In this document: piece after piece, positions 1 to 64,000 of the stretch
How the letters are laid out: each line of letters begins with the position of its first letter
Numbering within the stretch: position 1 is the stretch's first letter
DNA from: Escherichia phage EJP2
Strand: one strand, 5' to 3'
Sequence record: OQ411014.1
DNA length: 64,000 nucleotides
Program-made: the position numbers and the translations under genes
The notes under the pieces: generated by a model
Told to the model about the DNA's origin: nothing
The model's input: only the letters and a program-made list of their open reading frames with translations
Database searches by the model: none

Positions 1-379
1 TAGCAATGCACAAAACAGAAATCACCTGAATTCAGGTGAAAGTACTTCAAGCTATGGTTATTGGAAATATAACTTCGCTGGAGTATCATCGGATACTTTA
101 TACATTACGAACTATGTTCCGTCTGGAAATATCAGAATTGTCGATTCAGTACAACATTATGAATATTATGATATTGACACGGAAAAGCCAAGTCTGTATA
201 CTATATCCGATATCGTAATTAGAAATGAAAAGACATTGTTCAACATGGTATTTCCAACGACTACTAAACTGTTTTCGAAGGAATACATGAAGTTCACAAT
301 TCCATTGTCTCTGATTATGAACAACCAATAAGAACGCGGAGTTCTTATATAACATCAACTACCAAAGAGGTAATATAAA

Positions 380-1852
380 ATGCAAAACGTAAATTTCATC
401 CTAAACGCAGATAGTTACAAGCACTCTCATTTACTAATGATGAAAGAAGGTGTTCAAGCTCTTGAATCAAACATCATTGCTCGTAAACCATCTAAATTCA
501 CCAGTCATGTAGTTATGATGGGTCTTCAGATTTTCGTTCAGGAATATCTGGATATCACAATTACTGCGGCTGATATCGATGAAGCAGAGATTGAAACAAA
601 CGAACGTGGTGATGATTTTGACCGCGACTTCTGGGAACACATCGTGAATGTACACAAAGGTAAACTACCTTTACATATCCGTGCTATCCCTGAAGGTACA
701 GTAGTTCCAGTTGGTATGCCGTTGGTTCGCTCCTTCAGTACTGACCCACGTACTATGGTACTCGCTAGTTTCGTCGAAACTCAATTACAACGTGCAATCT
801 GGTTCCAAACTACTGTTGCATCTAATGCTCGCAGTATCAAGGAATTTCTTGCTGATACTATGGAACGTCATGCTGGTCATCGCTTTGTGGATTATCATCT
901 ACATAACTTCGGCTGTCGTGGTGCAAGTTCCTATGAAACAGCAATGCTCGCAGGTGTAGCTCATGCCGCTCTATTCAGTGGCTCTGACTGCCTATTAGCA
1001 AACCGTAGTATCAAATACTACTACAATACTACTAAACCATATGTTAGTAGTGTTATGGCGAGTGAACACAGTGCTACATGTTCTAACTCCGATGCAGACA
1101 AGCGTGATGATTCAGCAATGGCGTTGAAGATGGTTCGCCTATGGGAAAAGAAAGTAGATAAGTTCATTGCTAATGGTTCAGTTGGTGCACCCCCAATTGT
1201 TTCTGTAGTAATCGATACTTATGATGCTTATCGCTTTGTTCGTGAGTTCATCGGTACTCGTCTAAAATCTACAATCGAAGAGATTGCAGCTAAATGTCCA
1301 AGTGCTAAACTAGTAATGCGTCCTGATAGTGGTAATCCACTAACTATGCCAATCGAAATCGTATCTATCCTTATGGAGAAATTCGGTTCAGTACTGAATG
1401 CTAATGGCATGAAAGTACTTCCATCTTTCATTGGTGTTCTTCAGGGCGACGGAGTTTCAGAAAGTTCAATCCGTGAAATCGTCCACAACCTAGAGAAAAA
1501 GAACTACTCTCTAGAGAATCTAATCTTTGGTATGGGTGGTAAAAACTCCCACGTCGAAGGTGGTCGTGATGCATATTCTTTCGCCCAGAAAGGTTGTGCA
1601 CAGCAACTAGCTGATGGTACTTGGGAAGATTTGTTCAAAGATCCTATTACTGACGTTGGGAAAAAATCCCTTCGTGGTCGTGTAACTACTTACTTGTGCA
1701 AAGAAAGTGGGAAGATGATGGCTGAACGAATCGAACTACAAGAAGTAAATCCTTTCTTAGAAGATATGATGGTTGACATTTTTGTAAATGGTGATATCAT
1801 GAATCTAAGCTCTTTTGATGATGTACGTGCTCGTGCGAACAAGGGATTGTAA
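380..1852 (+). CDS. nadV: nicotinamide phosphoribosyltransferase (NadV/NAMPT family)
   Basis: 490 aa; motifs LNADSYKHSH, AIPEGTVVP, FGCRGASS, RPDSGNPL, LQGDGV match the NAMPT family as recalled; RBS aaagagg upstream. Confidence 0.9.
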   Translation: MQNVNFILNADSYKHSHLLMMKEGVQALESNIIARKPSKFTSHVVMMGLQIFVQEYLDITITAADIDEAEIETNERGDDFDRDFWEHIVNVHKGKLPLHIRAIPEGTVVPVGMPLVRSFSTDPRTMVLASFVETQLQRAIWFQTTVASNARSIKEFLADTMERHAGHRFVDYHLHNFGCRGASSYETAMLAGVAHAALFSGSDCLLANRSIKYYYNTTKPYVSSVMASEHSATCSNSDADKRDDSAMALKMVRLWEKKVDKFIANGSVGAPPIVSVVIDTYDAYRFVREFIGTRLKSTIEEIAAKCPSAKLVMRPDSGNPLTMPIEIVSILMEKFGSVLNANGMKVLPSFIGVLQGDGVSESSIREIVHNLEKKNYSLENLIFGMGGKNSHVEGGRDAYSFAQKGCAQQLADGTWEDLFKDPITDVGKKSLRGRVTTYLCKESGKMMAERIELQEVNPFLEDMMVDIFVNGDIMNLSSFDDVRARANKGL

Positions 1853-1857
1853 TATCA

Positions 1858-1885
1858 ATGGGGAGTCTTAGTACTCCCTTTTTTG
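1858..1885 (+). terminator. hairpin gggagt/actccc followed by T6
   Basis: inverted repeat plus T-tract directly after nadV stop. Confidence 0.6.
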
Positions 1886-1895
1886 CGAGGTTTAT

Positions 1896-2534
1896 ATGTG
1901 GTCTAAAGTAAAAGATAATCTAGATGCGTACATTATCCCACTACACGATGTGGTATGGCTACGAGATGAAGTACGTAAGGCAATGACCGAAGGTTATGCG
2001 TTTCCAGCAGAAGAAGATGAAATTCAAAAAGATGCATCAGTAGTTTCTGATGAAATGATTATCGGTTATCCAGATCCAGAAAATGAAAATATGTTCATGT
2101 TTGGATTCAAAGATGATGATTGTCTGGACGACCAAAGTATCATTGACCACATTACACATCGCTGTTGGGAAGATATTAGTGAAGCTGGTATTGTTTCATT
2201 TGGTGAAATGGAAAGTTTTTCAGCAGTTGTGTATAATGAAGATGTTCCAAATTTCCGTAAGCACAAGACAGAAGTGGATAACTTCCTAACTCATTTGATT
2301 GGTCGATCTATTGTTAGTGATGAGCCATCATTCCTCAATAACACTGCGGAATGTAAAGAATTCATCTTAGAACGATATGATTATGAAAATATGAAACGTA
2401 CTGCGACGAATAAGTGGGGCAACTTCAATTATCGTTTATTTGAAAATGATGAAGGAGATGTCGTGACAATCGTTACATACAATGCTAAACTGATCTCCTA
2501 CTATAACTTCAGATACAAAGACGAGGATCTATAA
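1896..2534 (+). CDS. hypothetical protein
   Basis: 212-aa ORF, gagg RBS, tight spacing with neighbours; no motif recognised. Confidence 0.5.
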   Translation: MWSKVKDNLDAYIIPLHDVVWLRDEVRKAMTEGYAFPAEEDEIQKDASVVSDEMIIGYPDPENENMFMFGFKDDDCLDDQSIIDHITHRCWEDISEAGIVSFGEMESFSAVVYNEDVPNFRKHKTEVDNFLTHLIGRSIVSDEPSFLNNTAECKEFILERYDYENMKRTATNKWGNFNYRLFENDEGDVVTIVTYNAKLISYYNFRYKDEDL

Positions 2535-2535
2535 A

Positions 2536-2748
2536 ATGGTTTTGACTTATCTTTTCATGTTCGGTATGTACGCAGTAACCACTGGTTGTGCATGGTTCCT
2601 GACTTCAATTACATTCATTGGTTGGGCCAATCGTGAAGGTAAAATCAAATACGGCTTGTGGTTCCGTGAGTTCAGTCCTTTTGTAGTACCACTATGGATT
2701 ACAACTATTGTAATTTATATTCTCATCCCAGTAGTATTCTTGGGTTGA
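2536..2748 (+). CDS. small hydrophobic (membrane) protein
   Basis: 70-aa ORF starting one nt after the upstream stop; two hydrophobic segments. Confidence 0.35.
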   Translation: MVLTYLFMFGMYAVTTGCAWFLTSITFIGWANREGKIKYGLWFREFSPFVVPLWITTIVIYILIPVVFLG

Positions 2749-2788
2749 CATTACAGTACTGTTCAAGATTTTCTAATAAGGATTATAT

Positions 2789-3391
2789 ATGACTTGTATT
2801 ATCGCTTTTACTGATGGTAAATCATCCTTCATCGCAGGTGACAAACTAGGTTCCAACGGCTTTACTAAATCAGTAATGGTTGAACCAAAAGTCTTTGAGA
2901 AAGAGTTTCATCGTGTTAGTACCAATGATGAAGGTACTGTGCGGACGCGTGAAACGATGGCACTCGGTTATACTACGTCATTTCGTATGGGACAACTTCT
3001 GTCTTACAATCTAGTACTGCCTGACCAAGATGCGAATCAATCCTTCAGTCAGTACCTGGTTCAGAAAGTAATTCCACTTATTCGTCATATGTTCAAAGAT
3101 GAATGGGGTGCACGTGATAGCTCACAAGATATTGGTGGTGGTCAGTTCATTATTCTGCATAACCACACTATCTACGAAGTTCAAGGTGACTTCTCAGTAC
3201 TGCAACCTAAGACACAAATTACTGCTGTAGGTTCAGGTACTTACCATGCAATTGCAGCTATGCAAGCACTACAAAGTGTTTCATCTGATACTAAGAAAGA
3301 TCTACTACATTACGTACCAACGATTTTTGATATTGTCAGTACTAATGTAACTTCAGTATCTGCTGAACATGATGTATTGCATTACAAATAA
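2789..3391 (+). CDS. HslV/proteasome-like Ntn-hydrolase peptidase
   Basis: N-terminus MTCIIAFTDGKSSFIAGD parallels HslV MTTIVSVRRNGHVVIAGD (Thr after Met); AVGSGTYHAIAAMQAL parallels HslV IGSGGPYAQAAARAL. Confidence 0.5.
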   Translation: MTCIIAFTDGKSSFIAGDKLGSNGFTKSVMVEPKVFEKEFHRVSTNDEGTVRTRETMALGYTTSFRMGQLLSYNLVLPDQDANQSFSQYLVQKVIPLIRHMFKDEWGARDSSQDIGGGQFIILHNHTIYEVQGDFSVLQPKTQITAVGSGTYHAIAAMQALQSVSSDTKKDLLHYVPTIFDIVSTNVTSVSAEHDVLHYK

Positions 3392-3582
3392 TGGTTGATA
3401 TATTTTTCATTGTAATGATGATGCTTGGTGTATTCGGGTTGATTGCAATTACCCGAATCACTGATAGACCATACACAGATAACATTGAACGCGTTTGTAT
3501 GTTTCTACTAAGTACTATAATGTTGGTTATCGTTGGTGTAGTAGGTTCTATGTTTGCAGAACTAATTCTAATTGCGTACTGA
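3391..3582 (+). CDS. small membrane protein
   Basis: 63-aa hydrophobic ORF, start overlaps upstream stop. Confidence 0.3.
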   Translation: MVDIFFIVMMMLGVFGLIAITRITDRPYTDNIERVCMFLLSTIMLVIVGVVGSMFAELILIAY

Positions 3583-3605
3583 TGTACGCTTTTTAAGGAG
3601 TACTT

Positions 3606-3839
3606 ATGGACTTAGCAGATTTGGTTTATGTTGTATCGTTAGTACTGTACGGTATTTGTATAGTACTGACTATGTTAGAATGGAGTACTTGGAGTGATGG
3701 TTTCAAAGAACTAAATGGTGAGTTTACCTCTAAATACTATGCAATTAGTTATTTTATCATGAAGTTAGGTATGATTGGAATGTATGGTATTTTGGGATAT
3801 CTATTCTACTTCTTACCTGAACATATGAGATTATTTTAG
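3606..3839 (+). CDS. small membrane protein
   Basis: 77-aa ORF with ggag RBS; hydrophobic segments. Confidence 0.35.
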   Translation: MDLADLVYVVSLVLYGICIVLTMLEWSTWSDGFKELNGEFTSKYYAISYFIMKLGMIGMYGILGYLFYFLPEHMRLF

Positions 3840-3849
3840 GAGATATAAA

Positions 3850-4281
3850 ATGGCAGGAAAAGGATATTGCAGCCTAAAACTTGATAAAGCACAAGCAAAG
3901 GAATTGAAACGGATTTTAAAAATCGGTGGCGTTGAATGCTTAGACCCTTCGGATTTGCATTGTACTTTAATGTACGATGAAAGTAATCCTAACATCAAAA
4001 TGCTCAAGAACACAAAGACTTATAAAGCTAAAGTAACTGGTGTTAGTAAATTGGGTGATGCGATTGTATTGGATTTGGAATCCCCTGGCATCAAGAAACG
4101 TCATCAGGAATTGAAGAATGCTGGTTATAAGCACTCATTCCCTGAATTGAAAATTCATATGAGCATCAACTACGATCCAAAAAGTACTGATAAGGATTTA
4201 CTAGAACTCTTTATCAAATTGAAGGGTATTCCTTCAGTACTGATATTTGGTAATGAAAAATTTGAATCTCTAAAGCCGTAA
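3850..4281 (+). CDS. 2H phosphoesterase-family protein (LigT/Acb1-like fold)
   Basis: two H-x-T/S-x motifs (HCTL near residue 37, HMSI near residue 113) at the spacing typical of 2H phosphoesterases; 143 aa. Confidence 0.5.
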   Translation: MAGKGYCSLKLDKAQAKELKRILKIGGVECLDPSDLHCTLMYDESNPNIKMLKNTKTYKAKVTGVSKLGDAIVLDLESPGIKKRHQELKNAGYKHSFPELKIHMSINYDPKSTDKDLLELFIKLKGIPSVLIFGNEKFESLKP

Positions 4282-4291
4282 GGAGTATATA

Positions 4292-5050
4292 ATGGACGTG
4301 AATAAATTTCTTGACAACAAAGGACAAAAGCGTCTGTTAGTACTAACTGGTGCGGGTTTCAGTGCGGAATCTGGAGTTAGTACATTTCGTGATGCAGAAG
4401 ATGCCCTATGGGAAGGTGTGAAGATTAACGATGTATGTAACATTGCGAGCTTAGGCTTTAAGTACGCACAAGTACATGCATTCTACAACACACTAAGAAC
4501 TATCATCAAGGACAAAGAGCCTAACGAAGCACACTATGAAATTAGCGTTATGGAGTCAATGTACGGGGATAACTTCCTACACATGACTGCTAATATCGAT
4601 GATTTATATGAGCGTGCTGGTGGCACTGCTATGCACCTTCATGGCAACATCAAAGAAGTCATTGAGAACTATTCAATGGCACATAACGACTTTACAGTAC
4701 TGGATGTTGGATATGAAGTTTATATTCCAAAGGAAGGTGTATTTGCTAAACCTAATGTAGTATTCATTGGTGAATCAGAGCGTTATGTGAATAACCAGCG
4801 TATTCCGTTGTATGAAGAACGAAATAAAGTACTGGCATCCTTGACAGACTTAGATACCGTTGTTATCATTGGTTCATCGGATACAATCCTGAAGTGGAGT
4901 TCGTTGGTTGGTTTAGGCACACCAGCTTATACCATCAACATCAACACAAGAAAGAATGACACTGACTGGGCGTTCGATAAGAAGATTTACAAGCCAGTAA
5001 CTAAAGCGTTATTGGAATTGAGGGAGTTAGTTCTTACACGGATGGGATAG
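4292..5050 (+). CDS. Sir2-family protein lacking the zinc ribbon
   Basis: GAGFSAESGVSTFR, TANIDDLYERAGG, HLHG, PNVVFIGES, VVIIGSS match sirtuin core motifs; no CxxC pairs after the HG motif. Confidence 0.7.
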   Translation: MDVNKFLDNKGQKRLLVLTGAGFSAESGVSTFRDAEDALWEGVKINDVCNIASLGFKYAQVHAFYNTLRTIIKDKEPNEAHYEISVMESMYGDNFLHMTANIDDLYERAGGTAMHLHGNIKEVIENYSMAHNDFTVLDVGYEVYIPKEGVFAKPNVVFIGESERYVNNQRIPLYEERNKVLASLTDLDTVVIIGSSDTILKWSSLVGLGTPAYTININTRKNDTDWAFDKKIYKPVTKALLELRELVLTRMG

Positions 5051-5059
5051 GAGTGAGTT

Positions 5060-5614
5060 ATGGATTTTACAGAGATACCATTCGGACAACGCAGTGAAAG
5101 ATTTGACTGTGCGTTCGTTTGGATCTACGCTAAGAATTGCACACCATACAAGGATTATCCATATAATGATATTCCTAACGTATCTTTAGTACTGACAGAG
5201 TTACGCTTTGATGGTCTAATGGGTGCGGTTGGTGGAGCAGTTGAGGATGATGATCCTTCATTGGAAGTGGCAGTGCAACGTGAAGCCTTAGAGGAAATAA
5301 ACTTTTCTCTTGACATTACTAATCTGAAACCGTTATTATCATTACGTTCCCCATACGGAGCACATAACCATAGTTTCTCGTACGAAGTACAGTACGATGA
5401 GCTACTAGAGATTCGGAACAACGCATACAAAGGTGCTCACTTCAGTGCTGAAAATGCGGGTGTAAATCTGATTCACGTATGTCGCTATACGAAGGGAAGA
5501 GGGAACGAATGTGGTTACAATAACATTCTTACACAGAATTTTATTGGCACATCCAAACTGGAACTAGAGCGTTTAGTTCATAATGAAAATTTACTAATAA
5601 ATTACCTTGCATAA
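5060..5614 (+). CDS. Nudix-like hydrolase (imperfect Nudix box)
   Basis: GGAVEDDDPSLEVAVQREALEEINF contains REALEE with altered spacing from the canonical Nudix box. Confidence 0.45.
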   Translation: MDFTEIPFGQRSERFDCAFVWIYAKNCTPYKDYPYNDIPNVSLVLTELRFDGLMGAVGGAVEDDDPSLEVAVQREALEEINFSLDITNLKPLLSLRSPYGAHNHSFSYEVQYDELLEIRNNAYKGAHFSAENAGVNLIHVCRYTKGRGNECGYNNILTQNFIGTSKLELERLVHNENLLINYLA

Positions 5615-5624
5615 AGGATAAAAT

Positions 5625-5957
5625 ATGTATAAGATGTTTATAGACGACCTTCGGGATGCAGAGAAGCATTACCCAAATGAAGGATTCATCGTCACAAGGA
5701 CTTACAATGAAGCTGTACAGTACGTACAAGAACATGGTCTACCTAGTTTTGTTTCATTCGACCATGACTTGGGCGACACTGACAGTACTGATGAGAAGAC
5801 TGGATATTCTTTTGCTAAGTTCCTCATCGAGTACATGATTGATAACGATTTGCGGGAACCGTTTGAGTACTTTATTCACAGTGCTAATCCAGTTGGTGCA
5901 GAGAATATCAAACAGTACTTGCAAAATGGGTTCAACTTTATCCAAGGGCAAGCATGA
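5625..5957 (+). CDS. hypothetical protein
   Basis: 110-aa ORF with aaggat RBS. Confidence 0.45.
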   Translation: MYKMFIDDLRDAEKHYPNEGFIVTRTYNEAVQYVQEHGLPSFVSFDHDLGDTDSTDEKTGYSFAKFLIEYMIDNDLREPFEYFIHSANPVGAENIKQYLQNGFNFIQGQA

Positions 5958-6244
5958 AAGTAATAACATTTATTCTGATTTTGATTGTTGTTGTTGGTAT
6001 TCGCCTTAAAATAGCGGAGAACCAATACAACACTGAAAGACTGAATATTACGAAAGAATCTGGAACAGTAGTTGCAACTGGACAATGCAACAAATACACT
6101 TGTGCTTACTCTGTAAAAACCTCTAGTGGTTCTACAGTGAACAGTACTGGTGACACTCCGGTAAGTCTCGGTCAAATCGTATACCGTGAATGCTGGGAAG
6201 AAAGGGTCAGGGGTCCGCGTTGTTACGTAGACTTTAGACCATAA
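5954..6244 (+). CDS. hypothetical protein with N-terminal signal or anchor
   Basis: 96 aa; hydrophobic N-terminus VITFILILIVVVG; ATGA start/stop overlap with upstream gene. Confidence 0.4.
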   Translation: MKVITFILILIVVVGIRLKIAENQYNTERLNITKESGTVVATGQCNKYTCAYSVKTSSGSTVNSTGDTPVSLGQIVYRECWEERVRGPRCYVDFRP

Positions 6245-6269
6245 AACACTATCATGAAAAGGGAATTTT

Positions 6270-7724
6270 ATGAAAAAATATGCTATTGATACAAACGTAC
6301 TTCTAAGCGATCCAAACGCAGCAACCGCTTTCAAAGGTGCTACAGTGGTTCTACCATTTACAGTACTGGAAGAAATGGACTCCATCAAGAGTCGTGGTGT
6401 TGACGTTAGCCGTGATGCACGTGTAGCAATTCGCAATATCAGTAACATCCTGGAAGACGCGTCTCATGAAGAGATTAGTACTACTGGGGTTGATATGTCC
6501 AAACTACATCCACATTTAGATTCCGACAGTCGTCTAATGATTGTTACATCTGAAGAAGCTGAAGCACTTCTACGTGTTGCAGGTATTGATAAGTCCGATG
6601 CTGAACTTACAAAAGTTGCTACACTAATGAACAGTACTGTACCGGATGACAAGATTATTCTTGTTGCTCTAGCTACAGAATCAGTACTGGTTACTCGTGA
6701 TATCAACATGCGTATCAAAGCTATGGCTTATGGTGTTGAAGTTCAGGACTATCGTAGTGATGTTACTATTTCCGATTCTGACCTACTACATATTGGGAAC
6801 CACAAACTAGAGTTTTCGTTCTGGGATACCATTGCGGATCGTGGTTTAGAAGTTTTCAGTACTAAAGAAGGTCGTAACACTTATCAACTAATTGCTAAAG
6901 ATGCAATTCAGGATCTACTACCAGAAAATCTATGCGTTGGTGACTATCTATATGATGACACTGATTTGCTAATGGTATATGATGGAGAAGGTGATCGTGA
7001 GTTCTCTGATGGTGAAGTTGATGACACAGTGTACTCCGTGTTCATTGATGTTGGTCAACACAGTGCAATGCGTACTAAGATTTGGGATATCAAAGCTAAG
7101 AACGTGAAACAAGCAATGGCAATCAACAGTATTCTTGACCCTAATGTTCACTTGACAGTACTGTTAGGTTCTGCGGGTACAGGTAAGACTTTGATTACTC
7201 TAGCATGTGCACTAGAACTAACATTAGAGAAGCGTCAGTACGATAAAGTTATTTTCTCTAAAACCCAAGACTCACAGTTTGATGAAATTGGTTTCTTACC
7301 AGGAACCGAAATGGAAAAAATGCTTCCGAATTGTGGACCTGCACTGGATGCATTGGAATTCCTTCACAAAGATGATGCTAACCCTCAAGGTTCAATTGAA
7401 GAAATCATCAAACGTAATGTTGTACAATTCAAAGCACTGAACTTTATTCGTGGACGTTCGTTTACCAATACAATTCTAGTTGTTGATGAATTCCAAAACA
7501 TTACTCCGGCTCAAGCTAAAACTATCTTGACACGGGCAGGAATGAACTGTAAAGTTATCATCATGGGTAACTTAGCACAGATTGATAGTAAGTTTATCAG
7601 TTCTGTAAACAGCGGTTTGACCTATGTAGTTGAGAAGTTCAAAGATTGGGAAGGTTGTCGTATCATCGAACTCGAAGGTGTTGTACGTTCTGCACTAGCT
7701 GAATTCGCTGAAGAAAATATGTAA
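6270..7724 (+). CDS. phoH: PIN-domain / PhoH-like ATPase fusion
   Basis: N-terminal YAIDTNVLLSDP (PIN-like); Walker A LLGSAGTGKT; Walker B-like VVDEFQNI. Confidence 0.8.
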   Translation: MKKYAIDTNVLLSDPNAATAFKGATVVLPFTVLEEMDSIKSRGVDVSRDARVAIRNISNILEDASHEEISTTGVDMSKLHPHLDSDSRLMIVTSEEAEALLRVAGIDKSDAELTKVATLMNSTVPDDKIILVALATESVLVTRDINMRIKAMAYGVEVQDYRSDVTISDSDLLHIGNHKLEFSFWDTIADRGLEVFSTKEGRNTYQLIAKDAIQDLLPENLCVGDYLYDDTDLLMVYDGEGDREFSDGEVDDTVYSVFIDVGQHSAMRTKIWDIKAKNVKQAMAINSILDPNVHLTVLLGSAGTGKTLITLACALELTLEKRQYDKVIFSKTQDSQFDEIGFLPGTEMEKMLPNCGPALDALEFLHKDDANPQGSIEEIIKRNVVQFKALNFIRGRSFTNTILVVDEFQNITPAQAKTILTRAGMNCKVIIMGNLAQIDSKFISSVNSGLTYVVEKFKDWEGCRIIELEGVVRSALAEFAEENM

Positions 7725-7731
7725 TATATTG

Positions 7732-7758
7732 GGGGAGTTTCAATACTCCCCATTCATT
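7732..7758 (+). terminator. hairpin ggggagt/actcccc with interrupted T-tract
   Basis: inverted repeat directly after the phoH stop. Confidence 0.45.
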
Positions 7759-7971
7759 TGGACAGTACTATGAGTTTAGATTTGAACTTAGTTCGACACG
7801 CACTGTCACGGTTTGATTGGGCTGATACATTATTTTCGTTAGCTGAACAATCATTATCAACGGTTCCGGCTGATAACACTGACAGGCTTAAGCGTTTGTC
7901 GTTGTTATACAAAACACAAGCCTTAGTGAATCATGACAGAATTTTGAATAGAAGAAAAATGTTATAAATTA

Positions 7972-8001
7972 TTGAGACAAAACTCAATACTATGATATAA
8001 T
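7972..8001 (+). promoter_or_regulatory. sigma70-like promoter TTGAGA-N18-TATAAT with TGA extended -10
   Basis: ttgaga at 7972-7977, tgatataat ending 8001; member of the recurring promoter family. Confidence 0.55.
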
Positions 8002-8031
8002 AGATACATCAACAACAAAGAGGAAATAAAC

Positions 8032-8280
8032 ATGGAACAGAATAAAAAAGAAGCTCAAAACTCCCGTCGCGTAGCAATGGATAAACTATCCGCTCTAACA
8101 GAACTCAAGAAACTACGTCGTGACGGTATCCTAACTCGTCAACAGTTCCGTCGTGAAGTATGGGACAAAGGTCTACAAACTGGCGTGAAAGGTGTTCCAG
8201 AAATCACTGCTTTCGAAGTTGTGAAAGTAGATGGTAAGAAAGCACTAACCGTTCAAGTTCGTCCTTGGGGTCGTATCTGA
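8032..8280 (+). CDS. hypothetical basic protein
   Basis: 82-aa ORF, RBS agagga, downstream of promoter and upstream of strong terminator. Confidence 0.5.
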   Translation: MEQNKKEAQNSRRVAMDKLSALTELKKLRRDGILTRQQFRREVWDKGLQTGVKGVPEITAFEVVKVDGKKALTVQVRPWGRI

Positions 8281-8368
8281 AACGGGCATATTCTAAACAA
8301 TTTTGATAAATAACATTACAAGAATAATAATAAAGTTATTTAACTCCATGTTGTTTAGTTATACTTTC

Positions 8369-8397
8369 CAGCCCACTAATTTAGTGGGCTTTTTTTA
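8369..8397 (+). terminator. hairpin agcccact/agtgggct followed by T7
   Basis: perfect 8-bp stem, 5-nt loop, T-tract. Confidence 0.8.
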
Positions 8398-8409
8398 TGT
8401 GGTGACTAT

Positions 8410-9108
8410 ATGAATTTCGAACAGACAGTACTGAAAGCTGTTAGAGAACACGTAATATACTTCAGTGGTTACAGTACTTTTAGGGGGTATTACATCGTTG
8501 GTTCATTCATGCAATGTAAACGTTGTATCTTCATGGAACCTAAAGATATAGATGTAATTATTGTAACCAATGAGAAAGAAGAAATAGGTGAAAAGGAATA
8601 TAGTTTCTTCATTGAAGAAGCTGATAACATTGAAGTTAATGTTACAGTACTGACACCTGTTGAAAACCTAAATTCTATAATCAGACTCGAACCAAAGTAC
8701 TTTGATTCATTCTGTTCATCTAAGTCTCTTGAATGGGACATTGATGGTATTCGTAATATTTCTAATTCTGAAATCAGGTCTAAGGTCATGAAGTTCTCTG
8801 ACTTAGCTTTCAACAAAGGCAAAAAGAAACTCACCATAGAAAAAGATTACGATGAAGAATTAGGACTCAAGAATATTTGTCATGCTTATCGTTTTCTGAT
8901 TGATGCTATCCGGTTCTATTACCCATCTACACCTATGTTAGAGAAAGAGATGATGGACTTAGGTTATAGCAAGTACCGCAATCGGGTTTATAAAATTTAC
9001 AAAAATACGCAAGGTACACTTGACGATAAGTACCAAGCTATGGTAAAGTACGCTAAACCTGAATACAACAGGATGTGTTCAGAGTTTAGGAAATTGTTCC
9101 CTCGATAA
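8410..9108 (+). CDS. hypothetical protein
   Basis: 232-aa ORF; weak GS...DID nucleotidyltransferase-like pattern only. Confidence 0.45.
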   Translation: MNFEQTVLKAVREHVIYFSGYSTFRGYYIVGSFMQCKRCIFMEPKDIDVIIVTNEKEEIGEKEYSFFIEEADNIEVNVTVLTPVENLNSIIRLEPKYFDSFCSSKSLEWDIDGIRNISNSEIRSKVMKFSDLAFNKGKKKLTIEKDYDEELGLKNICHAYRFLIDAIRFYYPSTPMLEKEMMDLGYSKYRNRVYKIYKNTQGTLDDKYQAMVKYAKPEYNRMCSEFRKLFPR

Positions 9109-9119
9109 AAGGAGTTTAT

Positions 9120-9410
9120 ATGCAATACAGACCACTATACGACCATGTTCTTGCTAAACAGATTGTTCATGAAGCTAAGAGTTCTTTTGGTATCATCCTG
9201 AACAGTACTGGTGTAGAAGAGACAACTACTGCTACTGTTGTTGCAGTTGGTACTGGGTCGAAGAATAGCCTAGGGAAAGTTATTCCAGTTGGTGTAAACG
9301 TAGGTGATGTGGTATCATTCAGTCCTGATGCTGCTGTTCATCGTGTTACACTAGATGGTACTGAATATCTTGTTATGCGTAAAGATTGCATCTTAGGCGT
9401 ACAGGAATAA
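9120..9410 (+). CDS. GroES-like co-chaperonin (Cpn10)
   Basis: RPLYDHVLAK, AVGTG, VNVGDVV, ILGVQE align with E. coli GroES RPLHDRVIVK, AVGNG, VKVGDIV, ILAIVE. Confidence 0.75.
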   Translation: MQYRPLYDHVLAKQIVHEAKSSFGIILNSTGVEETTTATVVAVGTGSKNSLGKVIPVGVNVGDVVSFSPDAAVHRVTLDGTEYLVMRKDCILGVQE

Positions 9411-9411
9411 C

Positions 9412-9445
9412 ATAAAGGGAGCCATTATGGTTCCCTATTTTTATG
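9412..9445 (+). terminator. hairpin gggagccat/atggttccc followed by T-rich tract
   Basis: inverted repeat with one G-U pair after co-chaperonin gene. Confidence 0.55.
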
Positions 9446-9456
9446 AGGTCAATATA

Positions 9457-9798
9457 ATGAACGTGAATACCAGTACTGAACGATTGAAAATTTACGAAAC
9501 ACTAGAACGATATCTTGATATTGATGAAGTTAGTCCACAATATATTATTGACATTTTACAAAAACACGTCGATAATAATCCAGGAAAATGCCTTGTATGT
9601 TATTGCAACGAAGATATGTTAGAAATAACTGCTTCACACTTGGAAACTGATGAAGAATATAACGCCAGACAAAACTTTATCCAACAGCAGCAAGAACGAA
9701 AAGAAACTGAAAAACACATGAAAGCACTGATGAAGAAGTCATCACTCAGTACTGAAGAAAAAGCACTCCTAATCAAATACATTGAGGAAAACAAATGA
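9457..9798 (+). CDS. hypothetical protein
   Basis: start moved to ATG 9457 (gagg RBS, downstream of terminator); coiled-coil-like C-terminus. Confidence 0.45.
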   Translation: MNVNTSTERLKIYETLERYLDIDEVSPQYIIDILQKHVDNNPGKCLVCYCNEDMLEITASHLETDEEYNARQNFIQQQQERKETEKHMKALMKKSSLSTEEKALLIKYIEENK

Positions 9799-10568
9799 AT
9801 CGTGAAAAGATGCTTTATCATGCAAAAGAAAAGGGTTGTTTGAATTTTGATATCTACACAATGAAACGTGAAACACGTGATAACCTGGACTTCCTTTTGG
9901 ATGGTGACTTTTTAGATTTCAAAACAGACAGTGCATTCGGTAATGATCGCAACAGTAAATGGCAGGAATACGTAATCACCAATAGGGGTATTGCATTACT
10001 GGGAGTGTATCGTCTTGAGTATGCACATCTCAATGAACGTGATACTGAAAAACATATCGGTCGCATCGAACAACTTCGTGAATTACTTGATGTTGTTGAT
10101 GTAAAGCTAACTGATATTGAATATGCATTTACGAATAACCAACGTAAATCAGTGAACTACATGAACACCAACTATCCTACTGGTGCAAGTACATTAGTTC
10201 ACAAGATAAAAGAACAAGAAAAAAGTGTTGACACAACTCCCAATGATGAGCTATCATTACTCTCGTTGTTTGAGTTCAGTACTGAATTAGGTAAAAAAGG
10301 TTCCAGTACTAAACGCTCTGACGATTATGTCCTGAAGAAGTGTATGGAAGAACTTGGTGAGTTAGCTCTTGAAGTTACTATCAGTCAAGGTGAATCCTAC
10401 AAAGAACCAGGCAAAGATGGTGTCAAAGGTGAAGCAGTAGATTTAGCGATTTGTGCACTTGACATGTTCGCATTACAATGTAATAATATGAGTCCAGACG
10501 AGATAGAACGTGAGTTCTTGACTTATATGACAACTAAAGTGAATAAGTGGAGAAATACTCTAAAATGA
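9795..10568 (+). CDS. hypothetical protein
   Basis: 257-aa ORF; the C-terminal stretch ELGELALEV...GEAVDLAICALDM is acidic but matches no family motif recognised here. Confidence 0.45.
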   Translation: MNREKMLYHAKEKGCLNFDIYTMKRETRDNLDFLLDGDFLDFKTDSAFGNDRNSKWQEYVITNRGIALLGVYRLEYAHLNERDTEKHIGRIEQLRELLDVVDVKLTDIEYAFTNNQRKSVNYMNTNYPTGASTLVHKIKEQEKSVDTTPNDELSLLSLFEFSTELGKKGSSTKRSDDYVLKKCMEELGELALEVTISQGESYKEPGKDGVKGEAVDLAICALDMFALQCNNMSPDEIEREFLTYMTTKVNKWRNTLK

Positions 10569-10843
10569 GTAACACTAACAGTACTATCAAAGTTGAATGG
10601 TATGATAAAGTTACTGAAGTTCGTGCTCAGTGGGAGAATAATCATTTTATCTCTGACGGCGGGTTAGCTGGGCGAATCTACTTCAGTGATGAGTTCAATC
10701 AAGAATGGAGTGCTGGTGAACCTAAGTATTCAGTACTCCACGATGATGGACAATCTTCAGTAGTAGAGTTCGATGAAGAATGTGAGGAATTTGTTTCTGT
10801 TCAATCACATTTACCAATTATCTATTACAACAAAGAGAAATAA
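10565..10843 (+). CDS. hypothetical protein
   Basis: ATGA overlap with upstream stop; 92 aa. Confidence 0.45.
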   Translation: MSNTNSTIKVEWYDKVTEVRAQWENNHFISDGGLAGRIYFSDEFNQEWSAGEPKYSVLHDDGQSSVVEFDEECEEFVSVQSHLPIIYYNKEK

Positions 10844-11037
10844 TGAAAAAAGTTCTTGCAGTACTGCTATCTACTATGATAGTATCTTGTTCTGCTCCTG
10901 ATGTTAAACCTGGTGAAGCATACCAGGTTTATCCTGGACTGGTACAATTACAAATGCAGGGTGCAACGTACTCTTGTCATGAAATTCACGAAGATAATAC
11001 TCTATCTTTAATGTGTCGCAAAAACCGAATGAGGTAA
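10843..11037 (+). CDS. small putative lipoprotein
   Basis: signal peptide ending in lipobox-like IVSC; 64 aa. Confidence 0.4.
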   Translation: MKKVLAVLLSTMIVSCSAPDVKPGEAYQVYPGLVQLQMQGATYSCHEIHEDNTLSLMCRKNRMR

Positions 11038-11043
11038 TATAAC

Positions 11044-11376
11044 ATGAAAACTTCCGTACTAATTGCAGTTGATACCAGTGGTGAATACAACAACGAACAC
11101 ACCAAGAGTCGAGTACTGGACATTCTTCGTAACCTGTGTCCTCGTTCTAATGTTGATTTGATTACTTTCGATGCTGATGGTATTCTGCAATGGGATATTC
11201 CGGTGTTCCTTGAAAATAACATCGTCGGTTACGAAACCAAATCCGATTTCATGAGCATCCTTGAATATATGGATGAAACTGATTATGACCGTCAATTCAT
11301 TTTAGTTGAAAATTTTGATGGACTTCAAGACACAATTGATGTATATTCTCTGAAAACACACGGCTTTGTAGCCTAA
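11044..11376 (+). CDS. hypothetical protein
   Basis: 110-aa ORF, RBS gagg. Confidence 0.45.
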   Translation: MKTSVLIAVDTSGEYNNEHTKSRVLDILRNLCPRSNVDLITFDADGILQWDIPVFLENNIVGYETKSDFMSILEYMDETDYDRQFILVENFDGLQDTIDVYSLKTHGFVA

Positions 11377-11420
11377 AAAATAAACAACTTAGTAAATAAT
11401 TTCATATAGGAAAACAATAA

Positions 11421-11594
11421 ATGAGCAATACAAATAAACCCCTACTGTGTGGTCACTGTTCCAAAACACTGGGTGAACATAATTCCGTTGACGCAGGGTG
11501 TCCAATTCAAGTAGGGAAACTGGTCGTGGCTTTCAGTAAATCAAAGAAATTCACTGAACATGCTCCTATTGCTAAAATGGAATTCTTTTACTAA
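11421..11594 (+). CDS. small Cys-containing protein (below ORF-track cutoff)
   Basis: 57-aa ORF translated by hand; CGHC and GC cysteine pairs; agga RBS. Confidence 0.3.
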   Translation: MSNTNKPLLCGHCSKTLGEHNSVDAGCPIQVGKLVVAFSKSKKFTEHAPIAKMEFFY

Positions 11595-11741
11595 CTAACA
11601 AATGAAGTACTATAAGCCGTGCCGCTGGGTAATATCAGCATAAGACCGTACGCGACAGAAGCTAATACAGAGAGTCCCTACTCGGTATACCATCCTCTCT
11701 GGGCGATAGTACTTCACCCTTTAATTACAAGGAGTGCAGTG

Positions 11742-12380
11742 ATGAAAGACTTCAAAGATATGACCACATCAGATAAGTACTGGTACATCATCGAACATCC
11801 GGCGTTCATGAATGATGAGTTCGTTTCAGTAAACATCTGTGTTGAACCACAAAACGTATGCCCCATTACTGAACGTATCGAGAATTACAAACCACTGAAT
11901 ACTAAAGTTCAGTACTGGATAGAGTTCTGTCCTCCGTATAAAGATTCGTACACTAATAACAAATTCGTACAATCACACGATACTGATTGTGATTGTGGTG
12001 GTTGGACGTATGAAGAAGCAATCGATAATCTCTTCGATTTGGTTATCGAGAAGTACGGCTCTTACACCGACGAAGACCTAAAAACTAAAATGGGTGAAGT
12101 TTTTGGGACTACCAAACCAGTAATTTGGAAACGCAGCGTTGAGGATCGTGTCCAGGCACTACTCAAACAGCGTACATCAAATAAAGTAGAAGACCCGTTG
12201 GAATTCACTTTCTTAGAAAAAGATATCAAAAATCTAAAAGGTACACTCCATGCCTTGACTGAACATCGAAAGACTGCTAATATAGATTCATACAGTGAAA
12301 TTGACGATTGCATTCAGAATTGTAAAGTAGATATATCTATTCTGGAAGCATCATTAAAAATCGGAATGATGATTGAATGA
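11742..12380 (+). CDS. hypothetical protein
   Basis: ATG at 11742 with aaggag RBS preferred over the GTG at 11619. Confidence 0.5.
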   Translation: MKDFKDMTTSDKYWYIIEHPAFMNDEFVSVNICVEPQNVCPITERIENYKPLNTKVQYWIEFCPPYKDSYTNNKFVQSHDTDCDCGGWTYEEAIDNLFDLVIEKYGSYTDEDLKTKMGEVFGTTKPVIWKRSVEDRVQALLKQRTSNKVEDPLEFTFLEKDIKNLKGTLHALTEHRKTANIDSYSEIDDCIQNCKVDISILEASLKIGMMIE

Positions 12381-12751
12381 ATCCCAAATTAGAACGATTG
12401 GTAAATGAATTACGTACCCTGCCACCTTTGGAGTTAGATGAAGGTGCAGGGCGTAGACGTTATCGTGTTATTGCACGTGCACTTGATAAGCGTGGACGTG
12501 TGATTTGTACCAGAACTAACACGTATAAAACGTCACATCCAGTACAGAAGCATTTCGCGTTAAAGGTTGGTCGTCCTGATGCAATCTTTTTGCACGCTGA
12601 AATTTCAGTACTACTCTCTGCAAAACAGGATGTTCATACACTCCTTATTGCTAGAATCGATAGTAATGGTAATCCCGCTCTCGCTAAACCTTGCGAGATT
12701 TGTTCTATCGCAATTCAGCAATACGGTGTAAAAGAAATTATCCATACATAA
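12377..12751 (+). CDS. CDA-fold zinc-dependent nucleotide deaminase (dCMP deaminase-like)
   Basis: HAE and PCEIC zinc-binding/catalytic motifs at deaminase spacing; 124 aa. Confidence 0.55.
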   Translation: MNPKLERLVNELRTLPPLELDEGAGRRRYRVIARALDKRGRVICTRTNTYKTSHPVQKHFALKVGRPDAIFLHAEISVLLSAKQDVHTLLIARIDSNGNPALAKPCEICSIAIQQYGVKEIIHT

Positions 12752-12760
12752 GGAAGTACA

Positions 12761-13318
12761 ATGACTATTATCGTGAATTTAGTAGGTGGTCCGTGCTGTG
12801 GAAAAAGTACTACTGCTGCTGGACTATTCAGTACTATGAAACTTCAAACAACTAACAAGGTTGAACTTGTTACTGAAGTTATCAAAGACCATGTGTACGA
12901 TGAGAACAAAGGTGCAATGCAAGACCAGGTTCTTCTTACTGCTGAACAGAATCACCGATTCAAACGTTTAGATGGTAAAGTTGATTTTGTAATCTCGGAC
13001 GCTTCCCTTTTGAACGCAATCGTGTATAATCAGTTCTACAATCAAAACAAAGATATCAGTACTGAACTATCTCGTAAACTATTCGAGAAGTACGATAACG
13101 TTGTATTCTTCCTTCCACGTAAGCCTCAATATGATGCATACGGACGTACACAGTCAGAAGAAGATGCACGTTTCATCGATGAACTTTTCGAGAGTGTGTT
13201 CTGGGAATATTCTATTCCTTTCATTGATATGCGTGAATATACTCACGATGTTCTTCCAGAAAAGATTCTTGAGAAACTTCAAGAGAAATTTGGCAATACT
13301 GTAACCCTACGAGGCTAA
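12761..13318 (+). CDS. P-loop NTPase/kinase (AAA_28/NadR-like)
   Basis: Walker A GGPCCGKST at N-terminus; 185 aa. Confidence 0.5.
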   Translation: MTIIVNLVGGPCCGKSTTAAGLFSTMKLQTTNKVELVTEVIKDHVYDENKGAMQDQVLLTAEQNHRFKRLDGKVDFVISDASLLNAIVYNQFYNQNKDISTELSRKLFEKYDNVVFFLPRKPQYDAYGRTQSEEDARFIDELFESVFWEYSIPFIDMREYTHDVLPEKILEKLQEKFGNTVTLRG

Positions 13319-13319
13319 T

Positions 13320-13502
13320 ATGAAAACAATCTTCAGTAAAGAGTACGATGGAGAAGATCTTTACGATCTAAATCGTGATATCAGTGAAGCACTGGATGAA
13401 CGATTCAATACGTTAGTAGGTTCAATCCCTACTGATGAAAATGGTATTCAAGAAGGTAAATTCATTGTAACAGTAAAGTGGACTGCACACGAGGATGACT
13501 AA
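13320..13502 (+). CDS. hypothetical protein
   Basis: 60-aa ORF in tight operon spacing. Confidence 0.4.
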   Translation: MKTIFSKEYDGEDLYDLNRDISEALDERFNTLVGSIPTDENGIQEGKFIVTVKWTAHEDD

Positions 13503-13945
13503 TGCTTCAGTACTGTGATGGTATAGAGGTTAGTCACTATATAGAATCCAGAATACACAAGTATGATTTCTTAGGTTTTCTACCATTGATTGATGTGGAC
13601 GGTCTTGAGTACTATACTGTTGAAAACAAAGGTAGATTGAGTGATATTTTTGCACGTGTTTCTCCTGTTATTGGTGAGGAATCGGACATGATTACTGAAC
13701 TTGAGTATTGGTTCACTCAACCGATTCCCCAAGATGCACGAGAAGAACGAAAGTTATATCATGAATATTATCGTGATGAATTTATAAAACGCTTGCAAGA
13801 ATGGAAATACTGTGTTAGATTCTTAGGGTGCGACGACGCTGATTACTTCATGCGTTTCAAAAACAAGGAACATGCTCTGGAGTTCCTAAATACCGTCAGT
13901 TCGTTTGACGAAATATATAATCATGAACATTCAATGATGTGGTAA
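13502..13945 (+). CDS. hypothetical protein
   Basis: 147-aa ORF, start overlaps upstream stop. Confidence 0.5.
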   Translation: MLQYCDGIEVSHYIESRIHKYDFLGFLPLIDVDGLEYYTVENKGRLSDIFARVSPVIGEESDMITELEYWFTQPIPQDAREERKLYHEYYRDEFIKRLQEWKYCVRFLGCDDADYFMRFKNKEHALEFLNTVSSFDEIYNHEHSMMW

Positions 13946-13955
13946 GGAAAATATA

Positions 13956-14369
13956 ATGGCTAATACTATTGCAATGAAAAACACAACCACTGGTGAAATC
14001 CGTAATGGTTTCACTGGTTTCTCTTGGACAACCCTGTTCTTCTGGGCTTTCCCAGCAATCTTCCGAATGGACTTTGTTACATTCATCGTGGTGTTCCTAG
14101 TAACACTAGTACTGTCAGCTACTACCATGTTCGGTGGTGCTATCCTAGTAATCGTATGGGCGTTCCTGTACAACCGTTACTACACCATTAGTCTTATCCG
14201 AAAGGGTTACAAGTTCAATGGTACTCACGAAGAGAACAAAGCAGCAGCAATGATTCTCAGGATTGAACTAAATGCTAATAACTGTCTAACTACTGAACCA
14301 GTACCACAAACTCCAGCACCTGCACCAGTTGCACAACCTGAAGTTCAGGGAGAACCAGTACAGAAATAA
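13956..14369 (+). CDS. membrane protein with Pro/Ala/Gln-rich C-terminal tail
   Basis: two hydrophobic helices; 137 aa. Confidence 0.5.
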   Translation: MANTIAMKNTTTGEIRNGFTGFSWTTLFFWAFPAIFRMDFVTFIVVFLVTLVLSATTMFGGAILVIVWAFLYNRYYTISLIRKGYKFNGTHEENKAAAMILRIELNANNCLTTEPVPQTPAPAPVAQPEVQGEPVQK

Positions 14370-14380
14370 TCCTCTCTAAG

Positions 14381-14406
14381 AGCGTCCTTTATGGACGCTT
14401 TTTTCG
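14381..14406 (+). terminator. hairpin agcgtcc/ggacgct followed by T7
   Basis: perfect 7-bp stem plus T-tract. Confidence 0.8.
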
Positions 14407-14526
14407 TTTTATGTTAATGAAATATAACAGTACTAATATTGATTTAGGTCAACGTATTTTGGGCTTCATGGACGTATAATTCTTCTCAATGGATGTAAAT
14501 AATTTACTAATAACAAGGAGAAGAAT

Positions 14527-16332
14527 ATGAAACATGATAAACTATACGCAGATGTGAACGATTTCTTGAGTCAGAGTAATCCTGATATTCTACAAGAGAA
14601 TGCTAACAAAGATTCCAAAATGGTGAATACTCACAGGGATTTACTCGCTGGGATACTTTCCAAACACTTCGCAGAGGAAGTTATCTCAGATGATTTGATG
14701 AAGTGGCATACTGAAGGTTATGGTCATATTCATGATTTAGATTACTACATTAGCCCGTTGACTAACTGTTGTTTAGTGAACTATCAAGAGATGCTAGAGA
14801 ATGGTTTCAAATTGGGTAATGCACAAGTTGGTTCCCCTAATAGCATTGGTGTAGCGTGTACAGTACTGACACAGATAGTACTGGCAGTTTCAGCTTCACA
14901 GTACGGTGGACAGTCCTTAGCTCACATTGATGCCGGATTAGCTCCGTATGTTCGGAAATCTCACGAACGTCTATTGAAGGAACAAGAAAAGTATAATCTA
15001 CCAGATGAATACGTTACTTCTGCTCTTGAGAAGGAAGTGTATGATTCTATGCAAGCAGTACTGTACCAAGTGAATACCATCACAAGTTCCAATGGACAAA
15101 CGCCTTTTATATCTATTAGCTTAGGTTTGGACACTTCTGTGTATGGTCGGATGATTACTTCTGCGTACTTGAAAGTTCATGAGAAAGGTCTAGGTAAAGA
15201 TGGTACTACTCCTGTATTCCCTAAAGTTATTTTCTTTTTGGATGAAGGTACTAACTTCAAGCCTAATGACCCAAATTACGATCTAAAGGTACAAGCGATG
15301 CAATGTGCATCAAAACGCATCTATCCTGACTTTGTTTCAGTACCGAAGAATAAAGAAGTAACTGGCAGTACAAGTACAGCAGTAACACCTATGGGTTGTC
15401 GTTCTTTCCTGTCACAATGGAAAAACGATGACGGTACTGAACAATACAACGGTCGCTTCAACTTAGGTGTAGTATCCATCAACTTACCGCTAATTGCTCT
15501 TGAAAGTCCGTCAGAAGAGGATTTCTATAGTAATGTGCGTCATCATATGGATATTGCATTCAGAGCACAGATGAACCGTGTAGAGCGTCTAAAGAGCATG
15601 AAAGCGAAGCAGAACCCTACACTTTTCATGGAAGGGGCAATTGCTCGTCTAAAAGCAGATGACACTATCGAAGAGCTATTTTATGATGGTTATGCGAGTA
15701 TTAGTATTGGATATGTCGGTTTAGCTGAATGTTCAGACATTTTACGTTCAGGACTGGATAAAGATTTTTGTGTAGAAATCCTGACCTTTATGAAAAATAT
15801 TTGTAATTCCTATACTGAAAACTCCAAAATCGCTTTTAGTCTGTACGGTACACCTGCGGAGTCATTATGCTACAAATTTGCGAAATGTATCGAGAAAAAG
15901 CATCCTTCAGTACTGAAACGTGATTTTATCACTAACTCATTCCATCAACCAGTTTGGGTGGATAGTACTCCATTTGAGAAGTTCAAATACGAAGAAGGGT
16001 TCTCTTTGCTCAGTAATGGTGGTAATATCAGTTACGTTGAAACTCCTAACCTTGCACAGAATATGAAGGCTCTAGAAGGTATTATTGACTATGCTTATCA
16101 CAGAATCCATTATTTTGGAATCAACCAGCCTGTTGACAGATGTTATGCTTGTCAGTTCAATGGTGAGTTCAAAGTAGATAAAAATGGGTTTCATTGTCCA
16201 CAATGTAATAACCGAGACGAAACGAAGATGTCTGTCATTAGACGTGTTTCTGGGTACTTGAGTTCTCCTAATAGCCGTCCTTTCAACAAAGGTAAGCAAC
16301 AGGAAGTAATTGTAAGGGTAAAACATAAATGA
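14527..16332 (+). CDS. nrdD: anaerobic ribonucleoside-triphosphate reductase
   Basis: 601 aa; C-terminal RVSGYLSSPNSRPFNKGKQQE glycyl-radical-type tail; immediately followed by radical-SAM activase. Confidence 0.85.
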   Translation: MKHDKLYADVNDFLSQSNPDILQENANKDSKMVNTHRDLLAGILSKHFAEEVISDDLMKWHTEGYGHIHDLDYYISPLTNCCLVNYQEMLENGFKLGNAQVGSPNSIGVACTVLTQIVLAVSASQYGGQSLAHIDAGLAPYVRKSHERLLKEQEKYNLPDEYVTSALEKEVYDSMQAVLYQVNTITSSNGQTPFISISLGLDTSVYGRMITSAYLKVHEKGLGKDGTTPVFPKVIFFLDEGTNFKPNDPNYDLKVQAMQCASKRIYPDFVSVPKNKEVTGSTSTAVTPMGCRSFLSQWKNDDGTEQYNGRFNLGVVSINLPLIALESPSEEDFYSNVRHHMDIAFRAQMNRVERLKSMKAKQNPTLFMEGAIARLKADDTIEELFYDGYASISIGYVGLAECSDILRSGLDKDFCVEILTFMKNICNSYTENSKIAFSLYGTPAESLCYKFAKCIEKKHPSVLKRDFITNSFHQPVWVDSTPFEKFKYEEGFSLLSNGGNISYVETPNLAQNMKALEGIIDYAYHRIHYFGINQPVDRCYACQFNGEFKVDKNGFHCPQCNNRDETKMSVIRRVSGYLSSPNSRPFNKGKQQEVIVRVKHK

Positions 16333-16799
16333 ACTACCAAACTATCGTAATTGATGATATGGTGAACGGTGAGGGCATTCGCTGCTCTCTGTTCGTCAGT
16401 GGGTGCAGTCATGGCTGTGAAGGGTGTTTCAACGAAAAAGCGTGGGATTATCGCTCTGGATTTGAATACACTACCAGTACTGAAGAATGTATCCTAGAAG
16501 AGCTTCAGAAGGATTATGTGAGTGGTTTATCGCTATTAGGTGGTGATCCACTCATGCCGAAGAACATTATTGAGGTAATTGCTCTTTGTAAGAAAGTAAA
16601 GGAACAATTCCCAAATAAGACCATTTGGTGCTGGAGTGGGTACACTTTAGAGGAAATCCAAGAGAATCATGCTAAGGACGTATTACAGTACTTAGATGTT
16701 CTTGTGGATGGAAAGTTCGACTTAGAGAAGTATGACAGTACTGTTCAGTTCAGGGGTTCGAGTAATCAACGAATTCTGTATAAAGGTACTGACTTTTGA
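16329..16799 (+). CDS. nrdG: anaerobic RNR activating protein (radical SAM)
   Basis: CSHGCEGC radical-SAM cysteine cluster; 156 aa; ATGA overlap with nrdD. Confidence 0.8.
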   Translation: MNYQTIVIDDMVNGEGIRCSLFVSGCSHGCEGCFNEKAWDYRSGFEYTTSTEECILEELQKDYVSGLSLLGGDPLMPKNIIEVIALCKKVKEQFPNKTIWCWSGYTLEEIQENHAKDVLQYLDVLVDGKFDLEKYDSTVQFRGSSNQRILYKGTDF

Positions 16800-16803
16800 A
16801 TAT

Positions 16804-16828
16804 AGGCTCCTTTATGGAGCCTTTTCTA
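16804..16828 (+). terminator. hairpin aggctcc/ggagcct followed by T-rich tract
   Basis: perfect 7-bp stem after nrdG. Confidence 0.7.
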
Positions 16829-16881
16829 TTATAAAGGAGGTATAAATAAGTTATCGGATATCTATAACTAAGGGATATGAA

Positions 16882-19581
16882 ATGACTAAAAGAATTTATG
16901 GAGGCTTAGACGTTACTCATAACGTAACAGTTCAGGGCAAAAGGACAGTACAAGGTATCAATAATCAAGTATTCGATGCGAATGGTGATATGAAGATTAA
17001 TACCTATACTCAACAGGAATTACTCGATATTGTTAGCTTAATGCCAATATCACACTACGGTACTCACAACTACTTACCTGCTGGTGTTAGTGGGGACTTT
17101 AATGGTGCAGCGGAGAACCCAGCACAACGTAGAAACAAAATCCTACTGGAGAACGATGGTACACTAGTAATGCTACGTGCTGGTACAAACGGCAGTGTAG
17201 AAGGTTTATTCTATGCTTACCTACCAAATGCACTATCAGTTACTGATTTAGGTAGAGGTGTAAACACTGGTCGTCAGTACAAGCCAGGTTATTTTGGTAG
17301 TACTAAAACTGCTTTCGGTTTGTATAATACAGATGAGAACATTCTTCTAGGAAGATATTCTGATTCGTCAAATGGCAGTACTGGATGGTTTATTTCCATT
17401 ACTAACGGAACACTAGATGACACACAACATAATGGTTTCTTCTTGAATGCTTATACTGATATTGCCCCTCAAGGTGGTGTTGAATATGCAATGATGGCAG
17501 AAGATGGTTCAATTTACGTATTCAGTGTAGATACAAGTAATAACGAATTTAATATTGCAGTTGTTAGAGTTACTTTCAATTTGACGAATAAAACTTACAC
17601 AGCGTCAAGAATCACTGGTTGGACAACCAAGACGTTCTATAATACTACATATTCAGCAGATACTAATATTGTAGTGACGAAGAAAGTAAACTCAACTAAT
17701 ATCGCTGATAAGCCATATATGTACGTTCCGAATGGACTACTTGGTTTAGGTGTATACATGACGTCAATTGACTTGTGTGTAGCACAACAGCCAGGTACAC
17801 AGAACTTCCGCTTTAGAGTTAATGGTGATGCGTGGGCTACTATGGCAACGTATAATACCAGACCACAGCACAGTTATAGTTTCAACTTCAATATGAGTAC
17901 TAAACAATGTACGCTGGATGCAGGGAATGACATTGGTTCAAACGCAGCACCATTTATTGTTACTAATACAGGTTCACAATTAATTGCTTCTGGTAACGTA
18001 ATCAACCAAGATGATTTATATAATCACGGTGGGTGGAGAAACATTTATAGTTCTTACTATTACTTGGATATTGGTACAGTATTCTGTACTACGAGTCCTA
18101 ACTTGTCAGAACCATTGGGGATTGAAAAAGCAACATACCCAGCACAAAGTGTTTACAGTATGCTTAACGTAAGAGCAGTCAATGCATCAGCATTCAATAA
18201 AGGGAATCTTGGTCCTTCGTTCGGTTCAGCAGTTGGTTCTTACATTAACGGCGTAGAATTACTACCAGGTAACAGTACTAAACAATTCTCTCGTTCTTCT
18301 GGTACTGGTGCATTTAGACCATCATATGCAGTACATGCTGCTTCACCTACCTTTACGTTTAAATCTCTTTCAAGAGGTACAATGAAAGGTTATGAGCCTA
18401 CTGCTGAACGTGATTTCATTACAGATAATATAAACAACCGTATTTTCATTAGTACTGTATCTGGTTCGAATGTTACGACAAATGGTGGGATTTTCATGGT
18501 TGGTCAACGTTATTCACAGTCTTTGTCATTTGACAAACATGGTGTTGGTACTGGAACAATCTCGGTCACTGATTCAGTACTGGTAAATTTCAGAAATTCT
18601 GAATATGCAAAAGTACCTGCTTCATGGAATCTTTCTACAGCAGCAACTAAAGATATGACACTATTTGTTCCACAACAAACTGATATTCCTGCTTTTGTAA
18701 TGTTAAGTACTGTTACTACTGGAAATAAAAACTATATTAAGATTGTGGAAGTGAACGTTAATACCAGAAGTGGTAATATTACTTCAATTAGTTTTAAGCG
18801 TAATGTAATTGAAAACGTTTATGGTGATAGTTTTACACCAAATGGTGCTGGTGGTTTTGCTTCATCTTCTGTAGGTTTAACAATATATGATGGCGGTTCG
18901 TTCTACTTTATTGGTGGTTCAGATCCTTTATCTCACCCAACAATTGGCAATACGAATACACATCAATTCAGAGCTATTGTTACTAAAAGTACTGCACAAT
19001 TTGACAGCTTTATTATTTCAGGTTCACATGCTAGTTATGAACAGGGTATTCAACCTGCTGCTCTTCCTGGTATTGGCTTTGGGTATTTCCAAGCAATTGA
19101 CTACTCAAACAAAATGACATTCCAGAAATGTGGTACTACTGTTGCTGAATATAATGCATGGACAGCAATTGGTGATCCAATTAACGTAGTTTCACAAGAC
19201 GTTGCACAAGGATTTGTTGTTTACTTCAACGAAGAAACACCAGTAATGCTCAGTGGTAAGTCATTTACGATGCCAGTTCAAAGTGTTGATTTGAAAACTA
19301 TTAAAGCTAACCCAGCGAATACGACATTCCACATTTATGTGAGAATGAACCAAGGTAATGCAGAATATCATATAACTACTGAAGTTATTTCCGAAACTGG
19401 TAGTACTGCATATAACGTATTCTGGATTGGTACTGTTACTACGGATGCTATCCAAATCTCGACTATTAATGTATTCAAGCGTTCTCGTTTGGATGTATTT
19501 GGTGCATCACTTGAACCAACCGGATCATCATTCCCAGTGAGTTATGGTCTACCATCAGGCAACGGAACAATTAACTGGTAA
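16882..19581 (+). CDS. putative tail fibre / receptor-binding protein (paralog A)
   Basis: 899 aa, S/T/G/N-rich; N-terminal similarity to 20188 ORF; shared C-terminal motif ending GTINW. Confidence 0.5.
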   Translation: MTKRIYGGLDVTHNVTVQGKRTVQGINNQVFDANGDMKINTYTQQELLDIVSLMPISHYGTHNYLPAGVSGDFNGAAENPAQRRNKILLENDGTLVMLRAGTNGSVEGLFYAYLPNALSVTDLGRGVNTGRQYKPGYFGSTKTAFGLYNTDENILLGRYSDSSNGSTGWFISITNGTLDDTQHNGFFLNAYTDIAPQGGVEYAMMAEDGSIYVFSVDTSNNEFNIAVVRVTFNLTNKTYTASRITGWTTKTFYNTTYSADTNIVVTKKVNSTNIADKPYMYVPNGLLGLGVYMTSIDLCVAQQPGTQNFRFRVNGDAWATMATYNTRPQHSYSFNFNMSTKQCTLDAGNDIGSNAAPFIVTNTGSQLIASGNVINQDDLYNHGGWRNIYSSYYYLDIGTVFCTTSPNLSEPLGIEKATYPAQSVYSMLNVRAVNASAFNKGNLGPSFGSAVGSYINGVELLPGNSTKQFSRSSGTGAFRPSYAVHAASPTFTFKSLSRGTMKGYEPTAERDFITDNINNRIFISTVSGSNVTTNGGIFMVGQRYSQSLSFDKHGVGTGTISVTDSVLVNFRNSEYAKVPASWNLSTAATKDMTLFVPQQTDIPAFVMLSTVTTGNKNYIKIVEVNVNTRSGNITSISFKRNVIENVYGDSFTPNGAGGFASSSVGLTIYDGGSFYFIGGSDPLSHPTIGNTNTHQFRAIVTKSTAQFDSFIISGSHASYEQGIQPAALPGIGFGYFQAIDYSNKMTFQKCGTTVAEYNAWTAIGDPINVVSQDVAQGFVVYFNEETPVMLSGKSFTMPVQSVDLKTIKANPANTTFHIYVRMNQGNAEYHITTEVISETGSTAYNVFWIGTVTTDAIQISTINVFKRSRLDVFGASLEPTGSSFPVSYGLPSGNGTINW

Positions 19582-19590
19582 GGAGAAATT

Positions 19591-20178
19591 ATGCCATTAC
19601 AATACAGAACGGACGTGAACGCAGCAGGACAAATTAAAGTACAGAATAAAACAACTGGTGTTTCTATTACATCAGGTAACGGTCAAGTATATTCTACAAC
19701 ATCTGCGGGGGCGATTACGTTCCCAGTACTGACAACTGATGATGTGGATTATATTACACTTGAATTACCACTCTCTCAGTTCGGAGAATTGTATGAGAAT
19801 ACTAGTCTTAATATTACAAGTACTGGTTTAGTACTGAAGTTTAATAGAATAATTCCACTCTTCATGAGTGGGATTTACTACGATGTTCCAGTTCAGAACA
19901 TCACAGCACAAGCTGCAACGTCAGGTACAGCAACATATTATGTGTATGTTAAACTAGAACTTGGTGCACCAAAATATTTCATCTCCAGAACAGAAGGTGT
20001 TGAGAACGAAATAACCATGTTCATAGGTACTATCACAGTAAGTACTACCACAATAACAGCAATCAATATTAACAAAGTTTCCAGATTCGGTACATACAGA
20101 CCGAGTACTACACAGAAAGGTTCTTCTTTCCCTGTCAGTACTGGACACCCTTCACAAACTGGTTCAATTAACTGGTAA
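19591..20178 (+). CDS. fibre-associated protein sharing the C-terminal motif
   Basis: 195 aa ending RPSTTQKGSSFPVSTGHPSQTGSINW, paralogous to C-termini of flanking ORFs. Confidence 0.45.
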   Translation: MPLQYRTDVNAAGQIKVQNKTTGVSITSGNGQVYSTTSAGAITFPVLTTDDVDYITLELPLSQFGELYENTSLNITSTGLVLKFNRIIPLFMSGIYYDVPVQNITAQAATSGTATYYVYVKLELGAPKYFISRTEGVENEITMFIGTITVSTTTITAININKVSRFGTYRPSTTQKGSSFPVSTGHPSQTGSINW

Positions 20179-20187
20179 GGAAATAAC

Positions 20188-22941
20188 ATGTCATCTAAAA
20201 GAGTAATAGGTTCAGTTGAGTTTTTAAGTAACTTAGCTGTAAATGGGAAATACGCAATGCGTTCCTTTAATGGTGTCAATCCAGATGCCAATACTGGTAT
20301 AATCACTTATCCATTTTATACCAGAGAAGAAGTTCAGAAGATTCTCGATATACTCCCTGTTTCACGTATAGGTGAAATGGACTATCTACCACCGAACGTA
20401 AGTGGTTCCTTTAGTGGAGCTACTTCATTCTCGAATGATCGCAGAGTTCAGCCATGTATTATTGAAGATGATGGTACAGCCGTAATTATTCGCCCTGGTA
20501 CGAATGGTAGTCAGTTTGATTTTTATTATGCTTACATCCGTAACGTCAGAAATATCCCAACTCTAACACAAAGTGATATTGTTCAGACGAATACCAGATA
20601 TCACCCATCATATCTTACTAGTACTCAAAAGATTGAACAATTTTACGGTACTGATGGATATGATCTTCTTTGGTACAGAGTTTCTGACTCAGTTAATAGT
20701 TCAAACTATTTTGCAATTACATTAACTAACGGTTCCTTTAACGTAGTAGGTCACCAACATGCTCTTATTCCACAAACATCTATGCCTAATTTCACACCAG
20801 CATATGCTCATATCGTGAATGGTTCAGTATACATGTGGGGCTATGACAGTACTTTAGGTTCAGGTAGAGCATTGAAGTTATACACTATCCCAACTAGTTC
20901 GTTGCGTTCTGGTGTTACTACTGGTTTAACTGCTGTCACTGGATTTAATGGAAAAACTATCAACGGTAATGCTTATACAGCAGCCAGTACTGCTAGGATT
21001 TATGATACATATGCAAGTACTACCAGTACTGCTGATTGCTTAATTCAATACACGTCTAACATGTATTCTCCTGAATATCACGACTACGCCATCTCCAATG
21101 CAATGGCGGCTGGTAATGCTGATAATACACAGATTCGTTTCACTATGTTCCCTACATATCGTTACGGTTCTGCGTATGGTTTTAGTGGTATATTCATGTA
21201 CGCAATTAGTTTAGTCTATAATATCAGTACTAAAACATTTACGTACGATACTACATCTTTAGGTAAAATTGTGGTGAATGCTACACTAAATGGTTCTACA
21301 ATGACCTATACAGAAACTGCTAACCCATATTTGGTTGATGCAACTTCATGGCGTGGTTTTGGTGCAAGTCTAGGTAACTGTGGAACAATCTGTCAAGCAG
21401 GTGATGGTTTCATGGTGAGTACTCGCTCTCGTTGGGCAAGTTCTGCTCCTTACGGTGTCAGTACTTCTAAGATTAATAACTTTACTTCTCAATTCGATTC
21501 TATTAAAATGACTGGTAGAAGTGTTACTGCAAATACTCAACTATTTGCTAACCCAATCTACGGTTCTGCAATTGGTGAGAACTTGATGGGTCCACGTCTG
21601 TTAAGTAAAACTCGTATGATTCTTGCATGTTCAGGTACATACGATGGTGTATCCAACGCAAGCTATGACAATACTGTAGTTGCGGACTTCGGTACTGATT
21701 CGAACTTCTCATACAAGTCAATGACTCAAGGTACACTTACTGGGTATGCACCACAAACGTATCGTAAATTCGCTAATAATGACAACTTCAGACTATCAGA
21801 ATTAGTAACACTAATGGACAGTACTGGTAATGTTCAAGCAAGTAGTACTGCATTCATCGAGAACGTTAAGTACACTGGTGGGATTGGTATTAACCCTGAT
21901 ACACTTGAATACACTGGCAGTACTGTTAATATGTCCAATGCAGTTATCCAATCACTTAAACAAGGTATTGCAACTTCTGCTGGTATTCCATTGAATACAA
22001 GTTTGCTTACAGTGTATTACATTCCTGATACATCATATTGCAATCACCAAGCAGTACTAATGGTTCGTAATCCTGATAACACTGGCGTTGTAGTACTAGC
22101 TGAAATGAATTTAACTACAAGTACTTCTGGAAGTACAATTACTGTTACTGGTGGTTCTGTAATAAGAACTTTCGTTCAGAACAGACCAAATATTACTTCA
22201 GTAAATGGTGGGAACTACGCTCGTAACGTTGGTGTTTGTGCTGGTAAATTCAGTGGTTTTAATTACCTTAGTGTTCACTCAGCGAATAACTTTGGTGTTC
22301 CTGGTGATGCAAGGTCTTATTCGTTCTTTGCAAAAGTTAAGGGTGGTGCTATAGTATCACAGAGAATCGATGAGTCCTATTATTCACAGACATATGGCAG
22401 GACTGGTGGTTTCCTACCAGGGAAAGGTTTCGGTTATTATGATAACTCAGTGAGTGATTACCAGACCAAATCCGTGTTCCAACTCTTCGGTACTACTGAA
22501 GCACAGATGGATGCACTAATTGCTGGTACTGGAACATCAACACCTGTTGTTGTTATGTCTCAAGAAGTTCCTGAAGGTTTTAGTGTTTACTTTACACAAG
22601 AACTACCAGTATTCTTAGGTGGTATGTACGATAAGCTACCAATCCAGACAGTTGATTTGAGAACTATCAAAGCTGATCCATCCAATACTACTTTCTATAT
22701 CTACGTATCAATGGATAGAAGTAAAGGTGAAGCATCATACGTTATCAGTACTGCACTCTTGGATGAAACTCTAACCAGAGCATTCATTGGTACTATTGTG
22801 ACTATTGATGCAGGTATTGACCGGATTGATGCAGAGAAGGTAACACGCTTCTTGACTTACAGACCAAGTACTTACAAGAGGGGTTCTGCAATCCCTGCGA
22901 GTACTGGTGTTCCATCTGGGACTGGTTCACGCTGGCATTAA
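20188..22941 (+). CDS. putative tail fibre / receptor-binding protein (paralog B)
   Basis: 917 aa; N-terminal region YTREEVQKILDILPVSRIGEMDYLPPNVSGSFSGA parallels the 16882 ORF; C-terminus RPSTYKRGSAIPASTGVPSGTGSRWH. Confidence 0.5.
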   Translation: MSSKRVIGSVEFLSNLAVNGKYAMRSFNGVNPDANTGIITYPFYTREEVQKILDILPVSRIGEMDYLPPNVSGSFSGATSFSNDRRVQPCIIEDDGTAVIIRPGTNGSQFDFYYAYIRNVRNIPTLTQSDIVQTNTRYHPSYLTSTQKIEQFYGTDGYDLLWYRVSDSVNSSNYFAITLTNGSFNVVGHQHALIPQTSMPNFTPAYAHIVNGSVYMWGYDSTLGSGRALKLYTIPTSSLRSGVTTGLTAVTGFNGKTINGNAYTAASTARIYDTYASTTSTADCLIQYTSNMYSPEYHDYAISNAMAAGNADNTQIRFTMFPTYRYGSAYGFSGIFMYAISLVYNISTKTFTYDTTSLGKIVVNATLNGSTMTYTETANPYLVDATSWRGFGASLGNCGTICQAGDGFMVSTRSRWASSAPYGVSTSKINNFTSQFDSIKMTGRSVTANTQLFANPIYGSAIGENLMGPRLLSKTRMILACSGTYDGVSNASYDNTVVADFGTDSNFSYKSMTQGTLTGYAPQTYRKFANNDNFRLSELVTLMDSTGNVQASSTAFIENVKYTGGIGINPDTLEYTGSTVNMSNAVIQSLKQGIATSAGIPLNTSLLTVYYIPDTSYCNHQAVLMVRNPDNTGVVVLAEMNLTTSTSGSTITVTGGSVIRTFVQNRPNITSVNGGNYARNVGVCAGKFSGFNYLSVHSANNFGVPGDARSYSFFAKVKGGAIVSQRIDESYYSQTYGRTGGFLPGKGFGYYDNSVSDYQTKSVFQLFGTTEAQMDALIAGTGTSTPVVVMSQEVPEGFSVYFTQELPVFLGGMYDKLPIQTVDLRTIKADPSNTTFYIYVSMDRSKGEASYVISTALLDETLTRAFIGTIVTIDAGIDRIDAEKVTRFLTYRPSTYKRGSAIPASTGVPSGTGSRWH

Positions 22942-22946
22942 TTTAA

Positions 22947-22980
22947 ACTCAATTGAGGTTGTCTATTGACAGCCTCTTTT
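22947..22980 (+). terminator. hairpin aggttgtc/gacagcct followed by T7
   Basis: 8-bp stem with one G-U pair, overlaps -35 of next promoter. Confidence 0.55.
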
Positions 22981-22994
22981 TTTCTTGATATAAT
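22966..22994 (+). promoter_or_regulatory. sigma70-like promoter TTGACA-N17-TATAAT
   Basis: ttgaca 22966-22971, tataat 22989-22994 preceded by tga. Confidence 0.55.
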
Positions 22995-23021
22995 GTTTAG
23001 ACTCATGGAAGGAGGAAAATT

Positions 23022-23333
23022 ATGCAATACAGAACACCAGTACTGATCAATCGATACAAAAGTAAAGACTTTGATGTTTACATTGGTCGTGGGACAAAAT
23101 GGGGAAACCCGTTCCCAATCGATGAAGCATGTGGTCAAACTCGCCTAATCGTTATTGAAATGTACAGACACCAAATGTATGAATGGCTAGAAAATGGAAC
23201 CATCACTGTTCAGGATATTTTGGATTTATCGGGAAAAACCATTGCATGTTCTTGTGCACCAAAGGCATGTCATGGAGATATAATCATAGAGGTATTCAAT
23301 GAAATAGTGAGTATGATGAATGCAGGAACATAA
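23022..23333 (+). CDS. DUF4326-like small protein
   Basis: FDVYIGRGTKWGNPF resembles the YIGR...WGNPF signature recalled for DUF4326. Confidence 0.55.
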   Translation: MQYRTPVLINRYKSKDFDVYIGRGTKWGNPFPIDEACGQTRLIVIEMYRHQMYEWLENGTITVQDILDLSGKTIACSCAPKACHGDIIIEVFNEIVSMMNAGT

Positions 23334-23721
23334 AATATATGACATCATTAAAACTCTTAAAACTTGTAAGAGAGTAACATTATCTGAAAAAGTTTACTGC
23401 GGTTTAAATGATAAAAAGTGTATCATGTTCGATTGTATAGATGATGGTGAATCCAGCATTAGTATTGCTAGTCCTAAGAATCCTAATGGTGATTTTATCT
23501 TCTGTACAGTTACTGATGAACTTGAATTTGTACTCGTCAAGAGTGATGGTGCACAATCTGAAATCTTAGACTTGAGTACTGAAGATAGATTCTTTCAACG
23601 AAGTTTACTCTTTGACTTATCATTAACCTATGATGAGTATCAATCAGTACTTCATAATTTCAACAAATTTTATAACGGACTAATCAGTACTGTTATAATC
23701 TATTCAACCGAGGTCATATAA
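23320..23721 (+). CDS. hypothetical protein
   Basis: 133-aa ORF overlapping neighbours by a few nt. Confidence 0.45.
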   Translation: MQEHKIYDIIKTLKTCKRVTLSEKVYCGLNDKKCIMFDCIDDGESSISIASPKNPNGDFIFCTVTDELEFVLVKSDGAQSEILDLSTEDRFFQRSLLFDLSLTYDEYQSVLHNFNKFYNGLISTVIIYSTEVI

Positions 23722-24968
23722 TGTCAAAAAATATGCTCGAAAATATCATCGTAAAACACTACGCTGGTAGTATCGCTTATGGTACAAATACTCCCTTATC
23801 AGATGTTGATTTCCGTGGAATCTTTATGGCTCCAAAGGAATTCATCTTGTCTCCGTTCGTAAACGTAGGGGAAGCATCTGATTCAAAAGAAGAAGATACT
23901 AAATTCTACGAACTCAATAAGTTCATGAAACTAAATGTCGATGCGAACCCGAATATCCTCGAAACACTATGGGTCGATGATGAACACATCGTTGAAAGTA
24001 CTGAAATGTACCAACATCTTCGCAAGCACAGAAGTGAACTACTAAGTAATAAGATTGCATTTACTTATACTGGATTCGCATATAACCAAGTTCACCGCAT
24101 GAGCAACCATAATGGCTGGATGGATAAAGAGAGAATTGCTGAACGCAGACTCAATGAAATCATCGAAAAACATCCTTGTATTGAAGTGAAAGAGTGGATG
24201 TACGAATATTTCCCTCATTATGTCATTGACCGGATTGACTTCTCTAATGTAAAAGGTTATAGTGATGATGTTGATTTGGACTTGGATAAGTTCTTGCGTG
24301 ATAGTTCTCTGCAACTGATCAGTACTAAATCCTTAGCACAGCATCACTTCGTGCGTTTAGTACATAATTACTTACCACAGAAAGTACTTGACCGTGATTT
24401 CAACTTAGCTCATTTCAATACGAATCATGAACTAATTCACTACGGTGATAATATCTTTGCAGTAGTTCCAACTCAGGGGAAATCGAAAGTACTTTCAGTA
24501 CATAACGATTTAGTTTGGGATTCAAAGAAAGAACGTACTCCTGAAGAACTAAAAGTACTTCCATCTTTGATTGTGAAATTCAATCGCAAAGAATATGAAG
24601 AACTGAATGATAAACGCAAGCACTATCACAAGTGGAAAGAGAACCGTAACAGTATTCGTGCTGAACTGGAGTCAAAGAATGGCTTCGATACTAAGCACGC
24701 AATGCACGTGGTTCGTTTATTACGTACAGCAAAAGAAGCACTGTTGACTGGTGTCATCAACGTCAAACGTCCTGATGCGGAAGAATTACTTGCAATCCGT
24801 AATGGTGCTTGGACATATGAAGAAATGATGAAGTACTTTGAATCTGAATCTAAATTAGTAATGAACTTAGGTAAAACATCAAAAGTACTTCCATCGTCCC
24901 CAAACCGTAAACTAGCAACTCAATTAGTACTAGACTTACGTGAGATGCATTGGAAACAAGGAAAATAA
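23721..24968 (+). CDS. Pol-beta superfamily nucleotidyltransferase (PF10127-like)
   Basis: N-terminal AGSIAYGTNTPLSDVDFRGIF matches the GS...G...SDxDxRG signature; 415 aa. Confidence 0.5.
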   Translation: MSKNMLENIIVKHYAGSIAYGTNTPLSDVDFRGIFMAPKEFILSPFVNVGEASDSKEEDTKFYELNKFMKLNVDANPNILETLWVDDEHIVESTEMYQHLRKHRSELLSNKIAFTYTGFAYNQVHRMSNHNGWMDKERIAERRLNEIIEKHPCIEVKEWMYEYFPHYVIDRIDFSNVKGYSDDVDLDLDKFLRDSSLQLISTKSLAQHHFVRLVHNYLPQKVLDRDFNLAHFNTNHELIHYGDNIFAVVPTQGKSKVLSVHNDLVWDSKKERTPEELKVLPSLIVKFNRKEYEELNDKRKHYHKWKENRNSIRAELESKNGFDTKHAMHVVRLLRTAKEALLTGVINVKRPDAEELLAIRNGAWTYEEMMKYFESESKLVMNLGKTSKVLPSSPNRKLATQLVLDLREMHWKQGK

Positions 24969-24969
24969 T

Positions 24970-25122
24970 ATGCCTGAACTACAGAAACATATTGACGCTA
25001 TCATTGAACTTTACTTCAACGAAAAAGATACAGTAAAGCGTTATGAAATTGCAGCAGAAGTACAACATGCACTAGATGAAGCACGTCAAGCTACTGTTCA
25101 TAAAATCACTAAAGGCAAATAA
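24970..25122 (+). CDS. small hypothetical protein
   Basis: 50-aa ORF from ATG 24970, upstream of a strong terminator. Confidence 0.3.
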   Translation: MPELQKHIDAIIELYFNEKDTVKRYEIAAEVQHALDEARQATVHKITKGK

Positions 25123-25129
25123 CGAAAAA

Positions 25130-25157
25130 GGCCCAGATTATTCTGGGCTTTTTTATG
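25130..25157 (+). terminator. hairpin gcccaga/tctgggc followed by T6
   Basis: perfect 7-bp stem, 4-nt loop, T-tract. Confidence 0.8.
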
Positions 25158-25198
25158 TGCTAAATATTTGTACATTCATCATCAACACGGAGGTACAT

Positions 25199-25555
25199 AT
25201 GGGTGTATTCACGAAGTACTGGAAACTTGCTTCAGTACTTATTCTGTTACTAGGCTCATTCTATTCAGGGTGGTACGTAAAGACTCTAAAGGATGGTTAT
25301 GAACAGAATATTGTTAAAGAAGTAAAACAAGAAGTACAGGGTGCATTAAAGGAAGTAAAAGAACAGAACTACCAAAACTACTTAAACACGAAAGAGTATT
25401 TGGATTCTAAACAAATCAATGTAATCAAAGAAAAGATTCCAGTTATCATTGAGAAAGAAAAAGAGATATACTTCCAGTACTGTTTAGAAGAGGAAGGAGT
25501 AGAGGCTCTACGTATTCTACGTGAGAACTCAAGAATTGCGAGAGGTATGAAATGA
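25199..25555 (+). CDS. putative i-spanin (inner-membrane spanin subunit)
   Basis: ATG 25199 with ggagg RBS; N-terminal TM helix then K/E-rich coiled-coil-like region; directly upstream of lipoprotein gene. Confidence 0.5.
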   Translation: MGVFTKYWKLASVLILLLGSFYSGWYVKTLKDGYEQNIVKEVKQEVQGALKEVKEQNYQNYLNTKEYLDSKQINVIKEKIPVIIEKEKEIYFQYCLEEEGVEALRILRENSRIARGMK

Positions 25556-25875
25556 AAAAGTTAATCCTTAGTATTGTATTCGCTTGTACAGTACTTCTAT
25601 GTGGTTGTGCACCAAAAGCATTAGTAACAATGGAAGCACCTATACTGGAGACTGATTCTAAGTTCCTGGAGCGTTGTACTGCTGATACACCAGTACCGGA
25701 AAATCCTTACATTGATAAAGACGGGAAGAAGCTATACAATGGTATTTCCAGCATGGAAGCCTTTCAAAAATGGCAAACAGTATATGATGATTGTGCACTC
25801 AAACATGATGCACTAATAAATGTTATACTAGAATTGCAAAAAAATCGTACAGTACTATTGAAGAAAGAACATTGA
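25552..25875 (+). CDS. putative o-spanin (outer-membrane lipoprotein)
   Basis: signal peptide with lipobox LLCGC; 107 aa; ATGA overlap with the i-spanin candidate. Confidence 0.55.
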   Translation: MKKLILSIVFACTVLLCGCAPKALVTMEAPILETDSKFLERCTADTPVPENPYIDKDGKKLYNGISSMEAFQKWQTVYDDCALKHDALINVILELQKNRTVLLKKEH

Positions 25876-25927
25876 TGTATTATACTCAGGGGGTCCAATA
25901 TCGGATTCCCTTTTTTATGGAGCAAAT

Positions 25928-26293
25928 ATGACAACTAAAATTTTCCCTCAGAGTCTTATGAAGGATCTATCTTACGGTTACGGTACTACTAAGGTCATGG
26001 GTGATTATAATGAAAAGACTGATTCCTTCGCACCGGATATCGAATATGAAGTCTTACACAATGAACAGTGTAATACTACTCGTTGGAACAGTGTTCATGA
26101 TTTAGTTTTTCTTGACAAGAGTACTGGGAAAACGTATCATACACAGTATGAAGTTGGTCTTACCGAATCGCAGTATTTGAGTGCATTTGACTATGATAAA
26201 GAAGGTGTCGAATGTACTGAAGTACAAACGTGGGAAGAGCAAGTTACCTATACAGTGTTAAAATGGCGGGATAAAAATGATTCAAGATATTGA
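25928..26293 (+). CDS. hypothetical protein
   Basis: 121-aa ORF. Confidence 0.45.
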   Translation: MTTKIFPQSLMKDLSYGYGTTKVMGDYNEKTDSFAPDIEYEVLHNEQCNTTRWNSVHDLVFLDKSTGKTYHTQYEVGLTESQYLSAFDYDKEGVECTEVQTWEEQVTYTVLKWRDKNDSRY

Positions 26294-26666
26294 TTTTTCT
26301 AATTTGGAATACGTCAGTGCAGTCAAAAATATCAGTACTGAAGATGATATCAAATACGTTACTACTACGATTACGTTCTTGCGTAAAGAAGATAGTATTG
26401 CTCATCTAACTGGACTTGAGAAGACTTTCGCTGAACTCAAATTACAAGAAGAATCAAAGTACATCAAACTTGCTTCGGTGTACACTACGGTTGAAGATGT
26501 TATCCAGAAAGATGAGCCAATTAAGGTGATTTTTTCTGGGATAAATAAAAAGTACCGGCAGGTTACTCGTTCTGAAACGGATGAGAACATGCACATTATT
26601 CTGAATGACATTCAGTTCGTAGATATGGTTTTTGACCGTTCTGAAAATAAACATGTTTACATGTAG
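26277..26666 (+). CDS. hypothetical protein
   Basis: 129-aa ORF overlapping upstream gene. Confidence 0.45.
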   Translation: MIQDIDFSNLEYVSAVKNISTEDDIKYVTTTITFLRKEDSIAHLTGLEKTFAELKLQEESKYIKLASVYTTVEDVIQKDEPIKVIFSGINKKYRQVTRSETDENMHIILNDIQFVDMVFDRSENKHVYM

Positions 26667-26671
26667 TATTT

Positions 26672-26701
26672 TTGAGATGAATGAAAATTTTGTGATATAA
26701 T
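26672..26701 (+). promoter_or_regulatory. sigma70-like promoter TTGAGA-N18-TATAAT with TGTGA
   Basis: ttgaga 26672-26677, tgtgatataat 26691-26701; fires into an ORF-free region. Confidence 0.55.
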
Positions 26702-26704
26702 GTA

Positions 26705-27175
26705 TAGTACGGATAACACCTATGTTGAATGTCTTTGATAAACAGAACCTGATCCACTCGAAAATGTAGAGGGCAGATGAGTAGAACATTCACTACGAAG
26801 TGCAAATGAAACCCGTCAGTAATAAAGCGTAAGTGCGGTCATACAAACGAGACGTAAGACACACGCGACACGGCAAAGCGGCACTATAAAAGCGATAAGA
26901 AAACATATTCGCTCTTGATAGACTTATGAGGCATACTCACCCAGTTGAAAGGGAGTCTCTTTACGGAGAGACAGCAGTATTTGTTGCTGAATTAGCAAGT
27001 ACTGTAAGCGTGTGAGGAACACGACCGTTGTATGCAGACTGTAGTAGCTGGAAACAGGACAACCCGCCAGCGTTGCTACTTTTATTTGTACGGGAAAGAT
27101 CCGTCCAAAAAGTAGTGAATCTACAAATTCAGATTGGTAAGACTACCAGCGTCAGGATATTCCTGATTTTTTTTC
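26705..27175 (+). ncRNA. candidate structured non-coding RNA (about 470 nt), identity unknown
   Basis: no ORF of 60 aa or more on the plus strand; locally GC-richer; bounded by promoter 26672-26701 and hairpin plus T8 at 27153-27175; internal perfect hairpin gtctct/agagac. Confidence 0.3.
27153..27175 (+). terminator. hairpin cagga/tcctg followed by T8
   Basis: short stem and long T-tract at the end of the ORF-free region. Confidence 0.5.
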
Positions 27176-27311
27176 GGCCCTCCCTTGTGGGGGGATGGAA
27201 TTGGATCAACAAACCTCGTCAAGTATAATATGAATAGTATTAGTACTTAATAATTCAAATGAATTGAGAGATATGAGATGAGCGATAGCGAAATCGAATA
27301 TGTCTCAATTC

Positions 27312-27332
27312 TTGGCTTACGCAGTAAGCCAA
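27312..27332 (+). promoter_or_regulatory. perfect 9-bp hairpin in the 5' leader of the 27355 gene
   Basis: ttggcttac gca gtaagccaa, 10 nt upstream of RBS aggag. Confidence 0.4.
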
Positions 27333-27354
27333 CGAAACATTACAGGAGCTTATC

Positions 27355-27765
27355 ATGAGTCAGTTAGAACCAATTGTAGGATCTTATAATATTTTCTTCA
27401 AAGATACCAATGTAACACCAAGCAGTTCATATAACCAAAATACACGTGTAAGTACTTACACAATTGAGCATTTAAGTACTGGCAAGAATTTCAGTACTGA
27501 ATACGGGAAGTACGTCCAGAAGAACTCCGATTGTTTTCAGCTATTTCGTAACTCCCCACGTCAAGATATTTTACTAATCACAAACGAAGTGGAGTTCCGT
27601 CAAAGATCTCTTGATTTCCCTAATGCAGTTCATTATACTATTAGTGATATCGACTTCATCAAAGTACTTGTTCATTACGACGAAGTATCAAAGGTAAGTA
27701 CTTTTGAGGATTTGTCTTTTGATGAAGTAATTGCACTCAAGGATAAACTATATGAAAGCAAGTGA
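27355..27765 (+). CDS. hypothetical protein
   Basis: 136-aa ORF with aggag RBS. Confidence 0.5.
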   Translation: MSQLEPIVGSYNIFFKDTNVTPSSSYNQNTRVSTYTIEHLSTGKNFSTEYGKYVQKNSDCFQLFRNSPRQDILLITNEVEFRQRSLDFPNAVHYTISDIDFIKVLVHYDEVSKVSTFEDLSFDEVIALKDKLYESK

Positions 27766-28291
27766 ACTAGCTGCGATTCTACTCAAGAATCCAGATATGG
27801 AAGTATATACGGAGAATCATCATTATGACAGTTATGATAATGACTCTTATTTCACTACAGAAAAAGTAGATTCAGTAGTACTGTCACCTGATGGTCTTTT
27901 CTTGAATTTCAAAACTATTGACACGGATACTGCACTGAAGACTCCAATGAGTAAACCGAAGTTGCATACGTTCCGTATAAAACTAAAAGATGGTGAGTAC
28001 TTTAGGATTCCAGAGAGTTACCACACTCTCAGTACTTTGATTGATTTCGAAGTTGAAGGTCATATGGTATTTTATGTGTCATGGCATGATGACTGGTGGA
28101 TTTTAGCACCTGAAGATACAGAAGATGAGTTCGTAAAAGAAAAAATATCTTATTCTTCATCTACACATTACACTCCAGATGATGTAGAATGTGTTCAGAT
28201 AATTACTGCACTAGATGATAAGTGGGAACCAATCTACACTGACTTCACTTTGCAAGATGCCATTGAATTTGCCAATAGGAATACTAAATGA
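27752..28291 (+). CDS. hypothetical protein (tandem paralog 1 of 2)
   Basis: start set at MKASELAAILLKNPDMEVY, which parallels MKAKDLIDLLKNDPEQELY of the next gene. Confidence 0.45.
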   Translation: MKASELAAILLKNPDMEVYTENHHYDSYDNDSYFTTEKVDSVVLSPDGLFLNFKTIDTDTALKTPMSKPKLHTFRIKLKDGEYFRIPESYHTLSTLIDFEVEGHMVFYVSWHDDWWILAPEDTEDEFVKEKISYSSSTHYTPDDVECVQIITALDDKWEPIYTDFTLQDAIEFANRNTK

Positions 28292-28782
28292 AAGCTAAAG
28301 ACCTAATCGATTTACTAAAAAATGATCCAGAACAAGAACTATACGTGCAGCTTTCCCGAACAACTTCATGGGATGAAGATTACTGTACTGCTCATGTAGT
28401 GACTGATATTGAGATGACTCCATCTGGTATTTTCATTGAGTATGACTATCATAGTGCTAAGTCTGTAAAGATGCCAGCAGATGCACCATATGTCGGAGCT
28501 TTCCGTATCTTCCTGAAAAATGGTGAAGAATTCATTCCTAATGAAGTAGAAGATTTCTGGCCTAGTATTTTTGATTTTGGTTACTACGCATCATACAAAA
28601 CTGACAACGAATGTGTTGTACTGGAGTATAGTGAAGAATGTCAATACAATCCTGATAAAGTTGTCAGTACTGTAGATGATGTAGATCGTGTTGAAGTTGT
28701 AACTAGCGTTCAAGGATGGAAAACAGAATGGACATCTATGACGTTCCAGGAAGCATTCGAGTTTATGACGAATCTAGAGTAA
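28288..28782 (+). CDS. hypothetical protein (tandem paralog 2 of 2)
   Basis: N- and C-terminal similarity to the 27752 ORF; ATGA overlap. Confidence 0.45.
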   Translation: MKAKDLIDLLKNDPEQELYVQLSRTTSWDEDYCTAHVVTDIEMTPSGIFIEYDYHSAKSVKMPADAPYVGAFRIFLKNGEEFIPNEVEDFWPSIFDFGYYASYKTDNECVVLEYSEECQYNPDKVVSTVDDVDRVEVVTSVQGWKTEWTSMTFQEAFEFMTNLE

Positions 28783-29144
28783 ATCCGTTCGTACTAGAAG
28801 ATATGCTGTGTAAGTACTTTGAATTCAACATGTACAATAAAGAAAAATTGGCCCCTTGGGACGAAAGATGTTTGTTCGAAATATTGAGGCATAATTTTGA
28901 AGATGAACGCAGTCTATATGATACAGTACTGAAGTTAGTTGATATACTTAGTTCTACATTTGACGAACAGGTATTTGTGGCTTCATACCCAAGTAATTAT
29001 AGTGCTGTAGTTCATCCAAATGTTGTTTACCTTGATGAATTTGCATTCGGAAGAACATATCCAGAATGCAAAATTATCATTGCGTTCAACTATATGAATG
29101 TTGATGTTTCTTATAATGGTGTCCTTAGATATATAGTAAGATGA
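28728..29144 (+). CDS. hypothetical protein (start uncertain)
   Basis: ORF overlapping upstream gene; candidate starts 28716, 28728 or 28803. Confidence 0.4.
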   Translation: MDIYDVPGSIRVYDESRVNPFVLEDMLCKYFEFNMYNKEKLAPWDERCLFEILRHNFEDERSLYDTVLKLVDILSSTFDEQVFVASYPSNYSAVVHPNVVYLDEFAFGRTYPECKIIIAFNYMNVDVSYNGVLRYIVR

Positions 29145-29178
29145 TAAATATTCTATATCATTATATGAGGATTATTTT

Positions 29179-29625
29179 ATGAGCGATTTTGATGCAGCAG
29201 TAGATATGCGTAACATACTGGATTACATGGATGATACAGTACAAGAGAACGGTTCTTCTGAACTACTTGAGTTCGTTGAGGATTGTATCTTTTTGGAATC
29301 ATTGAGTCACCACTGGCACTTACAGTGTAAGATTTATTCCAAACATATGGAACTCGATGAACTATACAAAGAAATTGGTGAATACGTTGATTCCTTCATT
29401 GAAGGACTAATGAGTACTCGTGGTGTTCTACCTATGGTATCGGAGAAGCAATACTTCTTCGTAGGATTAGATCAATGTATTCCAGTACTGGAACAGTACG
29501 TACAACAAGCTAAAGTCATCCATGAGATGTTAGCTGCTGAAGATGATTTCGGTTCAGTGAATAGTATTGAAGACATTATTAGTTTTCTAGAACGTACTCT
29601 TTACAAACTGAAGTGTCTAGACTAA
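29179..29625 (+). CDS. hypothetical acidic protein
   Basis: 148-aa ORF with gagg RBS. Confidence 0.45.
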   Translation: MSDFDAAVDMRNILDYMDDTVQENGSSELLEFVEDCIFLESLSHHWHLQCKIYSKHMELDELYKEIGEYVDSFIEGLMSTRGVLPMVSEKQYFFVGLDQCIPVLEQYVQQAKVIHEMLAAEDDFGSVNSIEDIISFLERTLYKLKCLD

Positions 29626-29633
29626 AATACAAA

Positions 29634-29656
29634 GGACGCACAATGCGTCCTTTTTC
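29634..29656 (+). terminator. hairpin ggacgca/tgcgtcc followed by T5
   Basis: perfect 7-bp stem, 3-nt loop. Confidence 0.75.
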
Positions 29657-29672
29657 TATATGAGGATTTTAT

Positions 29673-30020
29673 ATGAGTGAAACACGTGTAATCTATGGCT
29701 TGATTGCAGAACTAAATTCACCTGTTGATTACGATGAAGAGATTGACCGCATCTCTGACAGTACTCTAAGTCTGAACTACAATGGTACATTAGTGTATAT
29801 GGTTCAAGAAGAACTAGAGTCATATGAATTTGGTTTGCTAATTTCTACTAAGCAATATGGCGATAAAGACAAGTTCCTTGCACTATGCAAAGAAGCAAAT
29901 CTTGATGTCAATCCTGACAGTACTGACATTTTCTGCGTACAATGGTATGACGGGGTAGATTGTCCTTTGGATTGTACCAGCATTGAAGAATATAGAGCGT
30001 ATCGTACCGGTGCTAAATAG
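29673..30020 (+). CDS. hypothetical protein
   Basis: 115-aa ORF with gagg RBS. Confidence 0.45.
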   Translation: MSETRVIYGLIAELNSPVDYDEEIDRISDSTLSLNYNGTLVYMVQEELESYEFGLLISTKQYGDKDKFLALCKEANLDVNPDSTDIFCVQWYDGVDCPLDCTSIEEYRAYRTGAK

Positions 30021-30056
30021 TATTATATCAATACTACTCTATAAGGAGATAATAAA

Positions 30057-30281
30057 ATGCAAGCTAACGATTTGTCTGGTAAAATTGTCACTGAAGGTGA
30101 CGTAGTAGCTTATGGACATGACAATGGAAGTACTTTAGAACTAGGTAAAGTATATAAGATTACGCCTAAGAAAGTTTGGATGTATCCTATTCAGGATGGT
30201 GTAGTACAGTTCCTGTGCAAACAGTGCCGTGATTGGAGGCGAGTGGTAAAGGTTGAGAATTTCTATAATCGAGATAAATGA
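30057..30281 (+). CDS. hypothetical protein
   Basis: 74-aa ORF with aaggag RBS. Confidence 0.4.
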   Translation: MQANDLSGKIVTEGDVVAYGHDNGSTLELGKVYKITPKKVWMYPIQDGVVQFLCKQCRDWRRVVKVENFYNRDK

Positions 30282-30516
30282 GATTTATGAAGAATACCGA
30301 GACGTGTGGCGTAATGCTGATTACAGTATAGTACGCCGCAAACGTCTACTGGAATTATTTGATAAGGGTCTTGTAATTGTGGTGAACACGAAGCATTGTC
30401 CACAACTAAAACAGGATGCGGATTTGAAAAAGTTGCTCAAGGATGGTAAACTAGAACAGTTCAATATCAGAGAGAGTAAGAATTTCAAGAGGACATATCT
30501 AAGAAGGAAGCCATGA
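30253..30516 (+). CDS. possible gene with non-ATG (TTG) start
   Basis: 87-aa ORF with no in-frame ATG; overlaps upstream gene; would otherwise leave about 235 bp non-coding. Confidence 0.3.
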   Translation: MRISIIEINEIYEEYRDVWRNADYSIVRRKRLLELFDKGLVIVVNTKHCPQLKQDADLKKLLKDGKLEQFNIRESKNFKRTYLRRKP

Positions 30517-30517
30517 T

Positions 30518-31072
30518 ATGGCAAAACTACAATTTACATATGCAGCAATGAATTGCGGTAAAAGTACTGCACTATTACAAACAGCTTATAACCTAAGTAA
30601 TATTGGAAAGAAAGTACAATACTACACATCAGCACTTGATGACCGATATGGTTATGGTAAAATTACTTCCAGAATTGGTCTGTCCGAAGAAGCTATGGTC
30701 ATTCCTAAAGATGACTTTTCAGTACTGAATGATATCATTACTGATTACAATGAAGGTACTGAACCTTTTGCAATTTTCGTTGATGAATGTCAGTTCTTGA
30801 ATACAAATCAGATTGACAAATTGGCGTATATCGCTGATAATTGCAATGTAGCCGTATATTGTTATGGACTCAGGACTGATTACAGTGGTGTACTCTTTGA
30901 GGGTTCTAAACGTCTCTTTGAGTTAGCTGATGACTTACATGAGCTAAGTAACAACTGTCAATGTGGTGCTAAGGCTACGATGACAAAGCGACTAAATGAC
31001 AGTACTGAACAAGTACTGATTGGTGATAATGACATGTATCAATGCGTATGCAGAGCGTGTCACAAGAAATAA
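30518..31072 (+). CDS. tdk: thymidine kinase
   Basis: [25 protein letters not shown] parallels E. coli Tdk [25 protein letters not shown]; C-terminal Cys cluster. Confidence 0.85.
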   Translation: [184 protein letters not shown]

Positions 31073-31081
31073 GGACAACAT

Positions 31082-31330
31082 ATGATTAGTTACAAAGACA
31101 TTATCTTTGCAGTACTGAAGCGTTTCAAAAATGAAGTACTTGATGAGTTTGATGACCGTACTCTGTTCAAACTATTAGCGTACTGTACTGCTGCATTTGT
31201 AGTATTCTCTTTTGTACCAGGGTGGGCTATTGTTGTTGCACTTCTGATTGGTTGGGTTACTTACATCGTTGACCGTTCACAAGACGCAAAGACTTGGGCT
31301 GAACATGAAAAAGATGTTGACGAAGAATAA
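31082..31330 (+). CDS. small membrane protein
   Basis: 82 aa with central TM segment. Confidence 0.4.
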   Translation: MISYKDIIFAVLKRFKNEVLDEFDDRTLFKLLAYCTAAFVVFSFVPGWAIVVALLIGWVTYIVDRSQDAKTWAEHEKDVDEE

Positions 31331-31390
31331 AAAATAACATACACTTAAAAGGTGCTACAGATGTAGTGCCTTTTTTCTTAGGAGAGTACT

Positions 31391-31870
31391 ATGTGGTTAT
31401 TTCTATTTTGTTTGATAATGGCATTTGCAACAGTGCAATTGTTCTTTGAGATGGTACATTCTGGTGTATTCGGAGATAGATTGTACTTCAAGGTGAAGTT
31501 TATTGGATTTGATGTAAACACTGAGCGTTCACAGGTGATCCGTACATTAATAATGATGTATCATTCTGGTAAGTACAAAATTGAACTGAACAAGCAGACA
31601 TTATATTTCATCCAAGAAGGCGAGAACAGTACTGAATACATTGTGGAGTGCTTACATGTAAGTGATGTGAATTCATATAAGTACGGACGTTTTGCTGGTA
31701 TTACTAGTACTACAATGGATAACCGAGGCATAATTGATTTCGACACTCGGATGATGTTGTATGATATTGTTGCTGAAGCAAAAGAGCCTGAACCACCAGC
31801 AGATGTTCCAACTTACCAGTACTCAAACTTGAAAGGTTTCTTTGCCCCTAAACAGGATATCGAATTATGA
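31391..31870 (+). CDS. hypothetical protein with N-terminal TM helix
   Basis: 159-aa ORF. Confidence 0.45.
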   Translation: MWLFLFCLIMAFATVQLFFEMVHSGVFGDRLYFKVKFIGFDVNTERSQVIRTLIMMYHSGKYKIELNKQTLYFIQEGENSTEYIVECLHVSDVNSYKYGRFAGITSTTMDNRGIIDFDTRMMLYDIVAEAKEPEPPADVPTYQYSNLKGFFAPKQDIEL

Positions 31871-32538
31871 TTATTGAATATGTAATTGCAATGTGTACTG
31901 CGAGTGCTGTAGCACCGTTGGGTTCTTATATTCTGTACCAGAATCGTGAAGTTATTTCGCGTAAACTGGGTAAACTCTTCGGTACTAAAAAGCTGATTGA
32001 CTGCTTAGATGAGAATCAAACTCATCTTATTGAACTGGCAGAAGATGGTATCATTCTTGAAAAAGTACCTGATATTTTTTCTTATGATGAAGAGTACAGC
32101 TTGAGTCTACTTGAAAAGATTCACCCTGATGCATCTAAAGAGTACGACCGCCGAGCGAAGATGGCACGTATCAACCATGAAGCAGACTCGGTTGTGTATA
32201 CAACTCTAATGCAGATGCGGGAAGGGAGAGTTGAAGTTGCAGGTAAAGACAAGTACAATATGGTTTTCTCGAATGGATTATCAGTCTGGACTGAAAACCG
32301 ATATTTTGCTTTCGGACACTTGACCAAGAACGACGACAATCCTCGGTTCAATACTGTTAGATTCAACTGGGAATATGAGCGTTACTCTAAATTCACATTC
32401 ATGTGGCTGGTGGATGTTTATCTTGAACATTATGAGAATGAAGTATGGCGTGGTCGCCGTGCCATGTACTCACATGATGATATTCAAGATCAAGAACAAT
32501 CTGAAAAACTAAGATTCAAGAATGCAATCACATGGTAA
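31867..32538 (+). CDS. hypothetical protein
   Basis: 223-aa ORF, ATGA overlap. Confidence 0.45.
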   Translation: MIIEYVIAMCTASAVAPLGSYILYQNREVISRKLGKLFGTKKLIDCLDENQTHLIELAEDGIILEKVPDIFSYDEEYSLSLLEKIHPDASKEYDRRAKMARINHEADSVVYTTLMQMREGRVEVAGKDKYNMVFSNGLSVWTENRYFAFGHLTKNDDNPRFNTVRFNWEYERYSKFTFMWLVDVYLEHYENEVWRGRRAMYSHDDIQDQEQSEKLRFKNAITW

Positions 32539-32783
32539 AAGAATATTATGATGCATGGATAACAGAGATTATGATATTCATGAATATTATAGACTCTGGT
32601 GTATTACAGTATGGTAATCCAAAAGCAACTCTTGAACTCTTACAGTACTGTCAAGAGGTTTGGTATCGCTGAGTTAGATGAAGAATATCATTACTTTCAA
32701 GGTGAATTACTAAAATACTTCAATGATTACAATAACTCTAGGTACGTTCCTAGATTATTTTTCTTTCATTCTGAGGATATGTA

Positions 32784-33233
32784 ATGACGTTAGAAGAATT
32801 ACTAAGTACTCATAAGTACTACATTGATGATGATAATAAAAATATTTCGGCTATCATTTCTATGTTGAATACAAAGTACAACCTACATGGTAAGTCCCCT
32901 AAAGCTGACGAAATTTTGGAATCACCGAAGAAATTTTTGATGTACAATCCAAAAACAAAGTGCATTCGACTTGTTGACAAAAGTTACTTAGCACCAGAAA
33001 CAACATTTACGGATATCGTCCGTGTGTACACTGGATTGCCATTCACTATCAATCATTTATTCGTTGAGGTGTACAGTACTGGAAGTCCTAATTACTGGAA
33101 TTATGCAGTACATAAAGGTGATGTAACACGTTACTTCAAACTGACCAAACTCAATGCTTGGCTTGAAGAAGAATACGTTGATACATCTGAAATGATCAAA
33201 ATTGAAGATTCGTACATACAAAATGTGAGATAA
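32784..33233 (+). CDS. hypothetical protein
   Basis: 149-aa ORF. Confidence 0.45.
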   Translation: MTLEELLSTHKYYIDDDNKNISAIISMLNTKYNLHGKSPKADEILESPKKFLMYNPKTKCIRLVDKSYLAPETTFTDIVRVYTGLPFTINHLFVEVYSTGSPNYWNYAVHKGDVTRYFKLTKLNAWLEEEYVDTSEMIKIEDSYIQNVR

Positions 33234-33254
33234 CGTCACAAAATGTGATATAAT
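33225..33254 (+). promoter_or_regulatory. sigma70-like promoter GTGAGA-N18-TATAAT with TGTGA
   Basis: tgtgatataat 33244-33254; same architecture as the other family members. Confidence 0.5.
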
Positions 33255-33282
33255 GGAATAACACACTAAAGAAGGAAACTAT

Positions 33283-33426
33283 ATGAAACTACTCCGTAAT
33301 AGCTTATTTGCGTTTTACATGGATTATCAAATCTCGCTAAAACTAAATCCAGTACTGACAGTACTAGGAACAGCCACTGTTGCAGCTTTCACTGCATGGT
33401 TAGTTACACTGTTTTGTGCTCTATAA
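33283..33426 (+). CDS. small hydrophobic peptide (47 aa, below ORF-track cutoff)
   Basis: translated by hand: MKLLRNSLFAFYMDYQISLKLNPVLTVLGTATVAAFTAWLVTLFCAL; RBS aaggaa; directly downstream of promoter. Confidence 0.4.
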   Translation: MKLLRNSLFAFYMDYQISLKLNPVLTVLGTATVAAFTAWLVTLFCAL

Positions 33427-33441
33427 TCTTAGGATAACAAA

Positions 33442-34071
33442 ATGACAACTCACGTTAGGTATTATATTGCATATAATGGAAGACCAGTTCGTTCTATTGG
33501 ATTAGATCTTGAGCCAGTAATGTCTGTACAGACTAATCTATACTTCAGTACTGAAGAAGAAGCAGACTCTTTCATTATGACTAGGATTGCAACTGCGTCC
33601 ACTACACTTTATCATATTCATTTTGATTGTATTGATAAGTACTCAATCGTCAAAGAAATTGTTCAGTTGGAACCGTGCAGTACTAAAACTAATTATATGC
33701 GAAACTATACTCTAACTTGGTTGCGATTACTCGACCAGGATATCTGTACTGATTCTATGATTTCCACTACTATACGTGCGTTCGTCATGCGTGGGTTTAG
33801 TACATCAGGATTGGATTTAGAAGAAGTGAAAAACTTGATTTTGGGTAATCCAAAACTTCAAAAAACCATTGACAAACTTATTCCAAAGCATATAATCTCT
33901 AATATTGAAAATTACATGCAAGATGGTTTAGTCAATGCTCCGGTGGAAGAGCTTGAATTCTTGAATCTAACAATTTCAGATGAAATGAAATTTGATCTTG
34001 ACTTCGAAGAACTCTTCCCTTACAATAAGTTCAAACCAACAAAATGGGAAAATCATGGAACTAGTAACTGA
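33442..34071 (+). CDS. hypothetical protein
   Basis: 209-aa ORF. Confidence 0.45.
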   Translation: MTTHVRYYIAYNGRPVRSIGLDLEPVMSVQTNLYFSTEEEADSFIMTRIATASTTLYHIHFDCIDKYSIVKEIVQLEPCSTKTNYMRNYTLTWLRLLDQDICTDSMISTTIRAFVMRGFSTSGLDLEEVKNLILGNPKLQKTIDKLIPKHIISNIENYMQDGLVNAPVEELEFLNLTISDEMKFDLDFEELFPYNKFKPTKWENHGTSN

Positions 34072-35308
34072 AGGTCGCAAACTCGTAACAATTCGTAAAA
34101 TCAATGCAATTGATGCAATTGAAGGTGCAGATCTGATTGTCAAAGCAACTGTTGACGGTTGGGATGTAGTTGTGAAGAAAGATGAATTCAACGTTGGGGA
34201 TTACTGTGTATTCTTCGAAATCGATTCATTCCTTCCAGTACAGACACCACAATTCGCATTCTTGGCGGGTTCAGGCTGTAAACTCGATGAACAGAATGTA
34301 GAACGTTTCCGTCTACGTACTCGTAAACTTCGCGGGGTAGTCTCTCAAGGCTTGGCTCTACCAGTATCTCTATTTGAGGCAGTACTGGAAGCTATTGACG
34401 AAGCTGGTGGTCATCACCCTGACTCGTACACTACAACGGCACGTGAAGAACTCCTAGTGAGTCTAGAGGCGAATCGTGAAGGCATTGAGCAATTCCTCAA
34501 TGTAACCAAATACGAGCGTCCTGATGAGCGTAATGGCGGTACTGGTGCATCTAAGTGCAAAGCTGCTGGTAACTTCCCTATCGTCATTCCTAAGACTGAT
34601 GAAGACCGTATTCAGAACGTAATGGGTAAGTACTCTCAGACTATGAAAGGTGTTGCATTCCGTAAATCACTGAAACTGGATGGTTCTAGCCAGACAATTG
34701 CATTCATTAGCAATCCTGATTTCTTTGTAGATAAAGTTGATGAAGAAGTCCGTGCATGGAATGAAGAGACTCAAGAACTTGAAGTTGTTGAAGTGAAGCC
34801 ATACCCGTTCCAATGGGAAGATGGTCAGGTAGCAGTATGTTCTCGCAATCTTGCGTTGAAATTTGATGCTGAATCTCACTTCTGGAAAGCAGCACTGAAA
34901 GATGATATTCCAGCACGTCTGAAAGAGTACTGTGTTCGTAATGACCGCCAACTAGCACTACAAGGCGAAGTAATGGGTCCTGGTATCCAAGGGAACCGTG
35001 AAGAACTGACCGAACATCAATTCTACGTATTCCGTATTTGGGATATTGATAATAAATGTTTCCTTGATGATGGTGATTTCTTGACACTATCTGCACTACT
35101 GGGATTGACTACAGTACCGCAAGGTGATATCGTGTACTTCTTCGATGAATACACTTCTATCAAAGAAGCATTGGCATCTGCTGACCACGCATCTATCAAG
35201 CATAAGATCGCGGAAGGCGATGTGTTCAAAAGTGTATCTAAAGTGAATGGTGTTACTGTACACTTCAAGGTAATCAACAACAAATTCTTGCTCAAATGTG
35301 AGGACTAA
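34055..35308 (+). CDS. ATP-dependent RNA ligase-like nucleotidyltransferase
   Basis: start set at ATG 34055; candidate motif I lysine in SLKLDGSS (KxDG) about 170 aa from the N-terminus, preceded by an N-terminal domain. Confidence 0.5.
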   Translation: MELVTEGRKLVTIRKINAIDAIEGADLIVKATVDGWDVVVKKDEFNVGDYCVFFEIDSFLPVQTPQFAFLAGSGCKLDEQNVERFRLRTRKLRGVVSQGLALPVSLFEAVLEAIDEAGGHHPDSYTTTAREELLVSLEANREGIEQFLNVTKYERPDERNGGTGASKCKAAGNFPIVIPKTDEDRIQNVMGKYSQTMKGVAFRKSLKLDGSSQTIAFISNPDFFVDKVDEEVRAWNEETQELEVVEVKPYPFQWEDGQVAVCSRNLALKFDAESHFWKAALKDDIPARLKEYCVRNDRQLALQGEVMGPGIQGNREELTEHQFYVFRIWDIDNKCFLDDGDFLTLSALLGLTTVPQGDIVYFFDEYTSIKEALASADHASIKHKIAEGDVFKSVSKVNGVTVHFKVINNKFLLKCED

Positions 35309-35916
35309 TGAAGAAAAAATTCGGCGTGGCGATAAATGACGCCGACTATGCTGTAACATCATATGACGATGCTGGTAAACGCCAGCATTGTCCCTTTTAT
35401 CGAAGATGGGCGAGTATGATAAATCGATGTTATGGTGATGTTGGTGCAACATACACTGAATCCTATGTATGTGATGAATGGTTAACCTTCTCTAACTTTA
35501 AGAGATGGATGGAAACACAAAAATGGGAAGGTATGGAGTTGGACAAAGATTTACTTTATATCAACAATAAGGAATATGGCCCAAATACATGTTTATTTTT
35601 ACCAAAGGTTATTAATTCACTATTCGTTGATAGTAAATCGAGCCGTGGTACTAATCCGATTGGTGTATCTTTTGAAAAACGTCGATTGAAATATGAAGCA
35701 TATATATCAATTGATAATAAGAAAAAACATCTTGGATATTTTGATAACCCAATTGATGCACATGTAAAATGGCAACATGCAAAATTGAAAGTATTGGAAG
35801 ATTTCATGAAAACGTTATCTGACCCTATACATATACAAATTGTAGATTTGCGAATCAACAAGCTAAAGAATGATATACAATCAAATATCATAACCGAATC
35901 TTTACATCATTTCTAA
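35308..35916 (+). CDS. AP2-domain DNA-binding protein, homing-endonuclease-like
   Basis: C-terminal YEAYISIDNKKKHLGYFDNPIDAHVKWQ resembles an AP2 domain; N-terminal W..M..RC pattern. Confidence 0.4.
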   Translation: MKKKFGVAINDADYAVTSYDDAGKRQHCPFYRRWASMINRCYGDVGATYTESYVCDEWLTFSNFKRWMETQKWEGMELDKDLLYINNKEYGPNTCLFLPKVINSLFVDSKSSRGTNPIGVSFEKRRLKYEAYISIDNKKKHLGYFDNPIDAHVKWQHAKLKVLEDFMKTLSDPIHIQIVDLRINKLKNDIQSNIITESLHHF

Positions 35917-35928
35917 AAAGGAAATAAT

Positions 35929-36123
35929 ATGATCAAAAAACGTCTAACTGTATATTGCAGTGGTGCACCTAATTTCTTTATCTATGGTGTAACAAAAGAT
36001 AATGAAACGTACAGCCTTATTGATAACCAGTACTGGATTCGTGCATCAAATGATTTGACACCTGCTGAAATTTCAGTAATGACTGTAGTTGAATCTGACT
36101 GTATGTATAACGTTCAAGAGTAA
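35929..36123 (+). CDS. hypothetical protein
   Basis: 64-aa ORF with aaggaaa RBS. Confidence 0.35.
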   Translation: MIKKRLTVYCSGAPNFFIYGVTKDNETYSLIDNQYWIRASNDLTPAEISVMTVVESDCMYNVQE

Positions 36124-36143
36124 ATAAAGTTGTATTGTTAGTA

Positions 36144-36172
36144 TTGACAATCAAACAGTTTCGAGATAGACT
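36144..36172 (+). promoter_or_regulatory. weak sigma70-like promoter TTGACA-N17-TAGACT
   Basis: consensus -35, poor -10; upstream of the endolysin gene. Confidence 0.3.
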
Positions 36173-36279
36173 AGTGTTTCACTAGAGCTATGTAGAAAGT
36201 CCAAAAGAGGCTTTGTGCAAACGGAGCCTAATAACTCCTGTTGCTGAAGCTACACAATAATTAGCAAATAGGAGGAATT

Positions 36280-37200
36280 GTGCATAAAGCGATACAAGAA
36301 CTCAAAACTCGTACTAAGGTTGTTCTATTAGTAAGTTTTCTGTTGCTTGCCGCTGCTATTGGATTATATGGTTTATATCAAAATGATCGTACTACATCAT
36401 CGGGTTCAGAAGAATCAGTAGTACAAAATCAAATTCAAAAGCAACCAGTTACAACGTTACCAATGCAAAAGGCAACAGTACTGGAAAGCAGGAAGCAATA
36501 CGTAGTGCAAGCAGGTGATAGTTATTGGATCATCACTAATAAGATGAAACCTAATAACGTTGAACCACTTGAGTATATGGCAGTACTGAAGAAAGTGAAT
36601 AACAATGTTCAGTTACACACTGCTGTACCAATCTACGTGCCGAATGACAATGATTTGATGCATGTTACATTACCAGATGTGGTTGTCAAATTTGACGTAT
36701 ACGACGATATTGTCGTAAACCACATCAAGGAAGCAGAAGGTTCGAAGGAAGCACAGTCTAATAACAAGAGACGTCTTCTGGGTGGTAAAGTAGGTCCGTC
36801 ATTTAGTAAAAATCGTTTCTATCCTTACAAGGACACGAAAGGAAATTATACTATTGGGTACGGTCATTATATTGGTCCCAAAGAGTCCGAAGCGAGAAAG
36901 TATCGTTTTGGGTTGACCGAACGTGAAGCACACAAACTGTTGATTCAGGATATGAAAAAGACTCGTGAAGATTTCATATTGTTGCTGAAGCGTAAAAATG
37001 CAGTGAATCTAAGTGTTGAACAGCAACGTGTTTTATACGAAATGGCATTCAACATGGGCGTTGACAAACTGAGTACATTTGGTAAACTATGGAAAAGTGT
37101 AGAACGTCAAAATGAAAAGAAGTTCAAAAAAGAAATTGAGAACTCATTGTGGTACAGACAAGTAGGCAACCGTGCTGAAATGTTACTGAGTTCTCTATAA
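36280..37200 (+). CDS. endolysin: N-terminal TM/signal-anchor, LysM-like segment, T4-lysozyme-like (GH24) domain
   Basis: GTG start with aggagg RBS; YKDTKGNYTIGYGH parallels T4 lysozyme YKDTEGYYTIGIGH; WYRQVGNRAEM parallels WYNQTPNRAKR; YVVQAGDSYWII is LysM-like. Confidence 0.75.
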   Translation: MHKAIQELKTRTKVVLLVSFLLLAAAIGLYGLYQNDRTTSSGSEESVVQNQIQKQPVTTLPMQKATVLESRKQYVVQAGDSYWIITNKMKPNNVEPLEYMAVLKKVNNNVQLHTAVPIYVPNDNDLMHVTLPDVVVKFDVYDDIVVNHIKEAEGSKEAQSNNKRRLLGGKVGPSFSKNRFYPYKDTKGNYTIGYGHYIGPKESEARKYRFGLTEREAHKLLIQDMKKTREDFILLLKRKNAVNLSVEQQRVLYEMAFNMGVDKLSTFGKLWKSVERQNEKKFKKEIENSLWYRQVGNRAEMLLSSL

Positions 37201-37207
37201 CAGAGAG

Positions 37208-37549
37208 GTGTTATATATGCTAAATGTAAACGTTCAAGGTAATGTAGAAATCACTGACGCAATTCATGAACATATTCTGGCTGAAGCGGATCATCTAGAA
37301 AAGTACAGTACTGATAAAGTACTGGAACTTGATGTTCACGTGAAAAAAGAACACAAAACTCAATACACTGTAACAATCGTTGGTAACGGCAAATCCAGTA
37401 CTGCCAACGCTGCTGATTTATACAAAGCAATCACTGACTCCTTTGGTAAAATGGATAAAGTGCTTGGTAAAGATAAGAGTGTAAAAATCAGTCGCCGTAA
37501 CAATCCTGTTCATCCTGTTGAAATTGACTTGACAGAAGACGAAGAGTAA
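37208..37549 (+). CDS. hypothetical protein
   Basis: 113-aa ORF. Confidence 0.45.
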   Translation: MLYMLNVNVQGNVEITDAIHEHILAEADHLEKYSTDKVLELDVHVKKEHKTQYTVTIVGNGKSSTANAADLYKAITDSFGKMDKVLGKDKSVKISRRNNPVHPVEIDLTEDEE

Positions 37550-37560
37550 TACATAATACA

Positions 37561-37586
37561 AGGAAGCCATATGGCTTCCTTTTTTA
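37561..37586 (+). terminator. hairpin aggaagccat/atggcttcct followed by T6
   Basis: perfect 10-bp palindrome plus T-tract. Confidence 0.85.
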
Positions 37587-37590
37587 ATAT

Positions 37591-38139
37591 ATGGAGAACA
37601 CAATGAGTGAATTTACAAAGGTAATCAATAAGGTTCGTAGTTTCACTGCTGAAGATTGGCACAGAACCAAACATGGCTCGTGGGAATCTTTTGACAAATA
37701 TAGTTTTCGTTCAGCAGATTATGAAATTATGTCCGAAGATATGGAAGATTTTGTTCTAGGTGATAGTACTCCATATCGTGAAGTACTCCCACTAATCGGT
37801 CATGTTGTTTGGCACGCTGAAGAGATGTCATATAGTAAAGATCTGCACTCAATTCAAATTATTGTTGGGTCTTCTAAAAGGAAAGGTGATATCACACTAT
37901 ATGTGCGTAAAGATTTGGTGTATCTGGTAAATGACACATTACGATACACGGAAAATCCCGAAGACTGCCCTACAGAATCGCAGTACTTCCAAATCTTACT
38001 TGAACAACCTGAATTTCCTGACATGTCCTACGATGAGTTCAAATCTTTGTTCACACTGTATGATCATTTGAACGAGGTAATCACAAAAGGTAAAACAATG
38101 ACATTTGCTGGGAGTAGATATCATGATTACAATGCTTGA
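37591..38139 (+). CDS. hypothetical protein
   Basis: 182-aa ORF. Confidence 0.45.
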   Translation: MENTMSEFTKVINKVRSFTAEDWHRTKHGSWESFDKYSFRSADYEIMSEDMEDFVLGDSTPYREVLPLIGHVVWHAEEMSYSKDLHSIQIIVGSSKRKGDITLYVRKDLVYLVNDTLRYTENPEDCPTESQYFQILLEQPEFPDMSYDEFKSLFTLYDHLNEVITKGKTMTFAGSRYHDYNA

Positions 38140-38242
38140 AGAAGACTGGGGCGTAGGTGGGGATTACAATCCATTTGAACCTGAAGAAAAAGAAGAGTCC
38201 CCATCGTGGTGGGATTGGGTTCGTGGATTATTCGGGCGATAA
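38123..38242 (+). CDS. tiny Trp-rich ORF (39 aa)
   Basis: hand-translated MITMLEEDWGVGGDYNPFEPEEKEESPSWWDWVRGLFGR; fills the gap before the paralog array. Confidence 0.25.
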   Translation: MITMLEEDWGVGGDYNPFEPEEKEESPSWWDWVRGLFGR

Positions 38243-38243
38243 T

Positions 38244-38657
38244 ATGAAAATAGAACCTGAACGCATTGCTAAACTAAAACAACTCATGGAACATACGTTA
38301 GAACTTCCACGAGAAAATCTAACATCATTCACAACCAAACCTTGGTGTACAGGTTGGTGGGTTAGTGATTATGTTTATGCTGATTATGACCACAACGAGC
38401 TAATGATTTGTGTACTGAAAAGTGACGTGGTGTGGGGACAGACTGGTAAGTTATACATAAGTTCAAATCACGTTCAATTGATAAAAACTGCACCACCGTT
38501 TACACTTAGCGTTCCGAGAATCAGTACTGAAGAAGAGTATTTTCAACAGTCAACACTTCATGATTTGACAAATTTGGACTTGGATTTCTTTTTGACTTGT
38601 AATAAACTCTATTCACTATGTTGCAGTTTACACACGATTGGGGATACAGATGTATAG
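38244..38657 (+). CDS. paralog-array protein 1 (conserved C-terminal STEEE...LDFF motif)
   Basis: start at ATG 38244; C-terminus ISTEEEYFQQSTLHDLTNLDLDFFLTCNKLY. Confidence 0.5.
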   Translation: MKIEPERIAKLKQLMEHTLELPRENLTSFTTKPWCTGWWVSDYVYADYDHNELMICVLKSDVVWGQTGKLYISSNHVQLIKTAPPFTLSVPRISTEEEYFQQSTLHDLTNLDLDFFLTCNKLYSLCCSLHTIGDTDV

Positions 38658-39042
38658 TCGTATGCTAAAAGAACTGAATGAACTTCTGGTGAATGTATTG
38701 GGATGGCCTGCTGATAATTACAGATACATCAGAGAACGTGATTTAGGAACCATCAGAGATTGCTGGGTGAATAAATTCACATTCGCAGAAGATAATTGTG
38801 GTGATGTTTCGGTATCTTTGTCTAAATGTTCGGATATTGATTTTTGTTACATCAAGATATTGGAAGATGCAGTGGAGTTCCGAAAAGGATTGTCTACGAT
38901 TTGGAGTTACCCACGATTGAGTACTGAAGAAGAGTTTTTTCAATTATCAGTACTGCATGATACATCTGGCTTGGATTTGGACTTCTTTTTGAATTGCACT
39001 AAACTATACAACCTGGGCAAAATTGCACTAATAGAGGGATAA
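38650..39042 (+). CDS. paralog-array protein 2
   Basis: C-terminus LSTEEEFFQLSVLHDTSGLDLDFFLNCTKLY; start overlaps upstream stop. Confidence 0.5.
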   Translation: MYSRMLKELNELLVNVLGWPADNYRYIRERDLGTIRDCWVNKFTFAEDNCGDVSVSLSKCSDIDFCYIKILEDAVEFRKGLSTIWSYPRLSTEEEFFQLSVLHDTSGLDLDFFLNCTKLYNLGKIALIEG

Positions 39043-39043
39043 C

Positions 39044-39454
39044 ATGGCTATGAATCCAAATAAAGTAGTACAGCTAAGAGATTTACTACCGTACATTTTA
39101 GAACTTCCTGAGAAAGCACATAAACGATTGTCCTTCCGATATGAAGTTGGTGGTGGGTGGATCAATGACTTTGTGAATGTATTTTTCATCAATGACAAGC
39201 TCACAGTTTCCGTGACTGCTGATGTGGAGTTTAAAACTGGTTACTTCACTATAAGCGAAAATACAGTTGAATATTACACTTCCAATAAAGGTGGTGCGAA
39301 ACCGGAAATAACGTACAAACTTGTCAGTACTGAAGAAGAGCATTTCCAGGAGTCACTAATTCATGATTTAACACTTTTAGATCTGGACTTCTTCCTGAAC
39401 TGTGCTAAAATATACGCACTATGTGATGATTTGATCACGATTGATTATTATTGA
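39044..39454 (+). CDS. paralog-array protein 3
   Basis: C-terminus VSTEEEHFQESLIHDLTLLDLDFFLNCAKIY. Confidence 0.5.
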   Translation: MAMNPNKVVQLRDLLPYILELPEKAHKRLSFRYEVGGGWINDFVNVFFINDKLTVSVTADVEFKTGYFTISENTVEYYTSNKGGAKPEITYKLVSTEEEHFQESLIHDLTLLDLDFFLNCAKIYALCDDLITIDYY

Positions 39455-39462
39455 GGATTATA

Positions 39463-39864
39463 ATGTACAATAGTGTAATGATGCAGCATTTCACTACAAT
39501 GATTGGTGCTGCCATGAATAGTCCTAAACTGAAAACGTTACGCATCATTGATGGTGCGTGCTGGATTACAGAAAATGCTTTTATCTGGATGCATGAGAGT
39601 CGTGATAAATTAACTATCACAATAAAGCCATCATTTAGTTTAGAAGAGATACTACAACATAGTAGTATTGATATCAAACATGATAGTATAGATATTCGTA
39701 ACTCCCATAACCCAAAAGGTATTAATATCCCACGTATTAGTACTGAAGAAGAGTACTTTCAACAAAGTACTATTCATGATTTATCAAATTTCAACCTTGA
39801 TTTTTTCAAACAATGTGCAGTACTGTTCGATAAAACATGGGATCAACTTACATGGTGTAAGTAG
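39463..39864 (+). CDS. paralog-array protein 4
   Basis: C-terminus ISTEEEYFQQSTIHDLSNFNLDFFKQCAVLF; gagga RBS. Confidence 0.5.
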   Translation: MYNSVMMQHFTTMIGAAMNSPKLKTLRIIDGACWITENAFIWMHESRDKLTITIKPSFSLEEILQHSSIDIKHDSIDIRNSHNPKGINIPRISTEEEYFQQSTIHDLSNFNLDFFKQCAVLFDKTWDQLTWCK

Positions 39865-39891
39865 TATTTTACATTATTATGAGGAACTAAA

Positions 39892-41001
39892 ATGAAAAAG
39901 TATTTGGTTGGTGGTTTTGTACGCGATAAGCTACTTGGCTTACGTCCTAAAGACAAAGATTATGTCTTGGTAGGAGCGACCCCGCGTGATATTCAGTACT
40001 TAAAAAGTATTGGATATGAGCAGGTTGGTGCAGACTTCCCTGTGTTCTTGGATAAGGACGGCAATGAGCACGCACTTGCCCGTACTGAACGCAAGGTGTC
40101 TGATGGCTATAATGGCTTTGAAGTGAATACACAAGGTGTAACGCTTCAGGAAGACTTGTATCGTCGTGATTTGACCATCAATGCGATTGCCTTTGACCCA
40201 CAGTTAAAGGTACACGTAGACCCATATGGTGGCAAAGAAGACCTAAAGAACAAAGTACTGCGACATGTATCTGAACATTTTGAAGAAGATCCAGTACGTA
40301 TTCTGCGTATCGCTCGTTTCAGTGCACGTTATTCGGACTTTACAGTACATGAAAGTACTGAATCGTTGATTCGCCGTATGATCAATCGTGGCGATATTTC
40401 TGAATTGACTAAAGAGCGAGTGTACGTAGAATTCGAGAAAGCATTCTCCGAAGAAGAGCCAGTTATCTTCCTGGAGAAGCTATCCAAATGGGGAGCCATG
40501 AGTAAGTTGATTCCTGGTAATCCTGAAAGTACTTACAAGACTATTGAATACATTAGTTCCAATTGTACTTTAGCGTATAAGGATTTTTACTTGTGGGCTG
40601 AACTAATTGGTTCTAATGAAGTACAAAAAGATGGAGTCTTTGGTCAGGTCAAGCTACCATCGCGTTACTCTAAGTTCAGTGCGTATGTATGCAAGCACGC
40701 GGATAGTATCAAGAATTTCCGTAAGAGCACCCCAGAAGAAATGGTAAATATTCTTACTGAGATGAGCGTAAAGAACAACGGTGGTGAAGAGTACTTGTAC
40801 AAAGTACTGGAATACTTTATCCTACGTAAAGAGATTGATTTGGACTTAGAAGATTTGATTATTCGAGTTTATGATCGCTTTGAGAATACGGTCATTGGTA
40901 ATATTGATCAGATGCTTAAAGATGGAACTATCACTTCACGTGAAATTCCTTCTTTTGTGAAAGAGAAGCGAATCGCTGAGGTGGAAAAAATCTTCAAATA
41001 A
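39892..41001 (+). CDS. CCA-adding tRNA nucleotidyltransferase / poly(A) polymerase family
   Basis: GGFVRDKLLG, DKDYV and RRDLTINA head-domain motifs; 369 aa. Confidence 0.8.
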   Translation: MKKYLVGGFVRDKLLGLRPKDKDYVLVGATPRDIQYLKSIGYEQVGADFPVFLDKDGNEHALARTERKVSDGYNGFEVNTQGVTLQEDLYRRDLTINAIAFDPQLKVHVDPYGGKEDLKNKVLRHVSEHFEEDPVRILRIARFSARYSDFTVHESTESLIRRMINRGDISELTKERVYVEFEKAFSEEEPVIFLEKLSKWGAMSKLIPGNPESTYKTIEYISSNCTLAYKDFYLWAELIGSNEVQKDGVFGQVKLPSRYSKFSAYVCKHADSIKNFRKSTPEEMVNILTEMSVKNNGGEEYLYKVLEYFILRKEIDLDLEDLIIRVYDRFENTVIGNIDQMLKDGTITSREIPSFVKEKRIAEVEKIFK

Positions 41002-41002
41002 A

Positions 41003-41032
41003 TTGAGATATTTTCGAAAAAAGTGATATATT
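41003..41032 (+). promoter_or_regulatory. sigma70-like promoter TTGAGA-N18-TATATT with TGA
   Basis: same architecture as the family, weaker -10. Confidence 0.4.
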
Positions 41033-41064
41033 ATAAGTATCTGAGATATGTAAGAGATAAAAAT

Positions 41065-41742
41065 ATGCGATATACATGCGGGATAATATTTTATCGAAAC
41101 GGTCAGATACTTGTAGGTCACACGACTGGTCAGAGTCATTGGGATTTACCGAAAGGTAAGACTGAAGGTTCTGAGACATTCAAGGAAGCGGCAGTTCGTG
41201 AATGCTATGAAGAAACTGGATACAGTATTGATGAACGAGATTTACTGTACTTAGGTGATGTATCATACAGAAAGGGAAAGCGTTTAGTACTGTTCTTTTA
41301 CACAGCCAAGACGAAACCAATTGCTGAAGAGTTGCAATGTATCAGTACTTACACGAATAAGTACGGTATTGTACGTCCAGAGTTGGACAAATTCAAGTAC
41401 ATAGACATTGAGGACTGTGAACTCTACTTGACTGAACGGATGTGTGATAGTATAATCAAAGCTATTACACAATTTGATAAAAAGACAAATAAAAAGGAAG
41501 ATAATATGAAAGTTGTAATTTATGGTCGTAAAGCTGGTTGTAAGTGGTGTACTACTGCTAAAGAAGTTTGTGAAACTAACTCAATTGATTTTGATTTCAT
41601 TGATTTAGATGAAGCTGGTATTGATGGTGCTAAACTCGCTGAAATTTGTGGCACTCCAGTACGTACTGTTCCACAAATTTTCGTTGACGATCAACACATT
41701 GGTGGTTGTACTGAGTTTATTTCGCACCTATCCAAAATGTAA
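41065..41742 (+). CDS. Nudix hydrolase fused in frame to a glutaredoxin/NrdH-like domain
   Basis: perfect Nudix box GKTEGSETFKEAAVRECYEETG; C-terminal MKVVIYGRKAGCKWC (CxxC) preceded by internal RBS aggaag at 41494 and ATG 41506, no stop between the domains. Confidence 0.6.
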   Translation: MRYTCGIIFYRNGQILVGHTTGQSHWDLPKGKTEGSETFKEAAVRECYEETGYSIDERDLLYLGDVSYRKGKRLVLFFYTAKTKPIAEELQCISTYTNKYGIVRPELDKFKYIDIEDCELYLTERMCDSIIKAITQFDKKTNKKEDNMKVVIYGRKAGCKWCTTAKEVCETNSIDFDFIDLDEAGIDGAKLAEICGTPVRTVPQIFVDDQHIGGCTEFISHLSKM

Positions 41743-41750
41743 GGTTTCAA

Positions 41751-42002
41751 ATGTCAAGTCTTCAAGAATTCCATAACAAAAGTTCTGCACAAGCCCAGCG
41801 ACTTGCTAAACATTTTGGTGTAGAACTCAAGATGCCGGATTTAGCAGAAATAGAAGCGAAAGCAAAGCATCGCATCATGTTGATGGAGAAGTATCATGAG
41901 CAGAAAGATATGTACGATGCAGCGATTCATAAACTGCTTGACATTGTACCTGCTGATGTATTACAATCTATCATATCGAAACTGCTAAATTCTTCGAAAT
42001 AA
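41751..42002 (+). CDS. hypothetical protein
   Basis: 83-aa ORF. Confidence 0.4.
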   Translation: MSSLQEFHNKSSAQAQRLAKHFGVELKMPDLAEIEAKAKHRIMLMEKYHEQKDMYDAAIHKLLDIVPADVLQSIISKLLNSSK

Positions 42003-42008
42003 ATAACA

Positions 42009-42299
42009 ATGAAGGGTAACAAATCCTTCGTTATGAAATTTGGGAGAAATACTATGACTAGTTTCCGTGAACAATTGGCTCAAGGTAAATTCGAGAGCAA
42101 AACATCCAGTACTAACATTCCTAAGAAAAGTGCTTTTCTGGGAACAATTACTGAAGATGGTTATTGTGATTACAACGTGCCAGAAGACTCTTGGTATGTT
42201 AGTAAGGACATGAAACGCAGTATTCGCTTACACCAAAGTACGGTTGCGAGAAAACAACGTAAGGAACTTCGTCGTTTATTGACGGGTTCTGAAGACTAA
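42009..42299 (+). CDS. hypothetical basic protein
   Basis: 96-aa ORF, start uncertain (42009/42033/42054). Confidence 0.4.
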   Translation: MKGNKSFVMKFGRNTMTSFREQLAQGKFESKTSSTNIPKKSAFLGTITEDGYCDYNVPEDSWYVSKDMKRSIRLHQSTVARKQRKELRRLLTGSED

Positions 42300-42309
42300 T
42301 AATTTAAAA

Positions 42310-42336
42310 GGACTCCTAAATCAAGAGTCCTTTTTT
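42310..42336 (+). terminator. hairpin ggactc/gagtcc followed by T6
   Basis: 6-bp stem, 9-nt loop, T-tract. Confidence 0.7.
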
Positions 42337-42350
42337 CATCGAGATAAAAT

Positions 42351-42851
42351 ATGAATAACATCACACATCACGTAGGAAATCTTTTCAACTTATATAAAGA
42401 AGTAGGTGAAGAGAATAACAGTACTGATAGTGAAGTAATGAACGTTATTATTCATGGTTGTAACGCACAAGGTCGTATGGGTTCTGGTTTTGCTAAAGAA
42501 TTACGTGCACGTTTTCCTGGTGCTTATAACGAATATAAAAAACAGTACGAAAGTACTGGACTTCAGTTAGGAAAGAACGTATACTACTTACCACATGATG
42601 AAAACACCCTTATCGTAAATGCTATCACTCAAGAGTATTACGGATATGATGGTAAGAAGTACGTTAGTTATGACGCAATTGATGATTGTATGATTGAACT
42701 AAATACTCTACTTTCTGGAATGGATGGAAATATCCAAATTCACTTCCCAAAAATCGGAGCCGATTTAGGTGGTGGTAATTGGGAAGTAATCAAAAGTATC
42801 ATTGAAACACGGGTAATCTTTGGTACTAAGCATCTATATACCCTAGTATAA
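42351..42851 (+). CDS. macro-domain protein (ADP-ribose binding/processing)
   Basis: VIIHGCNAQGRMGSGFA and IHFPKIGADLGGG resemble the two macro-domain glycine-rich motifs; 166 aa. Confidence 0.6.
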   Translation: MNNITHHVGNLFNLYKEVGEENNSTDSEVMNVIIHGCNAQGRMGSGFAKELRARFPGAYNEYKKQYESTGLQLGKNVYYLPHDENTLIVNAITQEYYGYDGKKYVSYDAIDDCMIELNTLLSGMDGNIQIHFPKIGADLGGGNWEVIKSIIETRVIFGTKHLYTLV

Positions 42852-42873
42852 TTTTATCAATAACTTCAAAGGA

Positions 42874-43215
42874 ATGAACAACATGGCTACTGAAAAAGCA
42901 CAAATCGTCGTAAAACTACTACACATTGCAGGTCAAGGTCCAGTACTAGCAGTACTACAAGGTGAAACCAACGATTCCCTAATCACCATGCATCCAGCAC
43001 AACTTGGTCAAGATGAGAATGGCGATATTCAAATCCTATCCTATCTTGGTGGTCTAGTTGCTGAAGATGCACCAGTAGTATTCATGAAGTCTAACATTGT
43101 TGCGGTATGTGAAGTTGAACCGACTCTAGGTAAAGAATACGTTTCTGCTGTAGAAGCATTGACAAAATCCTCTGTTGGTGTTATTATGCCTCCAGAAAAG
43201 AAAATCATTCTATAA
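42874..43215 (+). CDS. hypothetical protein
   Basis: 113-aa ORF. Confidence 0.45.
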   Translation: MNNMATEKAQIVVKLLHIAGQGPVLAVLQGETNDSLITMHPAQLGQDENGDIQILSYLGGLVAEDAPVVFMKSNIVAVCEVEPTLGKEYVSAVEALTKSSVGVIMPPEKKIIL

Positions 43216-43234
43216 GACAAAATAAGGTACTAAT

Positions 43235-43621
43235 ATGATCCGTAAAGAAGACACCAAACCAGTTGTAACTTTCCAAGCAATCGTAGTACTGAAAGGTACT
43301 GCACCAGAAGTCATTGCAGCAGAGTTAGTAATGGCAGGGATGACTACTCTACATCAGTACAATCCAAAGTCCAATTCATTTGTAGGTAATTATGAAGCGG
43401 GTGAATTCACTAAACATTGGGATTCATGGGTAAAAGACAATGACTTGCGTCAAGCTGTGTACTTTGCGGATAATATTGACCAGCTAAACGAAGTATCGTA
43501 TTTGGCAGAACTAGAAAGCGTTCCAATGAACGCATTCGATGAAGATAGTAGTGTTCTAGTACTGGGACCGTTCAGTGGAGAACGTATTGACTATCTGACC
43601 ACGAACTTCACTAAAGCATAA
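43235..43621 (+). CDS. hypothetical protein
   Basis: 128-aa ORF. Confidence 0.45.
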   Translation: MIRKEDTKPVVTFQAIVVLKGTAPEVIAAELVMAGMTTLHQYNPKSNSFVGNYEAGEFTKHWDSWVKDNDLRQAVYFADNIDQLNEVSYLAELESVPMNAFDEDSSVLVLGPFSGERIDYLTTNFTKA

Positions 43622-43682
43622 TAAAATAAAAAAGCATCTCTAAATACAGTAACAGTAAACGTTACTTATGAAGAGGTGCTTT

Positions 43683-44468
43683 ATGGCATATGATTATCAG
43701 GGCAACCCAGAAGCCCCAAATTACGACCACAGAGAAAAATTAAAAGATGTAATTACTACACGTCTAGGAGCTGGGGCAGTAGAAGTAGAAATTACTGATG
43801 ACCAGTTAGAGTTAGCTATTGACATGGCAGTAGAGAACTACAGAGCGTGGTCAGGCAATTCCAAAGAAGAATCATTCTTGCATATGAAACTATTCCCATC
43901 TGAATCAGTCTATGTGTTACCAACAGAAGTTGAAATCGTTCGCAGAATTTACCGCAGGGGTAATGGTGTAGTATCAGGAAACAGTAGTACTGTTGACCCA
44001 TTTAGTCTTGCTTATAGCAATACTTATCTATTATCGGCAGTTCGTGGTAGTACTGGTGGTGGTCTATTAACTTATGACTTGTATCACCAATTTGATGAAA
44101 CTGTAGCACGTCTATTCGGTCGTGAGATTATATTCCAATGGAACCCAGTTAACAAAAAACTAATTATTGATCGTGACATTCGTGGTGAAGAAGATGTACT
44201 ATTACATGTGTACCAAAACGTACCAGAGCCAATGCTATTCAAACAGCAAATGACTTATCCTTGGTTGCGTGATTGGGCTATGTCTGAAGCGATGCTAATG
44301 TTAGGTCGTAACCGTTCTAAATTTGCTACCCTTCCAGGGCCACAAGGTACATTCAGTATGGATGGTAATGAACTTCGCCAGGAAGCAATGGCAATGCAAG
44401 AGAAATTAGAGCAACAAATCCGTAATTACAGAGATGGTTCAATGCCATTATCTTTCATTATTGGATAA
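43683..44468 (+). CDS. putative virion structural protein (neck/tail-completion-like by position)
   Basis: start at ATG 43683 (aagagg RBS); lies two genes upstream of the sheath gene; no motif recognised. Confidence 0.35.
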   Translation: MAYDYQGNPEAPNYDHREKLKDVITTRLGAGAVEVEITDDQLELAIDMAVENYRAWSGNSKEESFLHMKLFPSESVYVLPTEVEIVRRIYRRGNGVVSGNSSTVDPFSLAYSNTYLLSAVRGSTGGGLLTYDLYHQFDETVARLFGREIIFQWNPVNKKLIIDRDIRGEEDVLLHVYQNVPEPMLFKQQMTYPWLRDWAMSEAMLMLGRNRSKFATLPGPQGTFSMDGNELRQEAMAMQEKLEQQIRNYRDGSMPLSFIIG

Positions 44469-44557
44469 AGTACTTTTACAGTACTGAAGTTTCAATACAA
44501 TACTAGAGATGCACTATAATGGTGTCATCTCTTTTCTTTTATATAAAGGAGTTATAT

Positions 44558-45202
44558 ATGGCACGGAAGATTGTAGCTATCAATGGGACAATTGGTTCAG
44601 GTAAGGACACATTTAGTGAAGAGTTTATTCAAGCTGGGTGGCATCGAATGTCATTTGCTTCTACACTAAAGGATGCTGTAGCAGTTATCTTTGGTTGGGA
44701 TCGTGAAATGTTAGAAGGTAATACTAAGGAAGCCCGTGTAATTCGTGAAACACGCGATGAGTACTGGAGTGTAAAACTCGGTCGTGAAGTTACTCCACGC
44801 TGGGTACTTCAAAACTTCGGTACTGATGTTGTTCGTACTCATTTTCATGATAATACGTGGGTATTTTCATTAGAAAACCAGATGCGTAAAATTGAAGGTA
44901 ATATTATTATTACTGACTGTCGTTTCCCGAATGAAATTCAGATGCTTCAAGAGAACGATGCAGTACTAATTGAAGTTCAACGTAACACTCCAGAATGGTA
45001 TGGTAAAGCATATGCATACAATTCAATTATAGATTCTGGTGCTTCTGCTGAAATACCTTCAGTACTGCAAGATATTCATCGTTCTGAATGGGCGTGGATT
45101 GGTCGTAATAAGAACAGAATTTTAGTAGAGAATAGTGGTACAATTGAAGAGCTACATAAGCAAGCTAGTTGGATTCGTCACGGTATAGAGGACTCTAAGT
45201 AG
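44558..45202 (+). CDS. deoxynucleoside monophosphate kinase (T4 gene 1-like)
   Basis: ATG 44558 with aaaggag RBS; GTIGSGKDT and ASTLKDAV parallel T4 dNMP kinase GVKRSGKDT and AGPIKDAL as recalled. Confidence 0.6.
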   Translation: MARKIVAINGTIGSGKDTFSEEFIQAGWHRMSFASTLKDAVAVIFGWDREMLEGNTKEARVIRETRDEYWSVKLGREVTPRWVLQNFGTDVVRTHFHDNTWVFSLENQMRKIEGNIIITDCRFPNEIQMLQENDAVLIEVQRNTPEWYGKAYAYNSIIDSGASAEIPSVLQDIHRSEWAWIGRNKNRILVENSGTIEELHKQASWIRHGIEDSK

Positions 45203-45285
45203 TCCCTTTCAGTACATTAGATTTAATCCTCCAATAAATAACATTATACGAATATTCTATAATACCAATTTTTTGGAGGATTAAA

Positions 45286-47931
45286 ATGGCTGATCTATTA
45301 TCACCAGGTGTAAGTGTAACAGTCACTGATGAGTCAATGAGCGGTGCTTCTGCTCCAGGGACTGTCCCACTTATCATCATTGCAACTGCACAAGACAAAT
45401 TGGTTCCAGGCAGCACATCTGTTGCACCAGGGACTCTCAAAGCGAACGCTGGTAAACTACAGCTACTAACTTCACAAAAAAATGCCCTTGACGTATTCGG
45501 GACACCTATTTTTCAGAAACATTTAGGTTCAGTAGTTCAAGGCGACGAATTAAACGAATACGGCTTACATGCTGCTTATTCATATTTGGGAATTGCAAAC
45601 CGTGCTTATGTAGTACGTGCTGACATCGACCTAGCACAGCTAGCACCAACTGGTACTGCACCAACTGGCCCTGTTACCAACGGTAAACTATGGTTAGATA
45701 CTACTGCAAGTCAAGTTGAAGCATATGTTGCTAAGAAAGATGACCCACAATCATTCTACGACTGGCAACTAAAACCAGTACGCATCGTTAGTGCGGCTGA
45801 TATTGCTGATGTTGATACTATTGGTCTAAACGTTGATGACCTAGTACTACGTTACAACCCAGCGAATGGTCAACTACTAATGTACAAATTTTCTGCTGCT
45901 GGTCTAGTTCAAGTTGAAACTTACCTATCACCAATCAACAAAGTACCATCAGGTATTGAATACAATGAAGGTGATATTTGGATTCGTGATGGTTTCACTA
46001 AATCTGGTTCTAACTACTTCGGTACTCGTTTTGTTATTAAACGTTATGCTTCTCTAACTCGCGTATGGCAGAATGTTGATACCTTTACTGGTACAAGTTT
46101 CTATGAAATTGAATCTAAAACTGGTGTAATGTCGTCTTCTTACATCACTGCACTATTCGATTATGATAGTAATAGTTTCTCCTTCTATATGCAACGTGCT
46201 TCATTACCTACCGTTACCGCTGGTGCAGTTCCAGTTGGTCAATCTTCGGTAAACACTGCTGCTGTTGATGGTTTCTTAACTGTTAATTATCTAAATAAAT
46301 CCGTTAAAGTACTAGCAGTACTACAAGGTCAACTAATTAATGCTGCTGTTATCATTGAAAATTTGAATAAGAGTTCAGTACTAATTAACGCAGGTTTCAC
46401 ATTCACTGGAACACAAGATGTTGTCATTACTAACCGTAATGGATATAGTTTTAAAGTGAGTCAATCAGACGAAGTGATTTTTAGCCAACAAGAACTCAAG
46501 AAACTAACTCAAGATAGCAGTAACTATGCACTAGTTAACGTTAACAACCTAGTAACTTCAGCAACCGAACCACGTGCTGTTGCACCAGAAGGTACTTACT
46601 GGTATGACTTTAGTAACTCTGACAATCTTGAAGTAACTCTTTATACTGCTAATACCAGTACTGAAGATTGGGATCTAGTAATTGCTAGTGACAAGTACAT
46701 CCAAGTTGATGAACCTGCTGCTGACCGTTCTTTCTGGGTTCTACCACTATCTCAAGGTATTGATGGTTATGAGTTCTATCGTAACGTAAATGGTGAGTGG
46801 ATTAAACTAGATCCAGCAGACCAAAGTACTCTAAACGGTATGATTTACGAAGACTTCAATGACGAAGTACCAAGTGCTAACCTATACCAAAACGGTATGC
46901 TTGCAATTGACCTAGGCAATACTGAAGGTGTTGTTAAACAAATGGTTAATGGTAAGTGGGTAGTAGTAAGTGGTGTTGCTATTGATGGTTCTGGTCTATT
47001 TGGTCGTCATGCACAACGTCAAATGATTGTTGAAGCTATGGCATCTGTTATCGTTAGCAACGAAGCGATTCGTTCTGAGACTGTCGATTTCAACCTAGCG
47101 GTTGCTCCTGGTTATGTTGAACTACTAGATGAACTAGTAACTCTAAACACTGACCGTAAAGAAACATCTTTCTTGATTACTGATGTTCCAGCACGTTTGA
47201 AACCTTCCAGTACTGACGTACAAGAATGGGCTACTAACGCTAACAACGCTCCAAGTAACGGTGATATCGGTCGTGTAACTGCATACGATTACGCTGCACA
47301 ATACATGGGTTGGTGCTTAGGTACTAACGTTGATGGTGAAGAAGTTGCTATTCCTGGTTCTTCTGTTGCACTACGTACCTATGCGTACAGTGACAGTGTT
47401 TCTTATGTATGGTATCCACCAGCAGGTACTGCACGTGGTGTTGTTTCCAACGCTGCTTCAGTAGGCTTCATCAATGATGAAGGCGAATATGAGCCAGTAG
47501 TTTACAACCAAGGCCAACGTGATATCATGTATATCAACAAGATTAACCCGATTGCAATGCGTCCAAACCGTGGTCTACTAGTTTATGGTGATAAGACACT
47601 AACTGCGAACGAAACTTCAGCACTAGCGAACGTAAACGTAGCACGTCTAATCGTATACATTCGTCGTCAACTAGACATTCTTGCTGAACCATTCCTATTC
47701 CGTCTAAACACCCCAAGTACTCGTCAGGAGTTCGCTGGTGTAGTGAACAGCTTCCTAGCAGAAATCGTTCAACTAAATGGCCTATACGACTTTACTGTTG
47801 TGTGTGATGAATCAAACAACACCCCAACTCGTATTGACCGTACTGAACTATGGATGGATATTGCGATTCAACCAACTCGTACAATTAACTACATTTATGT
47901 ACCAATTCGTATCGAGAAAACTCAAGCATAA
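45286..47931 (+). CDS. tail sheath protein
   Basis: 881 aa; N-terminus ADLLSPGVSV and C-terminus IDRTELWMDIAIQPTRTINYIYV resemble the T4 gp18 termini as recalled; followed by tube genes. Confidence 0.8.
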   Translation: MADLLSPGVSVTVTDESMSGASAPGTVPLIIIATAQDKLVPGSTSVAPGTLKANAGKLQLLTSQKNALDVFGTPIFQKHLGSVVQGDELNEYGLHAAYSYLGIANRAYVVRADIDLAQLAPTGTAPTGPVTNGKLWLDTTASQVEAYVAKKDDPQSFYDWQLKPVRIVSAADIADVDTIGLNVDDLVLRYNPANGQLLMYKFSAAGLVQVETYLSPINKVPSGIEYNEGDIWIRDGFTKSGSNYFGTRFVIKRYASLTRVWQNVDTFTGTSFYEIESKTGVMSSSYITALFDYDSNSFSFYMQRASLPTVTAGAVPVGQSSVNTAAVDGFLTVNYLNKSVKVLAVLQGQLINAAVIIENLNKSSVLINAGFTFTGTQDVVITNRNGYSFKVSQSDEVIFSQQELKKLTQDSSNYALVNVNNLVTSATEPRAVAPEGTYWYDFSNSDNLEVTLYTANTSTEDWDLVIASDKYIQVDEPAADRSFWVLPLSQGIDGYEFYRNVNGEWIKLDPADQSTLNGMIYEDFNDEVPSANLYQNGMLAIDLGNTEGVVKQMVNGKWVVVSGVAIDGSGLFGRHAQRQMIVEAMASVIVSNEAIRSETVDFNLAVAPGYVELLDELVTLNTDRKETSFLITDVPARLKPSSTDVQEWATNANNAPSNGDIGRVTAYDYAAQYMGWCLGTNVDGEEVAIPGSSVALRTYAYSDSVSYVWYPPAGTARGVVSNAASVGFINDEGEYEPVVYNQGQRDIMYINKINPIAMRPNRGLLVYGDKTLTANETSALANVNVARLIVYIRRQLDILAEPFLFRLNTPSTRQEFAGVVNSFLAEIVQLNGLYDFTVVCDESNNTPTRIDRTELWMDIAIQPTRTINYIYVPIRIEKTQA

Positions 47932-47947
47932 TTTGTGAAATAATAAA

Positions 47948-47975
47948 GGGAACCTTATGGTTCCCTTTTTCTTTT
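47948..47975 (+). terminator. hairpin gggaacc/ggttccc followed by T5
   Basis: perfect 7-bp stem, loop ttat. Confidence 0.8.
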
Positions 47976-48051
47976 CTAGTAACTACATTATGTGATAATT
48001 TTCTGATAAATATATTAAAGATAATTTTCCTTGTGAATTGGAGATCAATAC

Positions 48052-48741
48052 ATGGCAAATATGATAGATAAATATGGAGTCCCACTTCCTGGTGGTGGTC
48101 GCATTTCCATGAAGCAACCTAAAGCGAAATATAAGTTTCGTGTTATCTTCTTTGGCTTTGGTGTCGGGGATGATGGCAACTACATTACTGTAGATACAAA
48201 TACTGTTGGTGCAGTTCATGTGGAACACGAAGATGTAACCGTACATAGCTATAACAGTTCTGCACACTATAAAGGTAAGTACACTTGGAGTCCAATCGAA
48301 GTTGCTTTTCGTGATAGCGTTGGTAACATGAGTGCGAAAGCAGTTTACAACCAAATGCGTAAAGAATTTAACTACTACACCCAAGAATCCCGTATGACTG
48401 ACTCACAGTTCAAGTTCGAAATGTGGATTCAAGAGCTAGACGGTTCTAACAGTGAATCCACTACCAACCTATTCGAAGGTACTCTAAGTACTTGGGTATG
48501 TCAGGGTTGCTTTATTTCTGACTCTAACTTCGGTGAATGGGATTACTCCAGCAGTGATGCACAAGTAATCACCATGACTGTACGACCAGATGGTTGTGCA
48601 AAACTAGGTCCAGAAGGTCAACCATTCGGTGATGAAGTTTCCGGTAACGGTACTCCAGAAAACGCTACTAGTATTAGTGGTGCACAAACTGCAATTTCAA
48701 GTACTTCTATTACTGATAGTAACTTCTACAACGAACAATAA
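48052..48741 (+). CDS. putative tail tube protein (paralog 1)
   Basis: directly downstream of sheath; MANMIDKYGVPLPGGGRISMKQPKAKYKFRVI paralogous to the next ORF. Confidence 0.5.
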   Translation: MANMIDKYGVPLPGGGRISMKQPKAKYKFRVIFFGFGVGDDGNYITVDTNTVGAVHVEHEDVTVHSYNSSAHYKGKYTWSPIEVAFRDSVGNMSAKAVYNQMRKEFNYYTQESRMTDSQFKFEMWIQELDGSNSESTTNLFEGTLSTWVCQGCFISDSNFGEWDYSSSDAQVITMTVRPDGCAKLGPEGQPFGDEVSGNGTPENATSISGAQTAISSTSITDSNFYNEQ

Positions 48742-48768
48742 TAATAAAAGTACTTTTCAGTACTACAA

Positions 48769-48800
48769 AAGCCTTGGAAAAACATTCCGAGGCTTTTTTT
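48769..48800 (+). terminator. hairpin agccttgg/ccgaggct followed by T7
   Basis: 8-bp stem with one G-U pair. Confidence 0.6.
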
Positions 48801-48846
48801 ATGCTAAATAAATGATAATATGTTTTTTACAGATAGAGGTTACTTT

Positions 48847-49620
48847 ATGGCAAATATGTTAGACAAATACGGTGTACCGCTACCTAGTGGAGCTAACCGT
48901 ACAATGCTCCAGCCAAAAGCAAAGTATAAATTCAGAGTAATTGTATACAATTTCGGTACTGAGATTGATGAACGTGATCACATCGCACTGGACGTTGATG
49001 CAGTAGATAGACCAAGCATTACATTCAAAACACATAAGGTGTTTCAGTTCACCACGAACTCATCCTATGTTGGTAGCCACGACTGGAACCCAATTAAATT
49101 AACAATTCGTGATTCTATTGGTAACAAAAGTACTAAAGCGATTTCACGTCAATTACAAAAACAACTTGACTTTCAACGTAGGATTACGGCAAAATCAGAA
49201 CAGGATTATTCAGGCTATAAGTTCGGCATGATTATCCAAATGCTAAATGGTAGAAATAGTGATGATTCTCTTGACAATCTAGGAAGAGACACTATAATTG
49301 ATGCTGCAACTGCTGCAACCAATAATGGTGGTTTAGTTAACGCTGTGGATCAATTCCTAGGTGGAAGCAACTACAACAGTGCTGGAGTTATGGAGTACTT
49401 TGTATGTACTGGTTGTATCATAACTGATACCGACTATGATTCACTGGACTACTCTTCAAGTGCACCATTGAAAATATCCCTTACTATTAAGCCGGATACT
49501 GTACATCAATTTGATTCAATTGAGGAAATGTATAAAACCCGCATATCTTCTTTACTACCAGATGGTGTGAATCAGGGTCTTGATATACTTGATCGCATAA
49601 TCGGTTCAGTAGGTTTATAA
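48847..49620 (+). CDS. putative tail tube protein (paralog 2)
   Basis: start at ATG 48847 (agagg RBS); MANMLDKYGVPLPSGANRTMLQPKAKYKFRVI. Confidence 0.5.
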   Translation: MANMLDKYGVPLPSGANRTMLQPKAKYKFRVIVYNFGTEIDERDHIALDVDAVDRPSITFKTHKVFQFTTNSSYVGSHDWNPIKLTIRDSIGNKSTKAISRQLQKQLDFQRRITAKSEQDYSGYKFGMIIQMLNGRNSDDSLDNLGRDTIIDAATAATNNGGLVNAVDQFLGGSNYNSAGVMEYFVCTGCIITDTDYDSLDYSSSAPLKISLTIKPDTVHQFDSIEEMYKTRISSLLPDGVNQGLDILDRIIGSVGL

Positions 49621-49630
49621 GGAGAATAAT

Positions 49631-51739
<2,109 letters not shown>

Positions 51740-51764
51740 ATGAAACTACTGTTATGGAGTTATT

Positions 51765-52304
51765 ATGAATAATCTACAGAAAATTTTAACAGACAGCTTA
51801 CCAGTACTGGAATACCGCATTAAATTTGCGGTAGAGCCGTCTAAAGAGGATTTGAGTAAAATCCACAATCGCTTGAACGACCGATATGATGCAATTGAGA
51901 TTTCCCCTCTAATGAAATCAATCTTCCAAACACGCCCACTTGAGTTTTATGAACTCGATTGTGGTGAAATTTGGTGGTTAGATTTCAAATGTAATCGTGG
52001 TGTTCAACCTGAAGTACTACTATATGAAATCGGCAATATGCTCAAATGGTCTGAAGCACTATTACGTGTTCGTGGTAAATATGAGCCTATTGAAATCGAA
52101 GATGTACTGGACGATTCTGAAGAATTGGATTTTGATGAAATCGAACCAGTGATTGGTCAGCCATTTGGTGAACCCTTTGAGCCTGAAGCACAGGACATTG
52201 CGGGTCAACAACGTGCTGATGACGCAGTAAAAAATGCAAAAGAACGTTTAGGTAGATCACAGTACAGTAATTATATGTCTGCTGGTTATGGGAAAAAAGG
52301 ATAA
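51765..52304 (+). CDS. hypothetical protein
   Basis: 179-aa ORF. Confidence 0.45.
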   Translation: MNNLQKILTDSLPVLEYRIKFAVEPSKEDLSKIHNRLNDRYDAIEISPLMKSIFQTRPLEFYELDCGEIWWLDFKCNRGVQPEVLLYEIGNMLKWSEALLRVRGKYEPIEIEDVLDDSEELDFDEIEPVIGQPFGEPFEPEAQDIAGQQRADDAVKNAKERLGRSQYSNYMSAGYGKKG

Positions 52305-52307
52305 TAT

Positions 52308-52865
52308 ATGAGTATGTTACACGAACTATTTGAAGATGCCGAACCACTGAATGAGCGTCCTTATTCACGCACTCAATCAGCAATTGACTCCGCTAAGGGT
52401 GGAGTCAAGGGTATGTTCGGCTCCGGTCAAGTTGAGCAAGGAGCACGTGAAGCTGGTGATGTTGCTAACCGTCTATGGGTTGATTTCAAACGTATGATTG
52501 GTCGCAAATACGGAAAAGCTCAATCATCAGTACCTTTTGCTGATGTAGAAGCATTTTTCAAAACTAACCAACTAGATACCAAAGGTCTAGGTTCTAATGC
52601 TAATCGTACATTCACCCCTAAAGATGTAGGTAATGCACTATTAGCAGCAGCACGTGAGCAAGTCACTGCTGAGTATCGTCAATCACCTCCAGAACAAGCC
52701 CCTAACGCACCACAGGCGGCTCCTGCACAGGCACAAAGCGATTCTGAATCAGCACCAGTACCACCACAATCTAACCCCGCAGGACAAGCTGTAGACGGCT
52801 TAGAAGCTAAGATTGCATCACTTTCTAAAGCAGAACGTGACCAATTACTAGCAATGCTAGGGTAA
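52308..52865 (+). CDS. hypothetical protein with Ala/Pro/Gln-rich C-terminus
   Basis: 185-aa ORF. Confidence 0.45.
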   Translation: MSMLHELFEDAEPLNERPYSRTQSAIDSAKGGVKGMFGSGQVEQGAREAGDVANRLWVDFKRMIGRKYGKAQSSVPFADVEAFFKTNQLDTKGLGSNANRTFTPKDVGNALLAAAREQVTAEYRQSPPEQAPNAPQAAPAQAQSDSESAPVPPQSNPAGQAVDGLEAKIASLSKAERDQLLAMLG

Positions 52866-52879
52866 TAGGAGAATAAACC

Positions 52880-54358
52880 ATGATCAATATTTTCGGTACT
52901 AATAATGTAGTACCTAACGGCTACATTTATAAGACACACAAAGGTTCCGAATACATTTTTCTAGAAGGATTCTGGTTCAACCATTCTAATCTAAAGATGG
53001 TTGACCCAGCCAAAACTACTAAAATGAATGAGGCAGCATCCGCACAAATCTTGAAACATAATAGTACTGGGAAGCAAATGATTGGTGAATCTTTTTCCTT
53101 TACTGGTAATGATTATGTATACTTAGGTGAAGGTCGATTCACTGAAAACGGCGTTATAGTCGAATCTTCAGTACTGACTGAACTTATGGCAGATGATGAT
53201 CGCGTATATAAGGTATCCCGTGAAACCCTAAACAAAGAATGGGCTACATTGAACTTCTATATCCTTCCACCACACGCAGAAGATGTTTCTATCCCTGCTG
53301 GTCTTGAAGTTGAAGGGTTCAAATTCGTTCCTAAAGGACAACGTTTCATTGATATGCAAACTGGTCGGCCTGCATCCCCTGAAATGACCCGTAAATTACA
53401 TGCTGCTGGTATGCGTTTAGCGAGACAACAAGCAACATCCAACCAACTAGTTCCAATCAACTCAACTCTAAAGATGGGTAATGCTGTTGCTACTTGGAAT
53501 GGTAAAGATTTTTGTGATAATGATGGCAACGTTGTAGTACCAGCAGCACAAGCATCTAATATTTTCTCCAAATATAAGCAATTTGTACACGCAAACCCTA
53601 ATGATTTCCAGAGTTTAGTACAAGACACTAGCAAAGAACAACGTTTTGGTGTTGGTGAAAAGCCTGTTCAGAAACAACCTGTTACTGAAGCTGATGAAGA
53701 AGGTAAAGGTTTAGTTGTTCCTGACGGATATACTATTGTTTCTAAGTCACAAATCCCGTATTATAAAAAGAATGGTGAGTGGATTTCTACTAAAACTAAG
53801 AAACCAATCAACTCATCTGCTGCTAAGAGTGTTGAACGTGCTGCACAAGTCCGTATTGCTGAATACAACAAGTCCGCACCAGTGAAAATTGGTGAAGAAT
53901 GGACTTCAAGTAAAGGTAAAACTTATACTTATGTAGGTGATGACCGATTTATCAGTACTGATGGAAAGCTAATCCCTAAAGATTCTGCTAAAAAGATTCT
54001 TGCAAAACTCGAAGGTGAGCGTAAAGTAGATACTGATAGTCCTTTGGATACAAAAGACAAAGAGCCTAAAGTTCAAGATGCACCAAAACAAGATGCACCG
54101 AAGAGTGAACCAGAAGTTCAGAGTCAAGAAGAACCAAAACAAGATGCACCGAAGAGTGAACCAACACCTTCCAGTACTGAAAACAGTGAACTGTCATCTT
54201 TAGCTGATGCTATCAAACAACATCCTAAAGCGAGAAAGATCACAGTACTGATGACTCGCGGTGACAAGGTATCATTACTAGCAGCGGATTTGATTCTAGC
54301 TGGTAAGGAACAAGATGCTATCAAGATTTTGAAAGCATTAAATAGTAATGATGAATAA
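52880..54358 (+). CDS. hypothetical protein with C-terminal PKQDAPKSEP repeats
   Basis: 492-aa ORF; internal direct DNA repeat. Confidence 0.5.
   Translation: MINIFGTNNVVPNGYIYKTHKGSEYIFLEGFWFNHSNLKMVDPAKTTKMNEAASAQILKHNSTGKQMIGESFSFTGNDYVYLGEGRFTENGVIVESSVLTELMADDDRVYKVSRETLNKEWATLNFYILPPHAEDVSIPAGLEVEGFKFVPKGQRFIDMQTGRPASPEMTRKLHAAGMRLARQQATSNQLVPINSTLKMGNAVATWNGKDFCDNDGNVVVPAAQASNIFSKYKQFVHANPNDFQSLVQDTSKEQRFGVGEKPVQKQPVTEADEEGKGLVVPDGYTIVSKSQIPYYKKNGEWISTKTKKPINSSAAKSVERAAQVRIAEYNKSAPVKIGEEWTSSKGKTYTYVGDDRFISTDGKLIPKDSAKKILAKLEGERKVDTDSPLDTKDKEPKVQDAPKQDAPKSEPEVQSQEEPKQDAPKSEPTPSSTENSELSSLADAIKQHPKARKITVLMTRGDKVSLLAADLILAGKEQDAIKILKALNSNDE
54082..54163 (+). repeat. perfect about 31-bp direct repeat (accaaaacaagatgcaccgaagagtgaacca) present twice, 51 bp apart
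   Basis: copies at 54082-54112 and 54133-54163 inside the CDS. Confidence 0.8.
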
Positions 54359-54376
54359 TTTATAAGGATTTATGAA

Positions 54377-55351
54377 ATGAAAAACAAAATCAATGAAGCA
54401 TCTATCAAACTTGATGTGAACGGTCTTGAGTCATCTGACTTCGATACCTTATCCCGTATGCTTGCTCTAGCTGGTCAAGCTGAAACACAGGGTGGTAATA
54501 ACCCTGGTATGTCCGAACTACCAAAAATGAAAGCATTCGACTTTGATGCATTTGGTGGTGACGAAGCTGAAGTTGAACCAATTCCTTCTGCTGATCCATT
54601 TGGAGAGCCGGAGGCTGAACTTTCCGTCGAACCAATGGCAGAACCTGAAGTTGGTTCTGAAGAAGAACTTTCTCTTGACTTAGATGGTTCACCGTCACTA
54701 GAATCTGGTGATGAGTTCGAAGAAGATGATTTCGATTTCGGACGTATGTCTGAACTAGCTGGTCTAGGTGAAAGTGTTTCTCTAGCAACTTCAGAAGACG
54801 AAGCTGGTGAAGGTGAAGTAGAAGATGCTGATGAACTTGCCAAAGATGAAGAAGATGCAGCAGCAGAAGAACTTTCTGAAAAACTACTCCCTGACCTATC
54901 TCTAGATGAAGATGCTGAAGCACGATCTGACGATGGTGATCGTCACCACGTTGTGGATTCAAAAGAACATGGTCCATTCAGTACTGAACGTGAAGCTGTT
55001 CATGATGCAATGCGTGTAACCAATGGTACTGAATTCGAACATTTTGCTATCATCCCAGGAAAAGACGGTTATTACTGGAGACGTAACCTACAAGAAGGTT
55101 TCGATAACGAACCAGAACCAGAAGTTGTTGATATGGATGGTATTGAAAATAGTCGTCATGAATTCAAACGTGTTCCAGGAACTGCACTTGGTGATAACCC
55201 ACTAAAAGAATCTGAAGATGAAGACTCAGATAAGTGTGACAAATGCCACGAAGATCCATGTGAGTGTTCGGACGAGAAACTAGATGAAGATGTATCTGAC
55301 ATTCTAGAGAGCATCAATGCTCGCTACAATGAATACATCAAAGGTCTATAA
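54377..55351 (+). CDS. highly acidic low-complexity protein with C-terminal Cys cluster
   Basis: long D/E-rich tracts; CDKCHEDPCEC near the C-terminus; 324 aa. Confidence 0.5.
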   Translation: MKNKINEASIKLDVNGLESSDFDTLSRMLALAGQAETQGGNNPGMSELPKMKAFDFDAFGGDEAEVEPIPSADPFGEPEAELSVEPMAEPEVGSEEELSLDLDGSPSLESGDEFEEDDFDFGRMSELAGLGESVSLATSEDEAGEGEVEDADELAKDEEDAAAEELSEKLLPDLSLDEDAEARSDDGDRHHVVDSKEHGPFSTEREAVHDAMRVTNGTEFEHFAIIPGKDGYYWRRNLQEGFDNEPEPEVVDMDGIENSRHEFKRVPGTALGDNPLKESEDEDSDKCDKCHEDPCECSDEKLDEDVSDILESINARYNEYIKGL

Positions 55352-55352
55352 T

Positions 55353-55748
55353 ATGGATTATCGGTCATTAGTAGAATCTCTTGACAATATAATGCATGGT
55401 GAAGAGGGTTCGGATGAACTCTCTCCACAAGAATTACTAAAAGGGATTGTTCAATCACTACAGGGAATCACAAACTGTATCAGTGCTGAAGAAATCCAAG
55501 ATTATGATGCATTGATAGAAGTTTTGAAAGATGTGAAAAATATGCTTGACGAAGTTCAAGATACCCAATATAATGAACCCCATCAAGACGAGACAGTTGA
55601 AGAAGACCTTCTACCTCTTGATAGTATTGAAGGTAACGAGTTAGGTACTAAAGGTATGGGGCCAACAATCGACAGTGCTGGTAAACAGAACTACGCGAAG
55701 AAAGACGGCAAATCATACGCAGAGCGGAAAGGCTTCGTAGGTCCATAA
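55353..55748 (+). CDS. hypothetical acidic protein
   Basis: start at ATG 55353 immediately after upstream stop. Confidence 0.45.
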   Translation: MDYRSLVESLDNIMHGEEGSDELSPQELLKGIVQSLQGITNCISAEEIQDYDALIEVLKDVKNMLDEVQDTQYNEPHQDETVEEDLLPLDSIEGNELGTKGMGPTIDSAGKQNYAKKDGKSYAERKGFVGP

Positions 55749-55749
55749 T

Positions 55750-56130
55750 ATGATGATGATACCGCCAACTGATCGTACTGACTCCCAGATGGAAGTACTT
55801 TCTAAAATACGGTCAGTACAAGTGGAAAAATCTGACTTAACCGACCGTTTAGTACTGAAGTCTATCTTTGAAAATTACAGATCCGGTTCGGGTATGAGAT
55901 TGAGTAAATTTGGTAAAGAGATGTGCATTGAGCATGAACTCTATGAGTTTGCTAAGTTTAATATCCCTAAAGGAACTAAGAAATCAGTACTGTTTATAAC
56001 GCTTGACAGATTATGCAAAGAGCCGTATTATGTAGAAGGTTTCGATGTGTTTCTGTCGGATGCACAAGTAATAACAGAACTGACATTTTGTTGTGATGAT
56101 TTTGAAAAATTGATTAAACTTTATTTGTGA
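55750..56130 (+). CDS. hypothetical protein
   Basis: 126-aa ORF. Confidence 0.45.
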   Translation: MMMIPPTDRTDSQMEVLSKIRSVQVEKSDLTDRLVLKSIFENYRSGSGMRLSKFGKEMCIEHELYEFAKFNIPKGTKKSVLFITLDRLCKEPYYVEGFDVFLSDAQVITELTFCCDDFEKLIKLYL

Positions 56131-56154
56131 CAAACCAATAAAGTGTGATATAAT
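56125..56154 (+). promoter_or_regulatory. sigma70-like promoter TTGTGA-N18-TATAAT with TGTGA
   Basis: tgtgatataat 56144-56154; family architecture. Confidence 0.5.
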
Positions 56155-56301
56155 AGTTTTACAGTTTACAAGGCACTCTGATTTAAAATAAAATAAAATC
56201 AAAAGTGCCTTCTCTTTTGCCAAAATTTATGATACACTATAAATTCTGACAAAAGCATCTCACTAAAACGAGATGAGTTAAAAAAAGATTTAAAAAAGTG
56301 G

Positions 56302-56330
56302 TTGACAAGGCATTAAGAAGTACGTATAAT
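56302..56330 (+). promoter_or_regulatory. consensus sigma70 promoter TTGACA-N17-TATAAT
   Basis: perfect -35 and -10 hexamers with 17-bp spacer, about 120 bp upstream of the AAA+ gene. Confidence 0.7.
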
Positions 56331-56448
56331 TAATCACATCAAGACGAGAACGTGATTGAACAAATGAGAAAAAGGACTTGACTCTACCAACGGATTTTGG
56401 TAAACTAAACAAACTTTACTTATCATCAATAAATGAGGAATCAATACT

Positions 56449-57780
56449 ATGTCTACTAACAACGACCTGCTGAACATCAAACTGTCCCCAAAACAAGCTA
56501 AAGCTGCTATGGAAGCTGCTGACCTGTGCCGCGATAGTCTGATGATTTGGGGTGCACCTGGTATCGGTAAATCCGCAATTGCACGTCAATACGCTGATGA
56601 GAAATATCCACTGCGTAAAGACAACGTTGGTCGTATCGCATCTCTGAACAATCGTATTGCTCAAGAAACTGATGCTGATGAGAAGAAAGCACTAGAACGT
56701 GAACTGGCTTCACTAGAATCCAAACTGATTGATCAAGATACCAACTTCATTGACTTCCGTCTGTCTCAGATTGAACCAACTGACTTACGTGGTATCCCAG
56801 TTCCAGAAAAACTGTTCCGTTCTACTAACGGTAACCTGTTGAAAGAATCTGAACTGGCTGAAGCGAAAGAGTACGTAGCTGAAACCGCAGTAACTTGGGC
56901 TGCTCCTAAAGTACTGAAACTGGCTGACGATTGGAAAGGTGTGATTCTGTTTGATGAAATCAACTCCGCAATGCCGATTGTACAAGCAGCGTCCTACCAG
57001 CTAATTCTGGACCGTTGTGTTGGTGAAATGAAACTACCATCTACTGCACTGATTCTTGCAGCAGGTAACCGTGACGGTGACGGCGGTGTAACTTTCACCC
57101 TAGCTACTCCACTGCGTGACCGTATGACTCACATTGAAGTCACTCCGAATCACACTGACTGGATTGATGACTATGCAATCAACAAGCGTCTGAACGCAGC
57201 GACTGTAGCATTCATCAACAACACTGGTAGCAAGTACTTCAACACGCTAGACCCGAACAACCCAAGCCATGCTGGTGGTACTTCTCCACGCTCTTGGGAA
57301 AAAGTAGCCGAGTACGAAGATCTGAATCAAAAAGGTCTGTTGACTAAAGAAATCTACCGTGCTATGATTGCTGGACGTGTTACCGATGGTATCGCAGTTG
57401 AGTACATCGAGTTTGTTGAGAACGTTGCATCTCTACCAGATACCATGAAGATTCTGACTGGTGAGATCAAAGAGATTGATAAAGACTTGGATATTTCTTC
57501 CAACTACTTCATCACTCTGAACCTAGTGTACAAGATTATCGCACTCTTCGAAGAGAAGAATGAGAAACGTCTAAGTGCAGAAGAGTGGAACCAAATGGCG
57601 AATAACTTCGTAGTGTTCCTAGACCACAACTTCTCTGCAACACAAGGTGAGTTGGCAGTACTAGCAATTCGTAACATTACTATCGCAGGTGTTACTATGT
57701 CTTACAACGATGTTCCAGCGTTCCAGCCGTTCGTAAAACGCTACATGGGTCTAGTTCGTAAAGCACGTGCACTGAAGTAA
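56449..57780 (+). CDS. MoxR-type AAA+ ATPase (AAA_5-like)
   Basis: Walker A GAPGIGKS; Walker B VILFDEINSA; LILAAGNRDG sensor; LATPLRDRM; CTG-rich codon usage unlike neighbouring genes. Confidence 0.8.
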   Translation: MSTNNDLLNIKLSPKQAKAAMEAADLCRDSLMIWGAPGIGKSAIARQYADEKYPLRKDNVGRIASLNNRIAQETDADEKKALERELASLESKLIDQDTNFIDFRLSQIEPTDLRGIPVPEKLFRSTNGNLLKESELAEAKEYVAETAVTWAAPKVLKLADDWKGVILFDEINSAMPIVQAASYQLILDRCVGEMKLPSTALILAAGNRDGDGGVTFTLATPLRDRMTHIEVTPNHTDWIDDYAINKRLNAATVAFINNTGSKYFNTLDPNNPSHAGGTSPRSWEKVAEYEDLNQKGLLTKEIYRAMIAGRVTDGIAVEYIEFVENVASLPDTMKILTGEIKEIDKDLDISSNYFITLNLVYKIIALFEEKNEKRLSAEEWNQMANNFVVFLDHNFSATQGELAVLAIRNITIAGVTMSYNDVPAFQPFVKRYMGLVRKARALK

Positions 57781-57790
57781 TAACTCAAAA

Positions 57791-57817
57791 GGAGGCTGAA
57801 TAATCAGTCTCCTTTTT
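57791..57817 (+). terminator. hairpin ggaggctga/tcagtctcc followed by T5
   Basis: 9-bp stem with one G-U pair; may attenuate between the two module genes. Confidence 0.6.
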
Positions 57818-57840
57818 AAACAAACCGAGGAAATCATATA

Positions 57841-59253
57841 ATGAGTAAATTCAATAATTTGTCTACTAAACTTCCCGATTCAGTTTTGCAAGAATGTAAT
57901 GAACGTATGGTACTAGCTCGTACTTCACTGATGCTCTCTAAACCATTCTTTGGTGTTTTGGCATCTCGTCTTCGCCCAGTACCGAATGATACTTGGTGTC
58001 GTACGATGGCAGTAGATGGCAAACACTTGTACTATAACGTAGAATTCGTTATGGGTTTACAAGACCAAACTAAACGTGCACAATACGAAGAAGCACTAAA
58101 AGAATCAATCGACGATATCAGTACTGAACAAATCAATGACGTACTGAACGGTCTATCTGACCAGAACCTGATTGCTGTACTGTGTCATGAAATTCTTCAC
58201 TGTGCTTATGACCACTTCTTGCGTCGTGGTATGCGTGACCCACAACTGTTCAACAAAGCTGCTGACTATGCAATCAACCAGATTCTAGTTCGTGAAAACA
58301 TTGGTAAGATTCAGTCTTCTTGGTTGTACGACAAGAAATATGACGGAATGACCGCTGAAGAAATCTATGTTCTTCTTGAAGAAGAGAAGAAGAAAGAAGA
58401 GCAAGAAAACGGTGGTGGTGATGGCGACGGTGATGGTTCCGATGACCAAGATGGCGATGGTGACGGAAACAGCAACGGTGGTGGTAAGAAGAAAGGTAAG
58501 AAAGGTAAAGGCGGCACAATTGACCAGCATGACGTACCACAAGAAGGTGATGGTGAAGTAAGTGATGCCAAGCGTCGTGAATATATGGAAGATTTCAAAA
58601 CTGCAATGATGAACGCAGCACGTGCTGGTGGTACTCCAGCAGAAATCGAACGTATGATTGACTCCTTCACTAAACCAAAAATCGACTGGCGTTCTAAACT
58701 ACAACGTACTATGCGTTCTTGCATGAAGTCCGATGTAATTTTCTCTAACCCAAGTCGTCGTTCTTGGAGTACGGGCTTCGGTCACAGTGGTTCTTTCTTT
58801 GGTTCTCCTATCTTCCCAGGACTGAAACCAGATGAAGATATTGATATTGCAATTGCACTTGATGCGTCAGGTTCTATCAGTAATGATATGTTGCGTGACT
58901 TCATCAGTGAAGTGATGGGAATCACCAAACAGTTCAAACAGTTCAAGATTCGTATTATGACTTTTGATACTAAGGTTTATACTGTTCGTGATTATAAAAC
59001 TGGTGAAGAGAAGAAGATTCTAGAATATCCAGTTCATGGAGGTGGTGGTACTGATTTCCAAGCAGTTTGGGATCATATGCGTGATGACAACTACCGTCCA
59101 AAACAACTCGTAATGTTCACTGATGGTGAGCCGTGGGATTCCTGGGGTGACGAAAACTATTGTAAGACTCTTTTCGTAATCCACTCCAACCCTGAAAAGA
59201 TTGCACCATTCGGTGAAACCGTACACTACGAGTACGAAGCGAAGCAACACTAA
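57841..59253 (+). CDS. HExxH metallopeptidase-like domain plus vWA domain protein (DUF2201-like architecture)
   Basis: HEILH motif; G/D and K/G low-complexity linker; MIDAS-like DASGS in IALDASGSIS; 470 aa. Confidence 0.7.
   Translation: MSKFNNLSTKLPDSVLQECNERMVLARTSLMLSKPFFGVLASRLRPVPNDTWCRTMAVDGKHLYYNVEFVMGLQDQTKRAQYEEALKESIDDISTEQINDVLNGLSDQNLIAVLCHEILHCAYDHFLRRGMRDPQLFNKAADYAINQILVRENIGKIQSSWLYDKKYDGMTAEEIYVLLEEEKKKEEQENGGGDGDGDGSDDQDGDGDGNSNGGGKKKGKKGKGGTIDQHDVPQEGDGEVSDAKRREYMEDFKTAMMNAARAGGTPAEIERMIDSFTKPKIDWRSKLQRTMRSCMKSDVIFSNPSRRSWSTGFGHSGSFFGSPIFPGLKPDEDIDIAIALDASGSISNDMLRDFISEVMGITKQFKQFKIRIMTFDTKVYTVRDYKTGEEKKILEYPVHGGGGTDFQAVWDHMRDDNYRPKQLVMFTDGEPWDSWGDENYCKTLFVIHSNPEKIAPFGETVHYEYEAKQH
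58381..58515 (+). repeat. low-complexity tract within the CDS (E/K-rich, then GDGDGDG, then G/K-rich)
   Basis: encodes EEKKKEEQENGGGDGDGDGSDDQDGDGDGNSNGGGKKKGKKGKGG. Confidence 0.8.
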
Positions 59254-59261
59254 TATAAATA

Positions 59262-59298
59262 ATGCGTAAGTTCAGGATGTTCTTACGCATTTTATTTT
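59262..59298 (+). terminator. hairpin atgcgtaag/cttacgcat followed by T-rich tract
   Basis: perfect 9-bp stem, 11-nt loop. Confidence 0.65.
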
Positions 59299-59316
59299 GA
59301 GATATCATAAGAAATT
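59287..59316 (+). promoter_or_regulatory. sigma70-like promoter TTGAGA-N18-TATAAT with TGTGA
   Basis: ttgaga 59287-59292, tgtgatataat 59306-59316. Confidence 0.55.
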
Positions 59317-59358
59317 GTGATATAATATGAGTACAATAAACAATACATGGAGTGTATT

Positions 59359-59589
59359 ATGAGTGAACAAAACCAAGAACAACTAAGCATTGAAATTGAA
59401 GATATCATCAATGCAACCAAAATCATGGAAGCAGCAATCAAAGCGGGTGCTTTCGGTGTTGAAGACTTAGTAAAAGTTGCACCAATTGTTGACCGTTTCA
59501 TCAAGTTCAGTAATGCAATTATTGAACAACACAACAAAAATGTTGAAGCTCAAGAAGCGGCACAAAATGGAGGTACTGACCATGAGTAA
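59359..59589 (+). CDS. hypothetical protein
   Basis: start at ATG 59359 with ggag RBS downstream of promoter. Confidence 0.45.
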   Translation: MSEQNQEQLSIEIEDIINATKIMEAAIKAGAFGVEDLVKVAPIVDRFIKFSNAIIEQHNKNVEAQEAAQNGGTDHE

Positions 59590-60232
59590 GATTATCCGTC
59601 ACCAAGGTGTAGTTCGTAGTACTGGTTCCCGTGTGTTCGTTCTATGGCGACACATTCCTGATGATATCAACCACTGCCTAGTCATTTATCGTGACTCTAT
59701 TCCTGAAGTTTATATGCATACAGTGAATGAACTTGTAATGAATCAAGGTCAGAAAAGCGTTGAACTATGGGAAGTGATGGATAAAGTTGGTTATCTTGAT
59801 AATCGTAAAATGCTTGATGTTCTACACAATCTAGGTTATATTCGTAAGCAACGTACATGTGACATTGACATGCACGTGGGTGGTGGTGCGAAAGTTGCAC
59901 TCGACGAACTAAATGCTAGTATTCTTGAAGAGCGTATCCATCAAGATGGTAAAGTCAAAGACTTCAACCCATTTGATGCAAATGCACAAGACAGTACTGC
60001 TGAACGTGGTACAATCGTTGATAAACTAATTGCAGATGCAGAACAGTATCTACGTCTTCATGAAGAAAATCTTGAACGTGCTTATAACATCGACCCATCT
60101 CGTCGTCCAGTAGTTGAAGCGGCTGGTGAAGAAGATGATACCACATTCTCTATCGTTCTTGAGAAAGGCGTTTCCCAAGCGAAAGCAATTGAAATCGTCA
60201 AAAAAGCACTAGCAGCACAAAAGGCAAAATAA
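59582..60232 (+). CDS. hypothetical protein
   Basis: start at ATG 59582 (ATGA overlap); 216 aa. Confidence 0.45.
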   Translation: MSKIIRHQGVVRSTGSRVFVLWRHIPDDINHCLVIYRDSIPEVYMHTVNELVMNQGQKSVELWEVMDKVGYLDNRKMLDVLHNLGYIRKQRTCDIDMHVGGGAKVALDELNASILEERIHQDGKVKDFNPFDANAQDSTAERGTIVDKLIADAEQYLRLHEENLERAYNIDPSRRPVVEAAGEEDDTTFSIVLEKGVSQAKAIEIVKKALAAQKAK

Positions 60233-60233
60233 T

Positions 60234-60530
60234 ATGACTCGTGATGAAATCATTCAAATGATTCTCACTGAGCGTAATCGTCAAACAGAGAATCCAAACA
60301 CTGTTTCTGACTTACACAAAACCAAAAATGATTGGGCTGCTTTGGCAGCCTATTATTTGTTTGAAGGTGCAAGTCGTTCCGATAAACATGTATCTTTCGA
60401 AGAGTTTCGTAGTTCTCTAGTTCAAACTGCTGCCGTCATTATTGCAGCACTAGAAACCAGCTATGCTCATGAGAATGAAACGGTTCGAGATTTACTATCT
60501 CAACTGGAAAATAAAGATGACAAGCAATGA
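60234..60530 (+). CDS. hypothetical protein
   Basis: 98-aa ORF. Confidence 0.45.
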   Translation: MTRDEIIQMILTERNRQTENPNTVSDLHKTKNDWAALAAYYLFEGASRSDKHVSFEEFRSSLVQTAAVIIAALETSYAHENETVRDLLSQLENKDDKQ

Positions 60531-61107
60531 GTTACAACTTGCTCTTAGTGATCTAGATAATGTATGTTATAGTGGCGGTGCTAAAGGGGCAGACCGCCTC
60601 TTTGGTATCTGGGCTACTGAAAATGGTTTTCAAGAAGTACATTTCTCTTTCAAGAAACATAATTATGTTGTAGATGAAAGTACTATCATTGAAATTCCAG
60701 ATTCGATTCTACAGGATAGTACTGTAATCGATAAACTCAAGAAAGCGAACTACTCTTTAGGAAGAAGTATTCCAAAGAAAGGTTCTTATGTTTATAATCT
60801 ACTTGCACGTAATACGTTTCAAGTTCTTCTTACTGAACGTGTGTATTGCATCAGTCCTTTAGCATCACCAACAACCGTTTCAGGTGGTACAGCATGGGCT
60901 GTTCAAATGTACATTGACCAGTACGAGAATCCTGTAATTTACGGTTATGACCCACTTCGGAAAGAAGCATATCAGTACTGTAATACTAAGAAAGAATTCA
61001 TTACAGTTGATTCTGTTCCAGCACCTACTGGTAAATGGACAGGTATTGGTTCACGTGAAACTACAGAGAATCACATGCAAGCATTCGTTAGTTACTTCAG
61101 GAGTTGA
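60517..61107 (+). CDS. Rossmann-like nucleotide-processing protein (SLOG/LOG-like, tentative)
   Basis: YSGGAKGADRLFG and SPTTVSGGTAWAVQ resemble the glycine-rich LOG/SLOG motifs; start at ATG 60517. Confidence 0.3.
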   Translation: MTSNELQLALSDLDNVCYSGGAKGADRLFGIWATENGFQEVHFSFKKHNYVVDESTIIEIPDSILQDSTVIDKLKKANYSLGRSIPKKGSYVYNLLARNTFQVLLTERVYCISPLASPTTVSGGTAWAVQMYIDQYENPVIYGYDPLRKEAYQYCNTKKEFITVDSVPAPTGKWTGIGSRETTENHMQAFVSYFRS

Positions 61108-61373
61108 TGATGAGTGATGAGTGTGATAATTGCGATTACCGTTATGAATCAGGCCACAGAGACGGATATGAGCAAGGTTGTAAAGACTCCAGTTCGGAAA
61201 ATTACGAACAAGGTTATAAAGATGCAAAAGACGAAGGTGCTAGAGAATTAGATGATCAATTAGCGAACATGAGTTCGAACTTCTCTAGTGTAATACGAGA
61301 TTTAGTTGCAAGGAATAAGCAACTACAGCAAGAAATTTATGAGATAAGGAAATCCAATGCAACAGCTTCATGA
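61104..61373 (+). CDS. hypothetical protein
   Basis: 89-aa ORF, ATGA overlap. Confidence 0.4.
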   Translation: MMMSDECDNCDYRYESGHRDGYEQGCKDSSSENYEQGYKDAKDEGARELDDQLANMSSNFSSVIRDLVARNKQLQQEIYEIRKSNATAS

Positions 61374-62289
61374 TTTATATTCAAAAGTACTAAACGAAGG
61401 TGTCACATCAGAAGACCGTACTGGTACTGGTACTATCAAACTGATTGGTCAACAAATGCGTTTCGATTTGAAAGAAGGCTTCCCAGCGACAACAACGAAA
61501 CGTCTAGCATGGAAAGCAATGACTTCTGAACTGTTGTGGTTCCTCGAAGGTTCACAAAACGAACGTCGTTTATGTGAAATTCTACATGGTACTACTGACC
61601 CAGAGAAACGTACAATCTGGACTGGTAACTATGAGAATCAAGGACAGAAACTTGGATACGTCAATGGCAATCTCGGCCCTGTTTATGGTAAACAATGGCG
61701 TGAGTGGGAAGATGTAGTTATCCTTCCTGGTGTGTACACTGAAGTAGTAAAACATACTGAAATGGGTTACAATCTAGTTGAACGTACTACTAGTGGTATG
61801 TATGTAATGCAACGTACTATTGACCAGATTGCAGTACTGGTTGATGGTTTGAAGAATGATCCAAACGGTCGCCGCCACATCCTATCTGCATGGAACGTTG
61901 GTGATTTAGATAAGATGGCACTACCACCTTGTCATAGTTTTGTTCAGTTCTTTGTGGTTGATGGTAAGCTAAGTTGCTCACTATATCAACGCAGTGCAGA
62001 TCTCTTTTTAGGTGTACCATTCAATATTTCAAGTTATTCTCTACTAACTCATATGCTTGCACAAGTGTGTGGTTTGGATGTTGGTGAGTTCATTTGGAAT
62101 GGTGGTGACTGTCACATTTATCTAAACCACATCGACCAAGTTCGTGAACAATTGTCACGTGAACCAAAAGAATTACCACAATTGTGGTTGGATGAAAATA
62201 TTACTGATATTGATACATTTACAATGGATTCGTTCAAACTTCTGAACTACAATCCTGATTCAGTAATCAAAGCACCAATGGCAGTTTAA
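61357..62289 (+). CDS. thyA: thymidylate synthase (ThyA family; dUMP hydroxymethylase not excluded)
   Basis: DRTGTGT, GPVYGKQWR, SAWNVGDLDKMALPPCH, LSCSLYQRSADLFLGVPFNI, GGDCHIY closely parallel E. coli ThyA; active-site Cys and Asn conserved. Confidence 0.85.
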   Translation: MQQLHDLYSKVLNEGVTSEDRTGTGTIKLIGQQMRFDLKEGFPATTTKRLAWKAMTSELLWFLEGSQNERRLCEILHGTTDPEKRTIWTGNYENQGQKLGYVNGNLGPVYGKQWREWEDVVILPGVYTEVVKHTEMGYNLVERTTSGMYVMQRTIDQIAVLVDGLKNDPNGRRHILSAWNVGDLDKMALPPCHSFVQFFVVDGKLSCSLYQRSADLFLGVPFNISSYSLLTHMLAQVCGLDVGEFIWNGGDCHIYLNHIDQVREQLSREPKELPQLWLDENITDIDTFTMDSFKLLNYNPDSVIKAPMAV

Positions 62290-62292
62290 TGC

Positions 62293-62326
62293 CAAAATAA
62301 AAGGAGCCTAATGGCTCCTTTTTTAT
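62293..62326. terminator. bidirectional hairpin aggagcc/ggctcct flanked by A-tract and T-tract
   Basis: sits between convergent thyA (+) and the minus-strand fibre gene. Confidence 0.8.
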
Positions 62327-64000
62327 TATCTGTATGTTATGATGACACGACCATTAAAGCGAACATCTGGTGTTGCCGGAATGGACAGTACTGCATTAGT
62401 AGGGGAGATAGATACACTATCAACTTCTACTAGGTTGTAATTAGAACCAACTAGTTCTTGAACTACGATTGACTGAATGTTAGTACCTGTGATAGTATAA
62501 GTGTAATATGAACCACTTAATACCCAAGAACTTGTAGTAAATGATTGTTCAACACCACCACCACTTACAGTAGTCCATTGACCATTTGACTTCTGCATTA
62601 CAGTGTTACGTTGAGTACTGTAAGCAATCATACCATCTTCACCCACAGCGTTGTCTATTGGATTAAGTTTAGGAAGACCAATACCATAACGGTTGAACTT
62701 AGTTCTTACTGCTGCTCCATCATTAATTGTCATATCACCAAAAGCTGTCATGTCTAATTTTAGATTACCAGTAATTTGTGATATTGCTGTTGCAGTTGTT
62801 GCATGTTCAAATGTCAAAATTCCTGCTGGCATCATGTTAAGATTTTTGAATCTATTACTTGAACCATTGAAAGTTGTAGTTGTTTGAAAAGCACTATTCG
62901 CATTAACAACGAGAGTATCAGTATTTGTGTCACCGAGAATTGTATTCCCCTTAACTGTCATATTAGCATCAGTAATAACTGCTCCGTGGAATTCAGTACT
63001 GGCATCTTTGAACTCAACTTGGTTCTTATTTGCAATACTAACGGTCATGATATTATTGATTGCACTTAGACCAACGTTCGCTGTATTACCAGTACCTTGG
63101 AATTGTAATGCAGGAGCAGTTGTTGGGTTAACGTTAGCTGCTTGAATTACAATAATACCAGTTGGGTTGATTCTAAATTTCTCAACTCCTGAAGTACTGA
63201 AACCCATTGTTCCGGTTGCTTGGTGGAATATACCAGTTTTAGTATCAGTCCATTGTGTTGGGTCAATACCAGTATTAGTTACTGGGTCATATAATGCATC
63301 GTTAAATGCAATTGCTGGTTCAGTAGCAGAGCCATATACAACACCTAAACGTCCTTTACCTGCACCACCCTTGTTCATAGAGTCACCTGTGCGACGTAGA
63401 GCACCTAGAGCGGACGCATCGATAATAGACTGTACGGTACTATCATCACCTTCAAAACCGCGTCCTGAGCTATCTAGGAGCGTACTATCATACATTACAG
63501 TACTTGCAAGAATACTTACACGGCTGTTACGTAGGCGTTGTGCACGAGTACCGTTAAGGATTACCCAGTCACCATCGGTTAATGCTCTTTCTGTTGCTGG
63601 AGTTGCAGTGCTGACAAATGCATCAGTTAATTCGGTATCTTCAGCAAGGGAAGTTAAACCACCATGACCTGCTGGAACTGGAGTGATAATACGTCCGAAT
63701 GCGGATGTTACTTGACGAGAACCAGGAACGGTTGGGTTCGAATCTAGGTAGTACTTTATTTGTAACCAGTTACCTTGTCCACTAGGGTTTGTTGGTGTGA
63801 AAATAACCGAAGCTGCTGCTGTTGGGTTTGCATTGAAGTGAGTTTGTGCAGCATTCATAATACCACGAACGATATAGTACTCACCTGAGTTTGCCGTTGT
63901 TGGTGTGGGGAGTGGGGTATACACACCTGGGGTTAATGGTGGATCAATATCATCAGATAATGGGGAATATGTACCCACATAATGTAGCCCTGCTAATATC
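62326..64000 (-). CDS. tail fibre / tail spike-like protein, 3' part (N-terminus lies beyond the window)
   Basis: only minus-strand gene; S/T/G/N-rich with beta-helix-like repeats; ORF open to the window edge. Confidence 0.55.
   Translation of the reverse strand, partial: ILAGLHYVGTYSPLSDDIDPPLTPGVYTPLPTPTTANSGEYYIVRGIMNAAQTHFNANPTAAASVIFTPTNPSGQGNWLQIKYYLDSNPTVPGSRQVTSAFGRIITPVPAGHGGLTSLAEDTELTDAFVSTATPATERALTDGDWVILNGTRAQRLRNSRVSILASTVMYDSTLLDSSGRGFEGDDSTVQSIIDASALGALRRTGDSMNKGGAGKGRLGVVYGSATEPAIAFNDALYDPVTNTGIDPTQWTDTKTGIFHQATGTMGFSTSGVEKFRINPTGIIVIQAANVNPTTAPALQFQGTGNTANVGLSAINNIMTVSIANKNQVEFKDASTEFHGAVITDANMTVKGNTILGDTNTDTLVVNANSAFQTTTTFNGSSNRFKNLNMMPAGILTFEHATTATAISQITGNLKLDMTAFGDMTINDGAAVRTKFNRYGIGLPKLNPIDNAVGEDGMIAYSTQRNTVMQKSNGQWTTVSGGGVEQSFTTSSWVLSGSYYTYTITGTNIQSIVVQELVGSNYNLVEVDSVSISPTNAVLSIPATPDVRFNGRVIITYR

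Follow-up and report, generated by a model that had tools for sequence, protein, structure and literature searches.

A predicted HD-less CCA-adding enzyme of Escherichia phage EJP2 and the phage tRNA genes it may serve

In E. coli, all tRNA genes encode CCA, and the multifunctional Cca protein (b3056; PRK10885) therefore repairs CCA ends. The C-terminal HD domain of this enzyme was reportedly shown by Yakunin et al. in 2004 to have 2′,3′-cyclic phosphodiesterase, 2′-nucleotidase and phosphatase activities. Phage T4 has a tRNA-Pro and a tRNA-Ser without encoded CCA, for which the host tRNA nucleotidyltransferase is required (PMC11143913). In jumbo phages, CCA-adding enzymes are the next most common RNA-repair nucleotidyltransferase (Iyer et al. 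2021; PMC7824862), and they have already been reviewed there as a common RNA-repair component.

The closest described counterparts of the gene studied here are the tRNA nucleotidyltransferases of the Rak2-like/Asteriusvirus phages, which form a populated family (PHROG 2244) that includes PBECO4 gp033 (YP_009150347.1), 121Q gp539, the GAP32 protein and Hallingskeid CDS0471. These proteins are ~370 aa long, share the full-length architecture of the EJP2 protein and are 58-76% identical to it, and their genes lie in a common neighborhood with the order HPF ... cca - nudix - glutaredoxin ... macro. We found nothing substantial that separates EJP2 from these relatives at this locus; the nudix and glutaredoxin genes are fused in EJP2 and Hallingskeid, and tRNA repertoires and their CCA status vary across the group. 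EJP2 resembles T4 in having CCA-less tRNA genes, and genes for Pnkp and RNA ligase are annotated in it as well. T4, however, borrows the CCA-adding enzyme of its host, while in EJP2 and its relatives this enzyme is phage-encoded.

We analyzed a 64,000-nt stretch of the 349,185-bp EJP2 genome (positions 64001-128000, or 18% of the genome), hereafter referred to as the window. Its cca gene is a real open reading frame and an ordinary finding, previously annotated both in GenBank and in the supplementary table of the EJP2 paper. In that table (Table S1), EJP02_191 occupies 103892-105001, which corresponds to the window coordinates plus exactly 64000, and the neighboring genes EJP02_192 and EJP02_195 share the same offset. 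The translation is identical to WEM33252.1, deposited as 'tRNA nucleotidyltransferase [Escherichia phage EJP2]'. This exact protein is present in at least 23 assembled contigs. We found no near-identical DNA for the region in the phage collection, and an exact-match search of IMG/VR with a 57-nt piece of cca returned no match.

Class and architecture of the EJP2 Cca protein

The original prediction had identified the product as a class II tRNA nucleotidyltransferase from three head-domain motifs, all of which occur in the translation (GGFVRD at aa 7-12, DKDYV at aa 21-25 and RRDLTINA at aa 91-98). Independent lines of comparison bear this assignment out. Pfam detects the PolyA_pol head (5e-20) and PolyA_pol_RNAbd (4e-9); the best NCBIfam match is PRK10885, the gammaproteobacterial Cca model, at 3e-82, with the match covering positions 1-208 of a 409-position profile; and the PHROG 2244 family, labeled 'tRNA nucleotidyltransferase', matches over the full length at 3e-108. 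These matches lie far outside chance expectation and, together with the resemblance to E. coli Cca and the modeled fold described below, make membership in class II a secure assignment.

We aligned 32 full-length members of the family with identities of 37-79% (Table 1). The listed residues of motifs A to E and of the flexible-loop block are invariant in all 32 members, except for D21 and K183, which are at least 90% conserved. Motif A has the class II form GGxVRD...DxD with its metal-binding carboxylates, and motif B (RRD), motif C, motif D (the EDxxR nucleotide-selecting template) and motif E line up with the corresponding motifs of E. coli Cca. The head and neck of the two proteins share motifs A-E and the flexible-loop sequence.

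Table 1. Features of the cca locus in the window and of the encoded Cca protein
Feature	Coordinates	Strand	Details
RNA ligase (PHA02142 OB fold + RNA_ligase domain)	34055..35308	+	4.6 kb upstream of cca; Pfam; PHROG 968, 2e-102
HPF/RaiA (S30AE) ribosome hibernation factor homolog	37217..37549	+	Pfam PF02482, 1.5e-12; annotated HPF/RaiA in PBECO4
Shine-Dalgarno GAGGA of cca	39881..39885	+	6 nt 5′ of the ATG; read directly from the sequence
cca (EJP02_191 / WEM33252.1)	39892..41001	+	ATG start, 369 aa; predicted HD-less class II CCA-adding tRNA nucleotidyltransferase
Catalytic core of Cca (head and neck), aa 1-208	39892..40515	+	51% identical to residues 1-208 of E. coli K-12 Cca
Cca motif A			G7 G8 R11 D12, D21, D23; 32-member family alignment
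Cca flexible-loop block			E59-K68, G72, G75, F76; 32-member family alignment
Cca motif B			R91 R92 D93; 32-member family alignment
Cca motif C			D110 P111 G114; 32-member family alignment
Cca motif D			E132 D133 P134 R136; 32-member family alignment
Cca motif E			R176 E180 K183; 32-member family alignment
Cca body and tail, aa 209-369	40516..40998	+	predicted all-helical tRNA-binding domain in place of the HD of E. coli Cca
NUDIX-glutaredoxin fusion gene	41065..41742	+	directly 3′ of cca; Pfam NUDIX, Glutaredoxin; PHROG 1185
Macro-domain protein, conserved neighbor	42351..42851	+	Pfam Macro, 4e-5; PHROG 335; annotated macro domain protein in PBECO4

Class II also includes poly(A) polymerases and split-function CC-adding or A-adding enzymes, and structural comparison lacks the power to separate these activities, as the structures of the A. 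aeolicus A-adding enzyme and of E. coli PAP match the Cca model too. Weak NCBIfam matches to pcnB (104 bits) and to the A-adding model (67 bits) also speak for such an identity. However, the gammaproteobacterial CCA enzyme model is by far the best match (276 bits), and the PcnB and A-adding scores lie well under their cut-offs (for PcnB, TIGR01942, 104 bits against 305.65, and PRK11623, 50.5 against 702). The 51% identity to E. coli Cca, a bona fide CCA-adding enzyme, holds for the entire catalytic core.

A flexible loop that lies between motif A and motif B bears on a CC-only activity. It is needed for A76 addition and is deleted in CC-adding enzymes, a loss that Neuenfeldt et al. reportedly described in PNAS in 2008. 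In the phage protein it is intact: aa 59-76, EHALARTERKVSDGYNGF, align to E. coli EYALARTERKSGSGYTGF, the ALARTERK..GY.GF segment is kept, and only single-residue indels flank it, which argues against a CC-only enzyme. On these scores and the intact loop we rejected the poly(A) polymerase and the CC- or A-adding identities, any of which we regard as scarcely credible. We infer instead that Cca is an active template-independent CCA-adding enzyme, and consider this likely.

The similarity to E. coli Cca ends abruptly, with no BLAST alignment beyond aa 208. Residues 201-369 gave no Pfam family at E<=1, whereas the same scan recovered the HD domain of E. coli Cca (PF01966; 229-328, 54 bits). The phage protein scores 276.5 bits against the PRK10885 cut-off of 451 and falls outside this NTase+HD family. 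We modeled Cca with AlphaFold2 from the 32-member alignment (pLDDT 93, pTM 0.85). The model has the head-neck-body-tail ('seahorse') fold, and its top 46 Foldseek matches are all class II enzymes, led by the Thermotoga maritima CCA-adding enzyme 3H38 (E 1.5e-16, TMq 0.73, ~400 columns, full-length). The same full-length fold is found in T. maritima 3H37/3H38/5HC9, Planococcus halocryophilus 6IBP/6QXN and B. stearothermophilus 1MIV (TMq 0.67-0.73). By sequence, 6IBP matches the phage protein at E = 9e-26, but these solved class II CCA-adding enzymes are only 22-25% identical to it, and similarity in the body and tail is unrecognizable.

We also weighed a degenerate HD domain for the C-terminal half and dismissed it, given the lack of a Pfam match at E<=1 and a modeled fold that is that of an ordinary body and tail. 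By sequence and model alike, the phage Cca has the head-neck-body-tail plan of CCA-adding enzymes and lacks the HD phosphohydrolase that E. coli Cca carries at its C terminus. We propose an origin in the gammaproteobacterial Cca lineage for its catalytic head and neck. An enzyme without HD would by itself be unable to use 2′,3′-cyclic-phosphate or 3′-phosphate ends. It also follows that the 'multifunctional CCA/2′,3′-cyclic phosphodiesterase' labels on several homologous phage records are over-annotations, and these database labels should be corrected.

Relatives and genomic neighborhood of cca

The closest Cca protein is that of Erwinia phage Hallingskeid, at 75.6% identity. It is followed by ~70 'Rak2-like'/Asteriusvirus jumbo phages with genomes of ~310-373 kb, whose Cca proteins are roughly 58-62% identical among the matches listed. 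In total, full-length cca orthologs were found in 75 phage records and in many metagenomic contigs.

The adjacency of cca and the NUDIX-glutaredoxin gene is conserved, with the same order in Hallingskeid; in PBECO4, nudix and glutaredoxin are separate genes. Beyond the RNA ligase in the window, the EJP2 genome encodes a 3′-phosphatase/5′-polynucleotide kinase (EJP02_099, Pnkp) and a second RNA ligase (EJP02_095) at 47.7-50.5 kb, as assigned in the annotation table of the EJP2 authors. These genes would make up a putative T4-type heal-and-seal set in which the window ligase is identified by Pfam and PHROG and the other two members by that annotation only. A gene for a PTH2 peptidyl-tRNA hydrolase lies beside EJP2-type tRNA genes.

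EJP2 tRNA genes and their CCA ends

The original prediction had also stated that the window contains no tRNA genes, and our scans of the 64 kb agree (ARAGORN, 0; Rfam, 0 families). From this absence it had reasoned that, with no phage tRNAs to mature, the enzyme likely repairs the 3′ ends of host tRNAs. That step is not supported. The window covers 18% of a 349-kb genome whose tRNA genes lie elsewhere, so the absence is uninformative, and in general a feature missing from a 64-kb tile of such a genome tells nothing about the genome. EJP2 carries six tRNA genes (PMC10213699), and we mapped them to ~256.7-268.8 kb, which is ~129-141 kb past the end of the window and ~150-165 kb from cca.

We reached these genes through a cytosine methyltransferase encoded among the Hallingskeid tRNAs. 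A homolog search with this protein yielded P0003, which is identical to EJP2 WEM33426.1 (EJP02_365, 260761-261618). Contigs encoding P0003 stem from samples in which the exact Cca protein occurs too (ERR11507041, SRR30782167, SRR20950768 and SRR10822051). The 20-kb P0003 loci L042-L044 contain tRNA-Ser(tga), Arg(tct), Ser(act), Ser(gct) and Met(cat), to which L043, whose gene spacing matches that of EJP2, adds tRNA-Thr(tgt). In the gene table of EJP2, stretches without ORFs (256606-256855, 264406-264779, 267093-267207 and 268239-268785) fit the positions of all six tRNAs. We note that one strain variant among the P0003 contigs lacks tRNA-Thr and that the variants differ in small genes.

A second methyltransferase homolog, P0006 (83% identity, on 251-263-kb contigs), was tried as the EJP2 locus and rejected. 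None of the samples that contain it also carries the window's Cca, indicating a sister lineage; on one contig of this lineage (L012), both of the tRNAs seen, Ser-act and Met-cat, encode CCA.

In the P0003 contigs, CCA is encoded after the discriminator in four of the six genes (Ser-UGA, Arg-UCU, Ser-ACU and Ser-GCU). The two others have no encoded CCA: Met-cat ends in ...AGGGGCC-A followed by TTAAC, and Thr-tgt ends in ...TTCAAGC-A followed by TTTAT. These two genes have the best Rfam tRNA scores in the locus (71.3 and 70.7 bits), and the ends given by the Rfam model coincide with those given by ARAGORN. The 3′ ends are read from metagenomic contigs that are ~99% identical and carry the exact EJP2 methyltransferase, and not from the EJP2 record itself; contigs that cover the cca region in this phage population match the window at ~99% identity. 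As read from these contigs, then, the genome includes at least one phage tRNA gene without genomic CCA. Checking the rest of the genome for tRNA genes was a step that the original prediction had itself proposed, naming phage tRNAs without encoded CCA as the finding that would count against it, and it is this finding that the check returned, with tRNA-Thr-UGU and the Met/Ile2-CAU gene.

The gene called Met-cat is closest, at 87.8%, to E. coli genes annotated as tRNA-Ile, and so probably specifies a tRNA-Ile2 of the lysidine type, which reads AUA. As a probe for finding relatives this tRNA is of no use, as it matches >1500 phage records, the best being T4-like Aeromonas phages. Codons that match the phage tRNAs are heavily used in the window (per 1000: ACA 18.5, AGA 6.5, UCA 16.4 and AGU 22.5).

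The share of CCA-less genes differs between relatives. In Hallingskeid the annotated tRNAs number seven; they lie at 86.8-114.7 kb, which is 147-175 kb away from the cca of this phage, and all seven encode CCA. For the middle and the far end of this genome, the total of seven relies on the feature count of the record (675 CDS + 7 = 682), and for the remainder on our ARAGORN scan as well. In PBECO4, CCA is encoded in two Ser genes and in Met, while Asn and Thr read discriminator-C-AAA and a Gly gene found by ARAGORN only is also without CCA. Genes lacking CCA thus number 2/6 in EJP2, 2-3/6 in PBECO4 and 0/7 in Hallingskeid, and cca is constant in all three.

Role of Cca during infection

We think it probable that cca encodes an ordinary phage-supplied CCA-adding enzyme that completes the two CCA-less phage tRNAs and keeps the 3′ ends of every tRNA in the infected cell intact. 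EJP2 would in this way supply its own CCA-adding capacity during infection. After 3′ trimming, Cca would build CCA on the phage tRNA-Thr-UGU and on the tRNA-Ile2-like species with anticodon CAU, and it would restore nucleotides that any tRNA in the cell, phage or host, has lost from its 3′ end, as E. coli Cca does. What the enzyme acts on in vivo, and what it offers over the host Cca, we infer; in the literature that we searched, we found no biochemical or genetic study of any phage Cca. The two EJP2 tRNAs without CCA make phage tRNA maturation a sufficient role. Hallingskeid, on the other hand, keeps cca with seven of seven tRNAs encoding CCA, so maturation would not be the sole selective reason for the gene across the clade, and general 3′-end repair is probably part of the job. 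Of the repair role advanced in the original prediction, this general form is plausible, while its restriction to host tRNAs is unsupported.

The same Hallingskeid observation can be taken further, to the view that Cca chiefly serves counter-defense by rebuilding the 3′ ends of host tRNAs that toxins or anti-phage nucleases have damaged. Abi-type toxins such as AbiE/MenT do act on tRNA 3′-CCA ends (PMC7725324), phage CCA-adding enzymes have been placed among RNA-repair systems by Iyer et al. (PMC7824862), and the annotated 3′-phosphatase/5′-polynucleotide kinase of EJP2, its RNA ligases and the PTH2 gene near the tRNAs resemble an RNA-repair toolkit. Yet the premise from which counter-defense was argued, a phage without tRNAs, is false for the EJP2 genome, and since two phage tRNAs need CCA synthesis, maturation suffices without it. 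An HD-less Cca alone would also be unable to use the cyclic-phosphate or 3′-phosphate ends left by most toxin RNases, and our literature search found no experimental report of counter-defense by a phage Cca. With nothing pointing to host tRNAs or defense nucleases in particular, we regard this primary role as unlikely. An extended version would join the cca - nudix(-glutaredoxin) - macro string with Pnkp, the two RNA ligases and PTH2 into a counter-defense module. Such a module would strip chemical lesions from tRNA 3′ ends (such as CapRel/FaRel2-type pyrophosphate, AbiE/MenT-type extra pyrimidines or ADP-ribose), and the HD-less Cca would rebuild the CCA end as the final step. This proposal is drawn solely from gene adjacency, and we consider it very unlikely.

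At the other extreme, cca might be a mere passenger that duplicates a host function, can be dispensed with and contributes nothing significant to infection. The E. coli cca gene is itself non-essential, reportedly by the title of a 1987 paper by Zhu and Deutscher (reference R51 in PMC11291079). Moreover, the host Cca can process T4 tRNAs (PMC11143913). Against this, full-length orthologs recur in the 75 phage records and the metagenomic contigs, the catalytic residues stay invariant or almost so in homologs with as little as 37% identity, and synteny is conserved in Hallingskeid and PBECO4. This combination of spread, residue conservation and synteny indicates purifying selection, and makes a mere passenger highly improbable.

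A point against our main reading is that the E. coli host has its own Cca, which suffices for the CCA-less tRNAs of T4, so that the phage copy is formally redundant.

Returning to a phage-supplied enzyme that both completes and maintains tRNAs, the constancy of cca across genomes in which the share of CCA-less tRNA genes varies suggests that the enzyme may have both maturation and maintenance roles. The mixture of CCA-encoding and CCA-less tRNA genes alongside a constant cca offers a clean genetic test of these roles.

Genes flanking cca in the window

The open reading frames on either side of cca are listed in the table. Directly upstream lie three tandem paralogues that share the C-terminal motif STEEE.FQ.S..HD...(L/F).LDFF..C. 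They returned zero Pfam matches, and their sole PHROG match is a weak one to PHROG 21500, a family of unknown function. Further upstream, the ribosome hibernation factor homolog is kept in the Rak2-like jumbo phage PBECO4 (gp039) and in contigs of the type of Erwinia phage Hallingskeid, the closest relative. Directly downstream of cca, the NUDIX-glutaredoxin fusion is also present in Hallingskeid-type contigs, whereas in PBECO4 the two domains are encoded by separate genes (gp032 and gp031).

Naming of these genes is uneven. The EJP2 gene table calls the fusion gene just "Glutaredoxin 1", and the macro-domain protein appears in relatives as "phosphatase", "Mll3540 protein" or "macro domain-containing protein". 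Orthologs of the HD-less Cca are labeled inconsistently in phage records as "multifunctional CCA protein", "phosphatase", "hypothetical protein", [quoted passage not shown] or "Appr-1-p processing domain protein". Neither the phosphodiesterase nor the phosphatase label finds support in the domain content of these proteins. We note that EJP2 also carries an ADP-ribosylglycohydrolase gene (EJP02_343) close to its tRNA region, and this gene and the macro-domain protein are possibly counter-measures against ADP-ribosylation.

Location of genes and tRNA-like elements (window positions unless another source is named)
Feature	Location	Remarks
RNA ligase	34055-35308	PHA02142 type
202-aa ORF	35308-35916	directly 3' of RNA ligase gene
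HPF/RaiA (S30AE) ribosome hibernation factor homolog	37217-37549	phage-encoded
Three tandem paralogous ORFs	38638-39042, 39044-39454, 39451-39864	134-137 aa; directly upstream of cca
NUDIX hydrolase fused to glutaredoxin/thioredoxin-like domain	41065-41742	directly downstream of cca
Macro-domain protein	42351-42851	Pfam 4e-5
Second RNA ligase (EJP02_095) and 3'-phosphatase/5'-polynucleotide kinase (EJP02_099)	EJP2 47727-50499	Table S1, PMC10213699
PTH2-family peptidyl-tRNA hydrolase	L042:6595-6993 (EJP2 about 257355-257753)	EJP02_356
tRNA-Ser, anticodon ACT (A34)	L042:16605-16694, L043:16602-16691, L012:840-929, L011:15573-15663 (minus strand)	
Met-cat tRNA, EJP2 lineage	L042:17775-17848	CCA-less
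Extra weak tRNA match	L043:20602-20663	Rfam 31.3 bits, barely over gathering score
Extra weak tRNA match	L046:31285-31363	Rfam 29.3 bits, barely over gathering score

RNA ligases and an HNH-like reading frame

EJP2 encodes one RNA ligase inside the window and, according to its gene table, a second elsewhere. EJP02_095, the sole entry named RNA ligase in Table S1 (PMC10213699), lies with EJP02_099 outside the window, ~14-16 kb ahead of its start; as annotated there, the pair resembles the T4-like heal-and-seal system of tRNA repair. The window's own ligase is not so named. For the 202-aa ORF that follows this ligase, similarity to an HNH endonuclease profile (PHROG 953, 2e-79) is confined to the profile's C-terminal half, and the segment holding it is unaligned between the window and all six of six near-identical metagenomic contigs. 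The ORF is probably an inserted homing-endonuclease gene or what is left of one.

Phage tRNA genes and their possible turnover

The peptidyl-tRNA hydrolase gene, labeled "hypothetical protein" in the EJP2 table, is placed among phage tRNA genes in EJP2's own lineage and likewise in its sister lineage. Also common to both lineages (contig L012 standing for the sister lineage), and to Hallingskeid, is a tRNA-Ser(ACT) gene (53.7 bits, Rfam) with an encoded CCA. Bacterial tRNAs seldom carry A34, with Arg-ACG as the exception. This tRNA would decode AGU, the top serine codon of the window (22.5 per 1000; 32% of serine codons).

ARAGORN called no tRNA at either of the two weak Rfam matches, one of which (in L043, a ~20-kb metagenomic locus carrying EJP2's exact methyltransferase, as does L042) corresponds to an ORF-free gap in EJP2 at about 271164-271311. 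Both may be degenerate tRNA-like elements.

The CCA-less Met-cat tRNA of EJP2 is ~90% identical to tRNAs of T4-like Aeromonas phages, whereas the CCA-encoding Met-cat tRNAs of Hallingskeid and PBECO4 are more distant. This closer similarity to Aeromonas phage tRNAs suggests that exchange turns over the phage tRNA set while cca remains fixed.

Follow-up and report, generated by a model that had tools for sequence, protein, structure and literature searches.

A locus of Escherichia phage EJP2 (record OQ411014.1) runs from a Nudix hydrolase domain into a glutaredoxin domain without a stop codon, which raises the question of whether the fusion is genuine, whether one or two proteins are made from it, and whether the joined halves work together. 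The window analyzed here, the whole 64,000-nucleotide stretch of EJP2 DNA, carries the locus in the following context.

39892–41001, plus strand: tRNA nucleotidyltransferase (CCA-adding enzyme) gene, upstream; Pfam PolyA_pol and PolyA_pol_RNAbd
41003–41032, plus strand: sigma-70-like promoter candidate TTGAGA-18-TATATT, TG-extended, 10/12, a consensus match only
41065–41742, plus strand: fused Nudix-glutaredoxin ORF, 225 aa plus stop, 25.7 kDa, equal to WEM33253.1
42351–42851, plus strand: macro-domain gene (Tk.4-like, Appr-1-p processing); Pfam Macro, E 4e-05, 24 bits vs a cut-off of 22

Gene organization

A single 225-aa ORF extends from ATG 41065 to TAA 41740–41742 with no stop in between, and the fused protein is a 100% match to WEM33253.1 ('glutaredoxin 1', Escherichia phage EJP2). 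The uninterrupted frame, together with Pfam matches to both domains, bears out the first-pass annotation in placing Nudix and glutaredoxin in one frame. Existing GenBank names cover half of the protein each, 'glutaredoxin 1' in EJP2 and 'nudix hydrolase' in Hallingskeid. The mechanical ORF call begins upstream at GTG 41023; ATG 41065 is the conserved start, because every relative opens with the N-terminus MRYTCG. The CCA-adding enzyme gene and the fused ORF are 63 nt apart, and the promoter candidate TTGAGA-18-TATATT lies in this gap. The CCA-adding enzyme gene is found upstream in all relatives, with all fused forms sharing this order, and the macro-domain gene, three genes downstream of the fused ORF, is syntenic in relatives. 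The Nudix domain would act within an RNA-end-repair/ADP-ribose gene neighborhood.

The Nudix and glutaredoxin domains

41065–41469, plus strand: Nudix hydrolase domain, T4 NudE.1 type, aa 1–135; Pfam, phrog_1185, T4 NudE identity, AlphaFold2 and Foldseek
41155–41223, plus strand: Nudix box GKTEGSETFKEAAVRECYEETGY; motif and family alignment
41476–41505, plus strand: Lys-rich linker DKKTNKKEDN, aa 138–147; conservation and AlphaFold2
41506–41742, plus strand: nested in-frame glutaredoxin ORF, GrxA family, 78 aa, 8.6 kDa; Pfam Glutaredoxin, E 1.8e-12
41539–41550, plus strand: active-site CxxC, CKWC, aligned with CPYC of 1EGO

The N-terminal domain matches Pfam NUDIX over aa 6–84 (E 6.6e-13, 49.3 bits vs a cut-off of 21.1) and phrog_1185 (E 1.5e-47), shares an amino acid identity of 39% with T4 NudE over 124 aa (E 2e-21), and reaches a Foldseek probability of 1.0 against RppH, Dcp2 and Ap4A hydrolase structures. 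No Nudix equivalog of NCBIfam reached its cut-off, the best being TIGR02705 with 33 bits vs 154. The Nudix box, previously described as perfect, satisfies all invariant positions of GX5EX7REUXEEXGU (G31-x5-E37-x7-R45-E46-C-x-E49-E50-x-G52-Y), but has C and Y, instead of I, L or V, at its two U positions, making it near-perfect. R45, E46, E49 and E50 are invariant among the 31 aligned Nudix family members, and the family alignment also contains four near-invariant cysteines, C5, C47, C92 and C127. In the AlphaFold2 model, a long helix at the C-terminus of the domain (aa 124–145) continues into the linker. The Nudix domain appears catalytically intact, and its substrates may by homology be of the ADP-ribose, NAD-cap or dinucleoside-polyphosphate type, the substrate assignments of both domains being drawn from homologues that share no more than 39% identity.

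In the full ORF, Pfam Glutaredoxin covers aa 150–212 (E 1.6e-11, 44.6 bits vs a cut-off of 22.9). Escherichia coli Grx1 (PDB 1EGO, E 3.3e-14) aligns over its full length, with M148 opposite Met1, and the stretches RTVPQIF and IGGCTEF of the window pair with ETVPQIF and IGGYTDF of 1EGO, the TVP and GG glutathione-binding motifs. The domain scores 85.1 bits against NF008401, just above the cut-off of 84, and 71.9 against TIGR02183, below the cut-off of 106.5; the CxxC motif reads CKWC, CKFC or CPYC among fused relatives. NrdH-redoxins carry a CVQC motif and depend on thioredoxin reductase. An NrdH-like identity, as suggested before, was rejected in favor of a GrxA type, as the 11 NCBIfam hits include no NrdH family and the top PDB matches are Grx1, Grx3, Grx2 and GrxC5. 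The domain would function as a dithiol, glutathione-dependent disulfide reductant of the kind serving class I ribonucleotide reductase, and the EJP2 paper assigns the gene EJP02_192 (glutaredoxin 1) to the phage ribonucleotide reductase.

Distribution and origin of the fusion

The same fusion is present in Erwinia phage Hallingskeid, where one 227-aa CDS spans both domains, as well as in another five diverged lineages from metagenomes. Fused homologues of 225–227 aa fall into six 90%-identity clusters, which all contain PF00293 and PF00462 and come from Logan, ENA or NCBI sources only, and the identical 225-aa protein occurs on six contigs (NCBI EJP2, Logan and ENA assemblies). The seven fused lineages diverge by 12–21% in Nudix DNA and by 41% in the linker, and they form a monophyletic group in neighbor-joining trees built from either the CCA enzyme or the Nudix domain. 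A sequencing error that removed a stop codon, a concern of the first-pass annotation, is excluded by this recurrence in NCBI, Logan and ENA contigs, in Hallingskeid and in diverged clusters; the fusion is real and inherited. Members of the P0003 cluster with 144–147 aa were considered as revertants within the fused clade and rejected, since they are Munch-like unfused Nudix proteins. The 178-aa P0216 looks like a chimeric short contig.

Relatives outside the clade have two genes: separate reading frames are found in 68 of the 69 RaK2-like phage records with a query coverage of 80% or more, nine of the 68 being read at the junction and the rest judged by annotation, and in 19 of 19 IMG/VR loci. 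The first-pass annotation had named relatives that consistently encode two separate genes as an observation against its reading, and outside the immediate EJP2/Hallingskeid clade this is largely what is seen. The two genes are adjacent in all 69 records. In unfused relatives, the Nudix stop either overlaps the grx ATG (ATGA) or precedes it by up to 30 nt, grx occupies any of the three frames and always follows an AAGGRA-type Shine-Dalgarno (SD) sequence, and the pair is often translationally coupled. Phage 121Q and Hallingskeid have the same junction sequence, aaggaaataacATG, but 121Q reads it in a different frame. Since the other RaK2-like phages examined keep two genes, the fusion is explained by the loss, in this clade only, of the Nudix stop in an A-rich tail. 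In the ancestor shared by the EJP2/Hallingskeid-like clade of RaK2-like jumbo phages, a NudE.1-type Nudix gene would have lain beside a grxA-type gene, often translationally coupled; a frame change in the A-rich 3' tail would then have removed the Nudix stop, so that reading continued into the glutaredoxin gene.

Other Nudix-glutaredoxin fusions were not found among the best 150 of 2,671 hits from 1.84 billion representatives, a search in which very distant fusions under about 72 bits are beyond detection, nor in the 19 IMG/VR RaK2-like loci or the 68 other phage records. The long or multi-stretch hits that were checked proved to be multi-glutaredoxin reductases, Nudix-Tpt1 or Nudix-PTH2 proteins. 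The literature search returned no paper on a phage fusion of Nudix with glutaredoxin, and the EJP2 and Hallingskeid papers make no mention of the fusion. The EJP2 paper likewise contains neither the word proteome nor any of its derivatives.

The internal start site and its putative products

41428–41456, plus strand: sigma-70-like promoter candidate TTGACT-17-TATAAT, 11/12, inside the Nudix 3' end
41494–41500, plus strand: internal SD sequence AAGGAAG, 5 nt before ATG 41506, dG −5.6 kcal/mol

The SD sequence AAGGAAG and ATG 41506 coincide exactly with the boundary between the Nudix and glutaredoxin domains. Anti-SD pairing at this internal ATG amounts to −5.6 kcal/mol, compared with a median of −5.65 for the first ATGs of long ORFs in the window, so the ribosome-binding site reported earlier is indeed of start grade; it is no new feature, however, but rather the inherited start of a once-separate gene. 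All seven fused lineages carry an SD at −5.6 to −8.4 kcal/mol and an invariant Met, and an SD also precedes grx in every unfused relative read at the junction. RNA structure at the internal start is nothing unusual (z = 0.95). Ribosomes that have initiated upstream and are elongating could block access to the internal site.

The original glutaredoxin SD and ATG survive inside the ORF, and therefore the locus most likely makes two proteins. The earlier proposal that both a fusion and a free glutaredoxin can be encoded gains comparative support from the retention of SD and Met in 7/7 lineages despite a non-conserved linker peptide. This pattern supports two putative products, a 25.7-kDa fusion that would be initiated at the weak-SD start 41065 and a free 8.6-kDa glutaredoxin that would be initiated at the strong-SD start 41506. 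Taken as a whole, the account of a stop-loss merger in the EJP2/Hallingskeid clade with two products from a nested start is reasonably probable.

A glutaredoxin-only mRNA is a more tentative suggestion. The candidate TTGACT-17-TATAAT, located ~50 nt upstream of the internal ATG, could perhaps give rise to such a transcript. It is kept in most of the fused clade, in Munch and in P0008 and is lost in P0006; in other genera its hexamers carry synonymous changes, and at synonymous sites their conservation is no more than partial. Promoter-like hits are not enriched in the region, with 11 found vs 14.1 expected from shuffles.

Possible maintenance of the fused frame

In origin, the linker combines what was once the 3' tail of the Nudix gene with the spacer ahead of grx. 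Its nucleotide identity across the seven fused lineages is 59%, its length is constant and it is free of stops; the distance from ATG to ATG is 441 nt in 7/7. The linker peptide is poorly conserved, and the SD region encodes KKED, TKGN, HKEM, KKGK, RREK, RKGK or RKDT. Frame 0 of the linker contains stops in none of the seven lineages, and the −1 frame contains stops in six. In crude neutral star-tree simulations, the probability that all lineages stay stop-free was P = 0.014–0.13, the lower value assuming seven independent lineages and the upper one conservative settings; these values are only suggestive, and the seven lineages share ancestry. There are signs that the fused frame is maintained.

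The fusion may instead be neutral, an accidental stop loss without selective value. The working species would then be the free glutaredoxin made from the internal start, and the fused form, its domains acting independently, would be tolerated as a by-product. Two genes suffice in all other genera, the linker peptide is unconserved, the flexible linker comes with no predicted interface, and a P of up to 0.13 under conservative settings is no decisive rejection. Under neutrality, however, a new stop or an indel that undid the fusion would be neutral too, and no such reversion is seen among seven lineages whose linker is near-saturated; the 0/7 stops in frame 0 against 6/7 in the −1 frame, the invariant 441-nt spacing and the fall of P to 0.014 with independent lineages point the same way. 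A neutral fusion is unlikely, although it deserves to be taken seriously; if true, the locus would be an ordinary stop-loss fusion of no wider consequence. If the fused frame is under selection, the locus would be a compact natural case in which two adjacent, translationally coupled genes have become one two-domain protein without losing the downstream start. The redox protein would then be supplied from one mRNA both tethered and free. In that event, a NudE-type hydrolase and a glutaredoxin would also seem to be linked, physically or through regulation, in jumbo phages, a connection that was previously undescribed.

Relationship between the two domains

Both domains are well folded in AlphaFold2 (pLDDT ~90; 89–98 for Nudix aa 1–130), linker residues 141–150 have a pLDDT of 64, and the pTM is 0.61. 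Domain docking in the model gave no confident Nudix-glutaredoxin interface or inter-domain packing. The model predicts two independent domains that have no fixed interface and are joined by a flexible Lys-rich linker. The first-pass annotation had linked nucleotide or NAD-derivative hydrolysis to redox supply; adjacency is the one observation in favor of this link, and the model, with its independent domains and flexible linker, does not bear it out. Probably, the Nudix and glutaredoxin domains act independently, and the fusion mainly fixes their co-expression and stoichiometry.

A closer coupling of the Rosetta-stone kind would have the glutaredoxin reduce or deglutathionylate Nudix cysteines, or tether the Nudix domain to ribonucleotide reductase and the dNTP-synthesis machinery. 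The adjacency of the pair in all 69 RaK2-like records, often with translational coupling, the signs of fused-frame maintenance and the several near-invariant Nudix cysteines listed above speak for such coupling, and known glutaredoxin fusions unite the glutaredoxin with a redox client, as in Grx-NrdB (NF009398), the Prx-Grx hybrid 1NM3 and thioredoxin-glutathione reductase (TGR). Nevertheless, no interface is predicted at a pTM of 0.61, C47 and C92 also occur in T4 NudE, whose gene has no neighboring glutaredoxin, Nudix chemistry needs no redox step, and the family is mostly unfused; coupling is improbable. If it were true, the glutaredoxin would in one version keep the cysteine-rich Nudix enzyme reduced or switch it by (de)glutathionylation, while the docking version would place nucleotide/ADP-ribose clean-up at the site of redox-driven dNTP synthesis. 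The balance between tethered and free glutaredoxin would then be governed by the nested internal start. Independent action of two co-expressed domains remains the preferred reading.

Alternative readings of the junction

It is also conceivable that only the fusion protein is made, the internal SD and ATG being an unused relic or a by-product of linker composition. Purine-rich Lys, Arg, Gly and Glu codons readily yield SD-like strings: composition-matched linker shuffles reached the observed SD strength in 2–20% of cases per sequence, with 20% for P0003, and translating ribosomes can mask internal sites. On the other hand, a start-strength SD persists in all seven lineages although the encoded peptide varies, Met is invariant, only 7% of the internal in-frame ATGs in the window reach −5 kcal/mol, and the Nudix gene's own SD at 41065 is far weaker (about −2.9 kcal/mol). 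A fusion-only output therefore seems quite improbable, and translation from both starts is retained as the preferred reading.

Ribosomal −1 frameshifting or transcriptional slippage on the linker AAA-AAR, by which a stand-alone Nudix protein would be released at a regulated ratio, was rejected as a candidate, with neither a supporting structure nor specificity found. An in-frame AAA AAR is present in 7/7 fused lineages, in P0005 as part of the perfect heptamer A AAA AAG, and a −1-frame stop follows soon in 6/7; but unfused relatives have Lys-rich tails with AAA AAG as well, out-of-frame stops are expected in A/T-rich sequence, P0005 has no −1 stop within the linker, and the z of 0.95 leaves no stimulatory RNA structure; recoding is very improbable. 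Least credible is a sequencing or assembly artefact in which a missed base or stop falsely merged two genes, as the A5 runs in the junction, prone to homopolymer errors, and the two genes of most relatives might suggest, against which stand the exact protein on six contigs from NCBI, Logan and ENA, the open frame in seven diverged lineages and a second cultured phage, Hallingskeid, sequenced by another laboratory (PMC11780129).

Comparison with known systems

The separate gene pairs of RaK2-like phages (GAP32_187/188, RaK2_00032/33, 121Q 540/541 and CBB_193/194) are orthologous to the window protein, with 64–83% amino acid identity over both domains by tblastn, the best metagenomic Nudix segment reaching 84%. 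They share with the window the order of CCA-adding enzyme, nudix, grx and, further on, macro, as well as the same SD and ATG before grx. The Nudix stop is present in these pairs, whereas the window and its six sister lineages are stop-free and the two frames coincide.

E. coli glutaredoxin 1 (GrxA; PDB 1EGO/1GRX) is a hydrogen donor for class Ia ribonucleotide reductase. The window domain resembles it in its TVPQIF and GG motifs and in its full-length alignment; E. coli Grx1 has CPYC, while the window glutaredoxin has CKWC, a length of 78 aa with a 4-residue deletion, and a position as the C-terminal part of a larger ORF. A glutaredoxin is likewise covalently joined to an enzyme in Grx-NrdB (NF009398), the HI0572 Prx-Grx protein (1NM3) and thioredoxin-glutathione reductase (5W1J/5W1L), which appear as weak matches to the glutaredoxin domain only. 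The partner in these proteins is a client or reductase of the glutaredoxin, whereas no redox step is known for a Nudix hydrolase.

Nested genes that share one frame and start from an internal ribosome-binding site are exemplified by gene 4A/4B of phage T7 and C/Nu3 of lambda, for which both products have been demonstrated. The window likewise has an in-frame ATG behind a start-grade SD in a long ORF; unlike in T7 and lambda, we infer its second product solely from the conservation of the SD and ATG.

T4 NudE resembles the window Nudix domain in its Nudix box and in the cysteines equivalent to C47 and C92, but it is a stand-alone protein of 151 aa whose gene lies beside the lysozyme gene e rather than a glutaredoxin gene. 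FAD, Ap3A and ADP-ribose are given as substrates of T4 NudE.1 (gene e.1) in the work cited by PMC9503650 (Xu et al. 2002), and the enzyme decaps NAD-RNA in vitro (bioRxiv 10.1101/2024.04.04.588121). In Nudix-Tpt1/KptA and Nudix-PTH2 fusions (P0103, P0165, P0196 and P0069), an N-terminal Nudix domain of the same type, at 30–41% identity, is followed by a second enzyme domain, as in the window fusion. The partners Tpt1/KptA and PTH2 belong to RNA-repair and NAD-ADPr chemistry, which explains their Nudix domain in a way that a glutaredoxin does not. The KptA-Nudix fusion and its role in NAD-ADPr RNA repair have been discussed (PMC9503650), and the distant Nudix-Tpt1/KptA and Nudix-PTH2 fusions seen among the homologues are in line with such a role for this Nudix type.

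The fused reading frame

Features of the locus (window coordinates, strand, description)
41065-41742, +, fused Nudix-glutaredoxin ORF, continuous frame with two Pfam domains
41155-41223, +, Nudix box GKTEGSETFKEAAVRECYEETGY, all invariant residues of GX5EX7REUXEEXGU
41428-41456, +, sigma-70-like promoter candidate TTGACT-17-TATAAT (11/12), within the Nudix 3' end
41494-41500, +, internal Shine-Dalgarno (SD) sequence AAGGAAG, 5 nt ahead of ATG 41506
41539-41550, +, glutaredoxin (Grx) active site CKWC

A single plus-strand frame of 225 codons runs from ATG 41065 to TAA 41740-41742 and encodes a Pfam NUDIX domain (aa 6-84, E 6.6e-13) and a Pfam Glutaredoxin domain (aa 150-212, E 1.6e-11), both above the gathering cut-off. 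The stop-free fusion described in the first-pass annotation is thus borne out, together with the CxxC in GCKWC and the glutaredoxin's own ribosome-binding site and ATG 41506. The Nudix box, which had been called perfect, retains every invariant residue, but C and Y occupy its 'U' positions. The C-terminal domain, proposed to be glutaredoxin or NrdH-like, is best classed by sequence as a GrxA-type glutaredoxin, scoring 85.1 bits, just above the cut-off of 84, for the GrxA profile NF008401 (TIGR02183 gives 71.9 bits, below its cut-off of 106.5) and matching PDB 1EGO (E 3e-14); in the alignment, the Met of ATG 41506 corresponds to Met1 of E. coli glutaredoxin 1. The NrdH-like identity was rejected, as NCBIfam profile and PDB searches returned no NrdH match.

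The fused protein has exactly the sequence of WEM33253.1 ('glutaredoxin 1', Escherichia phage EJP2) and is recorded on six contigs across NCBI, Logan and ENA. The EJP2 paper reports the gene as EJP02_192, a ribonucleotide reductase helper, and nowhere mentions its Nudix domain (PMC10213699). The phage collection contained no near-identical record to the window, the best megablast match being GAP32 at 73% identity. A tblastn search of this collection found both halves adjacent in 69 RaK2-like jumbo phages, the closest of which, Erwinia phage Hallingskeid (82.6% amino-acid identity), carries one 227-aa CDS labelled 'nudix hydrolase'. Among 5.8 billion proteins, six 90%-identity clusters of 225-227 aa contain both Pfam domains, and their contigs share the gene order CCA-adding enzyme, fused ORF, 82-aa ORF and onward to gp13. 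A stop codon missed by sequencing is excluded by these independent recurrences, namely the Hallingskeid CDS, the six clusters, the six identical contigs and the shared neighbourhood. Each of the two GenBank names covers half of the fused protein. A 178-aa EJP2-like variant on an ENA contig of 2,168 nt (cluster P0216) diverges from the window within the linker, with unrelated sequence (...FRKTPKVLYFQWWAILGSNQRLPPCEGDTLPLS) from there on; a chimera in a short assembly is the likeliest explanation, rather than a genuine variant.

An AlphaFold2 model built on a 31-sequence alignment folds both domains confidently (mean pLDDT 90.6), with the Nudix C-terminal helix at residues 124-145. The pLDDT falls to 64 at residues 141-150, the whole-model pTM is 0.61 and no inter-domain interface is predicted, a model consistent with two globular units joined by a short flexible tether. 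Foldseek matches were restricted to the Nudix half (RppH, Dcp2 Nudix domains, Ap4A hydrolases and YmfB), and no solved structure matched both halves.

Origin of the fusion

Separate nudix and grx genes were found in all nine sequenced relatives whose junctions were read (Kaldavass, pEa_SNUABM_47, GAP32, 121Q, CBB, Munch, RaK2, XbC2 and fHe-Yen9-04), in the metagenomic near relatives P0007 and P0008, and in 19 of 19 IMG/VR loci. The position of the Nudix stop ranges from 30 nt 5' of the grx ATG to overlap with it, with gaps of 1-2 nt in 121Q, Munch and P0007 and an ATGA stop/start overlap in RaK2 and P0008, and grx is in frame 0 (with stops between), +1 or +2 relative to Nudix. An AAGGRA-type SD precedes the grx ATG by 5-8 nt in all unfused relatives read, so the internal ribosome-binding site and ATG of the window are the inherited start of a once-separate, translationally coupled gene. 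The 121Q junction 'aaggaaataacATG' is identical letter by letter to that of Hallingskeid, and in 121Q the Nudix frame reads its TAA; a frame change in the A-rich Nudix tail most probably bypassed the stop and produced the fusion.

Neighbour-joining trees built from the CCA-adding enzyme and from the Nudix domain group all seven fused lineages (EJP2, Hallingskeid and five metagenomic lineages) in one clade, implying that the fusion arose once. In the 75-aa Grx tree, which has poor resolution, P0004 falls beside Munch. Outside this clade the relatives encode two genes, the pattern that the first-pass annotation had named as counting against the fusion. The fusion is a clade-specific stop-loss joining of two known genes with the nested start retained.

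Other variants were observed among the relatives. In locus L025 (IMGVR_UViG_3300012988_000001, 366,160 bp; 1501-2167), an unfused Nudix ORF of 147 aa extends ~11 nt over the grx start, with an ATG-to-ATG distance of 433 nt; across the group the junction is thus variously spaced, abutting, overlapping or fused. In 121Q/PBECO4-type phages (L005, 121Q KM507819, 1501-1600; ~30 Asteriusvirus records), a 1-nt insertion close to codon 21 of the Nudix gene, on its 3' side, leaves the conserved N-terminus MRYSCGIIFYRDGQILIGHTT out of frame with the remainder; the annotated 132-aa product begins at an internal ATG, and enzyme truncation, a pseudogene and a recoding site are all conceivable. A YqeY/GatB-like gene lies directly 3' of grx in Mimasvirus and Eneladusvirus relatives (L001 3743-4156, L003 2192-2605, L004 2186-2593; counterpart position 41751-42002 in the window); phages of the Munch, 121Q and P0007 types, like the EJP2/Hallingskeid clade, have an unrelated 77-83-aa ORF (phrog_34640/26469) in its place.

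Maintenance of the frame and the internal start

Mean pairwise nucleotide identity among the fused lineages is 82% for Nudix, 73% for Grx and 59% for the 36-nt linker, whose peptides vary (DKKTNKKEDN, DKKRETKGNN, DKKRNHKEMK, EKKKPKKGKI, KKRNKRREKI, GKKKPRKGKV and TRTKKRKDTI). Linker stops occur in frame 0 in 0/7 lineages, in frame -1 in 6/7 and in frame +1 in 2/7, and frame 0 is stop-free in 24-41% of composition-matched shuffles of each linker. Crude star-tree neutral simulations gave P = 0.014 with seven independent lineages and P = 0.13 with four lineages and the SD fixed. The ATG-to-ATG distance is 441 nt in all seven, but length invariance by itself is weak evidence, since unfused relatives with tightly coupled junctions also hold a constant spacing (434 nt, four lineages). 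It is suggested, though not decisively, that selection keeps the linker frame open.

The GGA/AGG core with correct spacing is kept in 7/7 fused lineages, and the internal Met is invariant. Predicted anti-SD pairing at this start is -5.6 to -8.4 kcal/mol, compared with a median of -5.65 kcal/mol for the first ATGs of window ORFs of at least 150 aa; a pairing of -5 is reached by 7% of 367 internal in-frame ATGs in the window. The SD at the upstream Nudix start is weak (~-2.9 in six lineages, -4.0 in P0006). No unusual RNA structure was detected around the internal start (z = 0.95). The proposal that the locus can encode both products is thus plausible from sequence, and the most economical reading is that a free glutaredoxin (calculated 8.6 kDa) would still be made from 41506 beside a less abundantly initiated 25.7-kDa fusion. 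The putative promoter at 41428-41456, ~50 nt 5' of this start, could add a Grx-only transcript; promoter-like matches are not enriched in the surrounding region, and synonymous-site conservation is partial. In the fused clade and Munch-like relatives the candidate shows partial conservation; it is lost in P0006.

Possible function and comparison with known systems

T4 NudE is 39% identical to the Nudix half; its substrates include FAD, Ap3A and ADP-ribose (Xu et al. 2002, as cited in PMC9503650) and, in vitro, NAD-capped RNA (bioRxiv 10.1101/2024.04.04.588121). A CCA-adding enzyme gene adjoins the fused ORF upstream, and three genes further 3' is a gene for a Tk.4-like macro-domain protein. 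Distant members of the Nudix clade (30-41% identity; P0103, P0165, P0196 and P0069) are fused to the RNA 2'-phosphotransferase Tpt1/KptA (three proteins) or to the peptidyl-tRNA hydrolase PTH2 (one), the former echoing the KptA-Nudix logic set out in PMC9503650. These fusions suggest that the clade acts in tRNA/RNA repair and in the removal of ADP-ribose, and the context of the Nudix half is indicative of chemistry on ADP-ribose and RNA ends. A glutaredoxin has no obvious place there. It usually serves class I ribonucleotide reductase. The EJP2 genome encodes such an enzyme elsewhere (PMC10213699).

In the known fusions Grx-NrdB, Prx-Grx and TGR, Grx is attached to a redox partner, and by analogy a functional link between Nudix and Grx, as proposed in the first-pass annotation, might be indicated. 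Several cysteines are near-invariant in the Nudix family alignment, yet two of them are shared by T4 NudE, which has no Grx neighbour; such a link appears improbable.

No paper was found that links Nudix and glutaredoxin in a phage fusion, and the EJP2 (PMC10213699) and Hallingskeid (PMC11780129) papers do not mention it; an exhaustive HMMER scan of 1.84 billion representatives showed no further Nudix-Grx protein among the best 150 of 2,671 matches. Taken singly, the domains are unremarkable representatives of familiar families, and RaK2-like phages conserve the adjacency of the two genes, while the covalent fusion is a hitherto undescribed feature. It helps annotation and offers a small-scale model of a gene fusion that keeps internal initiation.

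Follow-up and report, generated by a model that had tools for sequence, protein, structure and literature searches.

What does a small macro-domain protein contribute to a jumbo phage, and on which ADP-ribose adduct or derivative does it act? The question is raised by one gene in the 64,000-nt stretch of Escherichia phage EJP2 DNA that was analysed here as a whole (hereafter, the window). A sequence-only reading of this gene had seen in two glycine-rich motifs a stand-alone macro domain that might reverse ADP-ribosylation imposed by host defences, with DarT-type DNA ADP-ribosylation as an example.

42351..42851, + strand: gene of the macro-domain protein, with an ATG start and 166 aa plus a stop (the stop lies inside the coordinates)

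The ORF is confirmed: no rival ORF of at least 40 aa overlaps it on either strand, and its homologue counts are far above chance expectation. A large protein collection yielded 467 homologues at E<=1e-3, the top one being 99% identical and coming from a 125-kb Logan contig whose genes follow the same order, and relatives were present in 1,936 of 50,697 phage records (tblastn, E<=1e-5). The window comes from a jumbo myovirus of the Rak2/GAP32/PBECO4/121Q-like kind; its nearest record is Erwinia phage Hallingskeid, with 76% nucleotide identity across half of a 4-kb probe and an orthologue of the macro protein at 56.5% protein identity. The gene is a core, syntenic and previously annotated component of Rak2/GAP32/PBECO4-like jumbo phages, in which the orthologues are labelled 'macro domain-containing protein', 'ADP-ribose binding protein', 'Appr-1-p processing' or 'phosphatase'; this existing macro annotation had gone unmentioned in the sequence-only reading. 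The macro protein is assigned to phrog_335 (PHROG 335), and the 'phosphatase' label, which has been spread by PHROG-based pipelines, is probably misleading for the family. Earlier publications already cover jumbo-phage macro domains, anti-DarT2 phage macrodomains (first described in 2025-26) and the Gln-type mechanism; the finding is therefore correct but not new, and its main value lies in a precise, testable functional assignment and in the correction of a label.

The protein is a genuine macro domain, as established by HMM search, profile-to-PDB comparison and predicted structure. Pfam Macro (PF01661) matched it with 24 bits against a gathering score of 22 (E 4e-5) over profile positions 1-115 of 118, the single-sequence margin over this threshold being narrow. 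The family profile matched solved macrodomains in the PDB at E 3e-25; the structure was predicted with confidence, contains the three-layer alpha/beta/alpha macro fold and found only macrodomains among its best fold matches. The sequence-only reading had named the HMM search as a check and structure prediction as a point at which its assignment could fail, and both returned a macro domain. The description 'stand-alone' is likewise apt, as a single domain spans the whole 166 aa. The following features, all within the gene, bear on substrate and mechanism.

42453..42494, + strand: loop-1 (substrate-binding) motif HGCNAQGRMGSGFA, residues 35-48, placed by profile alignment to 5e3b and 5m31
42624..42632, + strand: I92-T93-Q94, with Q94 standing where DarG (K80) and TARG1 (K84) have their catalytic Lys, and equivalent to SCO6735 Q85
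42633..42668, + strand: 'mobile loop' EYYGYDGKKYVS, residues 95-106, 12 residues with conserved basic K102/K103
42744..42776, + strand: loop-2 (phosphate-binding) motif FPKIGADLGGG, residues 132-142
42762-42764, + strand: codon of D138, which replaces the Gly equivalent to SCO6735 G128 and TARG1 G123

The two motifs that had first suggested a macro domain, HGCNAQGRMGSGFA (H35-G-C-N38-A-Q-G-R-M-G-S-G-F-A48) and FPKIGADLGGG, are the two loops with which the macro fold binds ADP-ribose, for which we use the SCO6735 nomenclature, and they carry most of the invariant or near-invariant columns of the family (H35, G36, C37, N38, G41, M43, P133, G136, G141, G142 and W144). From the presence and conservation of these loops, ADP-ribose is predicted to lie in the cleft between them.

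To place the protein among macrodomains, the query, its orthologues, T4-type Tk.4, PhiKZ gp104 and solved relatives were aligned to the family HMM, with the reference sequences other than TARG1 transcribed from search-output alignments; TARG1 scored 39.9 bits, in agreement with the 39.6-40.7 bits obtained for its chains in the PDB. The family HMM scored BT1257 at 89.9 bits, Tk.4 at 71.0, SCO6735 at 70.4, Poa1p at 53.5, Taq DarG at 51.3, PhiKZ gp104 at 47.9 and Mtb DarG at 46.0. In the alignment, H35-G36-C37-N38 faces H24-V25-C26-N27 of SCO6735 (checked against the numbering of the SCO6735 paper), and N38 corresponds to SCO6735 N27 and DarG N22; G36 faces V25, whose backbone carbonyl positions the proposed catalytic water in SCO6735. 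Conservation across 72 family members is strict at these sites: N38 and G36 are invariant, H35 occurs in 70, both T93 and Q94 are kept in all 72, and 70 have K or R at position 103. The column pair at T93-Q94 reads 'TK' in DarG and TARG1, 'GQ' in SCO6735 and BT1257, 'TS' in Poa1p and 'TQ' in Tk.4. Since T93-Q94 faces the T-K of DarG and TARG1, the macro protein is not Lys-type, unlike DarG, TARG1 and chimallivirus AdfM, and its sequence places it in a Gln-type sub-branch of the ALC1/TARG1/DarG/SCO6735 macrodomain class. That the DarG/TARG1 catalytic lysine is missing had also been passed over in the sequence-only reading.

SCO6735 of Streptomyces coelicolor (PDB 5E3B) belongs to the solved structural cluster closest to the macro protein and is its nearest relative by mechanism. 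It outpaces DarG and TARG1 in stripping ssDNA of the ADP-ribose that DarT links to thymidine, it rescues DarT toxicity in E. coli, and its activity has been confirmed with synthetic substrates (PMC12879935). Its Q85A and Q85E variants are inactive and N27S is nearly so, according to the SCO6735 paper, and its long, lysine-bearing loop is implicated in ssDNA binding. The query shares with SCO6735 and Bacteroides BT1257 (PDB 2FG1/2AFC) the Gln at position 94, the loop-1 Asn and an extended basic mobile loop, which is about 5 residues longer in these two proteins than in DarG and TARG1; the loop measures 12 residues with K102/K103 in the query, 13-14 in SCO6735 and BT1257, 10 in DarG and 8 in TARG1 and Tk.4. 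In other respects the two differ from the query. They are cellular, DNA-damage-linked and basic (pI 8.7-9.7), whereas the query is a phage protein of pI 5.45, and they have 'GQ' in place of 'TQ', Val or Ile in place of G36, and Lys34 and Gly128 in place of Ser45 and Asp138.

By biology, the macro protein most resembles T4 Tk.4, which matches it with 33.9% identity over 124 aa (E 3.5e-16). Both are stand-alone phage macrodomains of PHROG 335, of approximately 155-166 aa, and both have H-G-C-N, M-G-S-G, T-Q and P-[RK]-I-G-A-x-x-G-x-G-N-W, the last reading PRIGAGxGxGNW in Tk.4. Tk.4 differs in its shorter mobile loop (8 residues against 12), in having Gly at the Asp138 position and in its setting, the tk-vs region of T-even phages. 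A preprint using HIDEN-SEQ reported that tk.4 was the single significant hit in transposon sequencing of T4 on a DarTG2 host, and that a clean tk.4 deletion rendered T4 sensitive to DarTG2; the gene was named adfM (bioRxiv 10.1101/2025.11.20.689424). A chimallivirus macrodomain, gp104, was identified as an anti-DarT2 protein by biochemistry and genetics and was independently named AdfM (PMC13309987), and the corresponding factors against DarT1 are NADAR proteins (AdfN; PMC11825919). The anti-DarTG2 role of Tk.4 is known from genetics; for the query it is a prediction.

Considering these relatives together, we favour the view, at a probability of roughly 55%, that the macro protein is an orphan Gln-type DNA ADP-ribosyl glycohydrolase that erases DarT2 thymidine ADP-ribosylation on phage ssDNA. 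The ORF, the fold, the residue correspondences, the family conservation and the synteny were observed here; the enzymology comes from SCO6735 and the anti-DarTG2 phenotype from T4 Tk.4, and by analogy the same substrate and role would apply to the EJP2 protein. The earlier suggestion that DarT-type modification might be reversed accordingly gains support through relatives, from the T4 tk.4 knockout phenotype and the ssDNA activity of SCO6735. The results spoke neither for nor against its other suggestion, the processing of NAD-derived signals. By comparison with SCO6735, the two glycine-rich loops would clamp the diphosphate and distal ribose of the ADP-ribose adduct; Asn38 would hold the rotamer of Gln94, which would in turn hydrogen-bond the ring oxygen of the distal ribose, and a water placed by the backbone carbonyl of Gly36 would start cleavage of the N-glycosidic bond at thymine N3, while K102/K103 of the mobile loop may help hold the single-stranded DNA. 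As an AdfM-like 'orphan antitoxin', the protein would remove ADP-ribose that host DarT2 had placed on thymidines of replicating phage ssDNA, so that replication could proceed.

Two characterised groups with DNA-directed activity can be set apart from the query. DarG2, the antitoxin of the type II/IV TA system DarTG2 (T. aquaticus 5M31/5M3E and M. tuberculosis 5M3I), has Lys80 in 'FPTK' where the query has Gln94, and it possesses a C-terminal DarT-binding domain and an adjacent darT, both of which the query lacks; with the DarG family NCBIfam NF048014, whose cut-off is 250, the query reached 38.8 bits, and its match was confined to profile positions 14-134 of 338. The lack of the catalytic Lys, of the C-terminal domain and of a darT neighbour, together with a score far under the cut-off, led us to reject membership in DarG. 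No darT adjoins the macro gene, and scans of the 64,000-nt window detected no DarT family. Chimallivirus AdfM (PhiKZ gp104) is, like the query, a stand-alone phage macrodomain of phrog_335, but it is of the DarG2 type (E 9.4e-25 to Mtb DarG, N23/K78, 'FPTK') whereas the query is Gln-type, and it is imported into the phage nucleus, whereas the query's phage group is described as being without nucleus-like compartmentalisation. Orthology to chimallivirus AdfM was rejected as well, gp104 being DarG-type and matching the query only over approximately 46 residues of loop 1, with 30% identity. Human TARG1/OARD1 has Lys at the Gln94 position, and its Asp125 partner is Gly140 in the query.

Several observations weigh against the anti-DarT2 assignment. 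Identity to characterised relatives is just 26-34%, and ALC1-class macrodomains are promiscuous, acting on protein Glu/Asp-ADPr, on O-acyl-ADPr and on T- or U-linked nucleic-acid ADPr; the explanations considered here are not mutually exclusive because of this promiscuity. The hydrolase activity of Tk.4 is itself inferred in the preprint (bioRxiv 10.1101/2025.11.20.689424). Our literature search found no DarTG2 test of any Rak2-like phage and no discussion of their macro gene in that light. The surroundings of the gene are not defence-specific, consisting of a CCA-adding enzyme, an RppH/MutT-like Nudix-glutaredoxin and virion genes, with NAMPT or Pnkp-RlaP elsewhere. Finally, the query departs from SCO6735 at two positions at which substitutions were harmful: Asp138 stands at the G128 position, where G128E caused a substantial loss of activity that the authors ascribed to a rigid loop and to repulsion of DNA by the negative charge, and Ser45 stands at the K34 position, where K34E was nearly dead.

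Of the two departures, Ser45 was rejected as a sign of inactivity, the same Ser being found in T4 Tk.4. An argument against DNA binding from the acidic pI was rejected too, the biochemically active PhiKZ AdfM having a pI of 5.05. Asp138 requires closer attention. At column 138, the 72 family members include 31 with D, 31 with G and 6 with A. The closest members, with at least about 53% identity, make up the Rak2-like jumbo-phage clade, and it is to these that Asp (rarely Ala or Glu) is limited; Gly is found in the more distant members, in T4 Tk.4 and in 10 of 10 bacterial or MAG copies. We take Asp138 not for a sign of decay but for a variant that is tolerated or adaptive, because all other catalytic-type residues remain invariant in the Asp138 clade and because PhiKZ AdfM, which is active, carries Ala instead of Gly there. 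Asp and Asn are, moreover, the non-Gly residues most tolerant of Gly-like backbone angles. Clade-specific Asp138, with its possible tie to the phage's own ADP-ribose genes, is the sole unexplained feature of the protein. We regard it as rather unlikely that the Rak2-like clade deviates from other Gln-type macrodomains in mechanism or substrate, in which case Asp138 might serve as a general base or might retarget the enzyme from DNA to a phage-made ADP-ribose derivative (O-acyl-ADPr or ADPr>P-derived RNA-repair products); if it were so, the macro gene would join an experimentally uncharacterised, NAD-dependent RNA-repair pathway rather than the contest with DarT2.

The immediate gene order is common to Hallingskeid and PBECO4: a CCA-adding tRNA nucleotidyltransferase, a Nudix gene with or without glutaredoxin, two small ORFs, the macro gene, and then 2-3 small ORFs, a gp13-like neck protein, a dNMP kinase and the tail sheath. 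The small ORFs near the macro gene have no Pfam matches, and no tRNA genes were found in the window. The neighbouring Nudix protein is RppH/MutT-like and fused to a GrxA-type glutaredoxin, its NudE match being marginal (7.6e-4); a partnership in which it would act as ADP-ribose pyrophosphatase is unsupported, given its resemblance to RppH/MutT-type enzymes. Beyond these neighbours, the window holds a rich set of NAD/ADP-ribose and RNA-repair genes, to which the CCA-adding enzyme also belongs.

380-1852: NAMPT
3850-4281: Acb1/2H protein (Acb1-fold)
4292-5050: CobB-like sirtuin
5060-5614: Nudt16-like Nudix
5625-5957: cREC
6270-7724: PIN-PhoH
23022-23333: DUF4326
23721-24968: RlaP-like nucleotidyltransferase
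33992-35308: RNA ligase

This sirtuin-centred set, which the sequence-only reading had not taken into account, is a credible alternative source of substrate. The macro protein could clean up small ADP-ribose derivatives generated by the phage's own NAD-consuming enzymes, acting as an ADP-ribose-1''-phosphate phosphatase (Poa1p-like), as an O-acyl-ADP-ribose deacylase (OARD1/TARG1-like) or as both; its substrates would come from the CobB-like sirtuin/2H/Nudt16-like Nudix/cREC cluster and the RNA-repair genes, and its ADP-ribose product would pass to Nudix enzymes and NAD salvage (NAMPT). We consider this possible, though clearly less probable than erasure of the DarT2 mark. The gene set lies in the same window, and Iyer et al., who described in 2022 the same sirtuin, 2H, Nudix, cREC and PIN neighbourhood in Serratia phage BF-like jumbo phages and found a Macro domain in 56% of jumbo phages, predicted for it a KptA-like, NAD-consuming RNA repair yielding ADPr>P and ADP-ribose-1''-phosphate, classic small-molecule macro substrates (PMC9503650). 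The neighbourhoods of relatives point the same way: on one cellular/MAG contig (L009) a NadM-like Nudix, NADAR, macro and NAMPT stand in a row, on another (L011) macro adjoins NAMPT, and in Asticcacaulis (L010) the macro gene is the last of a Pnkp-RlaP-RlaP operon. However, the sirtuin cluster lies 37 kb from the macro gene, and the same authors reported that the sirtuin class of that neighbourhood is not coupled to a Macro gene (PMC9503650). The two families are also distributed differently: the macro family is frequent in T-even, Pseudomonas, Rheinheimera, Acinetobacter and Aeromonas phages, which seldom or never encode this Sir2, and many T5-like Salmonella phages have Sir2; an obligate Sir2-macro coupling was rejected on this distribution and on the 37-kb distance. 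The T4 tk.4 region contains no sirtuin, and the tk.4 phenotype is DarTG2-specific (bioRxiv 10.1101/2025.11.20.689424). At the active site, yeast Poa1p (PDB 6LFQ) has Ser at the Gln94 position, and of its residues H23, S30 and F152, known from the names of deposited mutant structures, only the His is kept, with R42 and G140 of the query at the others. An acidic D138 in the phosphate-binding loop, moreover, does not seem obviously favourable to a substrate with an extra phosphate.

Nucleic acid of the other kind might also be the target. An RNA de-ADP-ribosylase, removing ADP-ribose from uracil or from phosphorylated RNA ends, would undo the action of host RNA-targeting ADP-ribosyltransferase toxins or serve phage tRNA/mRNA repair. 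SCO6735, DarG and TARG1 do reverse uracil-linked ADP-ribosylation of ssRNA, SCO6735 efficiently (PMC13036486), the macro gene lies near the CCA-adding enzyme and the RppH-like Nudix with RNA ligase and RlaP in the same window, and a relative's gene ends a Pnkp-RlaP operon. On the other hand, our literature search found no bacterial defence that ADP-ribosylates RNA uracil, the change that CmdT makes to adenine in mRNA is described as one that cannot be reversed (PMC13036486), and the sole in vivo phenotype in the family has to do with DarT2, which modifies DNA; we hold an RNA substrate to be improbable. Still less credit is due to the proposal of a non-catalytic reader or sponge of ADP-ribose or of an NAD-derived immune signal (for example, Thoeris-type ADPr derivatives), or of an eraser of protein ADP-ribosylation, which we regard as very improbable. 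The (near-)invariance of H35, N38, T93 and Q94 in 72 diverse members, the Asp138 clade included, is expected of an enzyme and not of a binder, and no ADP-ribosyltransferase partner was detected in the window. As to cellular/MAG relatives, no DarT was seen beside them among the 25 families listed from 10 loci; 42 single-member families lay outside that list, and the negative is a weak one.

If the anti-DarT2 reading is true, the non-nucleus-forming Rak2/GAP32/PBECO4 jumbo phages would carry a core orphan antitoxin against DarTG2, and the AdfM concept would reach a third lineage beyond T-even phages and chimalliviruses. Such an assignment would help in predicting host range on DarTG2-positive strains, EPEC, Pseudomonas and mycobacteria among them; some phages of the Rak2/GAP32/PBECO4 group are being considered as therapeutic agents for E. 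coli, Klebsiella, Salmonella and Erwinia. The result also underlines that the name AdfM at present spans two mechanistic types, the Lys-type, which is DarG-like and represented by PhiKZ, and the Gln-type, which is SCO6735-like and to which T4 Tk.4 and the query belong, a split that matters for inhibitor design and for annotation.

A further feature of the locus lies immediately upstream of the gene.

42306..42340, + strand: terminator-like hairpin with a 10-bp stem AAAGGACUCC/GAGUCCUUUU, a 9-nt loop and a T-run; it stops 10 nt short of the macro ATG

The hairpin has an MFE of -11.8 kcal/mol (z = -2.8); a consensus terminator scan missed it, its loop being longer than 8 nt. The GGACTC...GAGTCCTTT stem, together with the T-run, is kept 5' of the orthologues in Hallingskeid and PBECO4.

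The macro gene (42351-42851, +) is preceded, 10 nt 5' of its start codon, by a terminator-like hairpin with a T-run (42306-42340; dG -11.8 kcal/mol, z -2.8), which is kept 5' of the macro orthologues in the Rak2-like jumbo phages Hallingskeid and PBECO4 and hints that a transcript boundary lies, or that read-through is controlled, directly before the gene. The consensus terminator scan of the window did not call this hairpin because its loop is 9 nt. The ORF at 41023-41742 fuses an RppH/MutT-like Nudix hydrolase to a GrxA-type glutaredoxin; Hallingskeid likewise has the fusion, whereas in PBECO4 the two are separate adjoining genes. The GTG start listed for this ORF may lie too far 5', since the product called on the near-identical Logan contig is 225 aa.

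The name AdfM has been given independently to two macrodomain types (PMC13309987; bioRxiv 10.1101/2025.11.20.689424): PhiKZ gp104 is Lys-type and DarG2-like (Cell Rep 2026; PMC13309987), and T4 Tk.4 is Gln-type (bioRxiv 2025, 10.1101/2025.11.20.689424). PHROG 335, labelled 'phosphatase', pools both of these types with the window macro protein.

Two macro relatives on MAG contigs lie in the following gene series:
L010:15-4414, Asticcacaulis MAG CAKZJB010000011.1: an apparent operon of Pnkp, RlaP, RlaP-like and macro genes
L009:1389-5192, MAG contig CALMMZ010000128.1: NadM-like Nudix, NADAR, macro and NAMPT

In the apparent Asticcacaulis operon, Pnkp comprises a calcineurin-type phosphatase and a ligase domain, and the macro gene belongs to the Gln-type family of the window macro protein; this operon is a cellular RNA-repair setting for that family. 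The other contig is phage-like and 36 kb long, and its NADAR-macro order therefore places AdfN-type and AdfM-type ADP-ribose erasers side by side inside an NAD-salvage block.

Within the window, a cluster of NAD/ADP-ribose and counter-defence genes was observed at 380-7724:
380-1852, NAMPT/NadV
3850-4281, Acb1-family 2H phosphodiesterase (PF23474, 1.8e-17)
4292-5050, CobB-like Sir2
5060-5614, Nudt16-like Nudix
5625-5957, cREC 'cyclic-phosphate processing' domain
6270-7724, PIN-PhoH

This arrangement agrees with the sirtuin, 2H, Nudix, cREC and PIN neighbourhood for which Iyer et al. 2022 (PMC9503650) predicted a role as an NAD-dependent RNA-repair system. The 2H protein may be an anti-CBASS Acb1 or a member of that predicted pathway.

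Further genes of the NAD/ADP-ribose and RNA-repair set are found elsewhere in the window:
23022-23333, DUF4326 protein (motif DVYIGRGTKWGNPF)
23721-24968, RlaP-like RNA-repair nucleotidyltransferase
33992-35308, RNA ligase carrying a PHA02142 OB-fold domain
39892-41001, CCA-adding enzyme

The DUF4326 gene, two genes 5' of the nucleotidyltransferase gene, was placed by its motif alone, the Pfam family match having come from a pooled scan with the ORF unspecified; DUF4326 has been predicted in the literature to process the terminal ribose phosphates of ADPr derivatives. Despite the RNA ligase and the CCA-adding enzyme, ARAGORN found no tRNA genes across the 64-kb window.

Shortly 3' of the anaerobic ribonucleotide reductase gene nrdD (14527-16332) are two very large ORFs of 899 and 917 aa (16882-19581 and 20188-22941), for which a Pfam search at E<=1e-3 gave no match. 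A radical-SAM/Fer4_12 (NrdG-like) family was matched in the pooled ORF scan, presumably by ORF 16329-16799.

The remaining families come from the pooled scan of window ORFs, part of them without an exact ORF: thymidylate synthase, Cpn10/GroES, the HPF/RaiA ribosome hibernation factor, a TnsA-like endonuclease N-terminal domain, phage lysozyme, endonuclease I and a VWA-containing DUF2201 metallopeptidase. Those with coordinates are:
26277-26666, DUF7325 protein, function unknown
29179-29625, DUF5856 protein, function unknown
60463-61107, SLOG (YAcAr), weak match

Follow-up and report, generated by a model that had tools for sequence, protein, structure and literature searches.

The acidic protein encoded at positions 54,377–55,351 of a 64,000-nucleotide stretch of Escherichia phage EJP2 (OQ411014.1; the whole stretch is called the window below) belongs, on the evidence of a profile search, to an already known family of jumbo-phage virion proteins, PHROG 15988. 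EJP2 is a Rak2-related jumbo phage, and the match to the family profile was obtained with hmmscan at E 3e-71; the family includes RaK2 gp050, CBB_213, GAP32_207, phAPEC6 gp267c and 121Q gp560, and carries the label 'virion structural protein'. We propose, putting the chances at about even, that this protein is an internal head protein processed by a protease and a candidate component of the inner body of 121Q and phAPEC6. Its location in the head, its cleavage, its docking partner and its inner-body or ejection role are what we infer from the patterns described below.

The gene and its ribosome-binding site were placed as follows:

54,377–55,351, plus strand: target ORF, 324 aa plus stop; its stop-free translation matches the protein given in the original prediction.
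54,364–54,368, plus strand: ribosome-binding site AAGGA (Shine-Dalgarno), read from the sequence, with the ATG 8 nt downstream.

This ORF is a real gene. Its product contains 17.0% glutamate and 12.3% aspartate (95 D+E residues against 26 K+R), and the computed pI of 4.05 and net charge of about −69 confirmed the earlier description of a highly acidic protein of 324 aa. Among the 73 ORFs of the window it is the most acidic, with a D+E share of 29.3% against a mean of 14.6 ± 3.9, and a net charge per 100 aa of −21.3 against −3.9 ± 4.7. The term 'low-complexity', which had also been applied to it, holds for the composition only, since sharply conserved islands are present in the chain. At the DNA level we found no repeats in the gene beyond one trivial 15-nt repeat, and an origin of the acidic tract from a DNA tandem repeat was rejected on this ground.

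By tblastn, 71 phage records were found to have a gene of this type, in each case as a single syntenic copy; the match covers at least 80% of the EJP2 protein in 69 of them, and the homologues form 103 clusters. The PHROG 15988 orthologues resemble the EJP2 protein in module order and acidity (net charge within the family ranges from −42 to −87), and RaK2 gp050, CBB_213, GAP32_207, 121Q gp560 and phAPEC6 gp267c occupy the same slot, between ORF049-like and ORF051-like genes. The surroundings of the gene in EJP2 are:

50,727–56,130, plus strand: conserved cassette of a gp4-like head-completion gene, ORF046-, ORF047-, ORF048- and ORF049-like genes, the target gene, and ORF051- and ORF052-like genes.
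55,353–55,748, plus strand: downstream neighbour, an acidic 131-aa orthologue of RaK2 ORF051, with the N-terminus MDYRSLVE↓S (here and below, ↓ marks a candidate cleavage position).

The conserved order of sheath, tubes, gp4, small ORFs, target gene, ORF051, ORF052 and MoxR ATPase was found, and the gene lies in a late structural module that is conserved in relatives, in line with the structural region named in the original prediction. For the ORF047-like neighbour, the predicted structure was an alpha/beta domain of generic ferredoxin-like type that matched HPPK/S6 only weakly, and this fold was uninformative as a guide to a head or neck location of the cassette.

Mass spectrometry (MS) shows that the orthologues of three relatives are virion proteins. 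In purified virions, RaK2 gp050 was detected with 1 peptide (5.3% coverage; PMC3622015 Table S3), CBB_213 with 5 peptides (18.9% coverage; PMC5259590 Table 4) and phAPEC6 gp267c with 1 peptide (4.9% coverage; PMC7247149 Table 1); ORF051 orthologues were MS-detected in RaK2 and CBB. The supplements for RaK2, CBB and PA5oct give only counts and coverage, and the identity of the detected peptide was derived by coverage arithmetic. It would correspond to residues 12–27 near the N-terminus: in phAPEC6 no other peptide qualifies, and in RaK2 this is the sole fully tryptic peptide among three candidates. The low peptide counts in two of the three proteomes speak against an inner-body component of very high abundance, but tryptic sites are almost lacking in the acidic region. 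Neither the Sharanji paper nor the EJP2 paper reports proteomics or inner-body results for this gene.

The AF2 model (mean pLDDT 60, pTM 0.27, 126 residues below 50) predicted a chain that is mostly disordered and carries a few short conserved modules:

54,377–54,487, plus strand: N-module, aa 1–37, MKNKINE↓ASIKLDVNGLESSDFDTLSRMLALAGQAE, containing the first RMxxLAG helix.
54,389–54,400, plus strand: candidate T4 gp21-type prohead-protease site I5-N6-E7↓A8 (L/I-x-E↓).
54,488–54,727, plus strand: acidic disordered linker 1, aa 38–117, net charge about −23, pLDDT <50, Uversky margin +0.28.
54,728–54,775, plus strand: second RMxxLAG motif, aa 118–133, DFDFGRMSELAGLGES, AF2 helix 121–127.
54,776–54,877, plus strand: acidic disordered linker 2, aa 134–167, from AF2 and the disorder margin.
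54,878–54,916, plus strand: conserved E-x-LLPDLSLDE island, aa 168–180, with invariant P172, D173 and L174.
54,959–55,096, plus strand: small beta-alpha-beta-beta domain, aa 195–240, GPF.TE..A...NG..F....G.YW.R..E, pLDDT >90.
55,112–55,207, plus strand: conserved PEP...DGIENSRH...PGTALGDNPL island, aa 246–277, with G272 and N274 invariant.
55,235–55,267, plus strand: Cys knuckle C287-x2-C290-H-x3-C295-x-C297 (with H291), a lineage-specific insertion.
55,277–55,348, plus strand: C-terminal amphipathic helix, aa 301–324, AF2 helix 306–323, pLDDT about 88.

Conservation is highest in the N-module, whose identity to orthologues is 73–92% over this region alone, in comparison to 33–59% over the full length. 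Its invariant residues are E7, A8, D21, L31, A32 and G33, and a helix was predicted for residues 19–37 (pLDDT about 80). The module is common to the target and distant proteins, and in the window, searched in all six frames, the strict motif occurred in the target only; its reading as a generic targeting signal of several proteins per phage was rejected, since there is one per genome. In the family comparison, the linkers vary in length while their acidity is conserved (linker 1 spans 80–135 aa with 24–36% D+E). The second RMxxLAG motif is followed by a conserved (I/L)-x-E132↓S, the E-x-LLPDLSLDE island includes an L-x-E site in L176-D177-E178, and the C-terminal helix holds the invariant I309-L310-E311↓S312. 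The beta-alpha-beta-beta domain (invariant G199, P200, T215, G217, F223, W234, R236 and E240) recurs in unrelated contexts in P0145, P0171 and P0129, and had no fold match in the PDB by Foldseek. The 'ALGDNP' of the following island is also present in P0140 and P0169, and 'SGDNAL' in PA5oct gp203.

Searches with the whole protein gave no family in the Pfam (E ≤ 0.1) and NCBIfam profiles and no match in the PDB by sequence, where the sole entry listed, a plant bHLH factor, had an E-value of 0.43. Foldseek with the AF2 model returned nothing better than E 5 from the PDB and two family members only from BFVD. The Cys/His cluster, originally described as ending the protein, is present; however, it lies about 27 residues before the C-terminus and is not conserved in orthologues. 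In comparison to these, the knuckle is inserted in the EJP2-type protein and its closest relatives; the segment is gapped in more than 50% of the homologues, most of which have 0–1 Cys. A very similar knuckle is found in P0169, a distant relative (CHKCDCDPCEC), and perhaps also in PA5oct gp203. Being gapped in most orthologues and yet recurring in distant relatives, the knuckle is an optional mini-module and not a family-defining one.

The proposed processing was deduced from the N-terminus. The T4 gp21 protease cleaves after L/I-x-E, and the targeting propeptides are N-terminal and of 10 residues (PMC9026906). In 71 sequences of the family E7 and A8 are invariant and P3 is I, L or M in 100%; the sequence from A8 after the candidate cut is ASIKLDVNGLESSDFDTLSR. 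A gp21/Peptidase_S77 protease is encoded in a T4-order head module in all relatives examined, the EJP2 head module being outside the 64-kb window. The MCPs of the lineage have a conserved L-x-E↓(S/N)A at residues about 42–50, a position that fits the reported maturation from 42.2 to 37 kDa (PMC5646251). The strict N-terminal [LI]xE[AS] was found in 2 of the 73 window ORFs, namely the target and its ORF051-like neighbour. In RaK2 the signature is carried by six of 45 CDSs (MCP, scaffold, the gp67- and gp68-position proteins, the target orthologue and ORF051) and by none of the 39 CDSs for sheath, tube, baseplate, hub, portal, gp4 and enzymes. Seven of the 13 conserved Glu columns of the family have a hydrophobic P3, and further conserved (I/L/V)-x-E sites are present at E132, E168, E178, E240, E282 and E311, in a protein so rich in Glu that about 6 (L/I)-x-E triplets are expected by chance.

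The second line of evidence comes from the two RMxxLAG helices, which resemble the conserved C-terminal tail of the lineage scaffold. From RaK2 to PA5oct and Atu_ph07, the scaffold C-termini end in LxxL(A/S)GI-K(K). A regular expression for the LAG motif gave 3 matches in the 17,917 aa of window ORFs, 2 of them in the target, and the likeness to the scaffold tail spans 6–8 residues. This suggests that the target probably uses the binding partner of the scaffold, that is the capsid inner face or the scaffold core. The gp22-like scaffold (RaK2 ORF093, 121Q gp602, PA5oct gp153) has in common with the target both the N-terminal L-x-E↓S and the helix motif phi-x-x-L-(A/S)-G-(I/L/Q). However, the scaffold is long, helical, near-neutral and encoded next to the MCP, whereas the target is predicted to be disordered; the motif stands at the extreme C-terminus of the scaffold, followed by Lys, whereas the target has it twice, internally, with acidic residues after it; and the target orthologues are kept in virions, whereas a gp22-like scaffold would be expected to be absent from mature ones. 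Since a separate gp22-like gene adjoins the MCP gene, the target is not the main scaffold. Of the two options that the original prediction had left open, that of an internal head or scaffold-type protein is supported by the virion MS of orthologues and by an N-terminal signature otherwise found only in head shell and core proteins. Taken as sequence features, this signature and the scaffold-like helices point to the head interior.

On this basis we can outline how the protein may behave. During prohead assembly it would dock on the inner face of the capsid shell or on the scaffold core, using two short amphipathic helical elements, one being the N-module together with its RMxxLAG motif and the other the second RMxxLAG motif. 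A gp21-type protease would cut at I-N-E7↓A8, taking off the first seven residues, and may also cut at the conserved (I/L)-x-E sites E132, E178 and E311. The mature DNA-filled head would keep at least the part with the N-module. The polyanionic disordered linkers, in which composition and not sequence is conserved, would be excluded from the packed DNA by charge, and the protein would in consequence collect in a phase made up of protein alone, for instance the axial inner body of 121Q and phAPEC6. It may also exit with the DNA at ejection.

Alternatively, the protein could be a head-completion or neck protein that joins the head after DNA filling, along with the gp4-like protein and at the portal or neck; its conserved modules would then bind portal or neck proteins and its acidic tails project into the channel or the surroundings. 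We find this reading unlikely. The gene lies next to tail-tube and head-completion genes, and in RaK2 the head module is about 55 kb away. The linkage to the gp4-like gene is kept from RaK2-like phages to a distant metagenomic phage, where a reduced cassette (gp4, 046, 047, target-like, 051) is found, and is matched by position in PA5oct, while another distant relative adjoins a T4 gp15-like tail terminator. With the distant relatives as tblastn queries, no cultured phage outside the Rak2 group was found; P0169 matched other phages through its N-terminal DUF7249 domain only. The low MS peptide counts would also fit a low-copy component. However, gene order informs only weakly on location in mosaic structural regions, and, the target and its neighbour apart, the N-terminal (L/I)-x-E↓(A/S) marks only proteins of the prohead shell and core; gp4, the neck protein, sheath, tubes and portal lack it.

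It is likewise improbable, to a similar degree, that the protein is an auxiliary scaffold or core protein which builds or sizes the T=28 prohead, is fragmented at the (I/L)-x-E sites and is largely expelled, leaving only traces or fragments in virions. Several conserved (I/L/V)-x-E sites would suit such a fate, as T4 gp22, gp67 and gp68 are likewise cut into fragments (PMC9026906), and the same can be said of the scaffold-like LAG motifs, of an acidity like that of the gp68-position protein (26–33% D+E) and of the single peptide detected in RaK2 and in phAPEC6. On the other hand, three independent virion proteomes contain orthologues (CBB_213 with 5 peptides), the chain is predicted to be disordered and not coiled-coil, and a dedicated gp22-like scaffold and gp67- and gp68-position proteins already adjoin the MCP.

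The extreme negative charge, which proved to be conserved across the family, had led the original prediction to leave open a DNA-mimic anti-restriction protein as its other option. In its virion-borne version, a polyanionic decoy would be packaged, ejected with the genome and titrate restriction enzymes or other DNA-binding defence proteins, and packaging would deliver it ahead of gene expression, as for T4 IPI* (PMC9026906). We consider this very unlikely, and the anti-restriction proposal was not borne out, as no Ocr, ArdA or other family was matched in Pfam or NCBIfam, neither sequence nor fold searches of the PDB (the latter by Foldseek) returned a mimic, and the gene is a late structural one. 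Ocr and ArdA fold into compact dimers that reproduce B-DNA in shape and in the spacing of charges, and are products of early or leading-region genes. The target has in common with Ocr (T7 gp0.3) and ArdA a strong net negative charge, but shows no fold or sequence similarity to them, and its chain is mostly disordered in the AF2 model instead of forming a rigid DNA-shaped array. Anti-defence genes typically have a patchy distribution and evolve fast; the target belongs to the core genes of the structural module, is found once in each relative and has docking-like motifs that are highly conserved, a pattern which argues against a DNA mimic. A looser role as a polyanion decoy after ejection may still apply.

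A spurious or non-functional ORF arising from GA-rich sequence, which the compositional bias and long overlapping antisense ORFs might suggest, has a negligible probability and is already refuted by the 103 homologous clusters with invariant residues, the conserved synteny, the ribosome-binding site and the MS peptides of orthologues in three relatives.

For an internal head protein, a close parallel is offered by T4 IPI-III, Alt, gp67 and gp68, which also have a short N-terminal peptide ending in (L/I)-x-E↓A; a gp21-family protease is encoded by T4 and by the relatives of EJP2 examined, and the target orthologues, too, are in virions. The T4 IPs are small, basic and folded, whereas the target is large, extremely acidic and mostly disordered, and searches of Pfam, PHROG and NCBIfam gave no homology to the IPs, Alt, gp67 or gp68, so that the likeness is one of function only. 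The conserved I-x-E site near the C-terminus of the target is reminiscent of Alt, from which both ends are trimmed (PMC9026906). By its proposed role, the target may be likened to the inner-body and ejection proteins of phiKZ and SPN3US, which are packaged in the head and cut after x-x-E by a gp21-related protease (PMC9026906).

PA5oct gp203, an MS-verified structural protein, occupies the same slot after the head-completion gene. It has 498 aa, a net charge of −68, a Cys cluster, a C-terminal helix ending in KFKG and the motifs ILRLAGV, EISKLAGIS and SGDNAL. However, BLASTP between the two proteins gave E 4.7, hhalign covered the C-terminal 33 columns only (E 0.012, probability 3.5%), and searching the database with gp203 gave just 2 proteins, not enough to build a profile. 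Homology of the target and gp203 has no statistical support, and we treat gp203 as an analogue by position, whose homology is no more than possible.

The heads of Rak2/121Q-group jumbo phages hold about 350 kb of packaged DNA, arranged around an axial inner body. In 121Q and phAPEC6 a phiKZ-like inner body has been seen by bubblegram only (PMC5646251; PMC7247149), and phAPEC6 proteins were reported to lack sequence similarity to the phiKZ inner-body proteins (PMC7247149). We offer, as a speculation with a rather small chance of being right, that the target family and the acidic ORF051 orthologue, perhaps with the rest of the gp4-linked cassette, form the inner body of 121Q/phAPEC6-type phages as a disordered polyanionic phase, kept out of the packed genome electrostatically, anchored by LAG helices and matured by a gp21-type protease; at ejection it might leave before the DNA or together with it. 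If true, this inner body would be built on a different principle from that of phiKZ and be unrelated to it in sequence.

For the annotation of EJP2, the 'hypothetical protein' can be renamed 'virion protein, probable internal head protein', and the tempting but unsupported 'DNA mimic' label is removed. In the relatives examined, the N-terminal (L/I)-x-E↓(A/S) signature, which is of the kind known from the T4 capsid-targeting sequence (CTS), sets the proteins of the head shell and core apart from those of the tail and baseplate and from enzymes. It also flags the target and its neighbour, and this rule could give a short list of candidates for inner-body proteins. The T4 CTS has already been used for loading foreign proteins into heads; if the N-terminal peptide or the LAG helices of the target truly direct proteins to the capsid, they could load foreign proteins into the heads of jumbo phages.

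The reading frame at 54377-55351 (+) is open throughout and encodes a product of 324 aa, with a ribosome-binding site (AAGGA, + strand) read in the sequence 8 nt 5ʹ of its ATG. In agreement with the original prediction, the product is dominated by acidic residues: 55 Glu and 40 Asp (29.3%) compared with 26 Lys and Arg, which corresponds to a computed net charge of about -69 and a pI of 4.05. This acidity is a real outlier, since the protein is the most acidic of the 73 substantial ORFs of the window, both in D+E content (29.3% versus 14.6 +/- 3.9) and in net charge per 100 aa (-21.3 versus -3.9 +/- 4.7). A DNA repeat as its origin was ruled out by a repeat check of the DNA, and a spurious ORF was excluded by conservation and by the proteomics of orthologues. 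Two antisense ORFs within the gene, 54405-54977 (-) of 190 aa and 54475-54843 (-) of 122 aa, are Leu/His/Gln- or Ser-rich and resemble by-products of GAN-rich sense codons, not genes. The predicted Cys/His cluster is present (C287, C290, H291, C295, C297), but the alignment shows gaps at this segment for over half of the homologues, and the majority of homologues have at most one Cys.

The window comes from a Rak2-related jumbo phage, whose nearest record in the phage collection was Erwinia phage Hallingskeid (~77% nucleotide identity, with 61% of a 10-kb probe covered). The EJP2 genome (349,185 bp; 471 of 540 ORFs hypothetical) was described without virion proteomics (PMC10213699). The acidic protein matched PHROG 15988, 'virion structural protein' (E 3e-71), and had no family match in Pfam or NCBIfam. 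All 71 phage records found by tblastn, with one copy each, were Rak2/121Q/GAP32/CBB-type jumbo phages; 103 homologue clusters were obtained from 5.8 billion proteins, and searching 1.84 billion representatives exhaustively with a profile found only 87. The gene is an orthologue in an already known virion-protein family. Its gene order is fully kept in Hallingskeid, RaK2, CBB and phAPEC6: neck protein, dNMP kinase, sheath, three tube paralogues, gp4-like head completion gene, ORF046- to ORF049-like genes, the acidic protein (RaK2 ORF050), ORF051- and ORF052-like genes, MoxR ATPase and DUF2201 metallopeptidase-VWA protein.

Genes around the acidic protein
39892-41742 (+), CCA-adding tRNA nucleotidyltransferase, then NUDIX-glutaredoxin fusion, upstream of the neck and sheath genes
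48052-50725 (+), three consecutive tail-tube paralogues (229, 266 and 364 aa), conserved in all relatives
51765-52304, ORF047-like protein, 100% identical to EJP02_206
52308-52865 (+), 185 aa, 'Hsp70 heat shock protein' by annotation (phrog_16152, Hallingskeid and RaK2 records)
52880-54358 (+), ORF049-like virion protein, 492 aa
55353-55748 (+), RaK2 ORF051 orthologue, 131 aa, 22% D+E
56449-57780 and 57841-59253 (+), MoxR-type AAA+ ATPase, then DUF2201 putative metallopeptidase with VWA and an HEILH motif

The predicted fold of the ORF047-like protein was a generic, uninformative ferredoxin-like one. The name 'Hsp70' looks like a propagated misannotation, because the protein had no Pfam HSP70 match and its C-terminal half is Pro/Gln/Ala-rich and of low complexity; its first residues (MSMLHE...) are similar to those of the RaK2 prohead protease (MSMLRE...). 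In the ORF049-like protein, a short motif, 'G-x-x-Y-x-(F/Y)-(L/V)-(E/G)-...-(R)F', occurs three times (as GSEYIFLEGFWF, as GNDYVYLGEGRF and as GKTYTYVGDDRF), and a Lys/Pro/Asp-rich repeat with KQDAPKSEP twice is found near the C-terminus. For the RaK2 tube, the original RaK2 paper proposed other proteins, gp106w/gp107w. The MoxR ATPase, whose phAPEC6 orthologue was detected in virions by mass spectrometry, and the DUF2201-VWA protein can be likened to N4 gp24/gp25; the 'HNH endonuclease' label of 57841-59253 (+) in PHROGs and several GenBank records was unsupported by Pfam matches.

Mass spectrometry of purified virions has identified orthologues of the acidic protein in three phages: CBB_213 with 5 peptides (18.9% coverage), RaK2 gp050 with 1 (5.3%) and phAPEC6 gp267c with 1 (4.9%). 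No peptide-level data were found for RaK2, CBB and PA5oct; the detected peptides were assigned by fitting the reported coverage to candidate tryptic peptides, not from published spectra. The phAPEC6 coverage fits one tryptic peptide only, residues 12-27 (IDIAGLESDDLETLSR), and in RaK2 the orthologous peptide is the sole fully tryptic fit, while two peptides with one missed cleavage fit too. On this coverage arithmetic, the conserved N-module (aa 1-37) appears to be present in mature particles. The low peptide counts, as well as the ancient association with gp4- and gp15-like genes, would suit a component of the neck or of head completion that joins after packaging; we consider this unlikely, since the N-terminal signature of the protein is specific to head proteins.

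The head genes of Rak2-type phages follow the T4 order: portal, small ORF, acidic ORF, gp21-type protease (Peptidase_S77), gp22-like scaffold and gp23-like MCP. The MCPs conserve L-x-E↓(S/N)A (↓, candidate cut site) at residues ~42-50, and a cut there would remove ~5 kDa, which matches the maturation of the 121Q MCP from 42.2 to 37 kDa (PMC5646251). T4 gp21 cleaves after L/I-x-E, as first seen at a Glu-Ala bond (PMC9026906). The T4-order head module and the MCP site fitting the 121Q maturation make a T4-like specificity of the Rak2-type protease plausible. All phages examined had (L/I)-x-E-(S/A) within the first ten residues of their MCP, scaffold and two small head-core-position proteins; the 10-residue capsid-targeting sequence of T4 has the same layout. 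The acidic protein starts with MKNKINE↓AS, where E7 and A8 are invariant and P3 is always I, L or M (71 sequences). Among the 73 window ORFs, only this protein and the next gene, the ORF051 orthologue (MDYRSLVE↓S), carry such a signature; the mechanical call of the latter starts at 55317 and overlaps the acidic gene, and the conserved start is ATG 55353, two bases past the stop codon. In an independent control of 45 annotated RaK2 CDSs, the carriers were exactly six (MCP, scaffold, ORF090 and ORF091 at the gp67 and gp68 positions, ORF050 and ORF051), and none of the 39 sheath, tube, gp4, baseplate, hub, tape-measure-like, portal and enzyme CDSs had it. That an N-terminal gp21-type signature separates head proteins from the rest is new.

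Of the 13 Glu columns conserved in the family, seven also conserve a hydrophobic P3, among them E132, E178 and, close to the C-terminus, the invariant I-x-E311↓S; the candidate sites at the two ends recall the trimming of both termini of T4 Alt. The many conserved x-E sites also favor an auxiliary scaffold or core protein that is mostly degraded and expelled, but this is unlikely, since orthologues were detected in the virions of three phages and dedicated scaffold genes exist. Thus, from the predicted internal head or scaffold role, the virion and internal-head part is favored by the proteomes and the head-type signature, and the role of principal scaffold is not.

The family alignment A1 (71 sequences) and an AlphaFold2 model (mean pLDDT 60, pTM 0.27) agree on a predicted beads-on-a-string architecture, a new reading of this family.

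Predicted modules of the acidic protein (alignment and AlphaFold2, unless indicated)
aa 1-37, N-module, with helix 19-37
aa 38-117, acidic disordered linker 1
aa 121-127, second short helix
aa 134-167, acidic linker 2
aa 168-180, E-x-LLPDLSLDE island
aa 195-240, small beta-alpha-beta-beta domain (pLDDT above 90)
aa 246-277, PEP...ALGDNPL island
between this island and the C-terminal helix, optional Cys knuckle (alignment)
aa 306-323, C-terminal helix

Linker 1 is between 80 and 135 aa long in family members, yet its D+E content stays at 24-36%, and the charge-hydropathy margin places the protein on the disordered side. Among the 60 of 72 records listed, identity reaches 73-92% in the N-module taken alone, compared with 33-59% over the whole protein, and the core of the module, LSRMLALAGQ, is repeated as GRMSELAGLG at aa 122-131. 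Foldseek with the model gave no PDB match better than E 5, and in BFVD two family members only.

The scaffold C-termini of other phages are a model for docking to shell or core. The gp22-like scaffolds of a super-clade (loci L005-L011: RaK2, 121Q, CBB, fHe-Yen9-04, Vibrio phage 2.275.O, PA5oct and Atu_ph07) share a conserved C-terminal 'LxxL(A/S)GI-K(K)' tail, which reads EELRRLAGIK in PA5oct, DLKRLAGIKK in Atu_ph07, LTKIAGIRK in 2.275.O and EELSILSGIIKK in RaK2. It is the same kind of motif as the RMxxLAG-type (LAG) motif found twice in the acidic protein, and the LAG-motif expression had 3 matches in the 17,917 aa of window ORFs, 2 of them in this protein. By analogy, the LAG motif probably forms a helix that docks to the shell or core. 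This sharing with the scaffold tail is new as well; we found no published description of the scaffold tail, MCP site or N-terminal head signatures of the super-clade in the literature examined. A DNA mimic or polyanion decoy, as in the predicted anti-restriction role, is very improbable, as the chain is predicted to be disordered, resembled neither Ocr nor ArdA nor any PDB entry in sequence or fold searches, and is encoded by a single-copy core structural gene of a late module, with slowly evolving candidate docking motifs.

The module order is kept in distant relatives, which often have extra N-terminal domains, so that the N-module is internal there, with its (L/I)-N-E-A opening still kept. 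In P0169 (locus L012, 8833-10431), from a much more distant phage and in the equivalent slot after a gp4-like gene, an N-terminal DUF7249 domain is present, and a Cys knuckle (CHKCDCDPCEC) like that of the acidic protein immediately precedes the N-module. T4-like cyanophages and many coliphages have DUF7249 on its own (165 phage records), and P0169 suggests that the acidic module-bearing chain can act as a carrier for added domains. No cultured phages with distant relatives were found outside the Rak2 group. PA5oct gp203 resembles the acidic protein in its slot, net charge (-68), short motifs and status as an MS-verified structural protein; their sequence similarity is without statistical support, and therefore gp203 was taken as a positional analogue only.

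We give an even chance to a protein that is incorporated into the prohead and trimmed by the gp21-type protease, with the N-module part retained and the linkers excluded from DNA. The LAG helices would bring it into the prohead, where the protease would cut at E7↓A8 and possibly at further sites, and at least the part bearing the N-module would be kept. The polyanionic disordered linkers would be kept out of the condensed DNA by charge, and the protein would therefore collect in a protein-only region such as an inner body; it may exit with the DNA. Bubblegrams of 121Q and phAPEC6 revealed an inner body like that of phiKZ, measuring 91 x 18 nm (PMC5646251, PMC7247149), whose proteins are reportedly unrelated to those of the phiKZ inner body (PMC7247149). 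Both phages encode an orthologue of the acidic protein; that the family contributes a component to this inner body in 121Q-type phages is conceivable but, in our estimate, less likely than not. The signature together with the LAG motif makes this family and its downstream neighbour concrete candidates for internal-head or inner-body proteins.
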